A DNA stretch of 64,000 nucleotides from Mizuhopecten yessoensis. Taxonomy: Eukaryota. The notes under the pieces are model-generated. The model saw nothing but the letters and a program-made list of their open reading frames with translations, was not told where the DNA came from and made no database searches. The position numbers and the translations under genes were made by a program. Of this stretch, positions 1-64,000 are shown in pieces; positions within the stretch are counted from its first letter, which is position 1, and the number at the start of each line of letters is the position of its first letter. The DNA lies in assembly GCF_002113885.1 (NCBI RefSeq), contig NW_018407955.1, positions 833,649 through 897,648 of the forward strand, in the 5' to 3' direction.

Positions 1-145
1 ATGCTAATAGCCGTTTTAGACTCGTCGATGCCTAAGTGAATGTCGCAAGAGGATGTTGTTTCATGTGAACCTACAGCTGCTTGGAAGATGTCATTTCTTT
101 TTGTGAGTGAGGGTACGCTGATCTGCATATGCAGGCAAGCGTTAA

Positions 146-480
146 GGATCCCTGTACCACTCCCAAAATCTAACTTCACATTGGAAACCGTTTAATCATT
201 TCTGAAAAGAAAACCATTTTGCAACTTTTATGAAAAAAAATGAATGCAGATGAAATATACGAAATGTTATCAACAACAGCGTTCCAATCGAGTGTAAAAA
301 GTTCAGCGGCCCTAGAGAGGGAATCGAACCCTGAACTTGTCATACTGTCACTCTGACCGACTGAGCTGCCTGGCCAATGAGGGTGTCCTTGACCAGCTGT
401 TCTACAGTAACATCTAGGATGAAAGTAAGGGGATATTACTGTGTATACGAAAAACCATGGTGCAGAGGGATAGTCTTAGT
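146..480 (-). mobile_element. TTAA-flanked TIR element with an internal tRNA-like module (a MITE/SINE-like composite). Full copy, about 335 bp.
   Basis: Left terminus TTAA|GGATCCCTGTACCACTCCC at 142-165 and right terminus GCAGAGGGATAGTCTTAG at 462-479. The tRNA-like segment with A-box and B-box (reverse complement GGCCAGGCAGCTCAGTCGGTCAGAG...AGGGTTCGATTCCCTC) lies at about 300-400. It is homologous to the copies at 20696, 23887 and 28743. Confidence 0.7.
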
Positions 481-1848
481 TGTCTTTGTTGATCAGTTTT
501 AATCCTTTCATATCTAGTTTCAATTTTAAATTTCAATATGTTTTGAAAATATGAAGATTTTCCTAAATTCGCTGTTAACCAAATTAACATTTCATCATTT
601 GAGTCCTGGAAATTCATATCCTTACTAAGGAGGCACTGGGAAAGGTTGGTGTTTACTAAATCCATTGATATATGGAATGTTTACGCAGGATGGGTGAGTC
701 TCCAAAATTCTTTTGTAAAATCTCTCTAAGCTGACCAATGATAGGGAGATTATGTTCTAATGGTCTCTAATTTAAAAGAGTGAAGCCTTGAAATTTGAAA
801 AAATGTTTTAATTTGAGGAAAGCCTTGAGAGTTATAAAAGCCTTGAAATTTCTGTTTATACATATATACTTGTTGTACATCCTGGGATACATACATGTAC
901 AGAAGCCATTTAGGTAGCATGTGTGTAATTAAGATAATTAAAAACACCCCAATTAGTTGAGTTTCCTAAATAAAGCTTACGCAATTAATTGGTTTTACCA
1001 GTAATTTTTTTTCCTTACTTTTCTTCTACCGTGAACTTATCTGAGACTTCTAATAATAATAATAATATACAACATTTATATAGCGCTTTATATAATTTGT
1101 AAAATTACTCTAAGGCGTTTTACAACATACGGATAATAGTAATGGTTAAAATTGTGAAAACAAACAACAAAGCCTTGCAATCACTTTCATACATTTAACA
1201 AGCAATGTGCACATAATTGAACAAATAAAAGGGTGGTATTTACATGACGTCTTTGCAAAGATTCTAAAATTAATCAGAACCCTGTTTGACTCGAAAATGT
1301 TTGAAATATGTCTACTTTCTGCTGATATTGATCGGTTATCACCAAATATTAGCCAAAATACCGAAGTGTCCCTTTCAGGGTACAGCTAGCACACCGATTC
1401 AAAGGCCTACGTAACGCTGATGGTATTTCGGGTTCTATTTATAGAACCACACACCTGAAATATCAACTTGTAATAGAAATGAAAAGTTGATATTATATAT
1501 TTATGAAAAATGAACAAACATTTTTGAACTGATAGTATGGTATAAAGAACATTGATATTTATCTAAAAAGTGTCCTGATTTGGGAACAGTGACGTTAAGT
1601 TAAAAAGTCTAATTGATTTTTGATGTGCATAGTTTTCCGGTCTTACATCCAAGATGGCCCCAATGGCATCTGATTGTCACATTTACCCTTGTAAAGCTTT
1701 TTTGGAAAACCCTTTTATACTTTCTGGGAGTAATACATCCTATAAATAAAATGACAGCATTTCAAATTTCTGGATTTAAGATGGCTTCCTTGGCCGCTTA
1801 CTTTCAGAGAGATATTTACTGCCCTAGTTTAGTCCTATTGGGCCAATT

Positions 1849-1937
1849 TATCTCATTCATCCCTGAAGACACATTTGAATGCTTCCAATTCAATGGTTGG
1901 AATAGTTCATTATGAAATTTCAGGGTGAATGGGTTAA
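1849..1937. mobile_element. About 90-bp palindromic MITE (family TTAACTCATTCACCCCTGAA…TTCAGGGGTGAATGAGTTAA), a diverged copy.
   Basis: CTCATTCATCCCTGAAGACACATTTGAATGCTTCCAATTCAATGGTTGGAATAGTTCATTATGAAATTTCAGGGTGAATGGGTTAAG. The terminal inverted repeats are reverse complements of each other. Confidence 0.75.
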
Positions 1938-3879
1938 GCATTATTTTGTGAAAGAGCAGTTGCCATAAGCCTTTGTCGTTAAGAAGAAAATGTCATGAAA
2001 ATTGGAACCCAATTTTTTTTAGTCTTAATTGAAAGCTTTTTTTGCTTGAACTGTCAGCTTTTATTACATAATTTAGAATACTATCACTGATAGCACAAGA
2101 GGGATTTACGGTATTTCATGATATCTACCTCATATTTTAGAAACATGATATAGGCTTGAATTTATGGCTGCCACAAGGTAAATCCGCTTGGCACAGCTAG
2201 CCCTCACCATTCCATGTAGGAAATGGTTTGGTTAATAACTTATTATTATACCGGTAATTCATCCAGGTATAAAGATTTTCCAATGCCTTGGGTCATATGT
2301 GTATGGTAAAAAAGTCGTGCGAATCAATAATGGTCCAATTAATGGGATTTTTTGATGTCACATGAACCAAACTTGTCATATTTGAGAACAAATATGATAT
2401 CCATTTCTTTAAGGAAATATGTCGCCTCTGATGGATGAGATTGGGAAGATAGGATATACTGGGTTTCACCGACCTACCCTATAGTTCGATCTATGCATGG
2501 TTTGTCTGACGATCAGAATTGAACCACTCATAAAAGAGTTATGATGACATTCAGGAAAAAATAGAGAGTTCCACCACTTATTTACTATATACAGATGTTA
2601 AATTAAATTAGTAATTTCTCTGTTTAATTTACATTAAAAGCTCACCTGGTCTGAAGGAACAAGGTGAGCTTATGTCATATTGGGCGCCGGTTGTCTATCC
2701 ATCCATTTGTACGTTTAGAATCCCCACCTCCTAAAAAGCTTTCAACTGAATATGTTCAAGTCAAGAGTCGAGAAGCTTTATTTAACATCGCATATACATG
2801 TAACATAATAACATTAGCACTGTAGTGCTATTCTTGCGACAAAACATATATAAAATTTAACAAGGATCACAGTACTTATGAATATATATAAACATAAAAA
2901 CAGGACAACAATTCAAATTAGATATATGCTAAAATTATACAGTAGAGCATATCATATCACACTTGAATGTCACACAAGTGTTACAAAAGACAAGTTAAGA
3001 ACTATAATAGTGTAATGTACATATATGCTAATGTAGCAAAGTGTAAAATTTTACAGGATATACACTAATATAGTGTGAATTAAAAAGCGACAATGAAGTC
3101 ATAAATAGAAACAGAGCTATAATAATCTATATCTTATAGTTTGAGATGAGAAGTTGTTTATATCAATATGGCCAAACTGTAGCCCTTTCTGGCCCAGCCC
3201 CTCAGCCCCATGGGAGGATAAGCCACACCGTTTCTTGTGAAATAGGAAGTGATAATGAAAATCTCTTTTGCGCAAAAAATCTCTTTCAAAATTGTAAATG
3301 GGCAGACAACTCCAATAACAACACTTGGAACTCTTCTTAGTTGGAGATATGAAACAAAGAATGATTGGACTTCTCTAACACAATCCATATTACCTCAAAT
3401 CTACCAGCAAATATTCATTAGTTGTGTTTATATATAAGTGAGTTTTGGGTAGTAATAGAAGCTTAACTTGCACACCCACTGATGAAGTGTCCATTAAAGA
3501 CACATCAGGGAATTCGTGATTTGTGCCAAAGAGAAGAAACATATTGCACAAAAACGAACGGCTAATTCGGGAGACACAGCTCGAATTATGTGGGCTCAGG
3601 ATCAGCAGAGGAAGTGTTGGGTAATTTCAGTCTACAAATTCTAGATTCGGAGGCAGCGGAGCAGACTGATCATCTTTATTACCCGAGTACCGACTACGAA
3701 AATTGATTATGGTAAAGACAAATTCTATGTCACCCTAAAGGCCAGAGCGAGGAACTGAGAAACAGCTGTAGCTAATCCACCAATAAAATCACATCTACCA
3801 TGTTTGTCTATGTGAGGATACCGATTTCATGTTTGTCTATACAGAGATACAAATCTCTGCTTTATGATCCAAAAAGATG

Positions 3880-4091
3880 TTCAAAGGAACTAGATCAGGT
3901 TTCAAACCCTGGACTGCAAATTGTTGTGCTGATGCTTTAACCAACTGAGCTGCCTGGTTAACATAAGTGCTCTGATCTTATTGTGCTACAGTTATATCGA
4001 AAATGAAATTAAGTAGAGGTTTCTCTATATCAGAAAAAAACGGAATGGAATCTCTAGTGTTTCGCCTGCAGTGGCATGAAGATCCTTAATG
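3880..4091 (-). mobile_element. Partial copy of the same TIR/tRNA-like element: the tRNA-like module plus one terminus (GCAGTGGCATGAAGATCCTTAA at 4069-4091). It abuts the 30-bp minisatellite.
   Basis: Sequence similarity to 300-480 (…CCAACTGAGCTGCCTGG…CTACAGTTATATCGAAAATGAAATTAAG…). Confidence 0.6.
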
Positions 4092-4127
4092 TGACTGGCT
4101 CTGGTACATAATGTCAATGGTAGAAAC

Positions 4128-6063
4128 TGATGTATTGTTAGCTGTATGGTTTGACCCTGATGTATTGTTAGCTGTATGATTTGACCCTGATGTATTGTTA
4201 GCTGAATGATCTGACCCTGATGTATTGTTAGCTGTATGATCTGACCCTGATGTATTGTTAGCTGTATGATTTGACCCTGATGTATTGTTAGCTGAATGAT
4301 CTGACCCTGATGTATTGTTAGCTGTATGATTTGACCCTGATGTATTGTTAGCTGTATGATTTGACCCTGATGTATTGTTAGCTGTATGATTTGACCCTGA
4401 TGTATTGTTAGCTGTATGATTTGACCCTGATGTATTGTTAGCTGTATGATTTGACCCTGATGTATTGTTAGCTGTATGATTTGACCCTGATGTATTGTTA
4501 GCTGTATGATTTGACCCTGATGTATTGTTAGCTGTATGATTTGACCCTGATGTATTGTTAGCTGTATGATTTGACCCTGATGTATTGTTAGCTGTATGAT
4601 CTGACCCTGATGTATTGTTAGCTGTATGATTTGACCCTGATGTATTGTTAGCTGTATGATTTGACCCTGATGTATTGTTAGCTGTATGATTTGACCCTGA
4701 TGTATTGTTAGCTGTATGATTTGACCCTGATGTATTGTTAGCTGTATGATTTGACCCTGATGTATTGTTAGCTGTATGATTTGACCCTGATGTATTGTTA
4801 GCTGTATGATTTGACCCTGATGTATTGTTAGCTGTATGATTTGACCCTGATGTATTGTTAGCTGTATGATTTGACCCTGATGTATTGTTAGCTGTATGAT
4901 TTGACCCTGATGTATTGTTAGCTGTATGATTTGACCCTGATGTATTGTTAGCTGTATGATTTGACCCTGATGTATTGTTAGCTGTATGATTTGACCCTGA
5001 TGTATTGTTAGCTGTATGATTTGACCCTGATGTATTGTTAGCTGTATGATTTGACCCTGATGTATTGTTAGCTGTATGATTTGACCCTGATGTATTGTTA
5101 GCTGTATGATTTGACCCTGATGTATTGTTAGCTGTATGATCTGACCCTGATGTATTGTTAGCTGTATGATTTGACCCTGATGTATTGTTAGCTGTATGAT
5201 TTGACCCTGATGTATTGTTAGCTGTATGATCTGACCCTGATGTATTGTTAGCTGTATGATTTGACCCTGATGTATTGTTAGCTGTATGATTTGACCCTGA
5301 TGTATTGTTAGCTGTATGATCTGACCCTGATGTATTGTTAGCTGTATGATCTGACCCTGATGTATTGTTAGCTGTATGATTTGACCCTGATGTATTGTTA
5401 GCTGTATGATTTGACCCTGATGTATTGTTAGCTGTATGATTTGACCCTGATGTATTGTTAGCTGTATGATTTGACCCTGATGTATTGTTAGCTGTATGAT
5501 TTGACCCTGATGTATTGTTAGCTGTATGATCTGACCCTGATGTATTGTTAGCTGTATGATCTGACCCTGATGTATTGTTAGCTGTATGATCTGACCCTGA
5601 TGTATTGTTAGCTGTATGATTTGACCCTGATGTATTGTTAGCTGTATGATCTGACCCTGATGTGTTGTTAGCTGTATGATCTGACCCTGATGTATTGTTA
5701 GCTGTATGATCTGACCTTGATGTATTGTAAGCTGTATGATTTGACCCTGATGTATTGTTAGCTGTATGATCTGACCCTGATGTGTTGTTAGCTGTATGAT
5801 CTGACCCTGATGTGTTGTTAGCTGTATGATCTGACCTTGATGTATTGTAAGCTGTATGATTTGACCCTGATGTGTTGTTGTTAGCTGTATGATCTGACCC
5901 TGATGTGTTGTTAGCTGTATGATCTGACCTTGATGTATTGTAAGCTGTATGATTTGACCCTGATGTGTTGTTAGCTGTATCTTTGACCCTGATAAATTGT
6001 TAGCTGTATGATTTGACCCTGATGTATTGTTAGCTGTATTATTTGACCCTGATGTGTTGTTCA
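4128..6063. repeat. Minisatellite with a 30-bp unit GCTGTATGATTTGACCCTGATGTATTGTTA, about 64 copies. T/C and A/G variants occur at two positions, and the distal end is degenerate.
   Basis: Direct reading of the sequence. It produces the artefactual 690-aa minus-strand ORF 4025-6097 ((TIHQGQIIQL)n). Confidence 0.97.
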
Positions 6064-6779
6064 TTTTCTGATATGCCGTGATGCTGATATAAGGCACGTG
6101 TGAGGAAGATTAAGAGACTCTGGAGAGACAATCATGTATGCTCCATTATCTGTCTACTTAGTCATGGCCAATCCTGCACTGTAAGTCCCCGGTAATCAAT
6201 ACAATATCTACTTTGTCTCGGCTGTATGCTGCAAAATGTCCACACTTTGTTTGAACATTATAATGTAAACCGCAAACAACTCTCACCACATAACAACACG
6301 TTATATATATACATATATACATCTTTGTCACAGAAAACAGGTCAAAGGTCAGATACATAAAATTGAAAAAACATAAAAATACATGTAAAAATAGCAGCGG
6401 ATGAGATGCCATTATCATTATCATGCTCTTAGAGATTTTTTGAAGACCAACTGTTTTTTGAATCACTGTTTAGCTCACTTAATGTTCTCTACATTATTGC
6501 GTGCAGTTGTTTTCGGTGTTTGGTAGTTTTTTATTCACTGCCAACGTAGAAATTTTATAGACGGCTTCAATCACTGTCGAGTGCAGTCAAACTAAATGGT
6601 TTTATACACTGTAACACTACAAGGTGAAATTACACCATGATGTTCCATTCATGCAAGCCTGTATCGTCCTGGCACAGGACTACTTCATCAGATTCCTGAC
6701 AGAACTTTTAACAGATGGTTCTTTAAATAATCTTGAACCCTGTTTGTACTGTCAGATCTACTCATTCAGCCCTCTAATG

Positions 6780-7145
6780 TGAAACCACCTGTGTTAAGAA
6801 CCCACTTTTTATGTTCCCCTTAGTTATAATTTCTTGATGAACTGAATCCTTATTAAGAGACCACCTAGGTTAAGAGACCACTTTTTATGTTCCCCTTGGT
6901 AATAATTTCTTGATGAACTGAATCTGTATTAAGAGACCACCTGTGTTAGGAGACCACTTTAAATGTTCCTCATTTTTATGTTTTCTTTATGAGCTGAACC
7001 TCTATTTAGTGACCACCTCTGTTAAGAGATCACTTGTGTTCAGAAACCACTTTTAAAGTTCCCCTTTGTAATGATTTCCTTATGAGCTGAACCTGTATTA
7101 GGAGACCACCTGTGTTAGAAACCACCTGTGTTAAGAGACCACTTG
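6780..7145. repeat. Tandem repeat of about 110 bp, 3-4 copies (GACCACCTGTGTTAAGAGACCACTTTTTATGTTCCCCTTGGTAATAATTTCTTGATGAACTGAATC...). Related copies are at 27990-28090 and 28180-28200.
   Basis: Read directly. Confidence 0.85.
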
Positions 7146-7387
7146 TTTATCGTTATTTGTGTAATGATCAAACACATGTCTGTGGTAGTCGGAGGGTTGA
7201 ACACTTTAATGTAAGTTACACCAGCTAAAAGTCTACTTATTATCTTTACTTTTGTTGGGTTGTATTAGATTTAACGTCCTCCTCAAGACATCCCCTTTAC
7301 TTTTTGTAAGATAATGTCTCAAGGAGAACTATAATAATATTTCTATGGCATTTTGGTGGCTCTTAACTAATACTGTCAGCTTAACTA

Positions 7388-7478
7388 TTAACCCATTTAT
7401 CCCCAAAGTCACATTTGAACCTTACCAAATCAAAGACTGGGCAAGTCCAGTTTAAATTTGTAGGGGTGAATGAGTTCA
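7388..7478. mobile_element. Palindromic MITE, subfamily B (TTAACCCATTTATCCCCAAAGTCACATTTGAACCTTACCAAATCAAAGACTGGGCAAGTCCAGTTTAAATTTGTAGGGGTGAATGAGTT).
   Basis: Same termini, with the internal variant shared by 23098-23160 and 47060-47115. Confidence 0.7.
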
Positions 7479-8199
7479 ATCTGCACTCTCAGCTTAAGTT
7501 ATTGTGCAGAAATTAATTTTTCGTCTGACATACGCCTTGTTTTATTCACAGAACTAGCACCTGGGTCACTTAATGTGTACTATCAGAGTTGAGGGAAAAG
7601 TATTGTTATATAAGTCTAAAAAAAACGGTTGGTAGAATTGTCTCCCTTGGTCTTCTCTTCACATGCCACACCTGATCTACAACATTGTTGTCGTGGTAAT
7701 ACTGCCACTAACAGGTTACCACGGCAACTTGATCAGGTGTACAGCGACAAAGAAACGAGCATCAATTAGCCACTGGTTCTACGATATCTCAATCTTGCAT
7801 GTAAGTTCTCACTGCAGTGTGATGGAGCAGGTTTTACGAGTGCATGAATTGTTTATTCGCTTGTGTTAGGAAGGAATACTCCTTGGTGCATATTTGTAGT
7901 CACAACTTCTTATACAAAACATATGCTGCTATTGGCTATAAATACATAGCTTGTCTAGTCCAGAATATTTGGAAGGGTTGGTGTGGGGCTTTGACGTCAA
8001 TCCAGCTATATCAGCACACAAACGATCACAGAAACAAACATGAATCGCCCATTAGCTTTAGACTAATGCTGATATTCAAGTTTATCATTAGTTTGAAATT
8101 ATTGGCCAAGACAAAGAATGCCCTCCAATTTCTAATTATGAGTTTTCTCATTAGTGATGAACAATTGTAGGTACTGAATTCTTGTACAATGAAGAACTG

Positions 8200-8780
8200 C
8201 CGTGTGACCTTGTACTGTGACCTTGCATTGTGACCTTGAACTGTGACCTGGCATAATGACCTGGTATTTTGACTTGGCATTGTGACCTTGTACTGCAACC
8301 TGGCACTGTGACCATGTACTATGACCTGGCATTGTGAATTTGTACTGTGACCTGCATTAAGACCTCGTTTTGACTTGACATTATGACCTTGTACTTTGAC
8401 TTGGCATTGTGACCTTGTACTGCAACCTGGCATTGTGACCTTGTACTGTGACCTGGCAATATGACCTTGTACTGTGACCTGAAATTATGTTCTTGTACTT
8501 TGACTTGGCATTATTACCTTGCACTGTGACCTGGCATTGCAACCTGGCATTATATGGCCTTGAATTTTGACCTAACATTGTGACCTTTTACTGTGACCTG
8601 GCATTACGACCTTGTACTTGATCTAGCATTGCGACCTTATTCTGTGACTTGGCATTGTGAACTTTTACTGTGAAATAGCGTTATGACCTTGTACTACATG
8701 TATGATCTGACATTGTGACCTTGTACTACATGTATGATCTGACATTGTGACCTTGTACTCTGACCTGGTATTGTGATTTT
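8200..8780. repeat. Degenerate minisatellite with a 13-16 bp unit (TTGTACTGTGACC / TGGCATTGTGACC), about 40 copies.
   Basis: Read directly. It explains the minus-strand ORFs 8026-8433, 8132-8332 and 8381-8578 (HSTRSQCQVTVQGHNA...). Confidence 0.9.
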
Positions 8781-10379
8781 AGAATAGTGTCATTCTTGCC
8801 AACTTTAGTACCTGCAAGATAACCTTTTCCCCTACCTCTAATCCAGTATGGTAGTAAAAATTGACACTGACATATTTTTAATCAACAATAAATAATATAC
8901 ATTTTCTAGATATTGTACAAATTAATAAAGCAGTAAAAAGTATGGTATACTCCAGATATACTAAAAACTAGAGCAGTCTGCTAAAGCTTAAATAACAAAA
9001 AGCTTCTTTTCCATAAGCCGATACAGTGTTTTCGGTAGATATTCCACCATTGATCAAAAAGACAATTTAATTATGTTGTATAATAAAGTATTAGATATGT
9101 CACATTTAAGAGTTATCAGCTTACAAGAAAAAGAACATTTGAAAATCAAATTATCTTTTTTATGCAATTTCTTGTCAGAGTTTAGAAAAATGTAGCTCCT
9201 TTGTTCTGCACAAACTTCCATGCAAGATACAAGAGGTGTCTGTTTTTAATAAGAAAAGATTGGAGGATGATATATATTATTTATCTAGCTATACAGTAAA
9301 ATACTACTGCATAATTCTAGTACTTTAAAAAAAATCTAAATGTTTAATGATGTATGTGACATTGAGGTAAACTGCCTCACTTTGGAATATTTGTTGGGGA
9401 GGGAGAGGGGTGGGCGGTAGATGATGGGTGGTGCTACCCTGGGGTGGGGGATCAGTGACCTAAGCTGTTAGGGGAGACTTCCTTAGGTTTCCTGTTACAT
9501 TACCAGGCATATCATCTCCCCAGGTGTCCACATCTGTTTAATAAGGCTCTCCGGTAAAGCTGGTCACTGCATGCTGGCTGAGATGTATGGGCAGTATTGA
9601 GGAAGCTTTGTATTTACAGTCACTAATAAGTTTACACAGCATTATGGAGAATTACAGACCACTGCTTTAGACAGCAAACCTATCAAACGGTATTTAAAAC
9701 TAGCCATAAACAAATTGGATAGTACATGTTGGAATGACTCTGCTGAAATCTATTTCTTTTAGTAACCATGGTTATTAAAAGTTTTGGCCAAATTTCTACA
9801 AGTAATGAAATTAGAAGCTGAATGTTCTTTAATTTTATTCAACAACATCTATGAGTATAGCCTATAGCTAGCTGCTACATAGGTATATGGGGACCAGTGA
9901 TGTAGACCCTCATGTAAGATACATATATACTAACACTGAACCACAGCCTGTGGAGTGCTCCAAATAGTTGGTACATATATACCTACAAATGAATTCTCTC
10001 TTTTTCTGATTTTCCACAGCACTCATCTTGAGAAGACTGGTCAGATCCAGGCCTGCAACTACCCCAGGCTCGTGTGTATATTGCCTGGATTCTTGCAGTT
10101 GATGAGTGGATGATAGGAACCGCCTGTGTGTGAGACTGTTTGTGCTCTAACAGGGAGTTTACAAGGATTACCAAAGATAACATGGATTACAGGAGGATAA
10201 TTACCTGACGTTCAGAGGTCGATCAGAACGTACATCCTGAGTAATAACATTTTGCTTGCAGGTGAGTTTTTGAAGTAGTTATTGATGAGCTTACGAAACA
10301 GTGACTGCACAGTTTAAATGTTTACAACTATTGTAATTCTAATAAAAAAATCAATATTTGATCTACGTTAACAGTTAGC

Positions 10380-10575
10380 AAAACAACAGATGTCAGATAC
10401 TGACTTTGAGTTACCTTTCTATCCCAGTGAATTTTAAAGTCCCCTCCCCCGGCCATGTATTCCCTATCTGAGGTCCGAAACAACAAATGTCGGGTACTGA
10501 CTTTCAGTTACCCGCCTATCCCAGTGAATTTTAAAGTCCCCTCCCCAGATCATGAATCCCCTCTCCCAGGTCCAC
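10380..10575. repeat. Two tandem copies of about 95 bp (CTGACTTTNAGTTACC...TATCCCAGTGAATTTTAAAGTCCCCTCCCC). C-rich.
   Basis: Read directly. Confidence 0.8.
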
Positions 10576-11280
10576 ACAGTATATTTTCACCCTCCTATAA
10601 AAATTTCGCTACCCAACCTATTTCCCATTTACTATATGTACTGTTTAACCCCCCCCCCCCCTTCCACATAACCTCTGGACCATGTATTCAGCACAAATTG
10701 GTCATCTACAGCACAAGCTTGTCTGACAGAATTTTGGAGGGCAAATCTGGGCTGTGAATGAATGATTTTTTAGAACAGCGCTGTACACATCATTGTACAG
10801 GTGTGTGTAGATGGCTGAGGCCTTGGGCTGATCCCATCTCATAGCCATCCTTGTAAAATTGAACCTGTTGATGCCTATATACATATTCACAGCTATTTTA
10901 ATGCCAGTGAAAGTTGAAACCCTTCACGAGCCTGATGACTTAATAACATTGGTAGATACAGCAGCTGGTCTGCTGATAATTAATGATGTTCAGTGAAGGA
11001 TTATATTTACTACAGGGTTGCTGAACCTCTGTGGCCTTCAGTTACCTATCAACGGAGTGCCAATCTCCCCTCGACAAACCCTCTATCTTCCTCAATATTA
11101 TACCATGCAGCAATCCCCTCGACCTTTGCCCCTCCATCTTCCTCAATAACTTACAATAGGTTATTATAAGGATCCCAAACCCCTCATTTCTTAGCAGAGG
11201 ATTGAGACCAGCAGAGACCGGCAACATTGCTATGGAGCTATAGATATTCATTAAATGGGAGAAGATTGGGGATGTTTGGG

Positions 11281-11328
11281 TAGGTTGGGGGGGGGGGGGG
11301 TTGGGGGTTTGGGGTTGGGGGGGGGGTA
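11281..11328. repeat. Interrupted poly-G tract (G10-12 runs separated by TT/TTT), a potential G-quadruplex former. Other homopolymers are C13 at 10644-10656, C13 at 19513-19525, and C/G runs at 41480-41535.
   Basis: Read directly. Confidence 0.9.
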
Positions 11329-11989
11329 TTAATGCCTACAGATTCAAGATAATTAGAATCTGTGTACCTAGTGTGAGGTACCTATGACCTTGTCAGCATC
11401 TGATAATTAGGTCAAGGTCATAGCAGTGACCAGTAACTATATATATATAATGGTCTTAACCCTGAGGCAAACCAGCTATCCATAGAATGATTGCAAGACC
11501 CTGTTCAGAGGTCCAAATACAAATTACTTCTCAGCTCTAGGAATCAAAGCGTGTCTATCAGCTCGCGGGAGTTGAAATTCTTTCATAAGCGTTTAATGTA
11601 AACATGTGCTGAACAGTGTCTTTACCGTGTTCTGCCTGATTTTCTGAGTTAATGCCCGTTTTATGTCTCTCTATTACTGAGTTATTGCACAAACGCCCAG
11701 GATTTATCATTTGAAGATGATTTGATTTCATCTGAGGTTGTAAAGGGATTATGGTTTTGGCATGCAATCAGTGGGAAGTAAAAGCCATGAAATGTTTATT
11801 TATAAATGTCAGTTACAAGTTCATAACCATGGTTTTGTAACATTTTATGACCTTAGTGTAGAAAGGTCATACAAACCACTCACTCCTGTCAGCTAGTGAT
11901 GGAAATAGAAGCTCAAGGTTATGAATATATACAGGATATGTATGTATTGTTTTGGAAACTATAGTTTCATGATTTACAGGTTAACTCAA

Positions 11990-12125
11990 TCATTTTATAA
12001 TGAACTATTCCATCCTTTGAATTGGGAGAGTTTAATTGTGTCTTCAGTGCATGGTGAATAATTTGAACTCTTCCATTTTAAAGGTTGGAAGAGTTCATTA
12101 TAAAATTTCAGGGGTGAATGAGTTA
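11990..12125. mobile_element. Palindromic MITE, about 1.5 copies: a partial unit followed by a full unit ending AATTTCAGGGGTGAATGAGTTAAGG.
   Basis: GAACTATTCCATCCTTTGAATTGGGAGAGTTTAATTGTGTCTTCAGTGCATGGTGAATAATTTGAACTCTTCCATTTTAAAGGTTGGAAGAGTTCATTATAAAATTTCAGGGGTGAATGAGTTAAGG. It overlaps ORFs 11995-12273 and 12036-12236, which are artefacts. Confidence 0.7.
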
Positions 12126-12194
12126 AGGATACCTGTCCCAGGTATTGCACTGAGGTTGTTCCTATATACAGTAACCTACCATAAATTTTGTTTT

Positions 12195-12380
12195 GGATAT
12201 AACTGCAGCACAGGTGGGTCAGAACACTTCCATTGACCAGGTAGCTCTGTTGGTTAAAGCGATAGTATAACAATCTAAGGTTCTGGGTTCAAATCCTGTT
12301 TAACCTCACATACTGTTCACATTCATAACACTGTTGTTGATGATATTTTGTTTATTTCATCCATATTATGTTTTTAAAGA
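12195..12380 (+). mobile_element. tRNA-like SINE portion of the same family, with no TIR (GGATATAACTGCAGC…GACCAGGTAGCTCTGTTGGTTAAAGCG…GGTTCAAATCC… and the tail TTTAACCTCACATACTGTTCAC…TTTATTTCATCC). Related tRNA-like fragments are at 12470-12545 and 12655-12740.
   Basis: A-box/B-box-like motifs. Same head and tail as 28245-28420 and 53100-53290. Confidence 0.6.
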
Positions 12381-12763
12381 CATCTCCCCATGAATGGTTC
12401 TCTTTTCTGAAATGATTAATCAAAGCTATAGTCATGCCAGAAAAATAAGTTTCGATCACAGTTACAGTGTTTGGCAGTGGTACGGGGATCCTTAAGTCTT
12501 AGTTCAGAGGTTTAGGGTTTGAATCCTGGTCTGGCTATTGAGATTTCCGAGTCCTTCTATATTTCGTGCCTGGATATTTATATGAATGGAATATGGTATT
12601 CTTTATGTCTTTAGTATTGACTTCGTTCAAGAAGGGAAAAATGAAGTGGAACTGGAATAATGGTCGGGTCATCATTGACCGGGTGACTAAGCTGGTAACT
12701 AGTAGATCATCCATCTAGAGTTCAGAGGTAACTGGTTCAGTGTGACAATCTTCCACTCTTTTT

Positions 12764-12829
12764 CTTCTTCTTCTTCTTCTTCTTCTTCTTCTTCTTCTTC
12801 TTCTTCTTCTTCTTCTTCTTCTTCTTCTT
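12764..12829. repeat. (CTT)n microsatellite, about 22 units. A (GTCT)n microsatellite follows at 12937-12991 and again at 17056-17090.
   Basis: Read directly. Confidence 0.95.
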
Positions 12830-12855
12830 TTAGAGTGTAAAACTCATTAGGGGAT

Positions 12856-13213
12856 TTTCACTCCTTAATATATTAGTCATACCTGTCCATACCACTTTTG
12901 ACGCAATCAGGGCTTATAGATTGGCGATTCCTGTCCTTCCGTCTGTCTGTCTGTCTGTCTGTCCGTCTGTCTATCTGTCCGTCTGTCTGCGCTAAGGTTA
13001 AGAAGAATGGTTTAGCTCAGTTTCAAAGTTAACTATTATCCCACAACAACTAAACTTGCATGGCTTATGTATCTAACTAAGCTATTCATATGCGATGCTT
13101 CGGATGCAGCTTCTGACCTACATTTTCCGCTTCAGTGACCAGGTTATTAAGAAGTTTGGTTGAGGTCAGGCCCCATCTGCACTATGGTTAAGAAGATTGG
13201 TTTAGGTCACTAA
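12856..13213. repeat. Left copy of a ~358-bp direct repeat (TCACTCCTTAATATATTAG...GGTTTAGGTCACTAACCAG), about 96% identical to 16976-17317. Together the two copies flank the 45-bp satellite.
   Basis: Long blocks of sequence identical to 16976-17317 (e.g. CCACTTTTGACGCAATCAGGGCTTATAGATTGGCGATTCCTGTCCTTCCGTC... and GGCCCCATCTGCACTATGGTTAAGAAGATTGGTTTAGGTCACTAACCAG). Confidence 0.85.
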
Positions 13214-16200
13214 CCAGTTGTATTTGGTGTCCTTTCTACTGTCAACCATGACTTTGTCTTAGTTGTATATGGTATCCTATCTACTGTCAACCATAACTTT
13301 GTCTTAGTTGTATATGGTATCCTATCTATTGTCAACCATGACTTTGTCTTAGTTGTATATGGTGTCCTATCTACTGTCAACCATGACTTTGTCTGAGTTG
13401 TATATGGTATCCTATCTACTGTCAACCATGACTTTGTCTTAGTTGTATATGGTGTCCTATCTATTGTCAACCATAACTTTGTCTGAGTTGTATTTGGTAT
13501 CATATCTATTGTCAACGATGACTTTGTCTGAGTTGTATATGGTATCCTATCTACTGTCAACCATGACTTTGTCTTAGTTGTATTTGGTGTCCTCCATAAC
13601 TTTGTCTTAGTTGTATATGGTTTCCTATCTACTGTCAACCATAACTTTGTCTGAGTTGTATTTGGTGTCCTATCTATTGTCAACCATAACTTTGTCTTAG
13701 TTGTATATGGTTTCCTATCTACTGTCAACCATGACTTTGTCTGAGTTGTATTTGGTATCATATCTATTGTCAACCATGACTTTGTCTGAGTTGTATATGG
13801 TATCCTATCTACTGTCAACCATGACTTTGTCTTAGTTGTATTTGGTGTCCTATCTACTGTCAACCATGACTTTGTCTTAGTTGTATTTGGTGTCCTATCT
13901 ACTGTCAACCATGACTTTGTCTTAGTTGTATTTGGTGTCCTATCTACTGTCAACCATGACTTTGTCTTAGTTGTATTTGGTGTCCTATCTACTGTCAACC
14001 ATGACTTTGTCTTAGTTGTATTTGGTGTCCTATCTACTGTCAACCATGACTTTGTCTTAGTTGTATTTGGTGTCCTATCTACTGTCAACCATGACTTTGT
14101 CTTAGTTGTATTTGGTGTCCTATCTACTGTCAACCATGACTTTGTCTTAGTTGTATTTGGTGTCCTATCTACTGTCAACCATGACTTTGTCTTAGTTGTA
14201 TTTGGTGTCCTATCTACTGTCAACCATGACTTTGTCTTAGTTGTATTTGGTGTCCTATCTACTGTCAACCATGACTTTGTCTTAGTTGTATTTGGTGTCC
14301 TATCTACTGTCAACCATGACTTTGTCTTAGTTGTATTTGGTGTCCTATCTACTGTCAACCATGACTTTGTCTTAGTTGTATTTGGTGTCCTATCTACTGT
14401 CAACCATGACTTTGTCTTAGTTGTATTTGGTGTCCTATCTACTGTCAACCATGACTTTGTCTTAGTTGTATTTGGTGTCCTATCTACTGTCAACCATGAC
14501 TTTGTCTTAGTTGTATTTGGTGTCCTATCTACTGTCAACCATGACTTTGTCTTAGTTGTATTTGGTGTCCTATCTACTGTCAACCATGACTTTGTCTTAG
14601 TTGTATTTGGTGTCCTATCTACTGTCAACCATGACTTTGTCTTAGTTGTATTTGGTGTCCTATCTACTGTCAACCATGACTTTGTCTTAGTTGTATTTGG
14701 TGTCCTATCTACTGTCAACCATGACTTTGTCTTAGTTGTATTTGGTGTCCTATCTACTGTCAACCATGACTTTGTCTTAGTTGTATTTGGTGTCCTATCT
14801 ACTGTCAACCATGACTTTGTCTTAGTTGTATTTGGTGTCCTATCTACTGTCAACCATGACTTTGTCTTAGTTGTATTTGGTGTCCTATCTACTGTCAACC
14901 ATGACTTTGTCTTAGTTGTATTTGGTGTCCTATCTACTGTCAACCATGACTTTGTCTTAGTTGTATTTGGTGTCCTATCTACTGTCAACCATGACTTTGT
15001 CTTAGTTGTATTTGGTGTCCTATCTACTGTCAACCATGACTTTGTCTTAGTTGTATTTGGTGTCCTATCTACTGTCAACCATGACTTTGTCTTAGTTGTA
15101 TTTGGTGTCCTATCTACTGTCAACCATGACTTTGTCTTAGTTGTATTTGGTGTCCTATCTACTGTCAACCATGACTTTGTCTTAGTTGTATTTGGTGTCC
15201 TATCTACTGTCAACCATGACTTTGTCTTAGTTGTATTTGGTGTCCTATCTACTGTCAACCATGACTTTGTCTTAGTTGTATTTGGTGTCCTATCTACTGT
15301 CAACCATGACTTTGTCTTAGTTGTATTTGGTGTCCTATCTACTGTCAACCATGACTTTGTCTTAGTTGTATTTGGTGTCCTATCTACTGTCAACCATGAC
15401 TTTGTCTTAGTTGTATTTGGTGTCCTATCTACTGTCAACCATGACTTTGTCTTAGTTGTATTTGGTGTCCTATCTACTGTCAACCATGACTTTGTCTTAG
15501 TTGTATTTGGTGTCCTATCTACTGTCAACCATGACTTTGTCTTAGTTGTATTTGGTGTCCTATCTACTGTCAACCATGACTTTGTCTTAGTTGTATTTGG
15601 TGTCCTATCTACTGTCAACCATGACTTTGTCTTAGTTGTATTTGGTGTCCTATCTACTGTCAACCATGACTTTGTCTTAGTTGTATTTGGTGTCCTATCT
15701 ACTGTCAACCATGACTTTGTCTTAGTTGTATTTGGTGTCCTATCTACTGTCAACCATGACTTTGTCTTAGTTGTATTTGGTGTCCTATCTACTGTCAACC
15801 ATGACTTTGTCTTAGTTGTATTTGGTGTCCTATCTACTGTCAACCATGACTTTGTCTTAGTTGTATTTGGTGTCCTATCTACTGTCAACCATGACTTTGT
15901 CTTAGTTGTATTTGGTGTCCTATCTACTGTCAACCATGACTTTGTCTTAGTTGTATTTGGTGTCCTATCTACTGTCAACCATGACTTTGTCTGAGTTGTA
16001 TATGGTATCCTATCTACTGTCAACCATATCTTTGTATTAGTTGTATTTGGTGTCCTATCTACTGTCAACCATGACTTTGTCTGCGTTGTATTTGGTGTCC
16101 TATCTACTATCTACCATAACTTGTTCTTAGTTGTATTTGGTGTCCTATATACTGTCAACCATAACTTTGTCTTAGTCGTATATGGTATCCTATCTACTGT

Positions 16201-16350
16201 CAACCAAGACTTTGTCTGAGTTGTATTTGGAGTCCTATCTACTGTCAACCATAACTTTTTCTTAGTTGTATTTGGTGTCCTATCTACTGTCTACCATAAC
16301 TTGTTCTTAGTTGTATTTGGTGTCCTATCCACCCTCAACCATAACTTTGA
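13214..16350. repeat. Minisatellite with a 45-bp unit CAACCATGACTTTGTCTTAGTTGTATTTGGTGTCCTATCTACTGT, about 69 copies. The central roughly 50 copies are near-identical and the flanks are more diverged.
   Basis: Read directly. 45 bp equals 15 codons, which yields the artefactual 952-aa ORF 13210-16068 ((WLTVDRTPNTTKTKS)n). Confidence 0.97.
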
Positions 16351-16975
16351 TATGATTACACTGGTGTCCCTGGGATTTACATAACATTTGGCATTATTAC
16401 ACTTACAATCAGACTGATGAATGGTTACATAACACACATGTACCATACTTCTACAACATACAAACACACACAAATTAGTGAATTACACACACCCTCACAC
16501 ACCTACCACACAGGCATGTGTACATAGTGGTGGAATCCCCCAGCACCAACATGTGGTGTGGGTTTGTGCAATACTTGGAGAGATCACCATGCCAACAGGC
16601 TGGCAGACCCACCACTAGTTCTAAACAGATTACTTCTCTTTGTTACCTAGATTGTTTGTGATTAGGTCACAGAAACAGATGTTCACAGTCCTCTGGTAGT
16701 GCTACACTGTCTTATATGCTCTTCCCTTCCCCTCCATACCATTACCCTAAGCTATTAATCATGGTTCCACTATTCTTTTTTACAGTCCCCATATATTCCA
16801 GTCCATTCTTATTCATACCTTCCCCTGACCTTCACAATCCAACCCTCACCCACATCTATTAATGCATTCTACTATGACTATGCATATTACCATATTTTAC
16901 CTATAATAAGCCCATTCTTGGTAATAAACCCACCCTTTATTAAACAGATTTTTGACCAGATTGCAGAGTATATTC

Positions 16976-17317
16976 ACTCCTTAATATATTAGATCATACC
17001 TGTCCATACCACTTTTGACGCAATCAGGGCTTATAGATTGGCGATTCCTGTCCTTCCGTCCGTCTGTCTGTCCGTCTGTCTGCGCTAAGGTTAAGAAGAA
17101 TGGTTTAGCTCAGTTTCAAAGTTAATTATTATCCCACAACAACTAAACTTGCATGGCTTATGTATCTAACTAAGCTATTCATATGCGATGCTTCGGATGC
17201 TGCTTCTGACCTACATTTTTCACTTGACTGACCATGTTAAGAAGATTGGTTGAGGTCAGGCCCCATCTGCACTATGGTTAAGAAGATTGGTTTAGGTCAC
17301 TAACCAGGTCTCCTGGT
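16976..17317. repeat. Right copy of the ~358-bp direct repeat described at 12856-13213. LTR-like terminal direct repeats of a composite element are possible.
   Basis: Near-identity to 12856-13213, including the embedded (GTCT)n. Confidence 0.85.
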
Positions 17318-20300
17318 TACACAGGGTAGTTTATATCTGTCTAACACGTTTGTTTGCTTTCCGTGTTCCAAGGGGGTGGAAGGCCCACGAAGAAACAACA
17401 AATCCCTGGTACTGAGGTAAACAACTGAAATAGTTTGACAAGGTATAACCACCATATACTTTCCACAAATTTCTTATTTGTATTTGTATATGAAGCCCAG
17501 ATGGCGATTCTTAATGATGTAGATGACCCCAACTGGTTTGAAAAAATGCTCAAAAATATCTTAAAATCTTCGTTTCTTTTGGTGCTTACCAGGTATGTGA
17601 ATTTCAACGGGTGTAACCCTACGATATACTGCTGAAAATTTGAAAATACAGTAGGGTCATCCCCTAAATGGTCCATCATTTTGAAGTCTGTCGTTTCAGT
17701 ATAATGAAAACTTTCCAGTCAGGTTTACAAATTCTTCAATCAAGCTTATAGTTTGATATTTGCAATCAGTAAAACTGCTCTAAATATGAGAAGGCCCAAA
17801 AATTGAATTAGGGTAAGAGTACAGAGCTAAGGACTTATTTGTATTTATTGCATTACTGAAAATACGAAAAAATCATACCAGTTTATACCAGTTACAGATG
17901 ATCACTGGTCTGCTGCTATATTTGTATTATTGAAGCATTGCTCTGACATGCTGGCTACCTCAAACTCATACTGTGGTTCAACAGCTGCCAGTCACATCTT
18001 TCAAAACAAAAAATGCTGAGGTGTTCCACATGAGTTAATACACACATGTGGAACACCTCAACATTTTTCTGGTTCAGTAAGCTATCAGCGCTGAAGCATG
18101 GCATGTTTATGAGTGTAGGACTGCTGTCAATCACCAATCACCAGGTTGTTCCGTTGGTTACATGATTACATGCAGGGCCTGATTACACACTTGCCAACCT
18201 TATTTAAATTTTTCATCAGGGAGAAACCATACAGCAAAATACGAAAATCTCTTGAAATGTTTTAGCATTAAATACGATATATCTTCAGCTTTTCTATGCA
18301 AAAAATAATTGAATTAAGCTAAAAGGGATGATGAAGGGAATTCCTGTTTTAACAGTCCAAAAACACTATGAAAAAACCTTAATGTAAGGAAACCTGATAG
18401 GTGCTACCCTAGACATTACACATTGAATCAGTGATTTGTGTTAGAGTTATCTCCCTTAAGAACTTTTTTATGCTCCCCCAATTATGGGTTTTTTAGAATG
18501 GGGATGTCTGTCAACACATTCTTGGTTGTACCACCCCTCCTAAAGTTTAGAGTTGAATTTTCATGAAACTCCAAAGTCAACATTCTCTAAAGTTGTGTAT
18601 ATCTTGATCAAGCCTTTTTTTAACGGAGTTATTTATGCCCATTTTCTTTCTGGTTTTCCATTTATAATTTTTGTGCAAAGTACTGCTACTTCTCTTCTTG
18701 ATTGATATTCATATCCATACATAACCAATAAATAAAAATTCAAGTGTAGATATTTCTGCGCTAATATGAACAAACACGAAAAAATGTGCATTACTACTTT
18801 TACAGTATAAGGTTTGTGTTAAATATTGGCTCTGGCCGATTTCACACCAGCTTGTCATTTATCCCATACACGTATATAGCTTTGCTTGTGTTGTTGTGGT
18901 AATACTGAATGATTGTCTCCAGAGAGTCCCTCTGTACCAGTCGGAGAGAATATGATATGCAATTATTGAGAGCTATCAAGTTTTTACCATCATCAATGAT
19001 TTGATTATCACTTTGGCTGGAATGGTTGGCCTCTGATCAACGCCAGGCAATCAGATCGTTCTGTTAAATGGGGTTAGTGTGGAACGGAGTACGCAAAGGT
19101 TAGATAATGCTGAAATATGTTGTTTTATATATTTAAAGCTGACAGTGCAAGTTAAAAAGCTTCAAATTGAGATTTAAAAAAAAAGTTTTTCTGGTTTTGA
19201 GATGATCTTGCGTGACAATCTCTTCTAACGCTGACATTTTAGAATGTACTTGCTTGGTAACGAATAAGGGTCTCTCTAGGTATAAAAATAGCATTACCCG
19301 TCAAACCGGTTATCATTTGTTCATTTGTTCAACATGTGCGCAAGGTGACACTACCATACTATATAAATAGAAACTTTCATGATTTTGAACCAACATCTTT
19401 TATCAGATAAGCAGAGTAAAATGGAAATGGAAGACATCAAAGATATCATTTATCTAAGAAAAACGGAAATATTAGTGAAATATGACCAATTAAAGTATCT
19501 GATCTCAGCCCCCCCCCCCCCAAAACATACCACTGACACTGATGCGTACCTTTTAGATTTCTCCTAGTTATAACATTGTATCTGAAAAACAGTACTAATT
19601 CCAATCATTTCCATGATAATGATAAAATTTCACAATGTTGACTTCTTTGAAATTCAGCTCTGAAAAGAAAACCATACCTTTCAGGATTAAGATGATATAA
19701 ACAAAACATAACCAGCAAGAGTTTTTCTGGATGTATAACTTGAGCAGGGCTAGACTGGGCTCCACAACCTAGACTTTGGATTGTTGTCCTATTGCTCAAA
19801 TGGACTGAGCTTCCTGACCAACTGAAGTGTCCTGGCACCGCTGTGCTACAGTTACAGTTGTGTGACCGCACAACGCACCTAAAATACCGTCCACACATCG
19901 TCCACACACCATCCCCACATCGTCCACACATGGTGCGCACAACTGTGCAATTTAACAATCGTTCACCCTTCACCTGGTTTTCACACATTGGCGAGTTACG
20001 TAAGTGCCCAGGGTGGGGGATAACTACGGTCCAGGTACAGGTACAAAGTGGCTTTGTTTACCTGTATTGCCGAGACTGTGTTGTAATTTTACATGTTTCG
20101 ATTTAGGTTGTTTAAAAAACACCAAAAACACCATTTCTAAATTAAAGAAAGTATAAACAGTAAGATAAGTTTAAAGATATAGCTAGGATATAGAAACATA
20201 CTAAATAATCAAGTCTATGTGTTTATAACACATGCATTAAACCGTATATATTGTTAAGGCATTCCTCAATTTACACCAACCACGATTGTTATCGCACAAC

Positions 20301-20464
20301 ATTCGCCCATCATCCGCACAAATGTGTGCAAGCAATGATCGTCCAATTTTTTATCGTTCGAACTTCGCGCACAAATCGTTCACACACCGTGCACACATCG
20401 TGCGCACACCGCACATCGTGTAACGTTGTGCGATCCCACAATCGTATATGCAACATGAAATTAA

Positions 20465-20531
20465 AGGGAAGTCACTGTATATACGAAAAACTACAGTGCT
20501 GTTGGACAGGGATCCTTAAGGACCACCTTCA
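20465..20531. mobile_element. Isolated about 65-bp terminal fragment of the TIR element (…GTCACTGTATATACGAAAAACTACAGTGCTGTTGGACAGGGATCCTTAAG). A second such fragment is at 44465-44531 and others at 21380-21423 and 24470-24542.
   Basis: Near-identical termini ending in CAGGGATCCTTAA(G/A). Confidence 0.65.
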
Positions 20532-20695
20532 TTACATGACATCCCTGGAGGAAAACCTGTCTAAGGTGTCCACTCTAATGAAGAAAAACCTCTATTATTT
20601 GACCAACTTTACATAATCAAGCAGAATGAATCTGCAGGGATCATTAGGATCAATAGAAATGGTTTAGTAGTACGACATGTGTTGTATTTGACCCT

Positions 20696-21423
20696 TAAAG
20701 ATCCCTGTACCACTGCCAAAAACTGTTAATCTGTAATGCAAACTGACTTTTTTAGAATGACTATAGCTTTGATAAATCATTTCTGAAAAGAAAACCATAC
20801 CTTATGTGATTTTATGAAAAATAAAAAAGATTAAATAAACAAAATATAATCAACACTGGTGTTCTGAGTGTAGAGAAATAAAACTGCATGGCTAGACCTG
20901 GATTTAAACCTTAAACTTCAGACTGCTAATCAATTGCTATAATCTATTGAGCTACCTGGTCGACGAAAGTATACTGGTCCAATTGTTCTACAGTTATATC
21001 CAAATGGAAGTTAAGGTTATTGCATGTAGGAACAAGCCATCGGGATTGATATGTCTCTCCTGTGCCCTGCTTTGACCATCAATGCACATGTCAAGTTTGG
21101 TTGGTCTAGCACTTATAATTTCAGAGAAACTAAGTTAAACGCAAAAACCTTATGTTGATTGAGATGCTGACAAAGTCAATGGACCATGAAAGGTAGGCCG
21201 CATCAGCATTAGATGCATGGGTTGAGATGTACTACCTAAGATGCATCTATGATCTAAGTTTGGTTGGTGTAGCACTTATTCTTTCAGTATGAATGGGTTA
21301 AACGCAAAAACTTAATGTTGATGCCGCCGCTGTTGACGAAAAAAAGCAACACCTGAGTCTCACTTCCGCTACTTCGTGGCGGCGAGACAAAAACCAAAGT
21401 GCAGGGGGACAGGGATCCTTAAT
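20696..21423 (-). mobile_element. TIR/tRNA-like element, long copy of about 728 bp bounded by TTAA on both sides. The internal segment of about 65 bp is duplicated (21095-21160 and 21250-21320).
   Basis: Left terminus CTTAAAGATCCCTGTACCACTGCCAAAAACTG, right terminus GCAGGGGGACAGGGATCCTTAA, and a tRNA-like module at about 20880-20960 (reverse complement …GTAGCTCAATAGATTATAGC…GTTTAAATCCAGG…). Confidence 0.7.
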
Positions 21424-22339
21424 ATCGCTTTAACACACCACTAGACTTGTCTATCATCACAATCCAGGGTGTATCATTGTAGCCGAAGTGACTGCCAATG
21501 TTTGGTTTGGCAGCACTCTGTTGAAACAGTAGGCTACTTAATAATGGATGGAGTTTATCATTAAAGATGATGAGTAGGGTGTCGCTCTATGGTATCACAC
21601 TGAGCAGAATATCCAATATTTGTGTTCATTGTGTTGCAAATTGAATAACAATGTCCATTGTGTAATTCTCCCAGTTAGGGTTATTTGGCTACAGTCTGTT
21701 TTGAACAATGAGCTTCTAAATATCTGGTGAAGTTATCAGTGAAGCTGATGACAAGGAGGACACTTAAAAGAATATCTCCATTATTTGTGCTGAGGGGTTA
21801 CATTATCAACACCATGGGGCCCTGTGAAATGTTTAGTCTGCCTAGCGGTTGGCCTGTATGGGAGGGAACACTGATGACAGCCAGGCTGACAGTGATGAGT
21901 GAAGATTTTCTTTAAACTTTAAAACTTGAGAGAATACTGATATAAGAAGCACGAATGATTGATAGCGTTTTCACTTCGATGTGATAACTTTGTTGTCAGT
22001 TCAGTTTAATTATTTTTTTCTAAAGAAAGATTTGATGATGTCTAATCACCAGGTTTCAGTAAACTTCTGCAATGTAATTTAGACTTGATGTGAAGCCTGT
22101 TAATCGAAATTGATTTGACTTTTTCCTGCGCTCAATCAAATTGACAGGATTTCTGATAAGCTCTGTCAAATAGATTAGAAATTCTGGAGTCTGGAGTTTG
22201 ACTCCCAGCTTTGGGATGGTATCGAAAGTGTGACCCCACTGATAGAAAATTACTTATATTATCTATATATCAGGGGAAGAAAAACCTAATTCTTCGCAGT
22301 GAGGTATCATCAAAATTAACTCAGGTTCTCTATATACCT

Positions 22340-22870
22340 TTATTTAAAGATGGCCTTGGTAGACAGGTGACCTTTATATTTAGGTGGTCATTGTAGACAG
22401 GTGACTTAAAATTTGTCCTTAATAGACAGGTGACTATTATGTTGAATTTTATATACAGGTGGTCATTGTAGACAGGTAACATATTATGTGACCTTTATAT
22501 ACAAGTGACTGTTATGTTAAACTTTATATACAGGTGGTCATTGTAGGCAGGTAACTGATGTGACCTCTATAGACAGGTTACCTTTAAAAACAGGTGACTA
22601 ATAATGTGATTTCATAGACAGGTGACCTTAACAGTTGAATGATACATTGATCTATATATATATACAGGTGGTCAGTGTAGACAGGTGACACCAATAAAGT
22701 GACTTAATTAACAGGTGACTTATAAACGTTGTTGCTAATGACTTTTAAATCCAGGTTATCATTGCAGACAGGTTGCAGATAATATGGCCTTTGTAGAGGG
22801 GTGACCTCTAATAATAGGTGATTGTCAGGGTGACCTTTATAGACAGGTGGCCATTTTATATAGACATGCT
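22340..22870. repeat. Degenerate tandem repeat built on TAGACAGGTGACC with variable 25-45 bp spacing, about 18 copies.
   Basis: Read directly. Confidence 0.85.
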
Positions 22871-23097
22871 ATCCTGTAGGATAGACTGGCCCCTTTGCTC
22901 TTGATTTCTAATCAGCGGATTCTATATCAAACAAGCGGCACTGCTACAGGGCATAATGTAGAAGGGCTTCAAAAATACACACTAGTTGCTACATAGTGTA
23001 AAATCATTCAATCAACATTCTTTGCCTTTTTTCTTTGTCTTACTTACTACCTATGGAGTCCTAACTCATTCACCCCTACATATATAAACTGGACTTG

Positions 23098-23160
23098 CCC
23101 AGTATTTGATTTGATAAGGTTCAAATGTGACTAAAGGGATGAATGGGTTAAATGTGGAGT
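23098..23160. mobile_element. Partial palindromic MITE of subfamily B, in reverse orientation (…TTGATTTGATAAGGTTCAAATGTGACTAAAGGGATGAATGGGTTAAATG).
   Basis: Matches the reverse complement of the 7388-7440 type. Confidence 0.6.
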
Positions 23161-23886
23161 AAGGGTATATGGGGGTATGGAGTTAAGAGCAAAATGGGGT
23201 TGGGTAGGATTATCTGTGTGTGTCTTTGAGAAAAGATTTTTTCTTGGTCTGCCATATGTCTGTCTGTTTACATAGGACTTAAGACCTGAAAACTCTATCT
23301 TTTCACAAGATACGTAGTCGTGAACAGATAGGCACTGCAGGTATATGTTGTACAATAAATTCCACTTTGTATATAAATATAGCCACCTGATGTTCCGTCA
23401 GTGTTGGCTCCACATCAGCTGTGCTATCCATTACACATCATTCCTACAAAAATAATGACGGAGGAATGTTTGTTGTAGCTACTTCCTATTACATAAGAAT
23501 CGTACCTGGGTAATACTACTACCAAACAGACGACCATTACGCAACGGAATCCCATTCACCGTAATTTTAGGTACAGAAGTGTTAAGTCTAATTTAACATT
23601 GCTTTGCAAAGCTACTAATAAACAGACCCATGCCAAAGGATAAACATCGAGCTCTTCTCTTTGGAGGTACAGAATGATGCCAAATCCAAAATAAATGTTG
23701 GCTGTACCTAAGATACTCAGCCGTAGTTGTTAGATGTTATTATAGGAAATTTCCTCACAACTTTTAATTAAGTTTGGAAAGAGCCCTGAGGCCAGATAAT
23801 GAAATATATCTGTTTTCTATTACCGTACTGGGTAGATACCTATTTACCAGTGATTGTTATGGGAGTGCATGATCTGGTATGAAATT

Positions 23887-24542
23887 TTAAGGATTCCTGT
23901 ACCACTAACAAAAATTGTAACAACCTTTTTCCTCCAGATACAAATATTTACATTTGCGTCCTCCTTCCTTTGTAATGCATTGAGAGAGGCAAATGTGATG
24001 TGAGACTATAACAACATTTGCTATTGCAATGTCATCAATCTCTTTTTTCACCAATTTTGTTATTATATTATGTCAACACTTACGGTTAATTTGCTGTTCA
24101 AACGACTGTTAGAAATAACTAAACAAAGCATATAACTACTCTATCACAATGTAAATATAAATAATGTATGTTTTAGCAAATATTGTTATGGTCCTATAAC
24201 AAACATTTCTGTTACTGACAAACTTATACATAAAGCCCTACTAGGCTTTATTAAGTTTGTCATCAATAGTTATGTCTGTTATATAGGACCATAACAACAT
24301 TTGCGAAAATATTCATTGCTTAAATGGCTTTGATAAATCATTTCAAAAAATAAAACCATACTGTCCGGAATAATTGTGAAAAATTATAAAAATGAAATGA
24401 ACAGAAATGAAATCAACAACAGTGTGACCAGATTAGGATTTGAACCCAGAACTTCTTATCATTGAGCATAATGTAGGGGAGGTAACTTTAAGTATGAAAA
24501 AAAATCATAGTAGTATGCCTGCTGTGGGACAGGAATACTTAA
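23887..24542 (-). mobile_element. TIR/tRNA-like element, about 655-bp copy bounded by TTAA on both sides.
   Basis: Termini TTAAGGATTCCTGTACCACTAACAAAAATTG and CTGTGGGACAGGAATACTTAA. A tRNA-like module lies at about 24420-24480 (reverse complement …GGGTTCAAATCCTAATCTGGTCACAC). Confidence 0.7.
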
Positions 24543-25679
24543 CATCATCTTAATTCCTTTTTGTAAAACTTACTAAAAATGGACAATTTTTTACTTGGCC
24601 TTTAGACCTTCAAAGTGGTGTGAGTTCCTATTGGTTTAACTGTTTCACCCCTAGGTAACTGGAATAGACTCTACCATACATTCATCTGGATGAGAGTCCA
24701 TTAAGGTTTACAGTGGTCAAAGGGTTAAGTTGTTATCTGATTCTGTTTTACTTCAGATATATGTCTGACTTGTAAAAGATAGCTGGGTTTTCCTGTTTAT
24801 ATGTCTTAGATACGCCGCACTAATGATGTAAAGATGATCTTTTTTTCATTGATAAAAAAACAACCCCTGCCTACACATGTTGCACTTGGATAAAAAAGTT
24901 TTCAAAAGATGACCTTGTGACCTTGTAACTATGATATAAATCTAAAATTAGATTGATTTTTCATCTGCATATGTGCGATACTCCTAACTAATGATATGAT
25001 TTTTATATGAATAAAAAAATAAACCCCCTGCCTTCCCATGATGCACTGGGGTTACAGCTATCTTAATCAACCATTTAATGTCCTTGACAGAATCCAATTA
25101 GCTGTGCTAAAGCCCCTAGTAAGTCCTCTTAGATTACCAGCCTGCTGTTCATTTAAGTTATCCATCAGAAGCTATACTGGGCTGAGTCGGACCTAGCAAT
25201 GGTAAGAAAGAATTCTGTATGCCAATTTCCATGGAGGAGATTACGTGTTCTCGGAATTAAAACATAAATGAAATGTGTGTATATTCCCTTTAGGGGAAAA
25301 CTAACCCTTTTGAATGGCATCTTTTGACCTGTTTTTTCAGAGGAAATCATCAGATCATAGAAAATAGGAATAGTTTAGAAAATTCACTGCATGGTTGCAA
25401 ATGCTCAATTTTAGGGTCCAAAATCGGGAGTCCCCTTCCAAAATAGGGAGAGTTGGCAAGTATGCATTTTTTTTAGCCTAAATGATTGTATAAGGCAACC
25501 AATATGGAAAACCCTTCAGAATTTAAAGTTTTATTTTCACCGTCTCCTGGTTCAGAGGCCTGCTATATCTATTCCATTATTGTTTCTGTTTCTTACACAT
25601 GTCCCTTTATGACATTGTTGTGCTGATCGGCCATTACAATTCTATAAATTAAATAAAATAGATAAATATTGTCTGTTAA

Positions 25680-25765
25680 CTAACTCATTGACCCCTGAAG
25701 ACACATTTGCACAATTAAAAAGTTGGAATAGTTCATTATGAAATTTCAGGGGTAAATGAGTGAAT
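25680..25765. mobile_element. Palindromic MITE copy (TAACTCATTGACCCCTGAAGACACATTTGCACAATTAAAAAGTTGGAATAGTTCATTATGAAATTTCAGGGGTAAATGAGTGAAT).
   Basis: Family termini present. Confidence 0.75.
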
Positions 25766-28088
25766 AAATAATGTCTATCTTTCTGTTGGTCCTTTTATCT
25801 GGCAAAGTGCACATCTATCAGTACACTTTTCTATTTAGCTCTCAATATCTCTTAAAATCATGACACTAAAACAACCAAATTTCCTTCAATTGTTCACAAA
25901 CATTTATTGGAATGTAAGAAGAAGAGAATGGAGACTAAAGGTCAAAGGTCAGAAGATCAGATGTTCAAATAAATTTTGAAAAATCTAAAAGGGTACATCA
26001 ATCGCAACAAACTAGGGACTGGTTTTCTGTTGTTTATTGGTGTGGTCTACCGGTTTTGCCTGAACATTGGGCTTCATCAGGAGGACAGTTTGACTATAAA
26101 AATGTCACCTAAAATACTAAAATTATGGATGAGGACTTCGTAGAATATTTTGATGCAATAAATCTATCAAATTGATATAGTGTTTTTGTTCACTAAGCCA
26201 TGCAAAGGTGCTTATGAAGTTTGAAGCGAAAAGGTCAAAGGTCAGGGTTTCATGCAAAGTCAGATTATTCAAGTTTTTAAACAAACGTTATTCAAACTCA
26301 TCGTTTTCAGTTTTGTAAAACATGAATGTCTCACTATTGCATAAATTTATTGTTAAATCAAGCATAAAGGATTAAGAGACACATATCTTAAGTGCTTAGA
26401 CTGAAGGTCAAAGATCAAGTTCACAATGTCACTTTGTTAATGTTTCTATTGGTTTGGTTTATTTTTGGGACTACAATTTGCAGACAAAATGTTTGTTTTT
26501 TTAAATATTGTATAACACTATCAGGACCAATTTCCTAACTTGGACAGTCCTTGTTAAAAATTGGCATTCAAATTTGGCAGGAAAGATACTGTAATTTTGG
26601 AAAGCTAGGATTACAAGGAACAGTTATTTTAGGCCTTTATAACGTTACGCTTTGTTAATCTAGTCTAACAGATACATATTACAGTAATTGTGTGAGATTG
26701 CTAAAGTACTTATGCACTGGTAGAGCATAAGTCATCTTGGACTTGTTTTAACATTTTTTAGATCACTTAGGCCATGGTGATGATATGTGATAGTGTAGAT
26801 TCTAGCTATTTACTGTTCACTTTTCACATTTTCAACTTCTTCTTCAGAACCATAAGACAAGAGTGTTATCATTAGCCTGTATTGCTGGGATGAAGTGCTA
26901 TCAACTTTATTCAAATGAATGACTTTCACCTTAGTTCAGGTTTGAATTGTGTGGAAAACTTCAAACTATTTCAGAACCATTATGTCTACATTGATGCTAC
27001 TTTAAGCTTGTAGATTGCTGAAATTAAAAGCTATCAGGTTTATTGAAATCTCAATATCCTTGACCTGCTTTTAAGGTCAAAAGGGTCAGATGTGCTAAAA
27101 AAAATCAATCCACTTCTTCCAAAGAACACTGATGCCTAGAATGATGATATTCAACCTATTAAATGCTGGAATAAATGACAAGTCATATTTGTTCAAAACC
27201 TAATCTGATTACTCTTGAACTGTTTGTGAATGTAATTCATTTGAATAGAAGTGATAGCACTCCATCTTAGCGATCTACATGCCAAGTGATAAGACTTATA
27301 GTTCTGAAGGAGTTGAAAATGGAAAAATTTACAGTAAATTCCTAATCATATAACCATATGCATGATCAAGTGAGTGAATACAGGCCCTTCTAGGCCTCTT
27401 GATTTGTCATGGATTTGGTTTGGTTTGTTTTTGCTATACGTCCTATTTAGGACGAGCCAGGTTTTGGTTGAAAACATTTTTGGTGCACCAAACCACAGGC
27501 TACAGAATTCCTTCATATATTACCAAACCCCTTTATATTGCCTATTTTCTTCTTGAAAAATGGTGGCAGTATAACAAGGTTTTACTGCATAGAGAATTTA
27601 CTGAATATCAAAATTTATTCTGGAACTAGTAATTGATTAGGAGTAATGCCAGAATACAATTCTACATGCTTATAGTTACATTGGTCGCACTCCTATATTG
27701 CCTTTTTCCAATATCTTGATAATTGGATTAATTCCTTGACTGAGTTAGGTTTAATGTCTCTGTGTTTTGGCCACGGCAATGAGATGAGATGGTGTGCCAA
27801 TATTTCTATAACCATGATTCATCGTGTTATTTTCTACCTCATTCACTAGAATTCGCACTGGATCAACAAAAGTTTCCTAAATAACATGTCCACTTTTATG
27901 AAATATGAAAAAAATTGACAATAAAATTCAATTAATCATATATCTAAATGGGTTTACCATAATACAATACATTCCTATCAGACTGTGAAACCTGGTTATA
28001 TGACCACCTCCTTTAAACGACCACCTGTATTAAGAGACCATTTCAATGTTTCCAATTACAGTAATTTTATTGTGAATTGAACCTGTAT

Positions 28089-28181
28089 TAACTCATTCAT
28101 CCCTTAAGACATATTTAAACTCATCCAATTTAAATGTTGGAATAGTTCATTATGAAATTATAGGGGTGATTGAGTTAAGAG
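28089..28181. mobile_element. Palindromic MITE copy (TTAACTCATTCATCCCTTAAGACATATTTAAACTCATCCAATTTAAATGTTGGAATAGTTCATTATGAAATTATAGGGGTGATTGAGTTAAG).
   Basis: Family termini present. It lies immediately beside the TIR/tRNA composite at 28193. Confidence 0.75.
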
Positions 28182-28192
28182 ACCACCTGCAT

Positions 28193-29232
28193 TAAGGATC
28201 CTTGTCCCACTGCACTGTGGGTTTTCCTATGCTCAGTCACCTTCCCTTGTGGATATAACTGTAGAACAACTTGGCCTAGACACTTTGACCAGGTAGCTCA
28301 ATTAGTAAGTGCAATGATATTACAATCTGAAGTTCCGGATTCGAATCCTGGACACGGCCCACATTTTTAATCACTGTCCTACTACCTCGCACAAATGTAT
28401 CACAAGAAAAAAAAGGCAGCAAGGTAGGACATATGTTCAATAAAAGGAATGAAGGTGCAGTGTTTTGTTTTGAACTTTTTGGAACATGTTCAACCCGCAT
28501 TTTCAGTCAATAAATTTGTTTAAACAAGCCCTGCTCAGCCACAAGTTCTACAGAGTTTGATCCCCATTGTGCTGGTAGGCCGGTTCAACTCCTGGCGTCA
28601 GGGGCACCATCATGTCTGGCCTCCAAATAGGATCTTAAAATATTTGTTTGGATATTGTTCACTTCATGGAAGCCCTAGGTGAAAGTATTGGTTGTCAGTG
28701 TGAAATTTAATGATTTATGTCTCTGTGTGAAACAAAATAAAATTAAGGATCCCCTCCCCCTTCCACTGCCAAAAAACTGTAACACATTGGAGACTAATTT
28801 TTCCGGCACGAGTTCAGTTTTACTAAATCATTTCTGAAAAGAAGACCGCACCTTGCGGAACTTTTATGAAAAATAATGAAGATAAAATAAACCAAAGTAA
28901 ATGAAAAGTGTTTTGAGCGGGAAAAAAAATATCAGGGCTCTACAAGAATTTGAACCCTGGACCTATGCTTGTTATACTGTCACGTTAACAGACTGAGCTA
29001 CCTCGTCAATGAAAGCACGCTGGCCCATTTGTGCTGAAGTTCAGGGTTCCAATCCTGGACACGGCCCATATTTTTAATCACTGTCCTCCTACCTCGCACA
29101 AATGTATTACAAGAAGAAAAGGCAGCAAAGTAGAACATTTATCTAATAGAAGGAATGAAGGTGCCATGTGAAATTAAGGAGAGGTTACTGTATATGTAAA
29201 CAAATGCAGTGAAGTGGAACAGGGATTCTTAA
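28193..29232 (+). mobile_element. Composite of two elements. The outer TIR/tRNA-like element is in + orientation (left TIR 28193-28225, tRNA-like head 28290-28370, right TIR 29205-29232). It is interrupted by a nested minus-orientation copy of the same family (28743 to about 29040) and a duplication of about 110 bp of the outer element body (28340-28450 repeated at 29040-29160).
   Basis: TTAAGGATCCTTGTCCCACTGCACTGTGGG…GACCAGGTAGCTCAATTAGTAAG…GGATTCGAATCCTGGACACGGCCC, then TTAAGGATCCCCTCCCCCTTCCACTGCCAAAAAACTG…(minus-strand tRNA-like module 28950-29030)…, then resumption at TTCCAATCCTGGACACGGCCCATATTTTTAATCACTGTCC…GCAGTGAAGTGGAACAGGGATTCTTAAG. Confidence 0.6.
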
Positions 29233-29899
29233 GTGTGTTTGAATACATACTTTTCGGAAGTGGCTACTGTTGAAAATAAGCTACTTGAAACATTTGACTC
29301 AAAGTTTTTAAAGCATCCAGGATCCTTTACATTGCAAAACAAAAGTATGTTCTATTTGGTATTTTTGTATACACACGACATATATGATGTTAAATACAGT
29401 AGTTTCCTTAACCTCTAGGGACAATTATCAAGTCAGATACGGTGGGCAGAAAAGAAATTTGAATACCATATGAAATAGTTCCTACATACATGGGGGTGAC
29501 ATCTGTGTGTCGTGACACCCAACAATCTGCCATTATTGATTTCCTATCCTTTTCCTCCCAATTTATTGTCCTTTGTCCAAAAAATTACGATAATTTGTGC
29601 TGGCATCAGGAGGGCTCAGAGGTGGTAAGATTGACTTTAATATGGCTACTGCATTCCTGGGGTCAATGACATCAGCTCCGCTCTGCTGTTCTGTGGTGTG
29701 ATTATTTTAGATGCAAATAATATTCCGTTTTTTCCACATTTGGTCCTGTTTGATGTGTTTTTGGTTAAGGTATCAATTTGGTCTATATTGTACATCACAC
29801 ATTCAGTTACATACCATTACGTATCAATGGAAAAATATTACACTGGGCAAATATGGATTCTTAACTCTAGCACAAATCACATTTTAAATGTATAATGTA

Positions 29900-30185
29900 A
29901 TAAACAATTCTTAACACAAAATCACAGGTTTAATGTGTAAGGTGGCATATAGCCTTAACTCCAACACAAAATCACAGGTTTAATGTGTAAGGTGGCATAT
30001 AGCCTTAACTCCAACACAAAATCACAAGAATCATGTGTAAGGTAGCATATAGCCTTAACTATTACACAAATCATTGTGTAAGGTAGCATATGACCTTAAC
30101 TCTATGACAAATTATGAGTATATTGTGTATGATAGCATGTAACCTTAACTCTACCACAAATTACGGATATAATGTATAAGGCATC
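29900..30185. repeat. Tandem repeat with a 48-bp unit (ACACAAAATCACAGGTTTAATGTGTAAGGTGGCATATAGCCTTAACTCCA), about 5.5 copies.
   Basis: Read directly. Confidence 0.9.
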
Positions 30186-30821
30186 ATACATTCTTAATGT
30201 TTCAAAGAAAATGGTTTGTGGCAGTTTTATTTTTCTTTACTTCTTTTATCTATTATTATTACTTTGGAGGTTATAGCTTTTGATAAAGTCATTCAAGAAC
30301 CTCTTTTTTATTATTTTGTCTTTTGTCTAATATGGCCCTGGGGGGAGGATATAGTTTGTGATAAGTCATAAGCCAGAACTGGGGCATTGTGTGTTGACGA
30401 ACAGGAAGACAGGATATTTGTTGACACCGCCAGCCCAAGGGCGGCCCTGGAACCCATCACTTCGATTAGTTGTTTGACAGGGCAGCAGCATGATTGTTCG
30501 CATGTTTTAGCGAAAGACTCTCCGTAATTATATCAAGGCATCAGAATCAATGAGCTCCATGGCAGTAGTCGGAGGCTCACATTATACAATGAATAAAATT
30601 AATGGTTGTTTGATGGCAAATAATTATGTGAATGAAGATTTTTGTGAGCAGACTTCATTTAAAGACACAACAGGAGACTTGATGGCTGTGGTTTCGTATG
30701 TCTCCCTGTAGCTGTGCAAATTTATTTCTCTGGTGCCATGTAAATACAGGAAGATGCTGCGACATAGCAGGAGGGTTGGCGATGTCACTTCCAACATCAG
30801 TAAGTCACACAGAAGGAGGGC

Positions 30822-32158
30822 TGTTCAGGGTCACAAGGGTCAGGTATTTGGTTGTGTAAGGTTCACAAGGGTCAGGTATTTGGTTGTGTAGGGTTCACAA
30901 GGGTCAGACATTTGGTTTTGTAGGGTTCACAAGTGTCAGACATTTGGTTGTGTAGGCTTCCCAAGGTTAGATATTTGGCCCGGTAGTTTGACAGGGTCAG
31001 GGATTTAGTTGTGAAGAGTTCAAATAGGTTAGATATTTGGCTATGTAGGTTTACAGGGTCAGACATTTGGTTGTGTAAGGTCCACAAGGGTCAGGTATTT
31101 GGTTGTGTAGGGTTCACAAGGTTAGATATTTGGCTCTGTAGGTTTACAGGGTCAGACATTTGGTTGTGAAGGGTGCATATAGGTTAGATATTTGGCTCTG
31201 TAGGTACACAAGGGTCAGATATTTGATTGTGCAGGGTTCACAAGGGTCAGGTATTTGCTTGTGTAGGGTTCACAAGGGTTAGCTATTTGGTAGTGAAGGG
31301 TATGCAAGGTCAGATATTTGGTAGTGTAGGGTTCACATGGGTCAGACATTTGGTTGTGTAGAGTTCACAAGGGTCAGACATTTGGTTGTGTAGGGTTCAC
31401 AAGGGTCAGACATTTGGTTGTGTAAGGTTCACAGGGTTAGATATTTGGCTCTGTAGGTTGACAGGGTCAGATATTTAGTTGTGAAGAGTTCAAATAGGTT
31501 AGATATTTGGTTTTGTAGGGTTCACAAGGGTCAGACATTTGGTTGTATAGGGTTCACAAGGGTTAGACATTTGGTTGTGTAGGGTTCACATGGGTCAGAC
31601 ATTTGGTTGTGTAAGGTTCACAAGGTTAGATATTTGGCTCTGTAGGTTGACAGAGTCAGATATTTGGTTGTGAAGAGTTCAAATAGGTTAGATATTTGGC
31701 TCTGTAGGGTTCACAAGGGTAAGATATTTGCTTGTGTAGGGTTCACAAGGGTTAGATATTTGGTTGCGAAGGGTTCACAAGGGTCAGATTTTTGGCTCTG
31801 TAGGGTTGACAAGGGTAAGATATTGGGTTGTGTAGGGTTCATAGGGGTCAGATATTTGCTTGTGTAGGGTTCTCAATGGTAAGATATTTGCTTGCATAGG
31901 ATTCAGAAGGGTTAGATATTGGGGTTTAAGGGTTCATAAGAGTCAGCTATTGGGTTGTGCTAAGGGTTCATAAGGGTCAGATATTTGCTTGTGAAGGGTT
32001 CACAAGAGTCAGATATTTGGTTGTGTAGGGTTCACAAGGGTAAAATATTGGGTTGTATAGGGTTAATAAGAGTCAGCTATTGGGTTGTGCTAAGGGTTCA
32101 TAAGGGTCAGATATTTGCTTGTGTAGGGTCTACAAGAGTCAGCCATTCGGTTGTGAAA
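30822..32158. repeat. Minisatellite with a 32-33 bp unit GGGTTCACAAGGGTCAGACATTTGGTTGTGTA, about 40 copies with many point variants.
   Basis: Read directly. Explains ORFs 30872-31087, 31664-31867 and 31985-32179. Confidence 0.95.
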
Positions 32159-32164
32159 TTAGTA

Positions 32165-32545
32165 AAATCATGGCAATGAGTCAAAACCATAGTGTAAAAC
32201 TATTGAAATGAGTAAAACCATAGAAGTTATTAAAATCATAAAATAAAACCATAAAATTGTTTAAAAACCATAGAATTATGTATATAACCATAGAAATGTG
32301 TAAAACATAGAAGTTTGTAAAACCATTGACATGAATAAAACCATAGAATTATGTAAAACCATAGAAATGTGTAAAACATAGAAGTTTGTAAAACCATTGA
32401 CATGAATAAAACCATAGAATTATGTAAAACCATAGAATTGTGTAAAACCATAGAATTGTTTAAAAACCAATGAAATGAATAAAACCATAGAATTATGTAA
32501 AACCATAGAATTGTGTAAAAACCATAGAAATGAGTAAAACAATAG
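32165..32545. repeat. Tandem repeat with a 16-18 bp unit (TAAAACCATAGAATTGTG and variants), about 22 copies, directly abutting the previous array.
   Basis: Read directly. Explains minus-strand ORF 32236-32451. Confidence 0.9.
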
Positions 32546-33514
32546 AAGTGGAATGGACCATATCAAACAACCACATATGTTTTCTACCATCAAACCTCAC
32601 TTTAACAAGAGAGACGAAAGATTTGGTTTTGATGTAATTTGGCAGCTTTGTATGGTTTCTATAAATGTGATGGGCAGATTGTCATGGTTGGTCCTAACTT
32701 GATTGAAAGCTTACACTATCTGGTATGAGTATAATGATACAAGAATATTATTCTGTTCCATCACATCACAATATTAGTGGTTGCTATGGTAACCAGGTTT
32801 TTTGCTAATAGATTGGATGAACGACAAAAGGAACCTTGTCTATTTCAACCCCAAATTTCCAGAATAACGAAATTGATAGATACATACAAAAGGATTAGAA
32901 AGATGTTTCAAGATTGAAATCTTTTTATTAGACTGTCTGAGGTTTCATTGGTGGGGTTTTCATGTCTACTCTGTGGTCACATTGACATTCATATAAACCT
33001 ATCTTACACATGGGGTCACATTTAAGCAGACCATAAAGAGTTGATTCCACTTAAAGTAACATGAATTTATATACCACATTTATTCAGCACTAAGCCCATG
33101 CCTGCTGATAAGCCCACCCCACAACTGCCAACAAATGCTATTTCATTGTTCTGTGATAACCTCCGTCTACTTTGAGTCTCAGATTATGTGTTGGCCCCCT
33201 GGGCTTATTGGAGGATAAGTAGGGAAATATTCCCCCAGTGCGCATGTACCAACTTTATCTCTTTGCAGCCAAATCTTTTTCGTGGGGGCGCCATCCAAAT
33301 CCAGACAAATTGGAATGTCGACACAGTCCCTTTAATGGATTTAAACATCTGAAATTGTATTTGATATTGGAGAAATGTGGGTTTCTATTTCGGAACAGTT
33401 TGATCAGAAACAGATGGTCATTTTCCTGATCATAAACTACCTTCTGTCTAGGCCGACACTGCCAATGACAAATTTATTGGTCATATTTCCACAGATCTTT
33501 CTCTGCAAATAGTA

Positions 33515-35822
33515 ATGTGCTATAGTGCTAACTTTCCTCTACTATTTAATACTATAGTGCTAACTTTCCTCTACTATTTAATACTATAGAGCTAACCTTC
33601 CTCTACTATTTAATACTATAGAGCTAAACTTCCTCTACTATTTAATATTGTAAAGCTTACCTTCCTCTACTATTTGATACTATAGAGCTAAACTTCCTCT
33701 ACTATTTAATACCATAAAGCTAACCTTCCTCTACTATTTCATACTATAGAGCTAAACTTCCTCTACTATTTAGTACTGTAGAGCTAACCTTCCTCTTCTA
33801 TTTAATACTATAGAGCTAACCTTCCCCTACTATTTAGTACTGTAGAGCTAACCTTCCTTTACTATTTAATACTATAGGGCTAACTTTCCTCTACTATTTA
33901 AGGTTGTAGAGCTAACCTTCCTCTACTATTTTAATAATATGGTGCTAACCTCCCTCCACTATTTAGTACTGTAGAGCTAACCTTCCTTTACTATTTAATA
34001 CTGTAAAGCTTACATTCCTCTACTATTTAATACTATAAAGTTACCTTCCTCTACTATTTAATACTGTAAAGCTTACCTTCCTCTACTATTTGATACTGTA
34101 GCGCTAACATTCCTAAAGAGTACTGTAGAACTTCCCTTCCTCTACTATTTAATATCATACAGCTAACCTTCTGCTACTATTTAATACTGTAGGGCTAACC
34201 TTCATTTACTATTAAATACTATAGAGCTAACCTTCCTCTTCTATTTAATACTAAAGAGCTAACCTTCCTCTTCTATTTTAATACTATGGTGTTAACCTTC
34301 CTCTACTATTTAGTACTGTAGAGCAAACCTCCCTCTACTATTTAATATTATATATCTTATATGCCTCTTTTATTGCAATACCGTAGAGCTAACTTTCCTC
34401 TACTATTTAATACTATAGTGCTAACTTTCCTCTACTATTTAATACTATAGTGCTAACTTTCCTCTACTATTTAATACTATAGAGCTAACCTTCCTCTACT
34501 ATTTAATACTGTAAAGCTTCCCTTCCTTTACTATTTAATACTGTAAAGCTTACATTCCTCTACTATTTAATACTGTAAAGCTTACCTTCCTCTACTATTT
34601 GATACTGTAGCGCTAACATTCCTAAAGAGTACTGTAGAACTTCCCTTCCTCTACTATTTAATATCATACAGCTAACCTTCTGCTACTATTTAATACTGTA
34701 GGGCTAACCTTCATTTACTATTAAATACTATAGAGCTAACCTTCCTCTTCTATTTTAATACTATGGTGTTAACCTTCCTCTACTATTTAGTACTGTAGAG
34801 CTAACATTCCTCTACTATTTAGTACTGTAGAGCAAACCTCCCTCTACTATTTAATATTATATATCTTATATGCCTCTTTTATTTCAATACCGTAGAGCTA
34901 ACTTTCCTCTACTATTTAATACTATAGTGCTAACTTTCCTCTACTATTTAATACTATAGAGCTAACCTTCCTCTACTACTTAATACCATACAGCTAACTT
35001 TCCTCTACTTTTTAATACCATAGCGCTAACCTTCCTCTACTACTTAATACCATAGAGCTAACCTTCCTCTACTATTTAGTACTGTAGAGCTAACCTCCCT
35101 CTACTATTTAATATTATATATCTTATATGCCTCTTTTATTGCAATACCGTAGAGCTAACTTTCCTCTACTATTTAATACTATAGAGCTAACCTTCCTCTG
35201 GTATTTTAATACTATGGTGCTAACCTTCCTCTACTATTTAGTACTGTAGAGCAAACCTTCCTCTACTATTTAGTACTGTAGAGCAAACCTTCCTCTACTA
35301 TTTAGTACTGTAGAGCTCCCCTCCCTCTACTATGCTATAGTGCTAACTTTCCTCTACTATTTAATACTATAGAGCTAACCTTCCTCTACTACTTAATACC
35401 ATAGAGCTAACCTTCCTCTACTATTTAGTACTGTAGAGCTAACATTCCTCTACTATTTAGTACTGTAGAGCAAACCTTCCTCTACTATTTAGTACTGTAG
35501 AGCTCCCCTCCCTCTACTATTTATTACTGTAGAGCTTACCTTCCTCTACTATTTTAATACTATGGTGCTAACCTCCCTCCACTATTCAGTATTGTAGAGC
35601 TAACCTCCCTCCACTATTCAGTATTGTAGAGCTAACCATCCTCCACTATTCAGTATTGTAGAGCTAACCATCCTCCACTATTCAGTATTGTAGAGCTAAC
35701 CTTCTTCCACTATTCACTATTGTAGAGCTAACCTTCCTTCACTATTCAGTATTGTAGAGCTAACCATCCTCCACTATTCAGTATTGTAGAGCTAACCATC
35801 CTCCTCTACTATCTAATACTAT
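33515..35822. repeat. Minisatellite with a 33-34 bp unit CTACTATTTAATACTATAGAGCTAACCTTCCT, about 68 copies. A higher-order periodicity is marked by ATATTATATATCTTATATGCCTCTTTTATTGCAATACCGTAGAGC recurring at about 34335, 34850 and 35105.
   Basis: Read directly. Blocks 34380-34860 and 34900-35160 repeat the same order of unit variants. Confidence 0.95.
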
Positions 35823-37521
35823 TTTTATAATCTGGACCTTGCCTTCTACTTTTTTTAACTGTGCTGTAGATTTAAACTTTTTCTTCTATTTAGTACAGTG
35901 CTGTGAGAGTAACTTTTTTGGTACTTAGTTTTGCTGTCCCGTGAGGCTGAACTGTCCTCACTATAAAGTGCTAAATTTTGCAACTAACATTTCACACAGT
36001 GTAGTACTATAACCCCCACAGCTTCTATCAATAGTTGATTTATGGATTCATGTTTACACAAAAAAATCAATGATTTTATGATTTTGATATAGATAAGCTC
36101 TGATATTAAATAGCAAATCTATACACTGGATGTAAGTGCTGAAATATATTTTCTGCAGAAATAAGTATGTTTATAGTATAAGTTCTGTGATTGACTGATG
36201 ATGATTCCATGCTGTCACCTTAAAGAAATGTTTCAAGAAATTCACCTTGAAGAAATTATTTTTCAAGAGGTTCTTCTAAGTATGCAAGCTACAGAGTGTA
36301 GTATGAATGGGCTCATTGGGAAGGATAAGGTCATTACCATTCTGTGCTGGAGTTACCTCCCATTTCCAGCCCGGTTTATGTACAGTAATGGGAGTCGCTA
36401 GATAATTATATCATATATAAACCTTCATCTCCTACGCTCTGATAGCTCAATCACAGGTACTGGTGTTTGTCTGTGTTTGTCTGGCAAACGTGATGATGAG
36501 TAATTGCGATTTAATGGCCACTTAAATTCCCTAGCACATGTTCATCAATCTATGTCTGTTTCAATTATGTTAAACTTCTTAAAAAAACATTTGATTAATA
36601 TATTCTCCACACAGAAACAATGGCCGACATTCATCTGTGTTAAGCCCAATTCCTGCTGTGAGGTTTTTATATTGTTGTGTTTATTGAGTCTTACATAAAT
36701 GAATTGAAGACGAGGGTCTTTGAGGAATCGTTGTCTTTCATGAAGTTGTGTATTTTGTGAAGCGATGCATCTTTTTAGGTCACCTGATCTCTGGTCATGG
36801 ATACCCATTACAATCTGTCTTTGTCCGTTCTCGTGGGTGATGCATTAACATTTTACATTTTTCGACTTCTTCTCAAAAACTGCTGGGCCAAATTTGATGT
36901 TACTTGGCACAAGTGATCAGCATGACATGGGGATTTAGATTTGTTCAAGTGGAGGGGCTAAGGGTCTTAGGAGACCCAATAGGGGCAAAAATAGAGAAAA
37001 AAATGTCTATTTTCAAGAACCAGAAGTGCGACAGATTTGCTAGCTGTTTTGCATGCATGTAGATTTAACTGTGTTCAAATCAAGTCCTTGGGGCCATAGA
37101 AGGGGCCACAATGCAGGCTTTTGATTGGTTGAAATTAAGATGTAGTTGGATTTTGTTGATAATTGTTATATGGGGTAATTGGGTATACTGAAATAAACGG
37201 TGAGTGTTTCGAAAATTTGTCTTTCCATGGTAACCGAGTGGTGGCCTCTGATTGGTCAAAATTTAGATATTATACAATATTTTGCTGAAAATTGGTATTT
37301 TTTTCCAGGTGACCGTTTATGCCTATGGACCTCTCATATTTAGCCATGTCTGGTTTGCAATTAGATGTCTTTAAGTCATGTGACTTGTATTAAAGGTTAC
37401 AGATCTTAGATAAATTCAGGTGTTTTATTAAGTCAGATGCCTTATAAGAAGTCATATGTCTTACATGAAAGCATGCATCTTGTATGAAGGTTCTCAATTA
37501 AGTCACATACAATATTCATCT

Positions 37522-37830
37522 CACATAAAGTAGTGTCTTACCTGATGCCGTGTGTCTTACATAAAATAGTGACTTACCTGATGCCATGTGTCTTACCTAA
37601 TGCCATGTGTCTTACATAAAATAGTGTCTTACCTGATGCCATGTGTCTTACATAAAATAGTGCATTACCTGACGCCATTTGTCTTACCTAATGCCATGTG
37701 TCTTACATAAAATAGTGCCTTACCTGATGCCATGTGTCTTACATAAAATAGTGTCATACCTGAAGCCATGTCTTACCTGAGCTATGTGTATTACATAAAA
37801 TAGTGTCTTGTCTGATGTCATGTGTCTTAT
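37522..37830. repeat. Tandem repeat of about 36-38 bp (GTCTTACCTGATGCCATGTGTCTTACATAAAATAGT), about 8 copies, ending some 130-170 bp upstream of the WS/DGAT exon.
   Basis: Read directly. Produces minus-strand ORF 37720-38136. Confidence 0.9.
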
Positions 37831-38003
37831 ATGAAGAAGTGATCTTAATTTAATCCATATGTCTAACATGAAATAGTGTCTTTTATAATTGAAGTCTTGT
37901 GTCTCTATGAAGTCATGTGTAATTGAAGCCAAGTGTTTAATGTTATGTTTTGTATATTGCAGATCGGGACAAAGATGACAGCCATCAACATGTAGACCAC
38001 CAG

Positions 38004-40406
38004 ATGGATGAGTATAGTAATGACAATCGCCATGGAAACAAAAGGAAGCCAGCCATCCACAAATCTTCAAAGTCTGGAGCGCACTCTCAGTCGAGTGGTG
38101 TCCATGGTAATAATAGTCGACGGTCATCTGAGCCACAGTTGGCCACCAGAGGGAGTGACATGTCTAGAGAAAGAAAGGATAAGGTCAAACCTTCGAACCA
38201 TTGTATACAAGATGGTCAAAATGGTGCAGCAGGCGAGGGAAGGGACAGAAACTCTGTCAGACAAAAGCTTGACTCAAGTGATGGATCCGACGATCAAGGC
38301 ATCGGCAACAGGAGAGATTCCGGCAGGAGTAACCGTGCAGAAAGATCTAAAAAGTATGCCACCTGGGACAAAAACATGCAGAAACGACGAGCCAAAGTGT
38401 TGCAGCTGCAACAGGAAGGGCAGACAAGTGCTGATGATACCTTCATCAACAAAAAGGGGAGGCAACTCCCTGACAACTATTACAAACTGTCACGGAGTAT
38501 CTCAACAGACCTGGCAACTTTGCGCAACAAGACTCAGATGCTGCAATCAGCTAGTGTTTACAACACAAGCGGGGATATGTCAGCGCCATATACCCAAATC
38601 TCAAAATCTTCTTCCCAGAGTCAAAAGACTTCAGTCAACAATCACTGGCAGGCATTTGACCAATCAAAACACAGTAACTTGTACAACTCGGCAGGGACAC
38701 AGAATAACTACAGTGAGAACATTCCTAAACAGCGGACCATGTCTCTCGGTGACGTACGACGGTCAGCTTTTTACCGCATCAACTCAAACACCCCTTCCAT
38801 TCCCTCCTCACCCTCCGATCACAAGGACACATACATTGACATAGACAGCCTCATAGCCAATGACATCCACGCCCATCAAGCGGAAGAGAATGAAAGGGCC
38901 TTCCCGACACTGGAAGGGTACAGACGTCACGGTTTGACACACAGCTTTCCCAGTGCACCCTACACAACACTAAAACATTTAAGTGAGAAAAGTATATGTT
39001 CCTCTTTGCTAGGATTAATGATGTTCCTTATAGCCGGCTTTGTGCTATTTCTACCTCTGGCAGCCATCTTTCTAATTCTATGCCCCTTGTGTTTCTTTGT
39101 GAAGAAAATATTTTCATGCTGTTGTTGCTATGGAAAAAAGTGTCAATGTGGAACTCTCCTATCTCCAAAGGAGAGAGCATGGGCAGAAAATTTGGAAACC
39201 AGCACCGTTGTGTACCAATGTGTTGTTATAGTGGAGTATGGTCTAACGACCTACAAAATACGGGAGTTGGTGAGAAATCGACTAATAAAGGCAACAGATA
39301 AAAATGGCAATAGATTATATCCAAAATTTACAAAGAAAATTGTGAATACTTTTTCTGGCCCATCTTGGATTCAGGATGAGGCTTTCCTAATAAACAACCA
39401 CGTTTTTAATATGCCTTCCTCCATAGAAAATATGGAGGACCTCCAGGAATATATATCAGAATCTAGCTCGAAACCTCTCTCTATGCACCATCCTCTGTGG
39501 GAAATCCAGGTTCTGACCGACTTTGCCGATCAGCGAGACACGGTTGTATTGTTGCGCATTCATCCATGTATCGCTGACGGAATCTCACTCGTACAACTTC
39601 TGTATAAGGCTATTGTGGATATGGAGTCCATCACCATCGCTATGCCAAAGTTCTCTAGTCGTCGGCGTTTCTGTAATGCCGTCCAGGCATTCTTCAGTGG
39701 CCCGTTGGTTTTTTTGAAACAGTACGTGTTCAAAAAGCAAGATTTTAATATGCTGCATGGCCAACACATCCACGCCACGGGCAAACAGGTGATAGCTTGG
39801 TCAGAGCCGTACAGCCTTGAGCAAGCCACACGTCTTTCTCAGGTGACGCGTTCCACTCTAAATGACATCTTCCTGTCTGTCACAGCAGGTTGTCTACGTA
39901 ATTATCTGCAGACGAATGGAATTCCGAATCCGTATGACATGCAGGCCCTGGTACCTGTACACTACCATTCGGGACCCTCACCCCTTCATCTGCAAAACAA
40001 CGACTGTCTGTTTATCCCCGTCTCTATTCCTTCAAACACAGAAGGTGCCATCCCTCGACTCTGGCGGGTCAAACACATCATGGACAAGATTGGTAGTCTG
40101 GCTTTTTTCTCGGTCACACAAGGGGCCCATATGTTGTCTTCGACGATCTTGCCCCAACGGTGGTTGTATTCCATGTGGCGATCCCTGTATAGTAAGTGTA
40201 CATTTGTCATTTCTGACCTTCCAGGGCCCGAGACAACCTTGAAAATAGCCACTAAAAAAATCAAGTCTGTAATATGCTGGATGCCACCAATCCACCAGGT
40301 TGCTGTGGCGATCTCCTTCTTTACCTATGCTGACCAGGTGAGGATGTCTGTGATGGCTGACCGGACAGTCTTGCCCAACCCTGAGATGTTGACCAGGGAT
40401 TTCATT
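38004..40406 (+). CDS. Large exon of a WS/DGAT-family acyltransferase gene (wax ester synthase / acyl-CoA:diacylglycerol acyltransferase-like, PF03007 plus PF06974/DUF1298-type core). N-terminal part is low-complexity, followed by one TM helix and a Cys cluster. The 5' boundary is uncertain: the first in-frame ATG is at 38004, and a possible splice acceptor (ttgtatattgcag) lies at 37962/37963.
   Basis: 829-codon open frame. Residues align to Acinetobacter AtfA hallmarks: PLW...IHPCIADG (the HHxxxDG position, 39561-39581), TLNDIFLSVTAGCLRNYL (AtfA TINDVVLAVCSGALRAYL), ISDLPGP (AtfA ISNVPGP, 40209-40229) and AISFFTYADQVRMSVMADRTVLP (AtfA ITMTSYLDKLEVGLIACRNALP). The exon ends exactly at a phase-0 GTAAGT donor (40407-40412), three codons before the ORF stop. 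Confidence 0.8.
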
Positions 40407-40976
40407 GCCATCGTAAGTATTTTGATTGTTTTGAAGTAAGTACTGCCCTTAGTGATACGATTTGGAAAATATTTTTTTCAATAATGATGCACGGTCATTG
40501 TACTTTTAATATGGGATTCTACTTAATTATTTTTACTTCATGTATCTTCACAAACCTATGTAATCTAATGATAAATGCATGCTTCTGTAATGTTAGTCAG
40601 ATAGCCTTGTAATCACAGATGTAATCACATAGCTCAACCAAAAATCCATTTTGGTTTGAACTCATCAATTGAGGGGACGACCCATTGATCAGTGAAAAAG
40701 TAACTGACAGGGGTCACTGATGAAATCAGTAAATTGAAACAAGCAGGACATGATATTTTGGCATGATTTCCGACTGTGGTCAAGGTCATGTATTAATGAC
40801 TTTTGACATTTCATAGCATCTTGTATGCGAGTTAGCGGTTGGAGGTCATTGGGGTATAATTGTATAGTCTTGTGACCAACACCCCTCCCCCACTCCTGCA
40901 TTTCTATTTATTTAGGGTTCTTGTCCCAGTTTTTCGAAGCCCAACTAGCTAAATCAGTCATAAACAAAAAATGTTT

Positions 40977-41068
40977 TAACTCATTCACCCCTGAAGACGC
41001 ATTTAAACTCTTCCAGTTCAAAGGTTGGAATAGTTCATTATGAAATTTCAGGGGTGAATAAGTTAAAT
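40977..41068. mobile_element. Palindromic MITE, the best-preserved copy (TTAACTCATTCACCCCTGAAGACGCATTTAAACTCTTCCAGTTCAAAGGTTGGAATAGTTCATTATGAAATTTCAGGGGTGAATAAGTTAA). It lies in the putative intron 1 of the WS/DGAT-like gene.
   Basis: 19-20 bp perfect inverted termini that include TTAA. Confidence 0.8.
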
Positions 41069-41837
41069 GATAAAAATCTCAGAATTTTTACTTCAACAGG
41101 GGAATTGCGGGATAATGTTCTGGTGAAAAATCCTTAATATGCCTTCCTCAATATATTGCCAAACCACTTTACAGTGATTTTATTTCTTTAATTTTACAGC
41201 GGTCTGTTCCTACACAAATAAGAAATTAGAGAAATATTTGTATTGAAACTGGGAACATATTTCTCATTTTTGATTAATTTTAGGAAAATAAAACATTTTC
41301 TAAGGGGAATCAGCCTGTTTTCAACTGTTTAACTAGGCTGGAAAGGTGGCGGCAGAATGATGAGGTTTCATTATTTTACTATCTCAGAAAATAGATATTC
41401 CTAGCATAAATAAAAAAACACTTACTAAGGGGAGTAACTCCTACTGAATGTAAATGTCGTCAGACATCATGTTTGATCCCCCCCCTTATACCTTATACCG
41501 GTATTATCAATTCATAATCAGGTTTTTTGGGGGGGGGATGTGTGGGGGGTTGATTGGCCTTTATAGGTATGTGGTATGTAGTTTGTTAAATTTGTTACAT
41601 AGGTTTCAAGCAGGTAATATGAGTTCATATTACCTGCCTATGACCTATATCACCAATATTATTGTTAGAAAAATATGAATTTTTGCCAACCCTTACATGT
41701 ACAACATGTGATGTCGGGTGAAAAGTCTTTAAACAACCAGCATAAAAGCACTCCCTGTTTACTCAATTTTTATCGAGATTTGTAAAACCGCTCTACAGAT
41801 TGTGAAGATAACACTGTGTGTACATTGTTGTCTCTAG

Positions 41838-41954
41838 ATGGATGACCTGTCCAGTTTACTGGGTAATCGAAGGATTCCCGGAGAACAACTCTCCAAAAAA
41901 ATGGAAGTGCACCAACTGGACTGTGAAATTCATGCTGAGCCCACTGTGGAACAG
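41838..41954 (+). CDS. Putative exon 2 of the WS/DGAT-like gene (39 codons, MDDLSSLLGNRRIPGEQLSKKMEVHQLDCEIHAEPTVEQ). Phase 0 at both ends.
   Basis: The pyrimidine-rich acceptor ttgttgtctctag ends at 41837 and is followed by the donor cag|gtaagtag at 41955. The frame is open and its phase matches the exon 1 donor. By the AtfA alignment it supplies the about 15 residues still missing from the C-terminus of the acyltransferase domain. The overlapping minus-strand ORF 41856-42083 is judged spurious. Confidence 0.55.
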
Positions 41955-42884
41955 GTAAGTAGATGCATAGGTGGTTAATTGTGCCATTGAAACAGGGTTT
42001 TTCTGCTGTATAGACATGAAAGAGGGGATAGACGGGGGTGGGGTGGGGTAGGGAGGTTGGGGGATGAACCGGACAGAGTGCAACAGAGAGGTATAAAAGA
42101 AAGGTAGAGGATGAGTGAAATAAATAAGATTAGATGATATAAAAAATACTTATTGGTAAAACTTCGGTTATTTAATTTCTTGAATGTTTGTGAAAGTGAA
42201 ACAATGCCAGGCTATTTATAGAGATTGATATCTATTATTAGAACATGCTTGTATTATATCTTCACTGTCAGTTGATAATGGGGATAAAGTCATCAACAAG
42301 TTGCAGACATTTCAGTACACTATGTGTTGGTCCTGTTAGCCTCAAGGGTATATACAATCACACCAAAGCTGTATCAGTGTCGGTTTTTTCTTTTTTTCCC
42401 CAAGTGACGGTTCCTTGCTGCAGTGTCGGCTGCTCAGCTGGCTTGTCAGCGATTCCACCATCTTGAAGAGAGCAGAATTTCTAGACTCTTATCATTTCAG
42501 TGATAAAAGAGAAAATCCTTTAACTATCTCTGTGGTATAAAGAAATAGAAAAAATTACCAGATATTGATGCTGCCTTGTTTACGTGATGGGAGGTGGTTT
42601 TGAAAACATGCATCAGCGCCTTTATCTTAACTTATAAAATATAGAGAGAACATTTAATAGTTACTTCTTAAATACCCTATATATTTCATGAGTTTGGCAG
42701 AATATCAATATTTATGGAAACTTAAGAATATCTTTGGTACTAGTAATATAACAAACTGCTTTAAGTTTCCCTGTCCCACTGAACTGTGTTTTTTAGCTCA
42801 CCTGGTCTGTCTCCTGTCGTCCTTCGTCCGTCCGTCAACTTTCTCTTTAAAACACTACTAGTCCTGAACAGCCAAGTAGATTTT

Positions 42885-43510
42885 GACTAAATTTGGTCTG
42901 GAGTATCCTTAGGTCAAGGGGACTCAATTTTGTATGAACGTGGGTGTTGCCCCCCTGGGAGCAGAGGGGTGGGGCCCAATAGGGGAAATAGAAGTAAAAC
43001 CTTTTAAATCCTTCTTCTACTGTAGGGGTTAAGAGATTTTATTCTAATTTAGTCTGGAGCATCCTTGGGCCAAGAGGACTCAATTTGGTATAAACAGTGG
43101 GTGTGCCCCCCTGGGAGCAGAGGGGTAGGGCCCAATAAGGGAAGTGGAGGTAAAACCTTTAAAATCCTTCTTCTTCTGTAGGGATTAAGAGATTTTATCC
43201 TAATTTAGTCTGGAGCATCCTTGGGCCAAAGGGACTCAATTTTATATAGACGGTGGATGTGGCCCCCCTTGGAGCATTGGGTGGGGCCCAATAGGGGAAA
43301 CAGAGGTAAAACCTTTAAAATCCTTCTTCTACTGTAGGGATTAAGAGATGTTATCCTAATTTAGTCTGGAGCATCCCTGTGCCAAGGGGACTCAATTTTG
43401 TATAAACAGTGGGTTTAACCCGTCTGGGAGCAGAGAGGCAGGCCCAATAAAGGATATAGAGGAATAGCTTTAATATCCTTCTTCTTTCGTTGGGATGAAG
43501 GTATTTTGAC
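42885..43510. repeat. Tandem repeat with a unit of about 150 bp, about 4 copies (…GGTCTGGAGCATCCTTGGGCCAAGGGGACTCAATTTTGTATAAACAGTGGGTGTGCCCCCCTGGGAGCAGAGGGGTGGGGCCCAATAGGGGAAATAGAGGTAAAACCTTTAAAATCCTTCTTCTACTGTAGGGATTAAGAGATTTTATCCTAATTTAGTCT). It lies inside the putative intron between exons 2 and 3.
   Basis: Read directly. The unit is homologous to the internal part of the AGCTCACCTG-terminated dispersed elements at 42786, 54375 and 36950. Confidence 0.9.
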
Positions 43511-44189
43511 CAAATTTAAACAATAGCATCCTATGGAGAAGGGAAATCAGTTTTTTATAATAATAGTATATAAAATTAATATAATAGTATTTTAGCATAA
43601 CTAGAAGGTGACTTGTTCCTATATACAGTAACCTCCCTTATGGAAATCAAACAAAGTTTAATTGATCTACAAATCGTGGTAATACTTGCGTAAGATTTTT
43701 TCAGATGAATTCATGGAACTAAGTGTGTGCTTAATATACCAATGTCCCTCTAGAGTAAAACTAGAAGGTGACTGTTATCCTATATACAATGAAAATCTGC
43801 CACACTACTCCCCCTTTTTAAATGTGTTCGCCCTTGAACACCATGACAACCCATGTTCTAACTCCCTGTCACCACTGGGAGGGCCACCGAGACACCATTA
43901 GTGACAGAGAAATGTACTTCCACCAGGGGATTGAACCAGTGACCCTCAGCTTCCTAGTCCGCCACTCTGTCAATTGAGCTAAGGGGGAAAATTCCCTCTA
44001 GCACAAAGCTAAAAGGTGACTGTAATCCTATGTACAATATGAAAATCTGCCACACACTGTTTGCTGGTACTAAACCCAGTGGCCTTTATATTCCACGATA
44101 GTGCAAGTGCATCTTGTGATTAGGTTTCAAACTAGGGGGAAACTGGACTCTTGTTAACAAAAACTATGTGAATATGTTTTTCAGCAATT

Positions 44190-44278
44190 GAGTTCACCCC
44201 TGAAATTTCGTAATAGAATATCCCAACCTTTGAATTGGAAAAGTTCAAATGTGTCTTGAGAGGTGAATGAGTTAAAAA
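44190..44278. mobile_element. Palindromic MITE copy in the opposite orientation (…TTCACCCCTGAAATTTCGTAATAGAATATCCCAACCTTTGAATTGGAAAAGTTCAAATGTGTCTTGAGAGGTGAATGAGTTAAAA).
   Basis: Family termini and inverted internal order. Confidence 0.75.
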
Positions 44279-45052
44279 CCATCACGAAACAGTTCTATTT
44301 TATCTTTCTAGGTGCTTTGTTTTGGTTAATGATACATCCTAAACAAACCGCTTTACCAAAGATTGAAACAGACTTTATATTTTTGCTGGAACAGTGTTTT
44401 TTTTCTATGGTTACCATTTCTGTCAAGTATTAAACATCAAATACTCTATAGTTATATCCAAAATAAAATTAAGGGGAGTTAGCTGTATATACGTAAAACC
44501 ACAGTCCAGTGGGACCGGGATCCTTAAAGTCTGTTCAGTGGAAATGTACATATACCCGAACACCAAACGGTTTCGGGAACCACAAGAAACCATCTCTTAT
44601 CAATATTTAACAGCTTCACCATCAGTTATGAAATCATGGTTACCTTGTCTCATTTGATAAACTTGAATGAAATAGATGAAGAAAATGTATGAAAGTTTTA
44701 TTTTGAAAATTGGGACAGGTCAAATACTAATCTTATTGAAGTTTTGTTTTCACTTTTACTTCCTTTCTGCATGTGCACCCCTTTTTGTGTTAGCATTTTG
44801 ATTCACATAATGTAAATAGATTATAATACTACCAATGCCTGGCATTTTCTGTTGTGAAAAATTGTAACATGTGTAAATCACGAAAAAAAGATTCTGTCAA
44901 AATATGTACCAGTTACATAGAAATTAGTGTTAGATGTTTATCAGATGGAAAAAATGTCTCCGAAATATGCAATTTGAAATCAAGGGCCTTGGTAGTAAGT
45001 CAGCTTTGAGTTGTTTTCACGATTTTGTTGATTTCGTTATTTCGCACGTCAG

Positions 45053-45259
45053 ATCCAGATAAAGATGACCATCATACAGCAAGAAATACAGGAACTCAAG
45101 ATGCAGCTTGATCTCGATGGACGTCACACCAGCTCCGAGACGAAGCTCCGACGCAAGATAGAGACTTTGAAGGAACAGTTTCGGGAGATGATGGTTGAGA
45201 TGCGCCAGAGAAAGGCTGCTGAGGAGGAGAATGCCATGATTCTTACGGACGAGGATCCT
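45053..45259 (+). CDS. Putative exon 3 (69 codons): a charged, heptad-like coiled-coil segment (IQIKMTIIQQEIQELKMQLDLDGRHTSSETKLRRKIETLKEQFREMMVEMRQRKAAEEENAMILTDEDP).
   Basis: Acceptor tttcgcacgtcag|ATC and donor CCT|gtaatc, phase 0 on both sides. It coincides with six-frame ORF 45065-45289. Whether it belongs to the same transcript as exon 1 is unverified. Confidence 0.45.
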
Positions 45260-45284
45260 GTAATCATCTTATTATTGATAACTT

Positions 45285-46530
45285 TATAATCTGGAATTTT
45301 ATTAGTGACACCTTATTAATTGGACATCTCATAAGCAACAGCTGTATAATTTGATAACTCATTGATGATACCTGTATAATCTGACATCTCTACAATGGCA
45401 CCTGTATAATCTATCAATCTGATAACTCATTTATGATACCTGTGTAATCTGACATCTCTACAATGGCACCTGTATAATCTATCATCTTTTTAGTGACACC
45501 TGTTTAATACAACATATCAGTAATGACACCTGTATTATATGACATCTCATTAGTGACACCTGCATAATCTGACATCTCATTCATGATGCCTGTGTATTCT
45601 GACATCTCATTAGTGACACCTGTATAATATGACATCTCATTAGTGACACCTGAATAATATGACATCTCATTAGTGACACCTGCATAATCTGAAATTCCAT
45701 AGTTTCACTTGTATAATCTGACCTCTCATTATTGACACCTGTATAATCTGAAATTCTATAGTGACACCTGTTTAATCTGACATTTCATAAGTAACACCTG
45801 TATTCTCTGAATTCTCAGTAGTGACACCTGTTTTATGAAGTATCTCATTAATCAACCCTGTATAATCTGACAACTCATAAGTGACAACTCTTAAGTACAG
45901 CAACTCATTACTGATACCTGTATAATCTGACATCACATTGGTGACACCTGTATGATCTGATACCTGATAAGTGACACCTGTTAAGTCTTACATTTCATAT
46001 ATAACAACTGTTTATTCTGGCATTTCATAAATAACACCAGTATAATCTGAAATCTCATTAGTGACACCTGTATAATATTACATCTGATTTGTGAGACCTT
46101 TTCAATCTGACATTTTATTTGTGGCACCTGTATAATATGACTTCTCATTTGTGACACCTGTATGATATGACATTTCATTAGTGACATCTGTATAATATAA
46201 CATCTCATTTATGAGACCTTTTCAATCTGACATCTTATTTGTGATATCTGTATAATATGACATTTGATAAGTGACACCTGTTTAATTTGACATTGCATTT
46301 GTGGCACCTATTTAATCTGACATATCATTAGTGACACCTGTATAATCTGACATTTCATTAGTAACACCTAAATAATCTGACATATCATTAGTGACACCTG
46401 TATAATCTGACATTTCATTAGTAACACCTGTTTAATCTGACATCTCATTAGTGACACCTGTATTATTTGACAATAAATTAGAGACACTTGAATAATCCAA
46501 CATTTTATTAGCAAAACCTGTGTAATCTGT
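45285..46530. repeat. Minisatellite with a 30-bp unit GACACCTGTATAATCTGACATCTCATTAGT, about 40 diverged copies.
   Basis: Read directly. Explains minus-strand ORFs 45981-46208 and 46368-46709. Confidence 0.95.
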
Positions 46531-47059
46531 ACCCAATCTTTACTCATAAACATTAATAGTTGCAATAATAATTTCGGAATATGGTTTGTGTGGCAACAAG
46601 TGATGCTTTTGTCTAGAGGGTGTTTCTTTCTGGCATTTTTTTTATATTTGTAGCCTGACTCTTGCCTAGCAGTGCATGTGTCTGGCTCATTACAGGACAA
46701 TACAATCAACTTTAGTTGATACCGTAGGCTTGGCTTTCCTAGATCAATAGTTAATGCTTAATTTGGCTCTGCTAGTTTGAATCTAATGTTTGTGGTGATA
46801 AAACAACATATGTATTTCATTTTCTGACTGCAACAGTAAATTGACTAGATTTAGCAAACAGAATTATTATTTATACATATAGGGTTACCCATTGGCCACC
46901 AGACAAAATTATTTGTCATATAAAACTGTGACTTTCAGACAAAATTTCTGTTCAGAGGTGTACAATTTCATTTTCAGAGTAGTGAGGAGAAGGCAGATAT
47001 GAAAAATTCTTGTAGTCTGACATACATTTTCATAGAAAATATTGAAATTTTTTACTTCC

Positions 47060-47115
47060 CTCAGCATTCAACCCTTAAGTCACATTTGAACCTTACCAAA
47101 TCAAAGACTGGGCCT
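47060..47115. mobile_element. Partial palindromic MITE of subfamily B (CAACCCTTAAGTCACATTTGAACCTTACCAAATCAAAGACTGGGCC).
   Basis: Matches 7395-7445. Confidence 0.55.
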
Positions 47116-47329
47116 CTGTAATTCTGAGACAAAATGATCACTTTTAGACAAAATCCTTATTGCAGACAAAAGGTGACTTTCCTACAAATTATTAATGTAA
47201 GAGAAAAGCATCAAAATAGATTCTCTTGAAAGTTGTTAGAGAAGATAGGTTATCTCTCCTGTTGTAAGTCAGGCAGTTCGTCAGATTCATTATTGTACAT
47301 TATCAGATGAGTGTTTTTCAATGTGACAG

Positions 47330-47500
47330 GAAATTGAGGATGATGAGGACAATGACCTTCGACGACCTTTCCGGCGCCGAACACTGTCTGTCAGCTCCCG
47401 AATGTCCCGAATGTCTACCGTCTCCACTTCCTCAACTGCTCGTCCTTTAGCCTCACCATCGGTCGTTATGGACATGTACGATCCCGATACTTGGTCACAG
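47330..47500 (+). CDS. Putative exon 4 (57 codons): acidic stretch followed by an Arg/Ser-rich segment (EIEDDEDNDLRRPFRRRTLSVSSRMSRMSTVSTSSTARPLASPSVVMDMYDPDTWSQ).
   Basis: Acceptor tttcaatgtgacag|GAA and donor CAG|gtttgt, phase 0. The minus-strand ORF 47290-47475 over the same bases is less plausible. Confidence 0.45.
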
Positions 47501-47757
47501 GTTTGTACTCTCGTTGTCTACCGTATTTGCCATAACTAGTGCGCAGGGCGATTAACATATTAGCTTAAATCTCACTTACGAGGATAAGAAAATGACATAA
47601 ATCTCTGCTTTAATGTTTGAGCACTATAGATCATCATTGACTAGGGGCCTTGTCAGGTTTGGTAGGGGAAGGGGGTTAGGGGGGGGGGTATTATTTGTAC
47701 ATTAGTTTTGTGTCTAGGCCATAACTTATAGACTCGGTTGTTGAAAACCTGTTCAGT

Positions 47758-47848
47758 TTAACTCATTCACCCCTGAAATTTCAAAATGAACTATTCCATT
47801 CTTTGATTTTGGAAGAGTTCAAATGTGTCTTCAGGGGTGAATGAGTAA
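47758..47848. mobile_element. Palindromic MITE copy in the opposite orientation (TTTAACTCATTCACCCCTGAAATTTCAAAATGAACTATTCCATTCTTTGATTTTGGAAGAGTTCAAATGTGTCTTCAGGGGTGAATGAGTAAAC).
   Basis: Family termini. Confidence 0.8.
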
Positions 47849-48319
47849 ACTACAGTTTAATACAAATTCATGAAAACCATCAAATTTTCTATTTCTTACA
47901 TTTTACAAAAATGTTACAGTATCAATAAGTCGGGGAATTAAGAGTGCAACATAGCAGTATTAAAATGTAACATCATGTTAATTACATATGTCAGTCACTG
48001 TATACTATGGACATAATGCTAGGTATTTAGTTACAGCATTATAAGGCCCTGTTGCAAAAAAAAAAATGGAAACACTAAACCATTTATTTGACCCTTGACC
48101 TCAAAAACCACAACAAAGGTTTCTGGCTTTACTCATCCAACGTAACAAGAAAGAAAATGCAAATTTAGCAATTTGGATTATTTCCTTTAGTGAGTGTTTT
48201 TGTTTCAGAGAGGAACAATGTAATTTTCTATGGTAGTTTTTTTTCTGTTTTCAAAATTCTGACTTTAGGGAATGATAAAAGGACACTAAAAGAATGCTAA
48301 GTGTAGCGGAACTAGACTG

Positions 48320-48400
48320 GGTTGCTCTAGGTGACCAGGTAGCTCATTTGGTGAGAGTGTCCGTTTAGAGTTTGAGGGTTCTGGGTTTCCATGCATTTCC
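48320..48400 (+). mobile_element. tRNA-like SINE head fragment (GACCAGGTAGCTCATTTGGTGAGAGTG…GGTTCTGGGTTTCC) within the putative last intron of the WS/DGAT-like gene.
   Basis: A-box/B-box-like motifs shared with 12237 and 28290. Confidence 0.5.
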
Positions 48401-48470
48401 CTTTCTCCTGTTACACAAACAATATGGATGTAAAAAAAAGTGACATCATCTTGTATTAAATATTATATAA

Positions 48471-48620
48471 TTTCAGTCCTCCAGAATGGATGGTATCAGC
48501 ATAGGTATGGCCGGAGGTAGGCAGACGTTGCCACGACGAACACAACATAGGAACGAGGAATTTGAAATTCTTGAATATGCTCATTCACCTTCGATGGAGA
48601 GACGAATAAGGACAGCGTAG
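48471..48620 (+). CDS. Putative terminal exon (49 codons plus TAG stop): SSRMDGISIGMAGGRQTLPRRTQHRNEEFEILEYAHSPSMERRIRTA*
   Basis: Acceptor tattatataatttcag|TCC in phase 0 and an in-frame TAG at 48618-48620. No clear AATAAA signal was seen just downstream, so more 3' exons remain possible. Confidence 0.4.
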   Translation, partial: FQSSRMDGISIGMAGGRQTLPRRTQHRNEEFEILEYAHSPSMERRIRTA

Positions 48621-48639
48621 ATTTGGAATATTACAATAA

Positions 48640-49400
48640 CAGAAGTTACCGATGAGTTACAGAAATTTGGAATACTTAACTGAAAGATGCAAAGACATGG
48701 GTAAATAACTTTTGTGATAAAGAAGTAAAAAAAACTTACCTGTGAGATATTGGGAATTATTACTTGTGAGATACAGAGATTGGGAATACTTACCTGAAAG
48801 ATATAGAGATGTGGAAATCTCATTTGTAAGATACAGAGATTGGGAATACTAATTACCTGAAGGATATAGAGATATGGTAATCTCACTTGTGTGATACAGA
48901 GATTGGGAATACTTACCTGAAAGATTTAGAGATGTGGAAATCTCATTTGTAAGATACAGAGATTGGGAATACTTACCTGAAGGATATAGAGATGTGGAAA
49001 TCTCATTTGTGAGATACAGAGATTGGGAATACTAATTACCTGAAGGATATAGAGATGTGGAAATCTCATTTGTGAGATAGAGATTGGTAATATTTACTTG
49101 TGAAATACAGAGATGAGAACATATTACCTGTGAAATTCAGAGACTTGGAGTACTTATCAGAAATATGAAGATTTGGAAAACTCATCTGTGAGATACAGAG
49201 ATATGGATTTCTAGTAAGATTAGACAGAGATTAGTATTGCTTATTAATGTGAGATGAGAGATTAGGAATGCTTGCTGTGAGATTAGGATTTCTTACTTTT
49301 GAGATTATTTAAACACTTAAAATACTCACCTGCGAAATCATAAATACTGACTTGAAAAACCCAGATTTGGAACATTTCTATGTGAAATACTGATATTCTG
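48640..49400. repeat. Tandem repeat with a unit of about 32 bp (GAGATACAGAGATTGGGAATACTTACCTGAAG) and a 64-bp higher-order alternation (…GATATAGAGATGTGGAAATCTCATTTGT…). It is clear from 48760 to 49110 and degenerate at both ends, and it starts about 20 bp after the putative terminal exon.
   Basis: Read directly. Explains minus-strand ORF 48581-48886. Confidence 0.9.
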
Positions 49401-49589
49401 AATACTCAACTGTGAAAAGCATTAATTACTCAAGTTATGGAGTATCAATCTTAAATAGCAATTAGATGTTCACTGAAGTTTAACTTTAACCTTTTCCGCC
49501 CTCCATAACGGATGCGAATATCATTACACCAGATATCAGCACACAACATACAGTATAAGCAGATGTAGTATTTACATGTGAAGGTGAAA

Positions 49590-49680
49590 CAAAGACTGGG
49601 CGAATATGGGTTTTATCAGCAAAGGGCGAATACTTGATGGGGCAAAAGTTTCCCTGTATACAGTACTCATACTGACTTGT
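49590..49680. repeat. Dispersed repeat of about 70 bp (GGGCGAATATGGGTTTTATCAGCAAAGGGCGAATACTTGATGGGGCAAAAGTTTCCCTGTATACAGTAC), with a second copy at 57395-57470 (GGTCGAAGGGCGAAACTTTGACTGGGCTCAAATTTCACAGTATACAGTATAC).
   Basis: Similarity seen by eye. The family is unknown. Confidence 0.4.
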
Positions 49681-52600
49681 GTTTTGAGCGCATTTTATTT
49701 GAGGAAATCCAAGTTTCCAAAGTACAAACGTTGTAGAGATTTATCTGTTATATGTTCTAATGGTGTGGCGTGATAAATAATTTGTGGATTATATTCCTAT
49801 CCTTATCTCATTACCTGGTAACAAAATCCGTCAAAATATGTGCAGGTTGGTGCAAGAAATCACCTGTTTTATCTATATTTTTATCAAAATCAAATGTTAC
49901 AAGAAAAAAATGTTTTTAAACTTTCCTGACATTAGAAATATTTTTATCTATTTGATTATTTTGATTTATTCTTTGTTGAGTGCATTTTAAATTACCAACT
50001 CGCAAATCTCTGGAAATAGAATATGTTTCTTATTAGTCACCTCTTGTTTGTTTTGTCACGGACTTAGATAATTCCGTGGTTTTGTATTTTTTTTGTTTTG
50101 ATATTTTCTTTTAATGTCTAGATTTTCAATTATTTCCTTATCACTTTTAACATTTTCGTAAAAGGCAACAAGGTGCTATTACAATTTTTATTTAAATATT
50201 AAATATTATCGTTGGGAATTCAAAAATGACTTATTATAGCAATGTCATCACTACTAAGTAGATGGATATGTTTGTGCCAATTTTAAATAAGCAATGTGCA
50301 ATATATACTTAAACATGTACAGTAATATACTGACGTGCGAGATTTGAGAAAAAGACAGTATTTGAAGGGAGATAACTCAAACAGAATATTTGAAGGGAGA
50401 TAACTCCAACATATTTCATTTCTTGGCAAGAGAAAACCATGACTTTGATGTTAGGTAAAACCTAAATTTATTAGTTGCATATAATTAGAACCACATTCTT
50501 TTTTAGGTATAAGTTAACTTTACATCTTGGGACATTACTGCGAAGGAAAAATAGGAAATAAACATGATAATTTGATGAAAATTTGTAGTAAAACAGAAAA
50601 TTTGTGTGATTTAGCCTGGAACCTCAAATGTGAATTTTAAAGTAGATACCGTAGCTATCCAAACTGAACTGGAGACATACAAATGGTTGAACAAGCAGTC
50701 GTCAAGAAAACCTGGTCACACAGTGTTATTTTCTCAGGATACAGCGGAGGTTTAAGTAATTAAAATTTGGATAATTGGTATTATACTAAATGTAGATCCT
50801 TAAAAGGTCCAATGGTCTAAATACAACAGCTATATTTTCTATCAATAATTGGTCTCAAAAGGTTTAGATGCAGATTTTTCTGCCAACAATTTTTTCTCAC
50901 CTGTGAAATTTGTGGATTTATGCCAGTATGATAGCCAGAGGGAAGTTTGTGATCCAGTGAGTGTACCATATTATCATAATGTATTTATTACAAGGAGTGG
51001 AACAAATTATGTTTTAGTGATGCATATCTTTCCTGTATATATCATTAGTGTGTTGACATTTAATTACAATAGATGTTTGTATGTATAGATATGTGTACAA
51101 TATTAAACAAAACACTTTTGTCAGATATTTATGAAAGTGTGGTAAAATTGTGTGGTGTGTGATCTTACTTCGTTTAAAAATAATATATATAGACATATAT
51201 ATATATCTATTAAAATATACTTGACTGTTGACCTTTGACCTTAAGCTGGCCTCAAAGTCAAGGGTCATAAATGTAGAGTGTTCAATGTTTGTGCTATGAT
51301 CAGACCAAACACATTTTATAAAGGTGAAGGCAACTGTGATCTCAACTATGCATAGTTTCCATATTTGACGTAATAACTGCACCTTCTCTGATAGGGGCAT
51401 TCCCTGCATTTTTAGTGGAGTAATACCCCTTTTATTGTGTAGTAAATGTTTGAGGGAATACTCATTATTATGTATTGGTGTTTGGCACCTTTATTACATC
51501 AAACATGGTATCTAATGTTGAGATACATGTATATGGATTATCTCCCCTTACCTTTTTGAATGCATGCTAATTTATAATGGTCAGAATATTGTGCCATGAA
51601 TATATTGATTAGAAAATTAATATCAAATAACTATTTAATTCCTTTTTAAAAATGGTTTAACAGTTCAGACTTGTTTTTATGAAAATACCGTTTTTAATTA
51701 CTTTTTGGGGTTTGAATTACAATTGAAATATCTATCTATTCAGAAGAAGAAAAAATAAACTCTTATAATTTTGATCACTTGGATGTCTAGTTCCAAGTTT
51801 GAAACTAGGGGGAGATAAGCCACCAGTAGAAGTAGAAAAATGCACCTGGCAATTTTTTTCTAGTTTCAAACTAGGAGGGGTGTGTGTGTGTGTAATGAAT
51901 CTTTGCAAAAACTTACGATCACAATATGCAATCAGGTGTTTTGTTCCTACTGCCAAACTTGTTTTATTCTGTACACAGTATAAGTCCATATTTATACTAT
52001 ATTTGGTGCTTACTTGAGTCAGGGGCCACAGTTTGGTCCTTTCCTGCACTAGTCCTTTGTAAATGCATTAATCAAAATCAATAGAACCTGCCACCCCCTG
52101 CTAATCCCAGTCCGCCACTCTGCTGATTGAGGTCAAATGAAGCTAGAAGGCGACTGTAATCCTATGAACTTATAAATCTGCCAAAAAAGTATTTAATCTG
52201 TGTCCATATCATTGAAGAAAACTTGTAGTAGATTCATTGTTTTTCCTCACAATATAGAACTGTTGAAGCGGTTTGGTGTTTAGGTATAGAGAACAATGCA
52301 AAAATGACCATTGGTGAAATAGACTGGTGATTTGGTCAGAAAGGTGACATTTGAAGACAGGATTTCTGTGCACACAATCAGCCTTGAATGTCAAAGATAA
52401 TAAAAACCATTTACCTGTATACCTACTCCTGAAGTATCCCGTAATGACTGTTTTTGAGGAAAATGTAGGGCAATGCTTCAATAGGAATGGGAAAATGCAG
52501 TAAGTGATTAGAATATCCCATTGAGTGAGAAACCTCTTCTTTAAGCCAACCCCTTCATCTGTACAATCACTTGTTTCTTTATTTATTTTATCACCTTCAT

Positions 52601-53025
52601 TGTGTGTTACTCTTACTATGTCCATGTAAACATACATCTTGCCTGAAGAAAATTTCATGTAAAATGGAAATATGTATATTTATCACATACATTTGTAATG
52701 TACTGTGTTATCCAGTGAGTATACCCATGTCATATATTTTTGCGTATTAACCCATGTAATTTGACCTATCAGCCCTGTGATTGGTTGTAAGTTTTAATTG
52801 TTTCAACTGTGACGACATGCCTAAAACAAGTACATGACGTCATAGACTTACGTACTGGAGTCAAAATGGCGGCTTTTTACATTTCAAGGTTGCATGAACA
52901 TTGTTGTTTTACACGAATAAATGCCACAAATTTTGATTATGTGATAAAAAGGATCTTACACTCAATTTTATTTCATATGAAATGGAAACTCATATATGAT
53001 CCTATATATATATATATATCTAATT

Positions 53026-53290
53026 TAAGGATCCCTGTCCATCTGCAGGCAAAACACTAGAGAGTTTGACTGTAGCTGTTTGTACTAGAGTGTTCTCCCC
53101 TTAGTTTAAGTCTTGGTATAACTACAGCATGACCAGGCCAGGTATCTTCTATTGACCAGGTGGCTCAATTAATAAGAGCGACACAATAATGATCCGAGGT
53201 CTACGTTTCGAGTCCCCGTCTAGCTCCGTTTAATTTTTACACTGTTGTTGATTTATTTTTATTTATTTCATCTCATCTTTAGTCATTTTT
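53026..53290 (+). mobile_element. TIR/tRNA-like element copy with left TIR (TTAAGGATCCCTGTCCATCTGCAGG), tRNA-like head (GACCAGGTGGCTCAATTAATAAGAGCG…GTTTCGAGTCCCCG) and the characteristic tail (TTTAATTTTTACACTGTTGTTGATTTATTTTTATTTATTTCATC). No right TIR was identified.
   Basis: Similarity to 28193-28420 and 12195-12380. Confidence 0.6.
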
Positions 53291-54374
53291 CATTACAGTC
53301 CTGCAAGGTATCGTTTTCTTTTCAGAAAAGATTAAGTAAAGCTTTGGTTTACTAGTTAAACAAGTTTCCCCAAGTATAGCTAGGTTTTAGCAGTGGTGTG
53401 GGAGGGTCCTTAATTGAAAATTCAGCTTCATCAACAATGATTCATAAAGATGTTATTTACTAATCTCCAGTCTTGATTTGCACACATTTTCCCTTTCGCA
53501 GTCTTTGTTGGTGTAACTTTGCCATCACTCGACAATATGTACTTGTGTGGCATCAGACATAAAGATGGCTGCAAAATATAGATGTGTGGCACACAGGTAT
53601 GAGCCACTTACATGTGTATATTATATATATATGTATATATGTAATGTATGGATATGTATGTGTACTACATACAGGTGTGAACTTCATACAGGTGTGTAAT
53701 AACTGTAAGTCACCTTATAATCGTATGTACCTTCACAAACTATGCCTGTAGGTTTTATTCACGATTGGTTGGAGGTTATTTCAATATTTATAGAAATTAT
53801 CAAATATTTGTGAAAGATTTAAATTTGTGAATAGGTCTCTATGCCAATTAACAGAAAATGAATCTCTCACAAAAATTATTTGATTTACAATGTGTATGTA
53901 CTAAACATGTGTGAATATTGTATGCAGGTATTACATCCAGATGTGTACTATATACAGGTGTGAGAATACATGCGAGTAATGTATGCAGGTGTGTAATGCA
54001 TGCAAGTGTGAACTGTTCTGTCACAGCATTAAACTAAGTGTTTATCAAGCTAGATACCTATTCTCGCCTGTTGTAAATAGAAAGGCCCAGATTAGTCGTC
54101 TGGTGTTCAATTAAATCAGTTTTACCCCAAAAGCTATCTTTGTGTTGTTTTTTCAAGTTCACTGGAATAAAAATAAGTGCATACTTTGTAAGTTTCCACA
54201 TTTTAGAGGGAGACTAAACATTTTCATCCTTTTTTGACATTTGAAATAGCTAAATTTCCTTCCATTTGCTTTATACTCACTTTTATCTTATTCAAAGAAT
54301 AAATAAATCACATTATGACATTGTTCACTTATTTTGTCAAATTGAATTTACAAAAGTACTTTTTAGAGATTTTT

Positions 54375-54662
54375 AGCTCACCTGCCCTTCCTGGGGGCAG
54401 AGAGATGGGGCCTTATAGGCGAAATAGAGGTAAAATCTATCTACTACCATAGGTATATTGAGGGATATCATCCCAATTTGGTCTCCATCAAGTTGTCTAG
54501 TAGTGCCTGTTACTTTAGGGTGTATTCATTAAAACAAGATGTCCACCTGGCCGTCATCTTGGATTTTGACATTTGATCTCGCTATATCTCCAGGATTACA
54601 GAAGGGATCTTTCTGAAATTTCATATGTACATACAGTACCACATATCCAGGTGAGCGATACA
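54375..54662. mobile_element. AGCTCACCTG-terminated element of about 285 bp (TTTTAGCTCACCTGCCCTTCCTGGGGGCAGAGAGATGGGGCCTTATAGGCGAAATAGAGGTAAAATC…ATCCAGGTGAGCGATAC), with short inverted termini AGCTCACCTG / CAGGTGAGC. Related copies are at 42786-42890 (continuing into the 150-bp tandem array) and 36940-37100 (partial). A solo 32-bp hairpin is at 2640-2671 (AGCTCACCTGGTCTGAAGGAACAAGGTGAGCT).
   Basis: Shared internal motif CCCCTGGGAGCAGAGGGGTGGGGCCCAATAGGGGAAATAGAGGTAAAACC and shared inverted termini. Confidence 0.55.
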
Positions 54663-55554
54663 GGCCCTCTGGGCCCCTTGTTCACATTTCTCCCTGAAAA
54701 AAAAAAGCTTGTCATGTATGAGCTACAGACCCTGTGCGACTCTTATTCTCCATTCAATACCTTGCAAAGGAGAAGAAAAAAACTTGCATTTAAAACCTTG
54801 TGGATTTAGTATTTTAATCATGATCTTAATGATCAATGACATCCTACCTAAATTTGTGACAACAATCTAAAGGTCTGAAACAAGGCCCAGGTTTGTAAGT
54901 TTAATTGAGAGGCAACGCTCCAATCTACAGGGTTATCAAGATGAAAACATCAGACTTTGAAAATTATGACAACTTTAATTACAGTTAAGTTGGGTGGAAT
55001 ACACAATAAATATCACAAGATATGAATGTCAACATTCAGCACACATACACAGCCTACATATGTAGGGATTAACAGTTGCTGAGGGCTTGCTTATCTGTGG
55101 TACATTGTATAACATAATATGGATGTATAATGAAACCTTACTCCAGAATCTTTGGGGAAAAAAAATCAAAAATCAGAAATTCCTTTCGCAAGTCCAGGGT
55201 CAATATTCATGAAACTGTTCTCGTGCTCAAACAGTTTCTCTGCTCAAAACAACTTTCTTCTAACTTGCTTTAGTCATGTGAAATAATCAAAAATTCAACT
55301 TTAAACTCTGAAAATTGTATTTGGACTAAATCTCCCCCAAATTCTTCTGAACAATTGACAAAAATATGATTTCATTAGAACAAGGAAATCGGCTTGAGCA
55401 CAAAATCTGAGTTTAAGCATGAGAACTTCATCAATAAATGACTTTTAACATAATTATCCCTGCATCTTAGATATCCAAGGTTCATATTAAACAGTAGCAC
55501 ATCTCTTCAGTGAATATGATAATAATTTGAGGTTCTTATATACCTCTTTATAAC

Positions 55555-55870
55555 AACCTAGTTCGTAGGTAGTCTCAAAGCGGTTCACAAATTATTAGCG
55601 TGGTTATAGGGCCTTTGCAACTAGCCAGTACATTTCTCAACTCCCAGAGGAGCTAGCATACAACCGGAGCTGCCATTTCGGCGCTAACAGCTAGCATTCT
55701 ACAATTCTATCACTGCCCAACCACGTACTCATTTACAGCTGAGTAGACTGAAACAAGTTGAGTTAAGTATCTTGCTTAAAGATACAACACAGTGCTGTGC
55801 CGTGACTCTAACCCGCAACCCTTCAGTCACGAGCCCGGCGTCCTACCACCAGACTACCATGCCTCCAAAT
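55555..55870 (-). mobile_element. tRNA-derived SINE, about 315 bp on the minus strand (element 5' end at 55870: GGAGGCATGGTAGTCTGGTGGTAGGACGCCGGGCTCGTGACTGAAGGGTTGCGGGTTAGAGTCACGGCACAGCACTG… TGTAAATGAGTACGTGG… TTGTGAACCGCTTTGAGACTACC).
   Basis: tRNA-like head with B-box-like GGGTTAGAGTC, then a conserved-looking body and a tail. It is a single copy in this window. Confidence 0.5.
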
Positions 55871-58800
55871 GTACAACATATTGTAACCTCTAGAACTGCT
55901 ATGAATGAGGTTCTGCAGAGATTTATAAAACAATATTAACCATTAAATTTAAATAGTAAAACAGAAGTTTGACCATGAAAAATCTGACCCTGGTAAAATG
56001 CCAGTCAATTTCTTCCGACTTGGTTAGGGAGAATTTCTCTTTAGCTCATTCAGTAGATCGTCAGACAGGTAAGTCAGACAGCCAGGATTTGATCCCAAGC
56101 AGAATCATTGAAAAAATAATGACCTAATGAAAATTGTTTTTCAAATTGATTCAAACATTGGAAGAACACAATAACGGTTTCATTTCTGGTAGCAACTATG
56201 TCTTATTGTTTTACATTTTGAATTCATAACTTTTATACAAAAACTCGTCTCTTCTGCCACAGAACAACAAACTACACAGGTATACAATAGTTTAAAAGCA
56301 TATGTACGGGATTGCAAAAATAAACCTTAATTAAATATACTTGTTATCAAATAGCATTTTTTCAATTATCTGGACTCTTTGAACCACATATCTTCAGCTT
56401 ACTTACACAGGTAAGATTTTATTAAATGATAATCATAAATCATTAAAACCCAAAACAAATTTTACATATCCTGAAATACAAAATGTTCACCTTCAGATAT
56501 TAAACATAAAACCATTCACATTTTTACAACACAAAAAAATCAAGAAAATTGAATTTTTAAGATTTCATTTAGCTATTAGGGAAACATTATACAAACTTGA
56601 GCCTTATAACACAACTCTCTGAATCATTTTACAAACTTACAGGAGTAATCAACAGAATAATGATGCTCAAGATGATGCATTCTCCGACATATACCCTGGC
56701 TACAGTAAGTCTTAAAATGGATATTTAGGATACTGGTAATAAATTGTCTGGAGGGGTACCCTGACTGCTGTCGAACTTTGCTGGCTCCGAAACAGTTACT
56801 CACTACCATACATTGTTGGACAGTGTACCCTGACATACTGTGTGACCTCATGAGTCTATAGAAACTGGGTTTTTTTAAGACAATAATCTAACAGTGTACC
56901 CTGACTGTCATGGAACCTTGTCGGGTGAGAAAATATTTAAGACCACACATCACTTCATAGTTTATCTGACTTCTGTGGCCCCTTGCGTGTCTAAAAACTG
57001 TCGCGACAATACATCGTCTGACGGTATAACTCACTACTGAAGAAACTTGCTAGTCTAGAACTTTTTCTGTGGAGTCTTGCTAGGATAGAAATTGTAATCA
57101 GATTATCGCATTAATGAGGTCTCGCTACTGTATAGTTACTAATATTCACTACGGTTTTAATTTCGCTTATTTTGCGAATGCAGCAAAATTTGTGAAATTT
57201 TTAGATTGCGGTCAGAACATCCAGATAGAAAATGTGATCATATTATCACATTAACAAGGTCCCCCACTAGTACCAACCGTATACTGGGAAAGTTTTCAAT
57301 GCAATTTTATTTTTTTCGCCTTTGCGCCCTCTGTGATGAGGGTGAATGCAAGTAAAAAGCATAATAAACATCATAATTAAATGTGATGGACAAAAATTGA
57401 TTTCATGGTCGAAGGGCGAAACTTTGACTGGGCTCAAATTTCACAGTATACAGTATACATACGGGGGGTGGGGGTTATAAAATCTGTATACTGACAAATA
57501 TCCAAATACTTGTTGACCAGGTGAGAAACCATGCCTGTACTTGTTTACATCAGCCCCACTCAATGTTACAGGTACATGTAATACTTACGTACTGACAAAC
57601 AATAATGATCGTTAACTATGTACATCATTAAAACTCCTTATAAAGGCAAAATAACGGTCAGGTTTTCCGCTCACAATCAAATATAATACATTGTAAAAAA
57701 AATCATCAATAAGCTAAGACCCAGATGTATTGTCAGTGATACAGTGATATTACCAGATCAAATATACCTGAACAACAAACAATACTTAACTTACACATTG
57801 CAGGGGATTACTTTTTATGTCATTTAATGGCAAGGAATTCCATTCCCAAAATTCAACATAAAAGTAAAGCTTATTATAAGAATTTAAATTGAAGGCAAAA
57901 TCTGCAAATTACATAATTTTTCAAACATCAGTTGAGAAGCGATAGGCTTCATGACAATGATTATTCATTAATATAATGGTAATATTTATAAATCTACACA
58001 ACATTTGCATCGCTTCCATTTATAAACTTTCGTATGGTTGGACCAGTATATGAATAATAGACAGACCTAGTTATCTGATTTTGCTTCCTGGCGGGACCTG
58101 ACAGAGATAATCAGGGCCTACATTAACATGTGTCGATTCTATACTCTGTAAATATTACGTTAAAAAGTAAACAAACTGGTTTGTCTGGGACCAGGCCCAC
58201 CCATAGGCTGTTGATGTACGGACTTACACCAGTTTAAACATTTGTGGCTCACCATATGTTATTAGTTTTACCAGAGTCAATTTGTTTCTATACTTTTTCT
58301 GAGTCACCATCATGTATTAATACTTTGACTCAAGTCAAGTTTACTCTTTATTTTACCTGAGCCACTGTCATGTCTTGACTGAGTCAAACTTGCTTTGTAC
58401 TTCACCTAACAAATAGAATCAAGTACTACTTCAACAAAGTCGCCCTATTTTTAAATACATTTTGTATCTGGTTATAAAAAAAATCAAACAATTATTTTAC
58501 CCTCAAATATTCAACAACATGACTTCAACAAAAATTGACTTTGTTCCAAATTAATTTCGTCAATTGATCTAACAAATTTACAACAACCAAAAATTAAGAT
58601 ATTGTGACAATTTGAAGGTTTTCAAAAAACGCCAAGGCTAAACCTTATTATGATGGACAATTCAACCAAAACTTGTATCCAGCTACAAGTCTCTGATAAG
58701 CATATAAGACAAATTTCATTATTCCTCATAAATGGGACTCAAATATCAGAGTAATCTAATGTAGAAACTAGAAAAGAAAAAAAAATCAAAACATACAAAT

Positions 58801-58991
58801 GTTCCAACTCCCGCTTTAGCATGAAGCAGACAATATAGGTCACAGTGACCTACATTTGATATATAGAGGTTCCCCGAGGAGTGGTGGTAGGTTATCATGT
58901 TTATCCAACTTGAATTAGTCAATTTAAAGTTTGTATAAAGACACCACATTTACCAAGTGTCTTTGACAATTTTAAAATTAACTAATGAAAG

Positions 58992-59082
58992 TTAACTCAT
59001 TTACCCCTGAAAACACATTTAAAATCTTCCAATTCTACTGTTAGAATAGTTCATTATAAACTTTCAGGGGTGAATGAGTTAA
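58992..59082. mobile_element. Palindromic MITE copy (GTTAACTCATTTACCCCTGAAAACACATTTAAAATCTTCCAATTCTACTGTTAGAATAGTTCATTATAAACTTTCAGGGGTGAATGAGTTAAAAG).
   Basis: Family termini. Confidence 0.8.
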
Positions 59083-59854
59083 AAGATTCAATTATTTCTC
59101 AGGGTTATAAACTCTGTGCTTTTGGCATTTCTGTACAGACACAGGACCCTGTGTTCTGAGGGGAGGTGCTCTGATATTAAACCTATCATTACTTTAAAAT
59201 TGTTTTCTAGTAAAATGCATCACGATGCCAATTCCTATGTACCTTACAAGCTAAATCGAGATTCCTAAAGCATACAAATAATATACAAAAAAACACTCAT
59301 CTCCAACATTTCCGAGGTCGATAAAAACATTGTCTTCACAGCTTGACCAACTGCAGCAGGAACAATACGTATTGAAACATTTCAAGTCAGTTAAAATTGT
59401 AAAAATAGCCCTAGGATAAAATAAGACATCATTGTAGGAAGTCCATGACCTCGGCTAGCTCCCTCTGTCGTGCCTGTTTGTGAGCCCAGCGTGCTTCGGC
59501 AAGTTGCGGAGATATTCGCCATTTCTCATGGAATATCTGTTTACCACAATCCGGACATTTTTTACCATCTGTTGTAATAAAATAACAAGAATTAATACAA
59601 ATATATTGACACTTTTCCTTGATCAATACCATATTTTTTAAGCACTGCAGTTTCATCTTTGGCCATAGGTGACATTTTAATATTGGGTAAGAGAGATTAA
59701 GAATATTGTTAAAAAATCTCAAAACAAGAATTCCACAGAAGTGAATGTGTCGTCTGCCCCCAATGGCAACCATGTTAATTTTCAGATTTGGGTCATAATC
59801 AAACATGAGCGGGTAATTGATACATGTGTAAAAAGTTTCATGAAAATCAAATAT

Positions 59855-60118
59855 TCCTTCAAGGGTTTTTGCACAGTATTCCTTCAAGGATTATTACACA
59901 CATTTCCTTCACAGATTATTGCACAGAATTCCTTCAAGGATTATTGCACAGAATTCCTTCAAGGATTATTACACACAATTCTTTCAAGGATTATTGCACA
60001 GAATTCCTTCAAGGATTATAACACACAATTCTTTCAAAGATTATTTCACAGAATTCCTTCAAGGATTATTTCACAGAATTCCTTCAAGGATTATTGCACA
60101 TAATTCCTTCAATGCGTA
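59855..60118. repeat. Tandem repeat with a 25-bp unit CCTTCAAGGATTATTGCACAGAATT, about 10 copies.
   Basis: Read directly. Because 25 is not a multiple of 3 all three plus-strand frames stay open, producing the overlapping ORFs 59741-60103, 59824-60021 and 59919-60119. Confidence 0.95.
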
Positions 60119-62149
60119 AAGCACAGAAACAATGTAATCTTTCAAAAACTCAAAGATGGCACTTGAAGGCCTTTCAAAATTAACAAGAGGCCCAAGAGCC
60201 TTAGCGGTCACCTGAGTTATATCATAGGTATTGGTAGCTCAATATTATTGTTTAGTTGTGATGTGGAAATCAGCATGTAAACTAAATGAAATACAATACT
60301 TGTCATGTCATCAAAGGATAAGAATTTTAAAATATTGGTAAATTTTTCCTTATGGGCCCCGCCCTAGCCCCTGGGGATGGGGCAGAAATACCAATTTTTA
60401 CAATGTAATACCCTCATCCACCAAAGATGATTCTGACCAAGTGTGAATAATTTTCTGCTGAAACAAAGCTCAGGTAACCTAAAAATCCAACTAAAAATCA
60501 TTGACTGGAAAACTGATACAATACGTATTATAGGAGTTACTTGTATTTGTAGAATGTTTTATGAAATCGAACCATTCTTTCAAAAGTTATCCCACAAATA
60601 TCACTTCAGGTTCTGAATTCGAAAAATGGCTGTGGGCAGCCATATTGAATTTCAGATCAGGATCAAAATTGAACTGAAACCTTTGTACAGACGACACATT
60701 TGACAACACCTATAATAAAGTAATCTGCTTATGTCGCCCTGCCATACCAGGCAATAAAATTAAGATGTTTTTATCATTATCAGTATTATTGAGACTAGTG
60801 TTGGGAATCACTTGTAAATTCATACTCGATCATCACTTCCAATCAAGTGACTGATGATCGACTAATGATCGATCAAACTAAACTTAAATTCAGTAATTTA
60901 AGGTTATAGTGCTTTCTGAAATCTATTTTCACATTCTTTTCCAGGGAAACCTGACATTAGATAATTTTGCTGATAACGCACAACATTCATACAAAAACAT
61001 TACGTTTGTTGACAGAACCTTATAATTATTGAAAAATATGTACATGTATTTGGAAATTAAATTGATGATGTTTGCAATGTCCATTATGCTGTGACAGCTG
61101 CATCTCATATTCAGAAATGCCGTGATGAATTGGCATTCACCTGATGACACCCCGTCAAACTTAACATTTTATTTGTAAGATAGCCCACACTTTCGACAAA
61201 GCGTTTTATTTATATCCAGCTAAGGAGGAACAATGCCTTCCAAGCGTTTAAATCAGTAGCCCCATAGAGTTTAAATCTCCGGAATGTCCTGGTTTGCCAT
61301 ATTGTCATGCACGGACTGAGCCATGCAGCATTTCTATTGAAACGCAAATTCTGATTGGTTGTCGGGTGGACCAGCTAGCCAATCAGCGTCGTCGTTGTGT
61401 GGGATGTTAGGTCAAGTTGTTTTGCTGAAGAACGAACAACTCGCTGTCGGCAGTAATAACACTAACTATCCGAGTTTATATTTTGTTAATACTTTAATTA
61501 GTCAAACTATAATCGACCATGGAAAACAAAGATTGATTAATCGATTTTCAGAAACAAACAACCAGACGTCGACTAATTGAGACTGTTGATTGGTTTGTAG
61601 GAGACATTAGAGATATAGCAAGTCAGATCTCTATAAAACCTACAACTCTATCACCGCAGTATCAATCTTACCTGCAAAAGGAGGCGTCTTTAAATATCTT
61701 TTTAAACATCCAAAATGAAACAAATGTCCACAGTAAACTCGCTCTACATTTTTCCTGGGATCTGTCTGTTTTTCCTGCAGAAAAAGATTCGCTTTAATAA
61801 AAAGGGTCATATCAACAAGGCAAAATATTGCAACCAAGACATAGTCCAGATTCGGTATGAAAAATAAATAAAGGGCCATAACTCTGTTTATACTGTTACC
61901 AGATTCCTAGTTTCAGTATGCAACACTCTACCATCTCAAAATGTACTCCAACACAAAATCTGACAATTTTAGTTGACAAAGTGTATGAGATATGCCAAAC
62001 TAAGTGAGATACTATGAACAAAGGGCCATAGCTCGAGTTAGGGACCATCAACTACCATTATATTACATTGGTGGTCAGGTGGCGCAGTGATTAATATAAG
62101 TTGAAATAACTTGTTTCATAATTGTTATAAACTAAATCAAGTTTATATT

Positions 62150-64000
62150 TACTACCATAATATAACAATTGCAGTCTAAATACCAAGTACCCCACAATTG
62201 CAGCCTATATACTAACTGTTCCCTACAATCACAGCCTACTCCACAATCGCAGCCTACATCCTAAGTACCCCACAATCACAGACTACTCCACAATCGCAGC
62301 CTACATCCTAAGTACCCCACAATCACAGACTACTCCACAATCGCAGCCTACATCCTAAGTACCCCACAATCACAGACTACTCCACAATCGCAGCCTACAT
62401 CCTAAGTACCCCACAATCACAGCCTACATACTAAGTACCCCACAATCACAGCCTACTTACAAAGTTCCCCACAATCACAGCCTACATCTTTGATCCCCAC
62501 AATCGCAGCCTACATACTAACTGTTCCCCACAATTGCAGCGTACATACTAAGTTCCCCACGATCACAGCCTACATACAAAGAACCCCAAAATCACAGCCT
62601 ACTTACAAAGTACCCCACAAGCACAGCCTACTTACAAAGTTCCCCAAAATCACAGCCTATATACAAAGTACCCCAAAATCACAGCCTACATCTTTGATCC
62701 CCACAATCGCAGCCTACATACTAAGTTCCCAACAATCACAGCCTACATACTAAGCTCCCAACAATCACAGCCTACATACGACCCCACAATCGCAGCCTAC
62801 ATACTAACTGTTCCCCACAATTGAAGCGTACATACTAAGTTCCCCACAATCACAGCCTACATACTAAGTACCCCACAATCACAGCCTGCTTACTAAGTTC
62901 CCCACAATCGCAGCCTACATACTAAGTTCCCCACGATCACAGGGTACATACTAAGTACCCCACAATCGCAGGCTACATACTAAGTTCCCCACGATCACAG
63001 AGTACATACTAAGTACCCCACAATCACAGCCTGCTTACTAAGTTCCCCACAATCGCAGCCTCCATACTAAGTTCCCCACGATCACAGCCTACATACAAAG
63101 TACCCTACAATCCCACCCTACATACTAAGTTCCCCACAATTGCAGTCTACATACTAAGTACCAAACAATCACAGCCTACATACTAAGTACCCCACAATCA
63201 CAGCCTACTCCACAATCGCAGCCTACATACTAAGTACCCCACAATCGCAGCCTACATACTAAGTTCCCCACGATCACAGCGTACATACTAAGTACCCCAC
63301 AATCACAGCCTACTTACAAAGTTCCCCACAATCACAGCCTACATCTTTGATCCCCACGATCACAGCCTACATACAAAGTACCCTACAATCACATCCTACA
63401 TACTAAGTTCCCCACAATCACAGCCTACATACTAAGTTCCCAACGATCACAGCCTACGTACTAAGCTCCCCAAGATAACAGAGTACATACTAAGTACCCC
63501 ACAATCACAGCCTACAGACTAAGTACCCCACAATCACAGCCTACTTACTAAGTTCCCCACAATCACAGCCTACATACTAAGCTCCCCAAGAAAACAGCGT
63601 ACATACTAAGTACCCCACAATCACAGCCTACATACTAAGTTCCCCACAATCACAGCCTACATACTAAGTACCCAACTATCACAGCCTACATACTAAGTAC
63701 CCCACAATCACAGCCTACATACTAAGTTCCCCACGATCACAGCCTACATACTAACTGTTCCCCACAATTGCAGCCTACATACTAAGTTCCCAACGATCAC
63801 AGCCTACATACTAAGCTCCCCAAGATAACAGAGTACATACTAAGTACCCCACAATCACAGCCTACTTACAAAGTTCCCCACAATCACAGCCTACATACTA
63901 AGTTCCCCACAATCACAGCCTACATACTAAGTACCCAACAATCACAGCCTACATACTAAGTACCCCACAATCACAGCCTACATACTAAGTTCCCCACAAT
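62150..64000. repeat. Satellite with a 29-bp unit CCCCACAATCACAGCCTACATACTAAGTT, more than 60 copies, running off the 3' edge of the window.
   Basis: Read directly. Explains ORF 62490-62753. Confidence 0.97.

Follow-up and report, generated by a model that had tools for sequence, protein, structure and literature searches.

A TTAA-flanked MITE family that probably carries a decayed tRNA-derived unit as passive cargo

The window, the whole 64-kb stretch of DNA that was analysed, has a G+C content of 36.8% and is crowded with minisatellites. Six long arrays (4127-6061, 13216-16349, 30827-32155, 33523-35820, 45265-46529 and 62382-64000) have periods of 29-45 bp and 28-72 copies, with 42 copies in the array at 30827-32155. 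Together they make up about a fifth of the window and yield long spurious open reading frames. The only clear gene is a single-exon open reading frame of 829 amino acids on the forward strand (37950-40439), which encodes a wax-ester-synthase/DGAT (WS/DGAT) homologue with the catalytic and C-terminal domains (Pfam PF03007 and PF06974). Its best protein matches are from molluscs or other lophotrochozoans, the top match at 53% identity, followed by Sinanodonta (45%) and Octopus (42%). The DNA is eukaryotic, and these matches make a mollusc, perhaps a bivalve, the probable host. The downstream neighbour of the gene (45051-45230) is also conserved beside the homologue on the orthologous locus L012, indicating synteny. 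TTAA-flanked hairpins, near-perfect and about 100 bp long (CTCATTCACCCCTGAAATTT...AAATTTCAGGGGTGAATGAG), form one of two abundant MITE families and are located at 1848-1938, 7386-7476, 11989-12127, 23059-23151, 25681-25764, 28089-28177, 40972-41066, 44194-44275, 47758-47858 and 58992-59086. They give weak, spurious matches to Rfam microRNA models (MIR5649).

The terminal motif of the other family, CTTAAGGATCCCTGTCCCACTG, has 10 matches with ≤3 mismatches in the window versus 0 in 100 shuffles, and a profile built from nine copies recovers all nine in a search of the window (E 1e-42 to 1e-101) along with fragments. Alignment of the nine copies from end to end gives a consensus of 361 bp, which is rough, with about 10 copies behind it that all come from the single 64-kb window. 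The terminal inverted repeats are 18 bp long (GGATCCCTGTMCCACTGC), and the two termini of the consensus agree at 16 of 18 positions. An extended foldback was considered and rejected, the inverted similarity of the consensus being confined to the 18-bp termini. TTAA adjoins 16 of the 17 intact ends, and the sole exception is a TTAG at copy B. The base just outside the TTAA is variable, and no further repeat is found in the flanks. Read on the tRNA-sense strand between its two flanking TTAAs, the consensus begins with GGATCCCTGTCCCACTGC and an arm 1 of about 90 bp. The tRNA-like segment (72 nt) comes next, then an oligo-T run, then an arm 2 of about 190 bp that includes several conserved blocks, among them ATGGTTTTCTTTTCAGAAATGATT, and finally GCAGTGGTACGGGGATCC. 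An earlier note on this DNA had described a TTAA-flanked family with shared inverted termini, TTAA on their outside and a conserved tail past a tRNA-like module, and all of these features are confirmed, the tail being ATGGTTTTCTTTTCAGAAATGATT and the other blocks of arm 2.

Compact copies of the family are 330-381 bp long and have no coding capacity, only short frames broken by stops. The consensus has one 74-aa open frame, the translation of which had no match in the protein database. The 361-bp family is of MITE size (<800 bp), non-coding and bounded by inverted termini, and within the window it also has the many copies of a MITE (nine plus fragments in 64 kb). Pairwise identity among the copies is about 65%, which corresponds to about 35% divergence, and rises to 0.71-0.79 in the termini. 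Because of this divergence, and because later insertions are nested in four of the nine copies (C, D, F and H), the family appears to be old.

Copy D (20699-21418, tRNA-like sense on the reverse strand) is a full element of 720 bp between TTAAs at 20695-20698 and 21419-21422. Its inverted termini are AGATCCCTGTACCACTGC at the arm-2 end (20699-20716) and GCAGGGGGACAGGGATCC at the arm-1 end (21401-21418), and its tRNA-derived module, GACCAGGTAGCTCAATAG...GGTTTAAATCC...TCTAGCC, occupies 20890-20961 on the reverse strand. A later insertion of 361 bp in arm 1 (21036-21396), unique in the window, doubles the usual length of the element and contains an internal 67-bp duplication (21093-21159 and 21256-21322). 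A hairpin, GCCGCCGC...GCGGCGAG, is present near the end of this insertion.

Four further copies are complete. Copy A (12127-12491, forward) is compact at 365 bp, with TTAAs at 12123-12126 and 12492-12495, a tRNA-like part at 12235-12305 and a profile E of 1e-101. Copy B (146-475, reverse) is 330 bp long, with TTAA at 142-145, TTAG at 476-479 and its tRNA-like part at 308-375. Copy C (28747-29228, reverse) has TTAAs at 28743-28746 and 29229-29232, a tRNA-like part at 28936-29007 and a 122-bp insertion of a unit termed 'tail 2' (29041-29162). Copy E (53029-53409, forward) is 381 bp long, with TTAAs at 53025-53028 and 53410-53413 and its tRNA-like part at 53154-53227; the earlier description had ended this copy at 53290, and it reaches 53413 with its TTAA. 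Copy F (23891-24538, reverse) retains its two termini, each with a TTAA, and lacks some of arm 1 and the 5' half of the tRNA-like part. It contains a 396-bp insertion (23925-24320) that forms a hairpin with 44-nt arms.

The remaining copies are incomplete. Copy G (3886-4085, reverse) consists of arm 1 with its terminus and the tRNA-like part (3886-3959), without arm 2, and adjoins a TTAA at 4086-4089. Copy H (19622-20515, reverse) is without the arm-2 terminus; its tRNA-like part is at 19748-19819 and its TTAA at 20516-20519. Nested in it (19861-20454) is a 594-bp TIR element that has subrepeats of the CGTCCACACA type and inverted ends 23 nt long. Copy I (28196-28359, forward; TTAA at 28192-28195) comprises terminus, arm 1 and tRNA-like part (28287-28359) and runs on into a different 'tail 2' (to 28460), not into arm 2. 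The interval 28193-29232, previously taken as one element with a nested copy, thus holds two copies, I and C, in opposite orientation. Two stretches had been listed as tRNA-SINE versions lacking inverted termini, and neither is a separate class. The one at 12195-12380 is inside the complete copy A with both of its termini and both TTAAs, and the one at 48320-48400 belongs to a 90-bp fragment on the forward strand (48299-48388; profile positions 79-168, E 2e-7), which consists of the arm-1 end and most of the tRNA-like part and is without termini.

Two copies of the 'tail 2' unit are present, at 28335-28460 and 29044-29164, each consisting of a tRNA-like 3' half plus about 100 bp that end in ...GGAATGAAGGTGCAGTG. 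The first directly continues the tRNA-like head of copy I (28287-28460). The second is 5'-truncated and interrupts arm 1 of copy C at a microhomology, CTGAAGTT. The two are 88.5% identical, far younger than the MITE copies.

Element J (42765-44523) is a 1.76-kb element with termini of the same family, of the arm-1 type at both ends and alike over about 30 bp, and is TTAA-bounded at 42761-44527. As cargo it carries a 156-bp unit repeated four times in tandem (42890-43560), three subterminal CTAGAAGGTGAC...TCCTATATACA motifs, a different tRNA-like piece on the reverse strand (43900-43985) and a hairpin MITE. Tandem-repeat-containing bivalve MITEs (Satovic and Plohl 2013, cited in PMC10294476) resemble element J only and not the 361-bp family. 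Insertions and truncations in the window recur at two points of arm 1, profile positions 33-38 and 78/79 (window positions 21036, 42795, 29041, 19861, 44445 and 48299). Copy D and element J are interrupted at 33-38, and copies C and H at 78/79, where two fragments also begin or end. This recurrence suggests fragile or preferred insertion sites, or junctions of modules.

Searches outside the window were made at several levels. No copy of the family was found in the 17.6-kb orthologous locus L012 of the nearest protein-database relative, whose WS/DGAT is 53% identical, and the terminal motif had zero matches in a scan of viral contigs. In metagenomes, the tRNA-head pattern matched eight tRNA-Lys genes of bacteria and three further sequences without relation to molluscs, namely a SINE of insect type, a tRNA-related repeat of plant type and an unclassified tRNA-like sequence. 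Literature searches for the literal terminal and head sequences found no match.

The tRNA-derived module starts 91-126 bp (about 105 bp) from one end of the element, farther in than the approximately 70 bp given earlier, and neither its place nor its orientation differs among the copies that span it. As had been noted, it carries an A box (TAGCTCAGTTGG) and a B box (GGGTTCGAATCC), and it is present in copies A, B, C, D, E, G, H and I; copy F keeps its 3' half only. The 72-nt segment reads GACCAGG TA GCTC AGTTGGTTA GAGC G ... CAGGGTTCGAATCCTTG TCTAGCC. Both boxes of the consensus are good and normally spaced. ARAGORN at default settings called the majority consensus of the nine copies a tRNA-Val(AAC) and called none of 2000 shuffles. 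In this consensus, the D stem (4/4) and T stem (5/5) are fully paired, the acceptor stem is paired at 5/7 and the anticodon stem at 3/5 positions. With all copies taken together, the cloverleaf register pairs 67% of cells, and slid registers pair 21-40%.

No individual copy was called a tRNA. ARAGORN made no calls in the window, and Rfam returned none for the whole window or for the interval 28150-29280 (about 1.1 kb, E≤10). Covariation in the cloverleaf was not above that of shuffles, 82-172 of 500 shuffles reaching the observed values, and the A and B boxes are disrupted in most single copies. Judged by a detected cloverleaf plus compensatory change, the single copies do not qualify as functional tRNA genes. 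The mean pairwise identity is 0.66 for the tRNA-like part and 0.64-0.67 for the arms; the A and B boxes (0.70) are slightly above the rest, and the anticodon-arm region is at 0.59. Because only the consensus folds, single copies go uncalled and covariation does not exceed that of shuffles, the module appears to be the remnant of a once tRNA-like ancestor that decays neutrally and not a maintained RNA. The window gives no sign of function in the unit or of selection on it.

The mobilised feature of the family is its termini, because element J has the same termini and different cargo. The complete copies retain both termini and their TTAA flanks, apart from the TTAG at one end of B. From the sequence features, the family is probably a MITE with passive tRNA-derived cargo and not a working MITE/SINE hybrid.

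Two TTAA-specific transposase superfamilies have been described, piggyBac and Kolobok. Kolobok elements target TTAA and have 5'-RR...YY-3' termini (PMC9587614, PMC6004289), a pattern that separates them from piggyBac (PMC9587614), the termini of which carry CC[C/T]T (PMC2872659). Kolobok elements are common in bivalves (PMC10294476, PMC9587614), and among molluscs they have been reported almost only from them (PMC10294476). The termini of the present family read GGATCC...GGATCC (GGAT...ATCC), which is an RR...YY pattern without CC[C/T]T. Because GG...CC fits RR...YY and not CCYT, the source transposase was most likely Kolobok rather than piggyBac, as judged by two terminal bases and the TTAA. 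Of the piggyBac-type character proposed in the earlier note, the TTAA stands and the termini do not agree. Mobilisation of the same MITE by a piggyBac-family transposase is unlikely: the elements are TTAA-flanked and piggyBac is present in every mollusc genome surveyed (PMC10294476), but the CC[C/T]T of piggyBac (PMC2872659) is absent and GGAT...ATCC follows the Kolobok-side RR...YY pattern (PMC9587614). An autonomous Kolobok partner would encode a DDD/E transposase with the C/DxxH signature between matching termini. The 64-kb window contains no transposase open reading frame, and an autonomous element with the same termini is absent from the window and from the text supplements of the KolobokP and bivalve TE papers.

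Known MITEs with TTAA flanks share the general form of the family. Kolobok MITEs, for example the T2-MITE of Xenopus, are short and non-coding, have inverted termini and a TTAA target, and start with two purines and end with two pyrimidines; those of insects average about 386 bp (PMC5199201). The T2 terminal motif is AGGRR, whereas that of the present family is GGATCCC, and a tRNA-derived internal unit is not described for Kolobok MITE families in the literature found. MITEs of the piggyBac type, for example the coral CMITE, are likewise small, with TTAA flanks and short inverted termini, but their CC[C/T]T motif is absent here (GGAT...ATCC).

The SINE-like behaviour that the earlier note attributed to the family does not agree with its structure, and four defining features of SINEs are lacking overall. 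The head is internal and not 5'-terminal, its boxes being 91-126 bp inside the element with arm 1 and the terminal repeat before them. Since the module is about 105 bp inside, an internally promoted pol III transcript would lose arm 1 and its terminus. Runs of T≥4, internal terminators of a kind that SINEs lack, number 3-7 past the B box on the tRNA-sense strand in every copy that has the downstream arm. In B, C, D and E the first such run follows the B box by 16-19 nt, and across the copies by 16-50 nt. No A-rich, simple-repeat or other retroposon-type 3' end is found at the element boundary, where the sequence ends in ...GGCAGTGGTACAGGGATCC followed by TTAA, and the flank is a constant TTAA in place of variable target duplications. 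With the two supposed TIR-less versions reassigned, no SINE-only form supports such behaviour. Bivalve tRNA-derived SINEs (PMC11481361, PMC4758252) resemble the family in having a tRNA head with A and B boxes, a length of roughly 200-400 bp and a high copy number. The present family differs from them in a head that is not 5'-terminal, in the lack of a LINE-type or simple-repeat tail and of variable target duplications, and in its inverted termini, its TTAA flanks and a body rich in T runs.

These features make it very unlikely that the family is a dual-nature MITE/SINE hybrid, for which box-driven pol III transcription would matter, either through LINE-partner retroposition besides DNA transposition or through a selected small RNA. 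Such a hybrid would account for the good, normally spaced boxes of the consensus and for their marginally better conservation than the anticodon-arm region (0.70 against 0.59), and TRIMp3 elements show that tRNA-derived promoters are possible in non-SINE elements (PMC10886601). The 5'-truncated tRNA 3' half with 'tail 2' at a microhomology in copy C also resembles a retroposition product. However, a transcript that starts about 105 bp inside meets T4-T8 runs 16-50 nt past the B box, retroposon-type 3' ends and variable target duplications are missing, and complete copies keep their termini and TTAA. The cloverleaf is also without covariation, and the boxes are broken in most individual copies. 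The 'tail 2' unit may be a true SINE that shares the head, or a local rearrangement. It hints at a related tRNA-headed element that moved by another route, and to that extent it counts against the reading of the family as a MITE with passive cargo, as does the slightly better conservation of the A and B boxes and of the termini.

The founder of the family held a tRNA-derived unit about 105 bp from one end, with an ancestral tRNA-Val(AAC)-like cloverleaf, A and B boxes and an oligo-T just downstream. Because its position, orientation and divergence match the arms in every copy, the module appears to have been acquired once, in this founder, and then co-amplified with the arms. The inverted termini and the tRNA-like part therefore belong to one family in the window, as had been claimed, and do not merely co-occur there. 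An 8-bp sequence, TTCCATTG, is directly repeated in the consensus, at 98-105 (just before the tRNA-like start) and at 321-328, with 7-8 of 8 matches in a region where the consensus is poorly determined. An A-rich stretch, CCAGAAAAATAAG, precedes the second TTCCATTG. The repeat hints at the footprint of a 215-bp tRNA-headed retroposon in an ancestral MITE of roughly 146 bp; it was also considered as proof of a SINE insertion and was downgraded to a hint, the consensus being weak in that region. The putative 215-bp insert is rich in T runs. Many T runs are unusual for an active SINE. Alternatively, a tRNA gene could have been captured together with its terminator and flank.

It is highly improbable that the module arose by independent site-specific insertions, with a tRNA-derived SINE repeatedly hitting one spot of a tRNA-less MITE family. 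The TTCCATTG repeat (98-105 and 321-328) and the A-rich CCAGAAAAATAAG are arranged as around one retroposed 215-bp unit, and break or insertion points do recur at profile positions 33-38 and 78/79. Yet the module is in all nine copies and none is empty, module and arms are equally diverged, and the junctions are identical from copy to copy. The direct repeat, weak evidence in any case, better suits one ancestral insertion.

Copy A and the unrelated hairpin MITE that adjoins it, itself TTAA-flanked, have the TTAA at 12123-12126 in common. A single TTAA at this position is expected if TTAA is the target and not element sequence, and TTAA would be duplicated on insertion. No paralogous empty site is present in the window, where the flanks match only the adjacent hairpin-MITE family. 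Readings of the flanks as PIF/Harbinger (TWA) or Tc1/mariner (TA) duplications were rejected, since neither accounts for the invariant T and A on the outside. That TTAA is instead the outermost inverted repeat, in a superfamily with another target duplication or none, is scarcely credible. A palindromic TTAA at both ends is formally indistinguishable from terminal sequence without empty sites, but copy A and the adjoining MITE have one TTAA and not two in tandem, no repeat continues beyond it, and 2-bp TA or 3-bp TWA readings do not explain the conserved outer T and A.

The nearest analogue of the family is TRIMp3 (Helenus, Ajax and Cassandra), a group of non-autonomous LTR retrotransposons that includes families of Crassostrea gigas and whose LTRs contain sequence derived from tRNA or 5S (Kojima 2024, PMC10886601). 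Both are non-SINE, non-autonomous elements with a consensus that contains a small-RNA-gene segment and its promoter boxes and no longer a functional tRNA fold. The proposed origin of TRIMp3 is a SINE inserted into the element (PMC10886601). The promoter of TRIMp3 can make the template for reverse transcription and so serves mobility (PMC10886601), whereas the present family would move as DNA, has terminators after the unit and shows only neutral decay, with no further constraint. In the part of the literature that was covered, no description was found of a MITE family with a tRNA-derived unit built in, or of a MITE/SINE hybrid, which does not establish novelty.

As a MITE with passive cargo, the family probably has the following history. 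The unit would have arrived once, either as a tRNA-derived SINE or pseudogene retroposed into a shorter ancestral MITE or as a captured tRNA gene with its flank. The element would then have been moved as DNA by a TTAA-specific DDE transposase acting in trans, and the unit would have been copied passively with each transposition. The tRNA-like parts of the copies would have decayed at the rate of the arms. The module would be cargo with no part in mobility, and young copies may have made at most short pol III transcripts or bound TFIIIC.

Such a history would mean that a pol III-type unit can multiply by DNA transposition, and the family would parallel the tRNA-bearing LTR elements described of late. 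It also points to an annotation hazard. SINE finders based on tRNA would call such elements SINEs, and low-threshold tRNA scanners would call them pseudogenes, though they are DNA transposons. In mollusc genomes, this misannotation would make SINE counts too high and skew the statistics of superfamilies. A bolder proposal is that DNA transposons are vehicles for pol III units, the young MITE having distributed, by cut-and-paste transposition, thousands of B boxes that bind TFIIIC or of tRNA-like genes that can be transcribed, with the heads seeding new tRNA-headed retroposons. This proposal is unlikely. If it were true, 'tail 2' (28287-28460, and 5'-truncated at 29041-29162) would be such offspring and the family a class II counterpart of TRIMp3.

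Two other tRNA-like pieces are present in the window near copy A. One, at 12504-12539, is another tRNA-like 3' half and adjoins copy A. The other, at 12640-12829, has a weak tRNA-like head (ATTGACCGGGTGACTAAGCTGGTAAC...GGTTCAGTG) and a short body followed by (TCT)24, which is the layout of a SINE with a simple-repeat tail.

Follow-up and report, generated by a model that had tools for sequence, protein, structure and literature searches.

Enzymes in the family known as WS/DGAT (wax ester synthase/diacylglycerol acyltransferase) are treated in the literature as proteins of bacteria, plants and protists, and the synthesis of wax esters and triacylglycerol (TAG) in animals is credited to the DGAT1, DGAT2 and AWAT families. 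Plant enzymes of the WSD1 type, comprising Arabidopsis WSD1 and its relatives, keep the canonical active-site motif and are demonstrated wax synthases, and the larger superfamily of condensation domains has some members that can dispense with the second His of this motif. In WS/DGATs the second His of HHxxxDG is treated as catalytic and variants at the first His stay active (PMC5513132, PMC10549239), as in the eukaryotic TrWSD4 and TrWSD5 of Thraustochytrium, active enzymes with a degenerate motif in which the first His is substituted and the second is kept, one of them with a TM segment (PMC5513132). The plant WSD enzymes are TM-anchored and localised to the ER (PMC12062176). The solved bacterial enzymes, AtfA/AbWSD1 of Acinetobacter baylyi (7NXG) and Ma-WS/DGAT of Marinobacter (6CHJ), combine the domains PF03007 and PF06974 in a two-lobed fold, and among predicted bacterial proteins Pro stands in place of the second His in Atf14 of Rhodococcus jostii RHA1 (PMC2667194) and in a Blastococcus protein (P0009, 'THPALVDG'), both of soluble type and about 460 aa in length.

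LOC110457585, located in a window of 64,000 nucleotides from Mizuhopecten yessoensis, belongs to the WS/DGAT family and is a genuine gene of the scallop. An open frame of 829 codons on the + strand (37950-40439) matches the annotated protein of 1015 aa (P0001) at 100% identity, and tblastn together with exact splice reconstruction places all of codons 1-803 in a single exon and joins five exons into the complete protein and its stop codon. The parts of the gene are as follows.

Upstream of the putative 5′ leader, + strand: polypyrimidine tract, then a putative AG acceptor at 37961-37962 (sequence)
37963..38003, + strand: large exon's putative 5′ leader (read from the sequence, with a predicted splice acceptor)
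37975-37995, + strand: uORF of 6 codons in the putative 5′ leader (sequence)
38004..40412, + strand: coding exon 1 (codons 1-803), with the disordered N-terminus, the putative membrane anchor and the whole of the WS/DGAT-like core (tblastn, splice reconstruction)
40413..41837, + strand: intron 1, GTAAGT...AG, phase 0 (splice reconstruction)
41838..41954, + strand: exon 2, with the conserved motif NRRIPGEQ (splice reconstruction, alignment)
45053..45259, + strand: exon 3, predicted helical or coiled-coil segment (splice reconstruction, AF2)
47330..47500, + strand: exon 4, acidic stretch followed by RPFRRRTLSVSS, a candidate site of basophilic-kinase type (splice reconstruction, alignment)
48477..48620, + strand: exon 5, conserved FEILEYA...ERR tail and TAG stop codon (splice reconstruction)

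The preliminary description of this DNA had confined the gene's catalytic core to one exon at 38004-40406, which holds for the core and falls 6 nt short at the exon end, as the residues DFIAI end at 40412 and the GTAAGT donor that it had recognised occupies 40413-40418. Its start for the downstream exon, 41838, agrees with the splice reconstruction. The exon was also described as GC-richer than its surroundings, and it is, with a GC content of 0.46 vs 0.33-0.38 in the introns; since the four other exons (0.47-0.53) are also GC-richer than the introns, this represents the normal exon/intron contrast and carries no foreign signature. Placement of the exon in the host genome is likewise borne out. 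Bacterial contamination or an assembly chimera has nothing in its favour except the family's bacterial reputation, and its probability is practically nil in view of canonical GT-AG splicing to four downstream exons encoding a tail conserved in other molluscs, the 1.37-Mb length of the scaffold on which the gene sits, and the presence of the same structure in independent oyster, limpet and nemertean assemblies.

The homology to WS/DGATs proposed from the letters alone is confirmed by Pfam, with both PF06974 (68 bits, E 9e-19, gathering cut-off 20.7) and PF03007 (45 bits, E 1.5e-11, gathering cut-off 23.6, a partial profile match) scoring above threshold, whereas NCBIfam TIGR02946, a model made for bacterial and archaeal annotation, gives 164.5 bits and remains below its curated cut-off of 309.95. 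The AF2 model of the scallop protein (pLDDT 83.5, pTM 0.82) shares the two-lobed CAT/condensation-like fold with the solved bacterial WS/DGATs, and in Foldseek this model matches 6CHJ and 7NXG best among PDB entries (E 3e-24 and 1e-21, with a target TM-score of 0.73-0.74), NRPS C domains coming next. The regions and motifs encoded by exon 1 are listed below.

38004..38933, + strand: N-terminal region of low complexity and poor conservation, about aa 1-310 (alignment, little conservation beyond scallops)
38946..38963, + strand: FPSAPY motif, invariant in 8/8 aligned mollusc sequences (alignment)
38988..39131, + strand: 48-residue hydrophobic segment (aa 329-376), prolines at its centre, putatively a membrane anchor or hairpin (Kyte-Doolittle scan)
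39117..39149, + strand: juxtamembrane Cys cluster CCCCYGKKCQC, candidate S-acylation sites (alignment, clade counts)
39159..40412, + strand: WS/DGAT-like two-lobed core, aa 386-803 (Pfam, PDB sequence matches 6CHJ/7NXG, AF2, Foldseek)
39339..39611, + strand: PF03007 (WS_DGAT_cat) match, aa 446-536, partial, profile positions 62-152 of 263 (Pfam)
39561..39581, + strand: degenerate active-site motif HPCIADG, with first His, Asp and Gly kept and the second His replaced by Pro (alignment)
39861..39866, + strand: 'ND' motif within TLNDIF, retained in scallop (motif scan)
40005..40412, + strand: PF06974 (WS_DGAT_C) match, aa 668-803, running one codon into exon 2 (Pfam)
40035..40064, + strand: NTEGAIPRLW, clade-specific signature (alignment, clade counts)
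40212..40232, + strand: SDLPGPE, variant of canonical SNxPGP with Asn replaced by Asp (motif scan)

Two origins had been suggested for the gene, an old horizontal acquisition from bacteria and a rarely annotated metazoan WS/DGAT lineage, and in either case it was expected to be unusual for an animal-type genome. The data show the second. At least 10 animal phyla have orthologs, with sequences from bivalves, gastropods and cephalopods, from nemerteans, annelids and brachiopods, and from arthropods, a tardigrade, a rotifer, a flatworm and a starfish, so that the gene is no oddity among animals. In an NJ tree, a simple distance method with weakly supported deep nodes, the scallop sequence is nested among animals and outside bacteria, with a branching order as in animal phylogeny; the bilaterian clade of 73 sequences that contains it has a bootstrap of 79 (77 in a larger tree), and bootstraps within it are 100 for scallops, 97 for pteriomorph bivalves, 90 for bivalves and 83 for molluscs. 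The gene structure is shared as well, since scallop, limpet and nemertean all have a giant first coding exon and four small ones, separated by phase-0 introns whose positions are homologous, the nemertean alone representing intron conservation beyond molluscs, and in oyster the conservation is partial, with the last two junctions resolved. Broad occurrence of orthologs with conserved introns is the very outcome that the preliminary description had named as the mark of an ordinary vertical gene.

On these sequence comparisons, LOC110457585 is an ordinary gene of vertical descent within an animal-wide WS/DGAT-like branch. A recent acquisition from bacteria by scallops or molluscs might be read from the family being best known from bacteria and from a core confined to one exon with a higher GC content than its flanks. 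It is nevertheless very improbable, and is rejected together with contamination because of the phyletic distribution, a gene tree that matches the species tree, introns shared in position with a gastropod and a nemertean and a GC content equal to that of the gene's other exons; the best bacterial matches to the scallop protein are, moreover, just 22-25% identical.

The group nearest to this long-form clade in the NJ tree consists of canonical animal paralogs from Nematostella (XP_001632004, 'putative diacylglycerol O-acyltransferase MT1809'), Owenia, Lingula, Lamellibrachia, Macrostomum and Oratosquilla. They have the same two domains as the scallop protein and, in 35/46, an N-terminal hydrophobic segment, but are short (about 480-600 aa), keep HHxxxDG (100%), ND and SNxPGP, and are without the Cys cluster, EGxxPRLW and long tails of the long-form clade. 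Their nearest named non-animal relatives are bacterial, namely Gemmatimonadetes DUF1298 proteins (~33% identity, 331 bits) and Xanthomonadales proteins (~30%), and the animal groups adjoin a group containing Gemmatimonadetes in the NJ tree. Together with a core that is free of introns in scallop, oyster, limpet and nemertean, this could point to descent of all animal WS/DGATs, H-H paralogs and long-form clade alike, from one very old bacterial-to-eukaryote transfer that preceded the cnidarian-bilaterian split and left the intronless core exon as a relic. Such a transfer is on balance unlikely, as the deep nodes have very low support (3-38%, in an NJ tree that has no plant or fungal WSDs and few from protists), a sequence from a protist (P0035) is placed among these groups, and intron loss is equally able to produce an intronless core. 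This proposal concerns origin and fits either of the functional readings considered below.

Compared with AtfA/AbWSD1 and Ma-WS/DGAT, the scallop protein has the same two-lobed fold (in its AF2 model), the same two Pfam domains and, in common with them, PLW, ND, PGP and the D-G of the active site, at an identity of just 16-17%. It differs in about 385 extra N-terminal residues carrying the hydrophobic anchor and Cys cluster, in about 210 extra C-terminal residues with a predicted coiled coil, in the presence of EGxxPRLW, in its TIGR02946 score, and in the active site, where the HMMER alignment to 6CHJ/7NXG pairs a scallop Pro with the second, catalytic His of HHxxxDG. Of the 'defining' family blocks named in the preliminary description, the active-site block is not canonical and reads HPCIADG in place of HHxxxDG; of the other motifs, PLWE and ND are present and the SNxPGP position reads SDLPGP. 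The pattern of substitution is the opposite of that in TrWSD4/TrWSD5 and resembles that in Atf14 and the Blastococcus protein; because the tree places these bacterial H-P variants at a great distance from the animal clade, the resemblance is convergent. With the plant WSD1 type the gene has in common that it is eukaryotic, contains introns and encodes predicted TM segments, and the homology searches returned no plant sequence among the scallop protein's nearest relatives.

Loss of the second His extends to the clade as a whole. The residue is conserved at 98-100% in 194 canonical sequences, many of the short ones being unnamed and hence assignable to neither animals nor bacteria, vs about 3% in the 73-sequence bilaterian clade, where at least eight different residues occupy the position (P in scallop; Q, L, M, A, S, E and R in relatives) and some members have no His in the active-site motif at all. 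Other motifs are relaxed in this clade as well, with the D of ND at 75% vs 100% and the N of SNxPGP at 56% vs 96-100% in the canonical sequences. Conversely, the E, G, P, R, L and W of EGxxPRLW are conserved at 90-99% in the clade and the motif is mostly missing from canonical WS/DGATs. A hydrophobic segment comparable to that at aa 329-376, which forms a long helix in the AF2 model, is found in 65/73 members of the clade vs 5/148 bacterial-like sequences, and the median number of Cys in the 30 residues past the anchor is five across the clade. All of these marks, namely the loss of the second His, EGxxPRLW and the upstream hydrophobic anchor with its Cys cluster, are carried by the scallop protein. 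The remainder of the active-site motif is highly conserved in the clade (first His 96%, Asp 99%, Gly 88%), which would also fit a re-wired yet active site.

The scallop protein is, on the basis of these alignments and motif counts, most likely a membrane-anchored, catalytically non-canonical and possibly inactive derivative of WS/DGAT. The role of wax-ester or neutral-lipid synthase first put forward for it is made doubtful by the Pro in place of the catalytic second His and by the absence of that His across the clade. An explanation to which we give an even chance is that the gene is the scallop ortholog in a bilaterian-wide, vertically inherited WS/DGAT-like family whose lineage is no longer a canonical acyltransferase and is now a membrane-anchored, lipid-binding, pseudoenzyme-like protein. 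Five parts make up the protein: a disordered N-terminus, the putative anchor of about 46 hydrophobic residues with the cysteine cluster after it, the two-lobed domain with the WS/DGAT fold, a linker that is conserved, and a predicted coiled-coil tail carrying a basic Ser/Thr site. The fold has been kept, as have several motifs on the substrate side (PLW, ND, PGP), the catalytic second His has been lost, and EGxxPRLW has been fixed by the clade as a motif of its own. In this scheme the role of acyl-CoA:alcohol/diacylglycerol acyltransferase would have been given up early in bilaterian evolution. The protein's present role would most likely be to bind acyl-lipids or acyl-CoA at the membrane of the ER or at the lipid droplet, as a pseudoenzyme-like regulator or scaffold that is possibly controlled through the tail.

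The retention of His520, Asp525 and Gly526 along with PLW, ND and PGP, the intact fold found with AF2 and Foldseek, and strong purifying selection on the whole core for >500 My are also what an active enzyme would show. The protein could be a wax-ester/triacylglycerol synthase or another O-acyltransferase with non-canonical catalysis, using the first His, substrate assistance or a clade-specific residue such as Glu680, and anchored in the ER in the manner of plant WSD1; plant WSDs are likewise TM-anchored ER enzymes (PMC12062176), and H-P variants occur among the predicted bacterial proteins Atf14 and P0009. This alternative is possible but doubtful, given that the residue held to be the general base is missing, that its position is chemically unconstrained in the clade to the point that some members lack any motif His, that motifs otherwise invariant in the family are relaxed in this clade only, and that the score lies far under the TIGR02946 cut-off. 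A more elaborate form of the pseudoenzyme explanation is offered tentatively, its chance of being right falling somewhat short of even: a conserved, membrane-anchored bilaterian pseudo-acyltransferase would have arisen from a WS/DGAT enzyme through loss of the catalytic His and retention of the lipid or acyl-CoA tunnel, would have gained EGxxPRLW, an anchor open to palmitoylation and a coiled-coil tail regulated by phosphorylation, and would serve at the ER or lipid droplet as a regulator or sensor of neutral-lipid metabolism; an ancient gene transfer from bacteria into the stem lineage of animals may be the origin of this protein together with the canonical animal paralogs.

Taken as a gene family, WS/DGAT derivatives are widespread in invertebrates in two forms, a canonical one and a long one without the catalytic His. 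Literature searches on animal WS/DGAT or WSD proteins and on LOC110457585, several with poorly aimed queries, returned nothing relevant and no published description of the bilaterian long-form clade, and animal WS/DGATs are not treated in PMC5343412. The distribution raises the questions of whether the canonical animal paralogs have a share in the wax-ester or TAG storage of marine invertebrates, and what role is played by the deeply conserved, apparently de-catalysed version with its predicted membrane anchor. It also counsels caution, as a 'bacterial-type' domain in one GC-richer exon is here no evidence of horizontal transfer.

The repeats in the vicinity of the gene include minisatellites, which lie on both flanks of exon 1, as had been noted from the sequence, and are also found throughout the introns. 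Two long ORFs elsewhere in the window (4025-6097 and 13210-16068) were set aside as candidate neighbour genes, being by-products of 30-bp and 45-bp tandem arrays. One small hairpin lies downstream of exon 1 in intron 1, at 40975-41067.

A database search shows that a + strand open frame of 829 codons (window 37950-40439), found in an ORF scan, is 100% identical to isoform X1 of LOC110457585 from Mizuhopecten yessoensis, whose 1015-aa product is annotated as 'uncharacterized protein' on a scaffold of 1.37 Mb. Mapping of the annotated protein onto the window with exact splice-site reconstruction places five coding exons:

38004-40412, + strand, coding exon 1 (codons 1-803)
41838-41954, + strand, coding exon 2
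45053-45259, + strand, coding exon 3
47330-47500, + strand, coding exon 4
48477-48620, + strand, coding exon 5, stop codon included

Each of the four introns lies in phase 0 and is bounded by GT and AG, and the spliced exons translate to a protein identical to the annotated one. For the first exon, which the preliminary description had placed at 38004-40406, the start is correct and the end is 6 nt short; the GTAAGT donor is located at 40413-40418 and the next exon begins at 41838, as had been proposed. A six-codon upstream ORF (ATG...TAG, MTAINM*) occupies 37975-37995 in the putative 5′ leader, between an AG acceptor at 37961-37962 and the annotated start at 38004.

The scallop protein matches both Pfam models suggested for checking it, PF06974 (68 bits) and PF03007 (45 bits, a partial match), above their curated cut-offs, and scores 164.5 bits with the bacterial NCBIfam model TIGR02946, under the 309.95 cut-off. 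A PDB sequence search returns only the two solved WS/DGATs, 6CHJ from Marinobacter and 7NXG from Acinetobacter baylyi. These are also the top structural matches (E 3e-24 and 1e-21, target TM-score 0.73-0.74) of a confident AlphaFold2 model of residues 315-865 (pLDDT 83.5, pTM 0.82, alignment depth 33 sequences), with NRPS condensation domains ranking after them. The Pfam, PDB and fold matches therefore confirm the original observation of a WS/DGAT-fold protein with its entire core in one exon.

Orthologs with the same long architecture are found in the molluscs Pecten, Argopecten, Saccostrea, Sinanodonta, Patella, Lottia, Babylonia and Argonauta, and beyond them in Tubulanus (nemertean), Owenia (annelid) and Lingula (brachiopod). 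When 1.84 billion representatives are searched exhaustively with a HMMER profile, 8541 match (541 below 1e-30), and the scores fall off smoothly and show no gap beyond spiralians; the named intermediate matches include arthropods (horseshoe crabs, tick, crustaceans, millipede, springtail, planthopper, damselfly) as well as a tardigrade, rotifer, flatworm and starfish. Neighbour joining of 152 cores over 407 columns (100 bootstraps) puts 73 long-form animal sequences in one clade with a bootstrap of 79, supported at 77% in a larger tree of 267 sequences. Branching within this clade matches the animal tree: support is 100 for scallops, 97 for pteriomorph bivalves, 90 for bivalves and 83 for molluscs, with annelids and nemerteans next and the remaining bilaterians after them. 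A giant first coding exon followed by four small ones is common to scallop, limpet and nemertean, with homologous introns that are all phase 0, and the oyster has at least the last two exon junctions in common with the scallop gene. Such broad ortholog presence with conserved intron positions identifies an ordinary vertical gene, not one unusual for an animal genome as had been thought. Exon 1 does exceed the introns in GC (0.46 against 0.33-0.38), as noted earlier; the other four exons are equally high (0.47-0.53), so this is the normal exon/intron contrast and not a foreign signature. Recent horizontal transfer and contamination are thus rejected by the animal-wide orthologs, the species-like tree, the homologous phase-0 introns and the ordinary exon GC, and the identity and vertical descent of the scallop gene are near certain. 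Exon 1 (38004-40412) has a CpG observed/expected ratio of 0.60, compared with 0.05-0.37 for the introns and 0.34 for the whole window, the low values of non-coding DNA being consistent with germline methylation-driven CpG depletion. No local synteny is evident 3′ of the Saccostrea and Patella orthologs, where the genes differ: a TSNAXIP1_N-domain gene follows the former and a glycoside hydrolase family 3 gene the latter (L001 27219-32284 and L002 28339-32338, respectively).

A short canonical paralog that keeps HHxxxDG is present in Nematostella, Owenia, Lingula, Lamellibrachia, Macrostomum and Oratosquilla (P0072, P0074, P0090, P0203, P0205, P0233). The nearest named non-animal relatives of these paralogs are Gemmatimonadetes DUF1298 proteins at ~33% identity, then Xanthomonadales. 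In the 267-sequence tree, whose sampling left out plants and most protists, the long-form clade, the canonical-paralog group and a Gemmatimonadetes-containing group join in succession with bootstraps of 3-38%. Given bacterial nearest relatives and deep nodes at these values, animal WS/DGATs as a whole could possibly go back to an ancient bacterial gene.

The long-form clade departs from its relatives at the active site. The scallop counterpart of HHxxxDG is HPCIADG (window 39561-39581), and HMMER alignments to 6CHJ and 7NXG place its Pro opposite the second His, which is taken to be the catalytic residue of WS/DGATs; TrWSD4 and TrWSD5 keep activity with the first His substituted (PMC5513132, PMC10549239). 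The second His is retained in 100% of the 46-sequence group with the canonical animal paralogs, in 98% of 148 bacterial-like sequences and in only ~3% of the 73 long-form sequences, where P (52%) and Q (27%) predominate and the rest are L, M, A, S, E or R. In a few clade members no His is left in the motif: two bivalve sequences read RLSSCIMDG and a further sequence RVSPCVTDG. Argonauta has DS in place of DG (the sequences concerned are P0013, P0014, P0027 and P0012). Both changes are further signs of a non-catalytic motif in this lineage. The D of the ND motif is 75% conserved in the clade versus 100% in canonical sequences, and the N of SNxPGP 56% versus 96-100% (scallop SDLPGP), a relaxation confined to the long-form clade. 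E-G-x-x-P-R-L-W is fixed there at 90-99%, as is Arg616, and both are rare or absent outside it. Rhodococcus RHA1 Atf14 (PMC2667194) and a Blastococcus WS/DGAT (P0009) carry H-P variants like that of scallop; they are distant from the clade in the tree, and the change is therefore convergent. Loss of canonical His-base acyl transfer has, in our estimate, an even chance of being correct: a putatively membrane-anchored WS/DGAT derivative, with its fold retained and its tunnel for binding lipid or acyl-CoA probably so, would have a regulated role in neutral-lipid metabolism through binding, scaffolding or regulation. The main rival, rated less likely, is an acyltransferase that stays active through a re-wired catalytic centre; it is kept alive by how strongly the clade conserves the first His, Asp and Gly.

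The scallop protein has a 48-residue hydrophobic segment (38988-39131) with central prolines, preceded by an invariant FPSAPY and immediately followed by a cysteine cluster. A comparable segment lies upstream of the core in 65 of the 73 clade members (median 46 residues, with a median of 5 Cys in the 30 residues after it), and in 35 of the 46 canonical-group sequences, where the Cys cluster is lacking; of the 148 bacterial-like ones only 5 have such a segment. The downstream exons encode in turn a conserved linker (NRRIPGEQ), a region predicted to form a long helix or coiled coil, a run of acidic residues, RPFRRRTLS and a conserved C-terminal tail. The hydrophobic segment and its neighbouring features suggest membrane or lipid-droplet anchoring, and sequence features likewise hint at S-acylation and phosphoregulation.

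As LOC110457585 is already in NCBI by automatic annotation, the locus and its domain assignment are not new, and relatives go under automatically assigned names, 'putative diacylglycerol O-acyltransferase tgs1' among them. Within an incomplete coverage of the literature, no work was found on WSD-type proteins of animals, on the long-form clade or on its catalytic-His loss.

The WS/DGAT-like gene is the sole convincing long coding feature noted, with no obvious neighbouring gene in the 64-kb window, which is very rich in minisatellites:

4127-6061, 30 bp x64 tandem array, 96% identical, coinciding with a 690-aa ORF (4025-6097, - strand)
13216-16349, 45 bp x70 tandem array, 96% identical, coinciding with a 952-aa ORF (13210-16068, - strand)
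30827-32155, minisatellite array
33523-35820, minisatellite array
37519-37829, minisatellite array
42890-43560, minisatellite array
45265-46529, minisatellite array
48764-49202, minisatellite array
62188-64000, minisatellite array, 29-bp unit, strongly C-skewed, extending beyond the window end

The ORFs at 4025-6097 and 13210-16068 are probably by-products of repeat periods divisible by three rather than genes. The minisatellites described as flanking the exon are indeed dense both around and inside LOC110457585, one array stopping ~130 bp before the exon-1 acceptor, another starting directly after the exon-3 donor and a third lying just past the stop codon. Intron 1 contains a 93-bp hairpin (40975-41067) with 21-nt arms (95% complementary) and a 51-nt spacer, MITE-like in appearance.

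Follow-up and report, generated by a model that had tools for sequence, protein, structure and literature searches.

The LOC110457585 locus

The window, a 64,000-nucleotide stretch of Mizuhopecten yessoensis DNA, contains LOC110457585, an intact five-exon gene whose 1015-residue product is annotated merely as "uncharacterized protein". Each of the exons is bounded by canonical AG/GT sites, and splicing and translating the five reproduces the RefSeq-derived protein P0036 with exact identity (Table 1). Exon 1 encodes a disordered N-terminus rich in Ser, Arg and Asn, a hydrophobic anchor, a Cys cluster and an entire WS/DGAT-like domain. Within this domain, positions 39561-39581 of the forward strand read CAT CCA TGT ATC GCT GAC GGA, which encodes HPCIADG (codons and residues 520-526). 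The motif is in frame with a long ORF (37950-40439) whose true start codon is the ATG at 38004, making the motif His codon 520. A first-pass annotation, made from the sequence alone, had described the region as cleanly in frame, and the exact match of the spliced five-exon CDS to P0036 bears this out. The motif does not sit in an ordinary WS/DGAT, the domain being part of a 1015-residue, multi-domain protein that is predicted to be membrane-anchored. As candidate neighboring genes, two further long ORFs of the window were checked (4025-6097 and 13210-16068, minus strand), and both proved to be minisatellite artefacts.

Table 1. Features of LOC110457585 and its product, in window coordinates.
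Feature	Positions	Strand	Basis or remark
CDS exon 1, aa 1-803	38004..40412	+	donor ATC/gtaagt; spliced CDS = P0036
36-residue hydrophobic segment ICSSLLGLMMFLIAGFVLFLPLAAIFLILCPLCFFV, aa 331-366, predicted membrane anchor	38994..39101	+	Kyte-Doolittle
Juxtamembrane Cys cluster CCCCYGKKCQC, aa 372-382	39117..39149	+	clade consensus CCCC..C.C
WS/DGAT-fold domain, ~aa 383-803	39150..40412	+	PF03007 + PF06974, AF2, Foldseek
PLW motif, retained in scallop	39492..39500	+	Trp invariant in clade and HH-type relatives
HPCIADG replacing HHxxxDG, Pro at the catalytic-His position	39561..39581	+	sequence and alignments
ND motif (TLNDI), kept in scallop, relaxed in clade	39861..39866	+	N 0.97 to 0.81, D 0.99 to 0.75
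NTEGAIPRLW, clade-specific and nearly invariant there, not conserved in HH-type WS/DGATs	40035..40064	+	
DLPGP, counterpart of SN[VI]PGP; Asn (96% in HH-type relatives) to Asp	40215..40229	+	
CDS exon 2, aa 804-842, conserved LLxNRRIPGE motif	41838..41954	+	splicing
CDS exon 3, aa 843-911, predicted coiled-coil helix pair	45053..45259	+	AF2 helices 840-863, 869-905
CDS exon 4, aa 912-968, acidic stretch and conserved basophilic site RPFRRRTLSVSS	47330..47500	+	splicing
RRRTLS inside the exon 4 basophilic site	47372-47389	+	conserved in A5 consensus
CDS exon 5, aa 969-1015 and stop codon	48477..48620	+	splicing

Domain identity and the residue at the catalytic position

Both Pfam domains of the WS/DGAT family are recognized in the ORF above their gathering scores: WS_DGAT_cat (PF03007, E 1.5e-11, 45.0 bits where 23.6 are required) and WS_DGAT_C (PF06974, E 6.8e-19, 68.8 bits where 20.7 are required), and the full-length protein gives the same outcome. 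The AF2 model of the domain (pLDDT 89.7, pTM 0.90) has as its top Foldseek matches in the PDB the WS/DGAT structures 6chj (E 7e-24, TM 0.65-0.71) and 7nxg (E 9e-21); NRPS C domains rank lower, and dehydratases, Cy domains (5t3e), starter C domains and 6ad3 are also matched. As modeled, the two-lobe CAT/condensation-like fold is intact in the scallop protein and lies nearest to the solved WS/DGATs.

The first-pass annotation had identified the second, catalytic His of the motif as replaced by Pro. This is confirmed by phmmer against PDB sequences, which places 'lrihpciadgislvqll' without gaps on 'kvHHslvDGvsamrm' of 6chj and 'kiHHamvDGvagmrli' of 7nxg, the Pro falling on the second His; no other His is aligned at the catalytic position in this comparison. 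With R-x-H as an anchor ahead of the motif and D-G as an anchor behind it, the alignment cannot be shifted into another register.

The substitution is not an artefact of the assembly. In the Argopecten irradians orthologue the corresponding codons are CAT CCT TGT, so that Pro is retained through a synonymous change (CCT vs CCA), and Pecten matches at the protein level. Between Mizuhopecten and Argopecten, dN/dS is 0.028 (dS 1.41) for the anchor and domain, compared with 0.19 for the disordered N-terminal part. The synonymous codon difference and the low dN/dS together rule out a sequencing error. HH is not seen in any orthologue of the scallop protein, and nothing was found in support of a sequencing or assembly error or a decaying pseudogene, a reading that the synonymous Pro codon, the strong constraint and the exact splicing of the CDS into the RefSeq-derived protein leave with a vanishingly small chance of being right.

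Loss of the catalytic His in an ancient animal clade

The hmmalign motif table of 196 relatives reveals that the replacement extends well beyond scallops: HH occurs in 78, HP in 53 and HQ in 34, with HM, HL, SS, HA, HS, HR and HE among the others. The second-His position (domain position 156) is His in 79/79 non-redundant HH-type sequences and P, Q, M, L, S, A, R or E in the clade defined below. Gastropods alone vary at this position among P, M, L and Q, the Nematostella protein P0121 has His-Arg, and in the mytilid orthologues both histidines are gone (SSCIMDG), yet these share 50-54% identity with the scallop protein. Such variability argues against a specific new catalytic role for Pro, and Pro as a particular catalytic or structural requirement was accordingly rejected. 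The family is therefore not a plain 'HP' one. Lineage conservation, the check proposed in the first-pass annotation, turned out far wider than expected, the His being lost in every close relative.

In a neighbor-joining tree built from the 172 proteins that cover 300 or more aligned columns, all of the proteins lacking His at this position (88/88) fall in a single clade of 90. The two remaining members, from a millipede (HHCFSDA) and a barnacle (HHVISDG), carry His there. When the motif columns are left out, the bilaterian part is recovered in 51/60 bootstrap trees and the group that includes the cnidarians in 41/60. The clade comprises molluscs, annelids, a nemertean, a brachiopod, a priapulid, a tardigrade, a rotifer, mites, crustaceans, a springtail, many non-holometabolous insects, a sea urchin and a crinoid, together with a sea anemone and a coral at weaker support; Holometabola, vertebrates and nematodes seem to have no members among the matches listed. 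Its sister group consists of short animal WS/DGATs with the canonical HH (Nematostella P0091, Hydractinia P0230, Owenia P0093 and Capitella P0111), and both Owenia and Nematostella possess the HH type as well as the non-His type. The suggestion that the scallop protein is a catalytically divergent or inactive paralogue is thus strengthened, the His loss mapping to one old animal clade.

A recent, scallop- or bivalve-specific inactivation of an otherwise active animal WS/DGAT could draw on the confinement of the exact string HPCIADG to pectinids. The loss of the His itself is common to other molluscs, annelids, arthropods, echinoderms and further groups within one clade, and the clade-wide motif table and the tree exclude a peculiarity of scallops or bivalves; we regard this account as next to impossible.

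The loss of the His is accompanied by a broader remodeling of the domain (residues in domain numbering). The clade keeps the first His (97%), the motif Asp (97%) and Gly (88%). Several residues fixed or nearly fixed in the HH type are relaxed: N301 falls from 1.00 to 0.47, K332 from 1.00 to 0.73, N373 from 0.96 to 0.56, R290 from 0.94 to 0.62 and D256 from 0.99 to 0.75. The scallop protein keeps N301 and N255-D256 and has H290, G332 and D373. The statement in the first-pass annotation that the fold signature is otherwise well conserved therefore holds only in part, as several HH-invariant residues are relaxed and three of them are substituted in scallop (R290H, K332G and N373D). Conversely, R245, R251, D174 and TEGAIPRLW are newly fixed in the clade, with E315 at 0.95, G316 at 0.92, P319 at 0.98 and W322 at 0.98; in the HH group E315 reaches 0.24, position 316 is not G, 319 not P and 322 not W.

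Outside the domain, the hydrophobic segment at residues 331-366 is the sole Kyte-Doolittle peak in the whole protein and is kept in homologues from cnidarians to echinoderms, its two prolines being conserved throughout the clade. Its 36 hydrophobic residues and two conserved prolines suggested a monotopic hairpin anchor of the lipid-droplet type, but AF2 predicts one continuous helix (331-374), and the segment may adopt either topology. The CCCCYGKKCQC cluster that follows is probably a palmitoylation site. The predicted anchor, the juxtamembrane Cys cluster, the coiled coil and the RRRxLS site appear to be additions of the clade.

Comparison with known systems

Relative to the bacterial and plant WS/DGATs (AtfA/AbWSD1, 7nxg; Marinobacter Ma-WS/DGAT, 6chj; Arabidopsis WSD1), the scallop protein has the two Pfam domains and the fold in common at ~17-18% identity. 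It shares their PLW, ND and motif D-G, with xxPGP degenerate as DLPGP, whereas the second His is missing and other invariant residues are relaxed. Unlike these enzymes, it is a 1015-residue protein, apparently membrane-anchored, whose N-terminus is disordered and which also carries a Cys cluster, a predicted coiled coil and a basophilic phosphosite motif. The nearest outgroup, the short HH animal proteins (Nematostella P0091/XP_001632004, Hydractinia P0230, Owenia P0093, Capitella P0111), are ~480-530 residues long, retain HH, are not known to have the C-terminal extension and are uncharacterized.

Replacement of the second His has a bacterial precedent. Among the WS/DGAT paralogues of Rhodococcus jostii RHA1, the residue is Pro in Atf14, Lys in Atf4 and Ser in Atf10 (PMC2667194), Atf14 thereby exemplifying HPxxxDG itself. 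These are, however, isolated cases among the 14 atf genes of one bacterium, do not form an old conserved clade and lack the membrane-anchor and coiled-coil architecture of the scallop clade.

The NRPS X-domain (4tx2), which serves to recruit P450s, and the CON domain of LovB/MokA (6ad3) share the superfamily fold and have been kept for another role after losing condensation, the second His having become Arg; the His-Arg of Nematostella P0121 parallels this change. Both are embedded in bacterial or fungal megasynthases, and the scallop protein has no obvious P450-recruiting counterpart.

Among the named matches there is no characterized orthologue from a model organism, all being labeled 'uncharacterized', 'hypothetical' or automatically 'DGAT/tgs'. 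Full-text literature searches yielded nothing on the non-His family and no paper on animal WS/DGATs.

A probable repurposed pseudo-acyltransferase, or possibly a rewired enzyme

We favor, with some reservation, the view that the scallop protein belongs to an ancient family of repurposed pseudo-acyltransferases. WS/DGATs show strict conservation of the second His and cannot do without it, while the first tolerates Ser or Asp with activity (PMC5513132; Stoveken et al. 2009, cited in PMC10549239). In the same superfamily, neither the NRPS X-domain nor the CON domain of LovB, both with Arg at the second His, catalyzes condensation (PMC6260248). From its sequence, the scallop protein would qualify as a pseudoenzyme on two counts: it is homologous to an active family and has lost an essential catalytic residue, reading HPCIADG where an active WS/DGAT reads HHxxxDG, and it has persisted under long-term purifying selection over many animal phyla. 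Counting against this view, the first His, Asp and Gly of the motif are still 88-97% conserved, and the millipede and barnacle members carry His at the position. Retention of Asp and Gly can be explained by the structural salt bridge that the motif Asp forms in this superfamily (PMC6260248).

Under the pseudo-acyltransferase view, the animal-only clade arose as a paralogue of the canonical short HH animal WS/DGATs, and the second His was lost at an early stage that predates the divergence of protostomes and deuterostomes and possibly also that of cnidarians and bilaterians. The V-shaped two-lobe fold is kept in the model, probably with a hydrophobic or acyl-CoA-type binding channel, while the canonical general-base chemistry would have disappeared. 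The domain would be tethered to a membrane through the long hydrophobic segment and the probably palmitoylated Cys cluster, and would be followed by the coiled coil and then by the conserved RRRxLS kinase-type site. Taken together, the anchor, Cys cluster, coiled coil and RRRxLS site point to a regulated module for lipid binding, sensing or recruitment, presumably inactive as an acyltransferase and possibly phosphorylated and oligomeric, rather than a wax-ester or TAG synthase.

The main competing possibility, to which we give distinctly less credence, is that the protein is still an enzyme, either an acyltransferase or a related group-transfer enzyme or lyase, with a rewired active site. The general base could then be supplied by the first His, the motif Asp or E315, R320, R245 or R251, or catalysis could be substrate-assisted; the newly fixed charged residues E315, R320, R245, R251 and D174 could form a new active site. 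Conservation of the first His, Asp and Gly, the nearly invariant new charged motifs and the strong purifying selection are all compatible with such an enzyme, and the fold is functionally plastic, its matches including dehydratases, Cy domains and starter C domains. NRPS Cy domains (5t3e), with their DxxxxD motif, catalyze condensation with the same fold and no second His; they do so through residues elsewhere in the tunnel and provide a model for this alternative. Some NRPS C domains, too, can dispense with the second His (PMC11546977). On the other side, both histidines are absent in mytilids, and the residues found at the second position (P, Q, M, L, S, A, R, E) are chemically unrelated, which points away from a defined role. 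Several HH-invariant residues have been relaxed together, as if the ancestral site had been lost and not just one residue exchanged, and the salt bridge accounts structurally for the kept Asp and Gly.

Implications

WS/DGATs are treated in the literature as lipid-storage enzymes of bacteria, plants and protists. Animals carry two kinds: the canonical HH type and a much larger, apparently membrane-anchored paralogue that lost the catalytic His very early. The latter is conserved under strong selection across many invertebrate phyla and offers a tractable new family, pseudoenzymatic or neofunctionalized. As a more speculative suggestion, the long, membrane-anchored, non-His proteins may constitute an unrecognized family that goes back over 550 million years and has acquired a truly novel molecular function: either sensing or recruiting lipids or acyl-CoA under the control of phosphorylation and palmitoylation, or a rebuilt active site (TEGAIPRLW, R245, R251) performing a reaction unknown for this fold in animals. 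The database labels 'diacylglycerol O-acyltransferase', 'tgs1' and 'tgs3' on the non-His animal proteins are probably functionally wrong, and such labels bear on reconstructions of lipid metabolism in aquaculture molluscs, crustaceans and pest insects.

Gene structure and motif register

The sequence at 39561-39581 reads cat cca tgt atc gct gac gga, encoding H-P-C-I-A-D-G, in frame with an 829-codon open frame (37950-40439) in which Pfam recognizes WS_DGAT_cat (residues 464-554 of the frame, E 1.5e-11) and WS_DGAT_C (E 6.8e-19). In a sequence search of the PDB, only the two solved WS/DGATs match significantly: 6chj (Marinobacter) and 7nxg (Acinetobacter AtfA/AbWSD1). Scallop 'rihpciadg' aligns without gaps to 'kvHHslvDG' (6chj) and 'kiHHamvDG' (7nxg), thus placing Pro at the second His of HHxxxDG, as the first-pass annotation had claimed.

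A profile search recovers the 1015-residue protein P0036 ('uncharacterized protein LOC110457585 isoform X1', Mizuhopecten yessoensis), which matches the window-derived domain query at 100% identity and is reproduced exactly by translating five spliced exons with canonical AG/GT boundaries throughout. The unbroken 2.4-kb exon 1 (about 800 codons) is found in both scallop genera, its Argopecten irradians counterpart lying at 10001-12385 of the orthologous sequence L001, while the short C-terminal tail is spread over four small phase-0 exons across 8 kb. A 278-codon ATG-started ORF (38008-38844, +) overlaps exon 1 in another frame and is probably a by-product of biased composition in the disordered N-terminal coding region.

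At a GC of about 0.36 the window is AT-rich, and it holds few genes, which marks it as eukaryotic. Its longest other ORFs, 4025-6097 and 13210-16068 (minus strand), are rejected as minisatellite artefacts with only spurious zero-stretch Pfam matches; the periods of both minisatellites are multiples of 3. The spikes of GC skew along the window come from the tandem arrays in the flanks.

Coding exons of the scallop gene and repeat arrays in the window
Feature	Position	Strand	Description
CDS exon 1	38004-40412	+	N-terminus, membrane anchor, entire WS/DGAT-like domain
CDS exon 2	41838-41954	+	
CDS exon 3	45053-45259	+	
CDS exon 4	47330-47500	+	
CDS exon 5	48477-48620	+	
Minisatellite	4127-6061		30 bp x 64 copies, 96% matching, very regular
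Minisatellite	13216-16349		45 bp x 70 copies, 96% matching, very regular
Tandem array	45265-46529		30-bp unit, intron 3; begins only 6 bases past the exon 3 donor
Tandem array	42890-43560		156-bp unit, intron 2
Tandem arrays, flanks	30827-32155, 33523-35820, 62382-64000		units 32 bp and 29/58/87 bp

Codon-by-codon alignment of exon 1 with the Argopecten irradians orthologue shows the motif there as CAT CCT TGT ATA GCT GAT GGA, an identical peptide with three synonymous differences, including the Pro codon (CCT against CCA); the Pecten maximus motif is likewise identical at the protein level. A sequencing error at the Pro codon, one of the outcomes that the annotation had named as overturning its claim, is thereby ruled out. 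The gene is under selection: between Mizuhopecten and Argopecten (Nei-Gojobori), dN/dS is 0.028 over the anchor plus domain, an approximate ratio given a dS of 1.41 near saturation, and 0.19 across the disordered N-terminal 327 codons.

Extent and phylogeny of the histidine loss

The annotation had also proposed checking HPxxxDG across related genomes, and the loss proves widespread while the residue itself varies: the first 22 homologues, drawn from molluscs, annelids, one nemertean and one brachiopod, all lack His at position 2, with HP in most of them and HQ in some. The mytilid-type orthologues P0001, P0002, P0038 (Mytilus edulis) and P0039 read SSCIMDG, having lost both motif histidines, and are still 50-54% identical to the scallop protein across the domain.

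A profile search over 1.84 billion cluster representatives yielded 1131 proteins at E ≤ 1e-30. Motif columns read from 196 proteins aligned to one HMM comprise HH (78), HP (53), HQ (34), HM (5), HL (4), SS (4), SH (4) and HA (2), with HS, HR, HE, SP and DP once each and a few others. In a neighbor-joining tree limited to the 172 proteins with 300 or more columns covered, a single clade of 90 takes in all 88 non-His proteins. This clade is again monophyletic in a second tree, built from 95 non-redundant sequences after removal of the seven motif columns, where the bilaterian part has a bootstrap of 51/60, or 41/60 once the two cnidarian members join; as neighbor-joining with a simple distance, these trees lend the grouping moderate support.

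Only two clade members have His at position 2, P0076 from the millipede Chamberlinius hualienensis (HHCFSDA) and P0159 from the barnacle Pollicipes pollicipes (HHVISDG). These may be reversions rather than retentions, since their tree neighbors carry Gln and Gln becomes His by one third-position change (CAR to CAY).

Co-changing residues

Comparison of 64 clade members with 79 HH-type relatives, both sets non-redundant (numbered on the domain query, with the His-Pro pair at 155-156), reveals that the loss is not confined to position 156, which is His in 79/79 HH-type proteins and in the clade is P (0.48), Q (0.31) or M, L, S, H and others. Conservation falls from HH-type to clade at N301 (1.00 to 0.47), K332 (1.00 to 0.73; Gly in scallop), N373 of the SNxPGP motif (0.96 to 0.56; Asp in scallop), R290 (0.94 to 0.62; His in scallop) and D256 (0.99 to 0.75). 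Conversely, R245 (0.91), R251 (0.97), D174 (0.92), N217 (0.86) and the 'TEGAIPRLW' motif (E315-G316-x-x-P319-R320-L321-W322, 0.92-0.98) are near-fixed in the clade and not in HH-type proteins. Remnants of the old motif persist as the first His (0.97), Asp (0.97) and Gly (0.88). Judged from these alignments, His loss with joint relaxation and new invariants is what one would expect of a domain that has left its ancestral chemistry and come under a new constraint.

Fold and architecture

The AlphaFold2 model of residues 366-803, from an alignment of 57 sequences, has a mean pLDDT of 89.7 and a pTM of 0.90. Foldseek against the PDB places 6chj in the first tier (E 7e-24) with 7nxg (E 9e-21), followed by NRPS condensation, starter-C, Cy and dehydrating-C domains and PKS CON domains. 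As modeled, the domain is well formed and belongs to the CAT/condensation superfamily, where it is closest to WS/DGAT.

It is preceded by a disordered, Ser/Arg/Asn-rich N-terminus of ~320 residues (pLDDT about 30) and by the protein's one hydrophobic segment, 36 residues long, modeled as a single helix (331-374), whose two prolines are kept from cnidarians to echinoderms. A juxtamembrane CCCCYGKKCQC cluster is present across most of the clade. C-terminal to the domain, a conserved LLxNRRIPGE motif opens exon 2, the model has two extended helices at 840-863 and 869-905 that resemble a coiled coil (pLDDT in the high 80s), and an acidic run precedes a conserved RPFRRRTLSxSS site. On the cytosolic face, a Cys cluster adjoining a membrane span is a typical site of S-palmitoylation, and the consensus sites of basophilic kinases include RRRxxS and RRxS; CCCCYGKKCQC is therefore a putative palmitoylation site and RPFRRRTLSxSS a putative basophilic-kinase site.

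A repurposed domain or a rewired enzyme

The scallop protein is probably a repurposed pseudo-acyltransferase. Published work describes the second His of the WS/DGAT motif HHxxxDG as essential and strictly conserved, while active enzymes, TrWSD4 and TrWSD5 among them, can have Ser or Asp in place of the first (PMC5513132); the AtfA mutagenesis is that of Stoveken et al. 2009, as cited in PMC10549239. Superfamily domains with the second His replaced have other roles: in the LovB CON domain and the glycopeptide X-domain it is Arg, and condensation is lost (PMC6260248). These two lines of evidence together favor repurposing. The motif Asp of CON is engaged in a structural salt bridge to an Arg of the floor loop (PMC6260248), which offers a non-catalytic reason for the first His, Asp and Gly being kept in the clade.

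The newly invariant charged residues could instead form an active site, making the protein an enzyme with rewired chemistry, and NRPS Cy domains do function without the second His. The second His is also dispensable in some C domains (PMC11546977). This reading, the main rival, is nevertheless less likely, as both motif histidines are missing in mytilids and chemically unrelated residues are tolerated at position 2. Under repurposing, the fold and a putative hydrophobic channel would be retained to bind a ligand or partner, and a new functional surface or pocket would be marked by the newly invariant residues.

Taxonomic range and relation to known systems

By the source names of the homologues, the clade spans molluscs (bivalves, gastropods, cephalopods), annelids (Owenia), the nemertean Tubulanus, the brachiopod Lingula, a bdelloid rotifer, a priapulid, a tardigrade, mites (Tropilaelaps, Blomia), a millipede, crustaceans (decapod, amphipod, barnacle), a springtail, many palaeopteran, polyneopteran and paraneopteran insects (Ischnura, Periplaneta, Cryptotermes, Timema, Nilaparvata, Bemisia, Polyplax and others), and two echinoderms, a sea urchin and a crinoid. 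Nematostella (HRSLADV) and the coral Desmophyllum (HESIADV) lie on its basal branch. No holometabolous insect, vertebrate or nematode member appears among the matches listed, from searches not designed to prove absence. The insect matches listed, drawn from at most 8000 candidates, hint that Holometabola may have lost the gene, a loss that, if real, would explain the absent Drosophila literature.

The sister group consists of short HH-type proteins of about 480-530 residues, from Nematostella (P0091), Hydractinia (P0230), Owenia (P0093) and Capitella (P0111). Since Nematostella and Owenia carry both types, the scallop gene is termed a paralogue of the canonical animal WS/DGAT. These four proteins, labeled 'putative diacylglycerol O-acyltransferase MT1809', are candidates for the true wax-ester/TAG synthases of cnidarians and annelids; no paper on them was found.

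By sequence and fold family the scallop protein belongs with the WS/DGAT enzymes, but it lacks the second His that defines their active site. The one earlier record of His-to-Pro replacement there is Rhodococcus jostii Atf14, reported together with Atf4, which has Lys, and Atf10, which has Ser (PMC2667194); these are isolated bacterial paralogues, whereas the scallop protein belongs to a conserved animal clade. Literature searches turned up no publication on WS/DGAT-like proteins of animals or on the His-less clade, whose members are all named 'uncharacterized', 'hypothetical' or by automatic DGAT/tgs labels. The clade is an old and conserved branch of the WS/DGAT family with an architecture of its own, and it is probably non-catalytic. 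Pseudoenzymes are common and the principle is unsurprising; what makes the case worth following is an unstudied animal family that is old, broad and strongly conserved, and in which a clean revertant experiment is possible.
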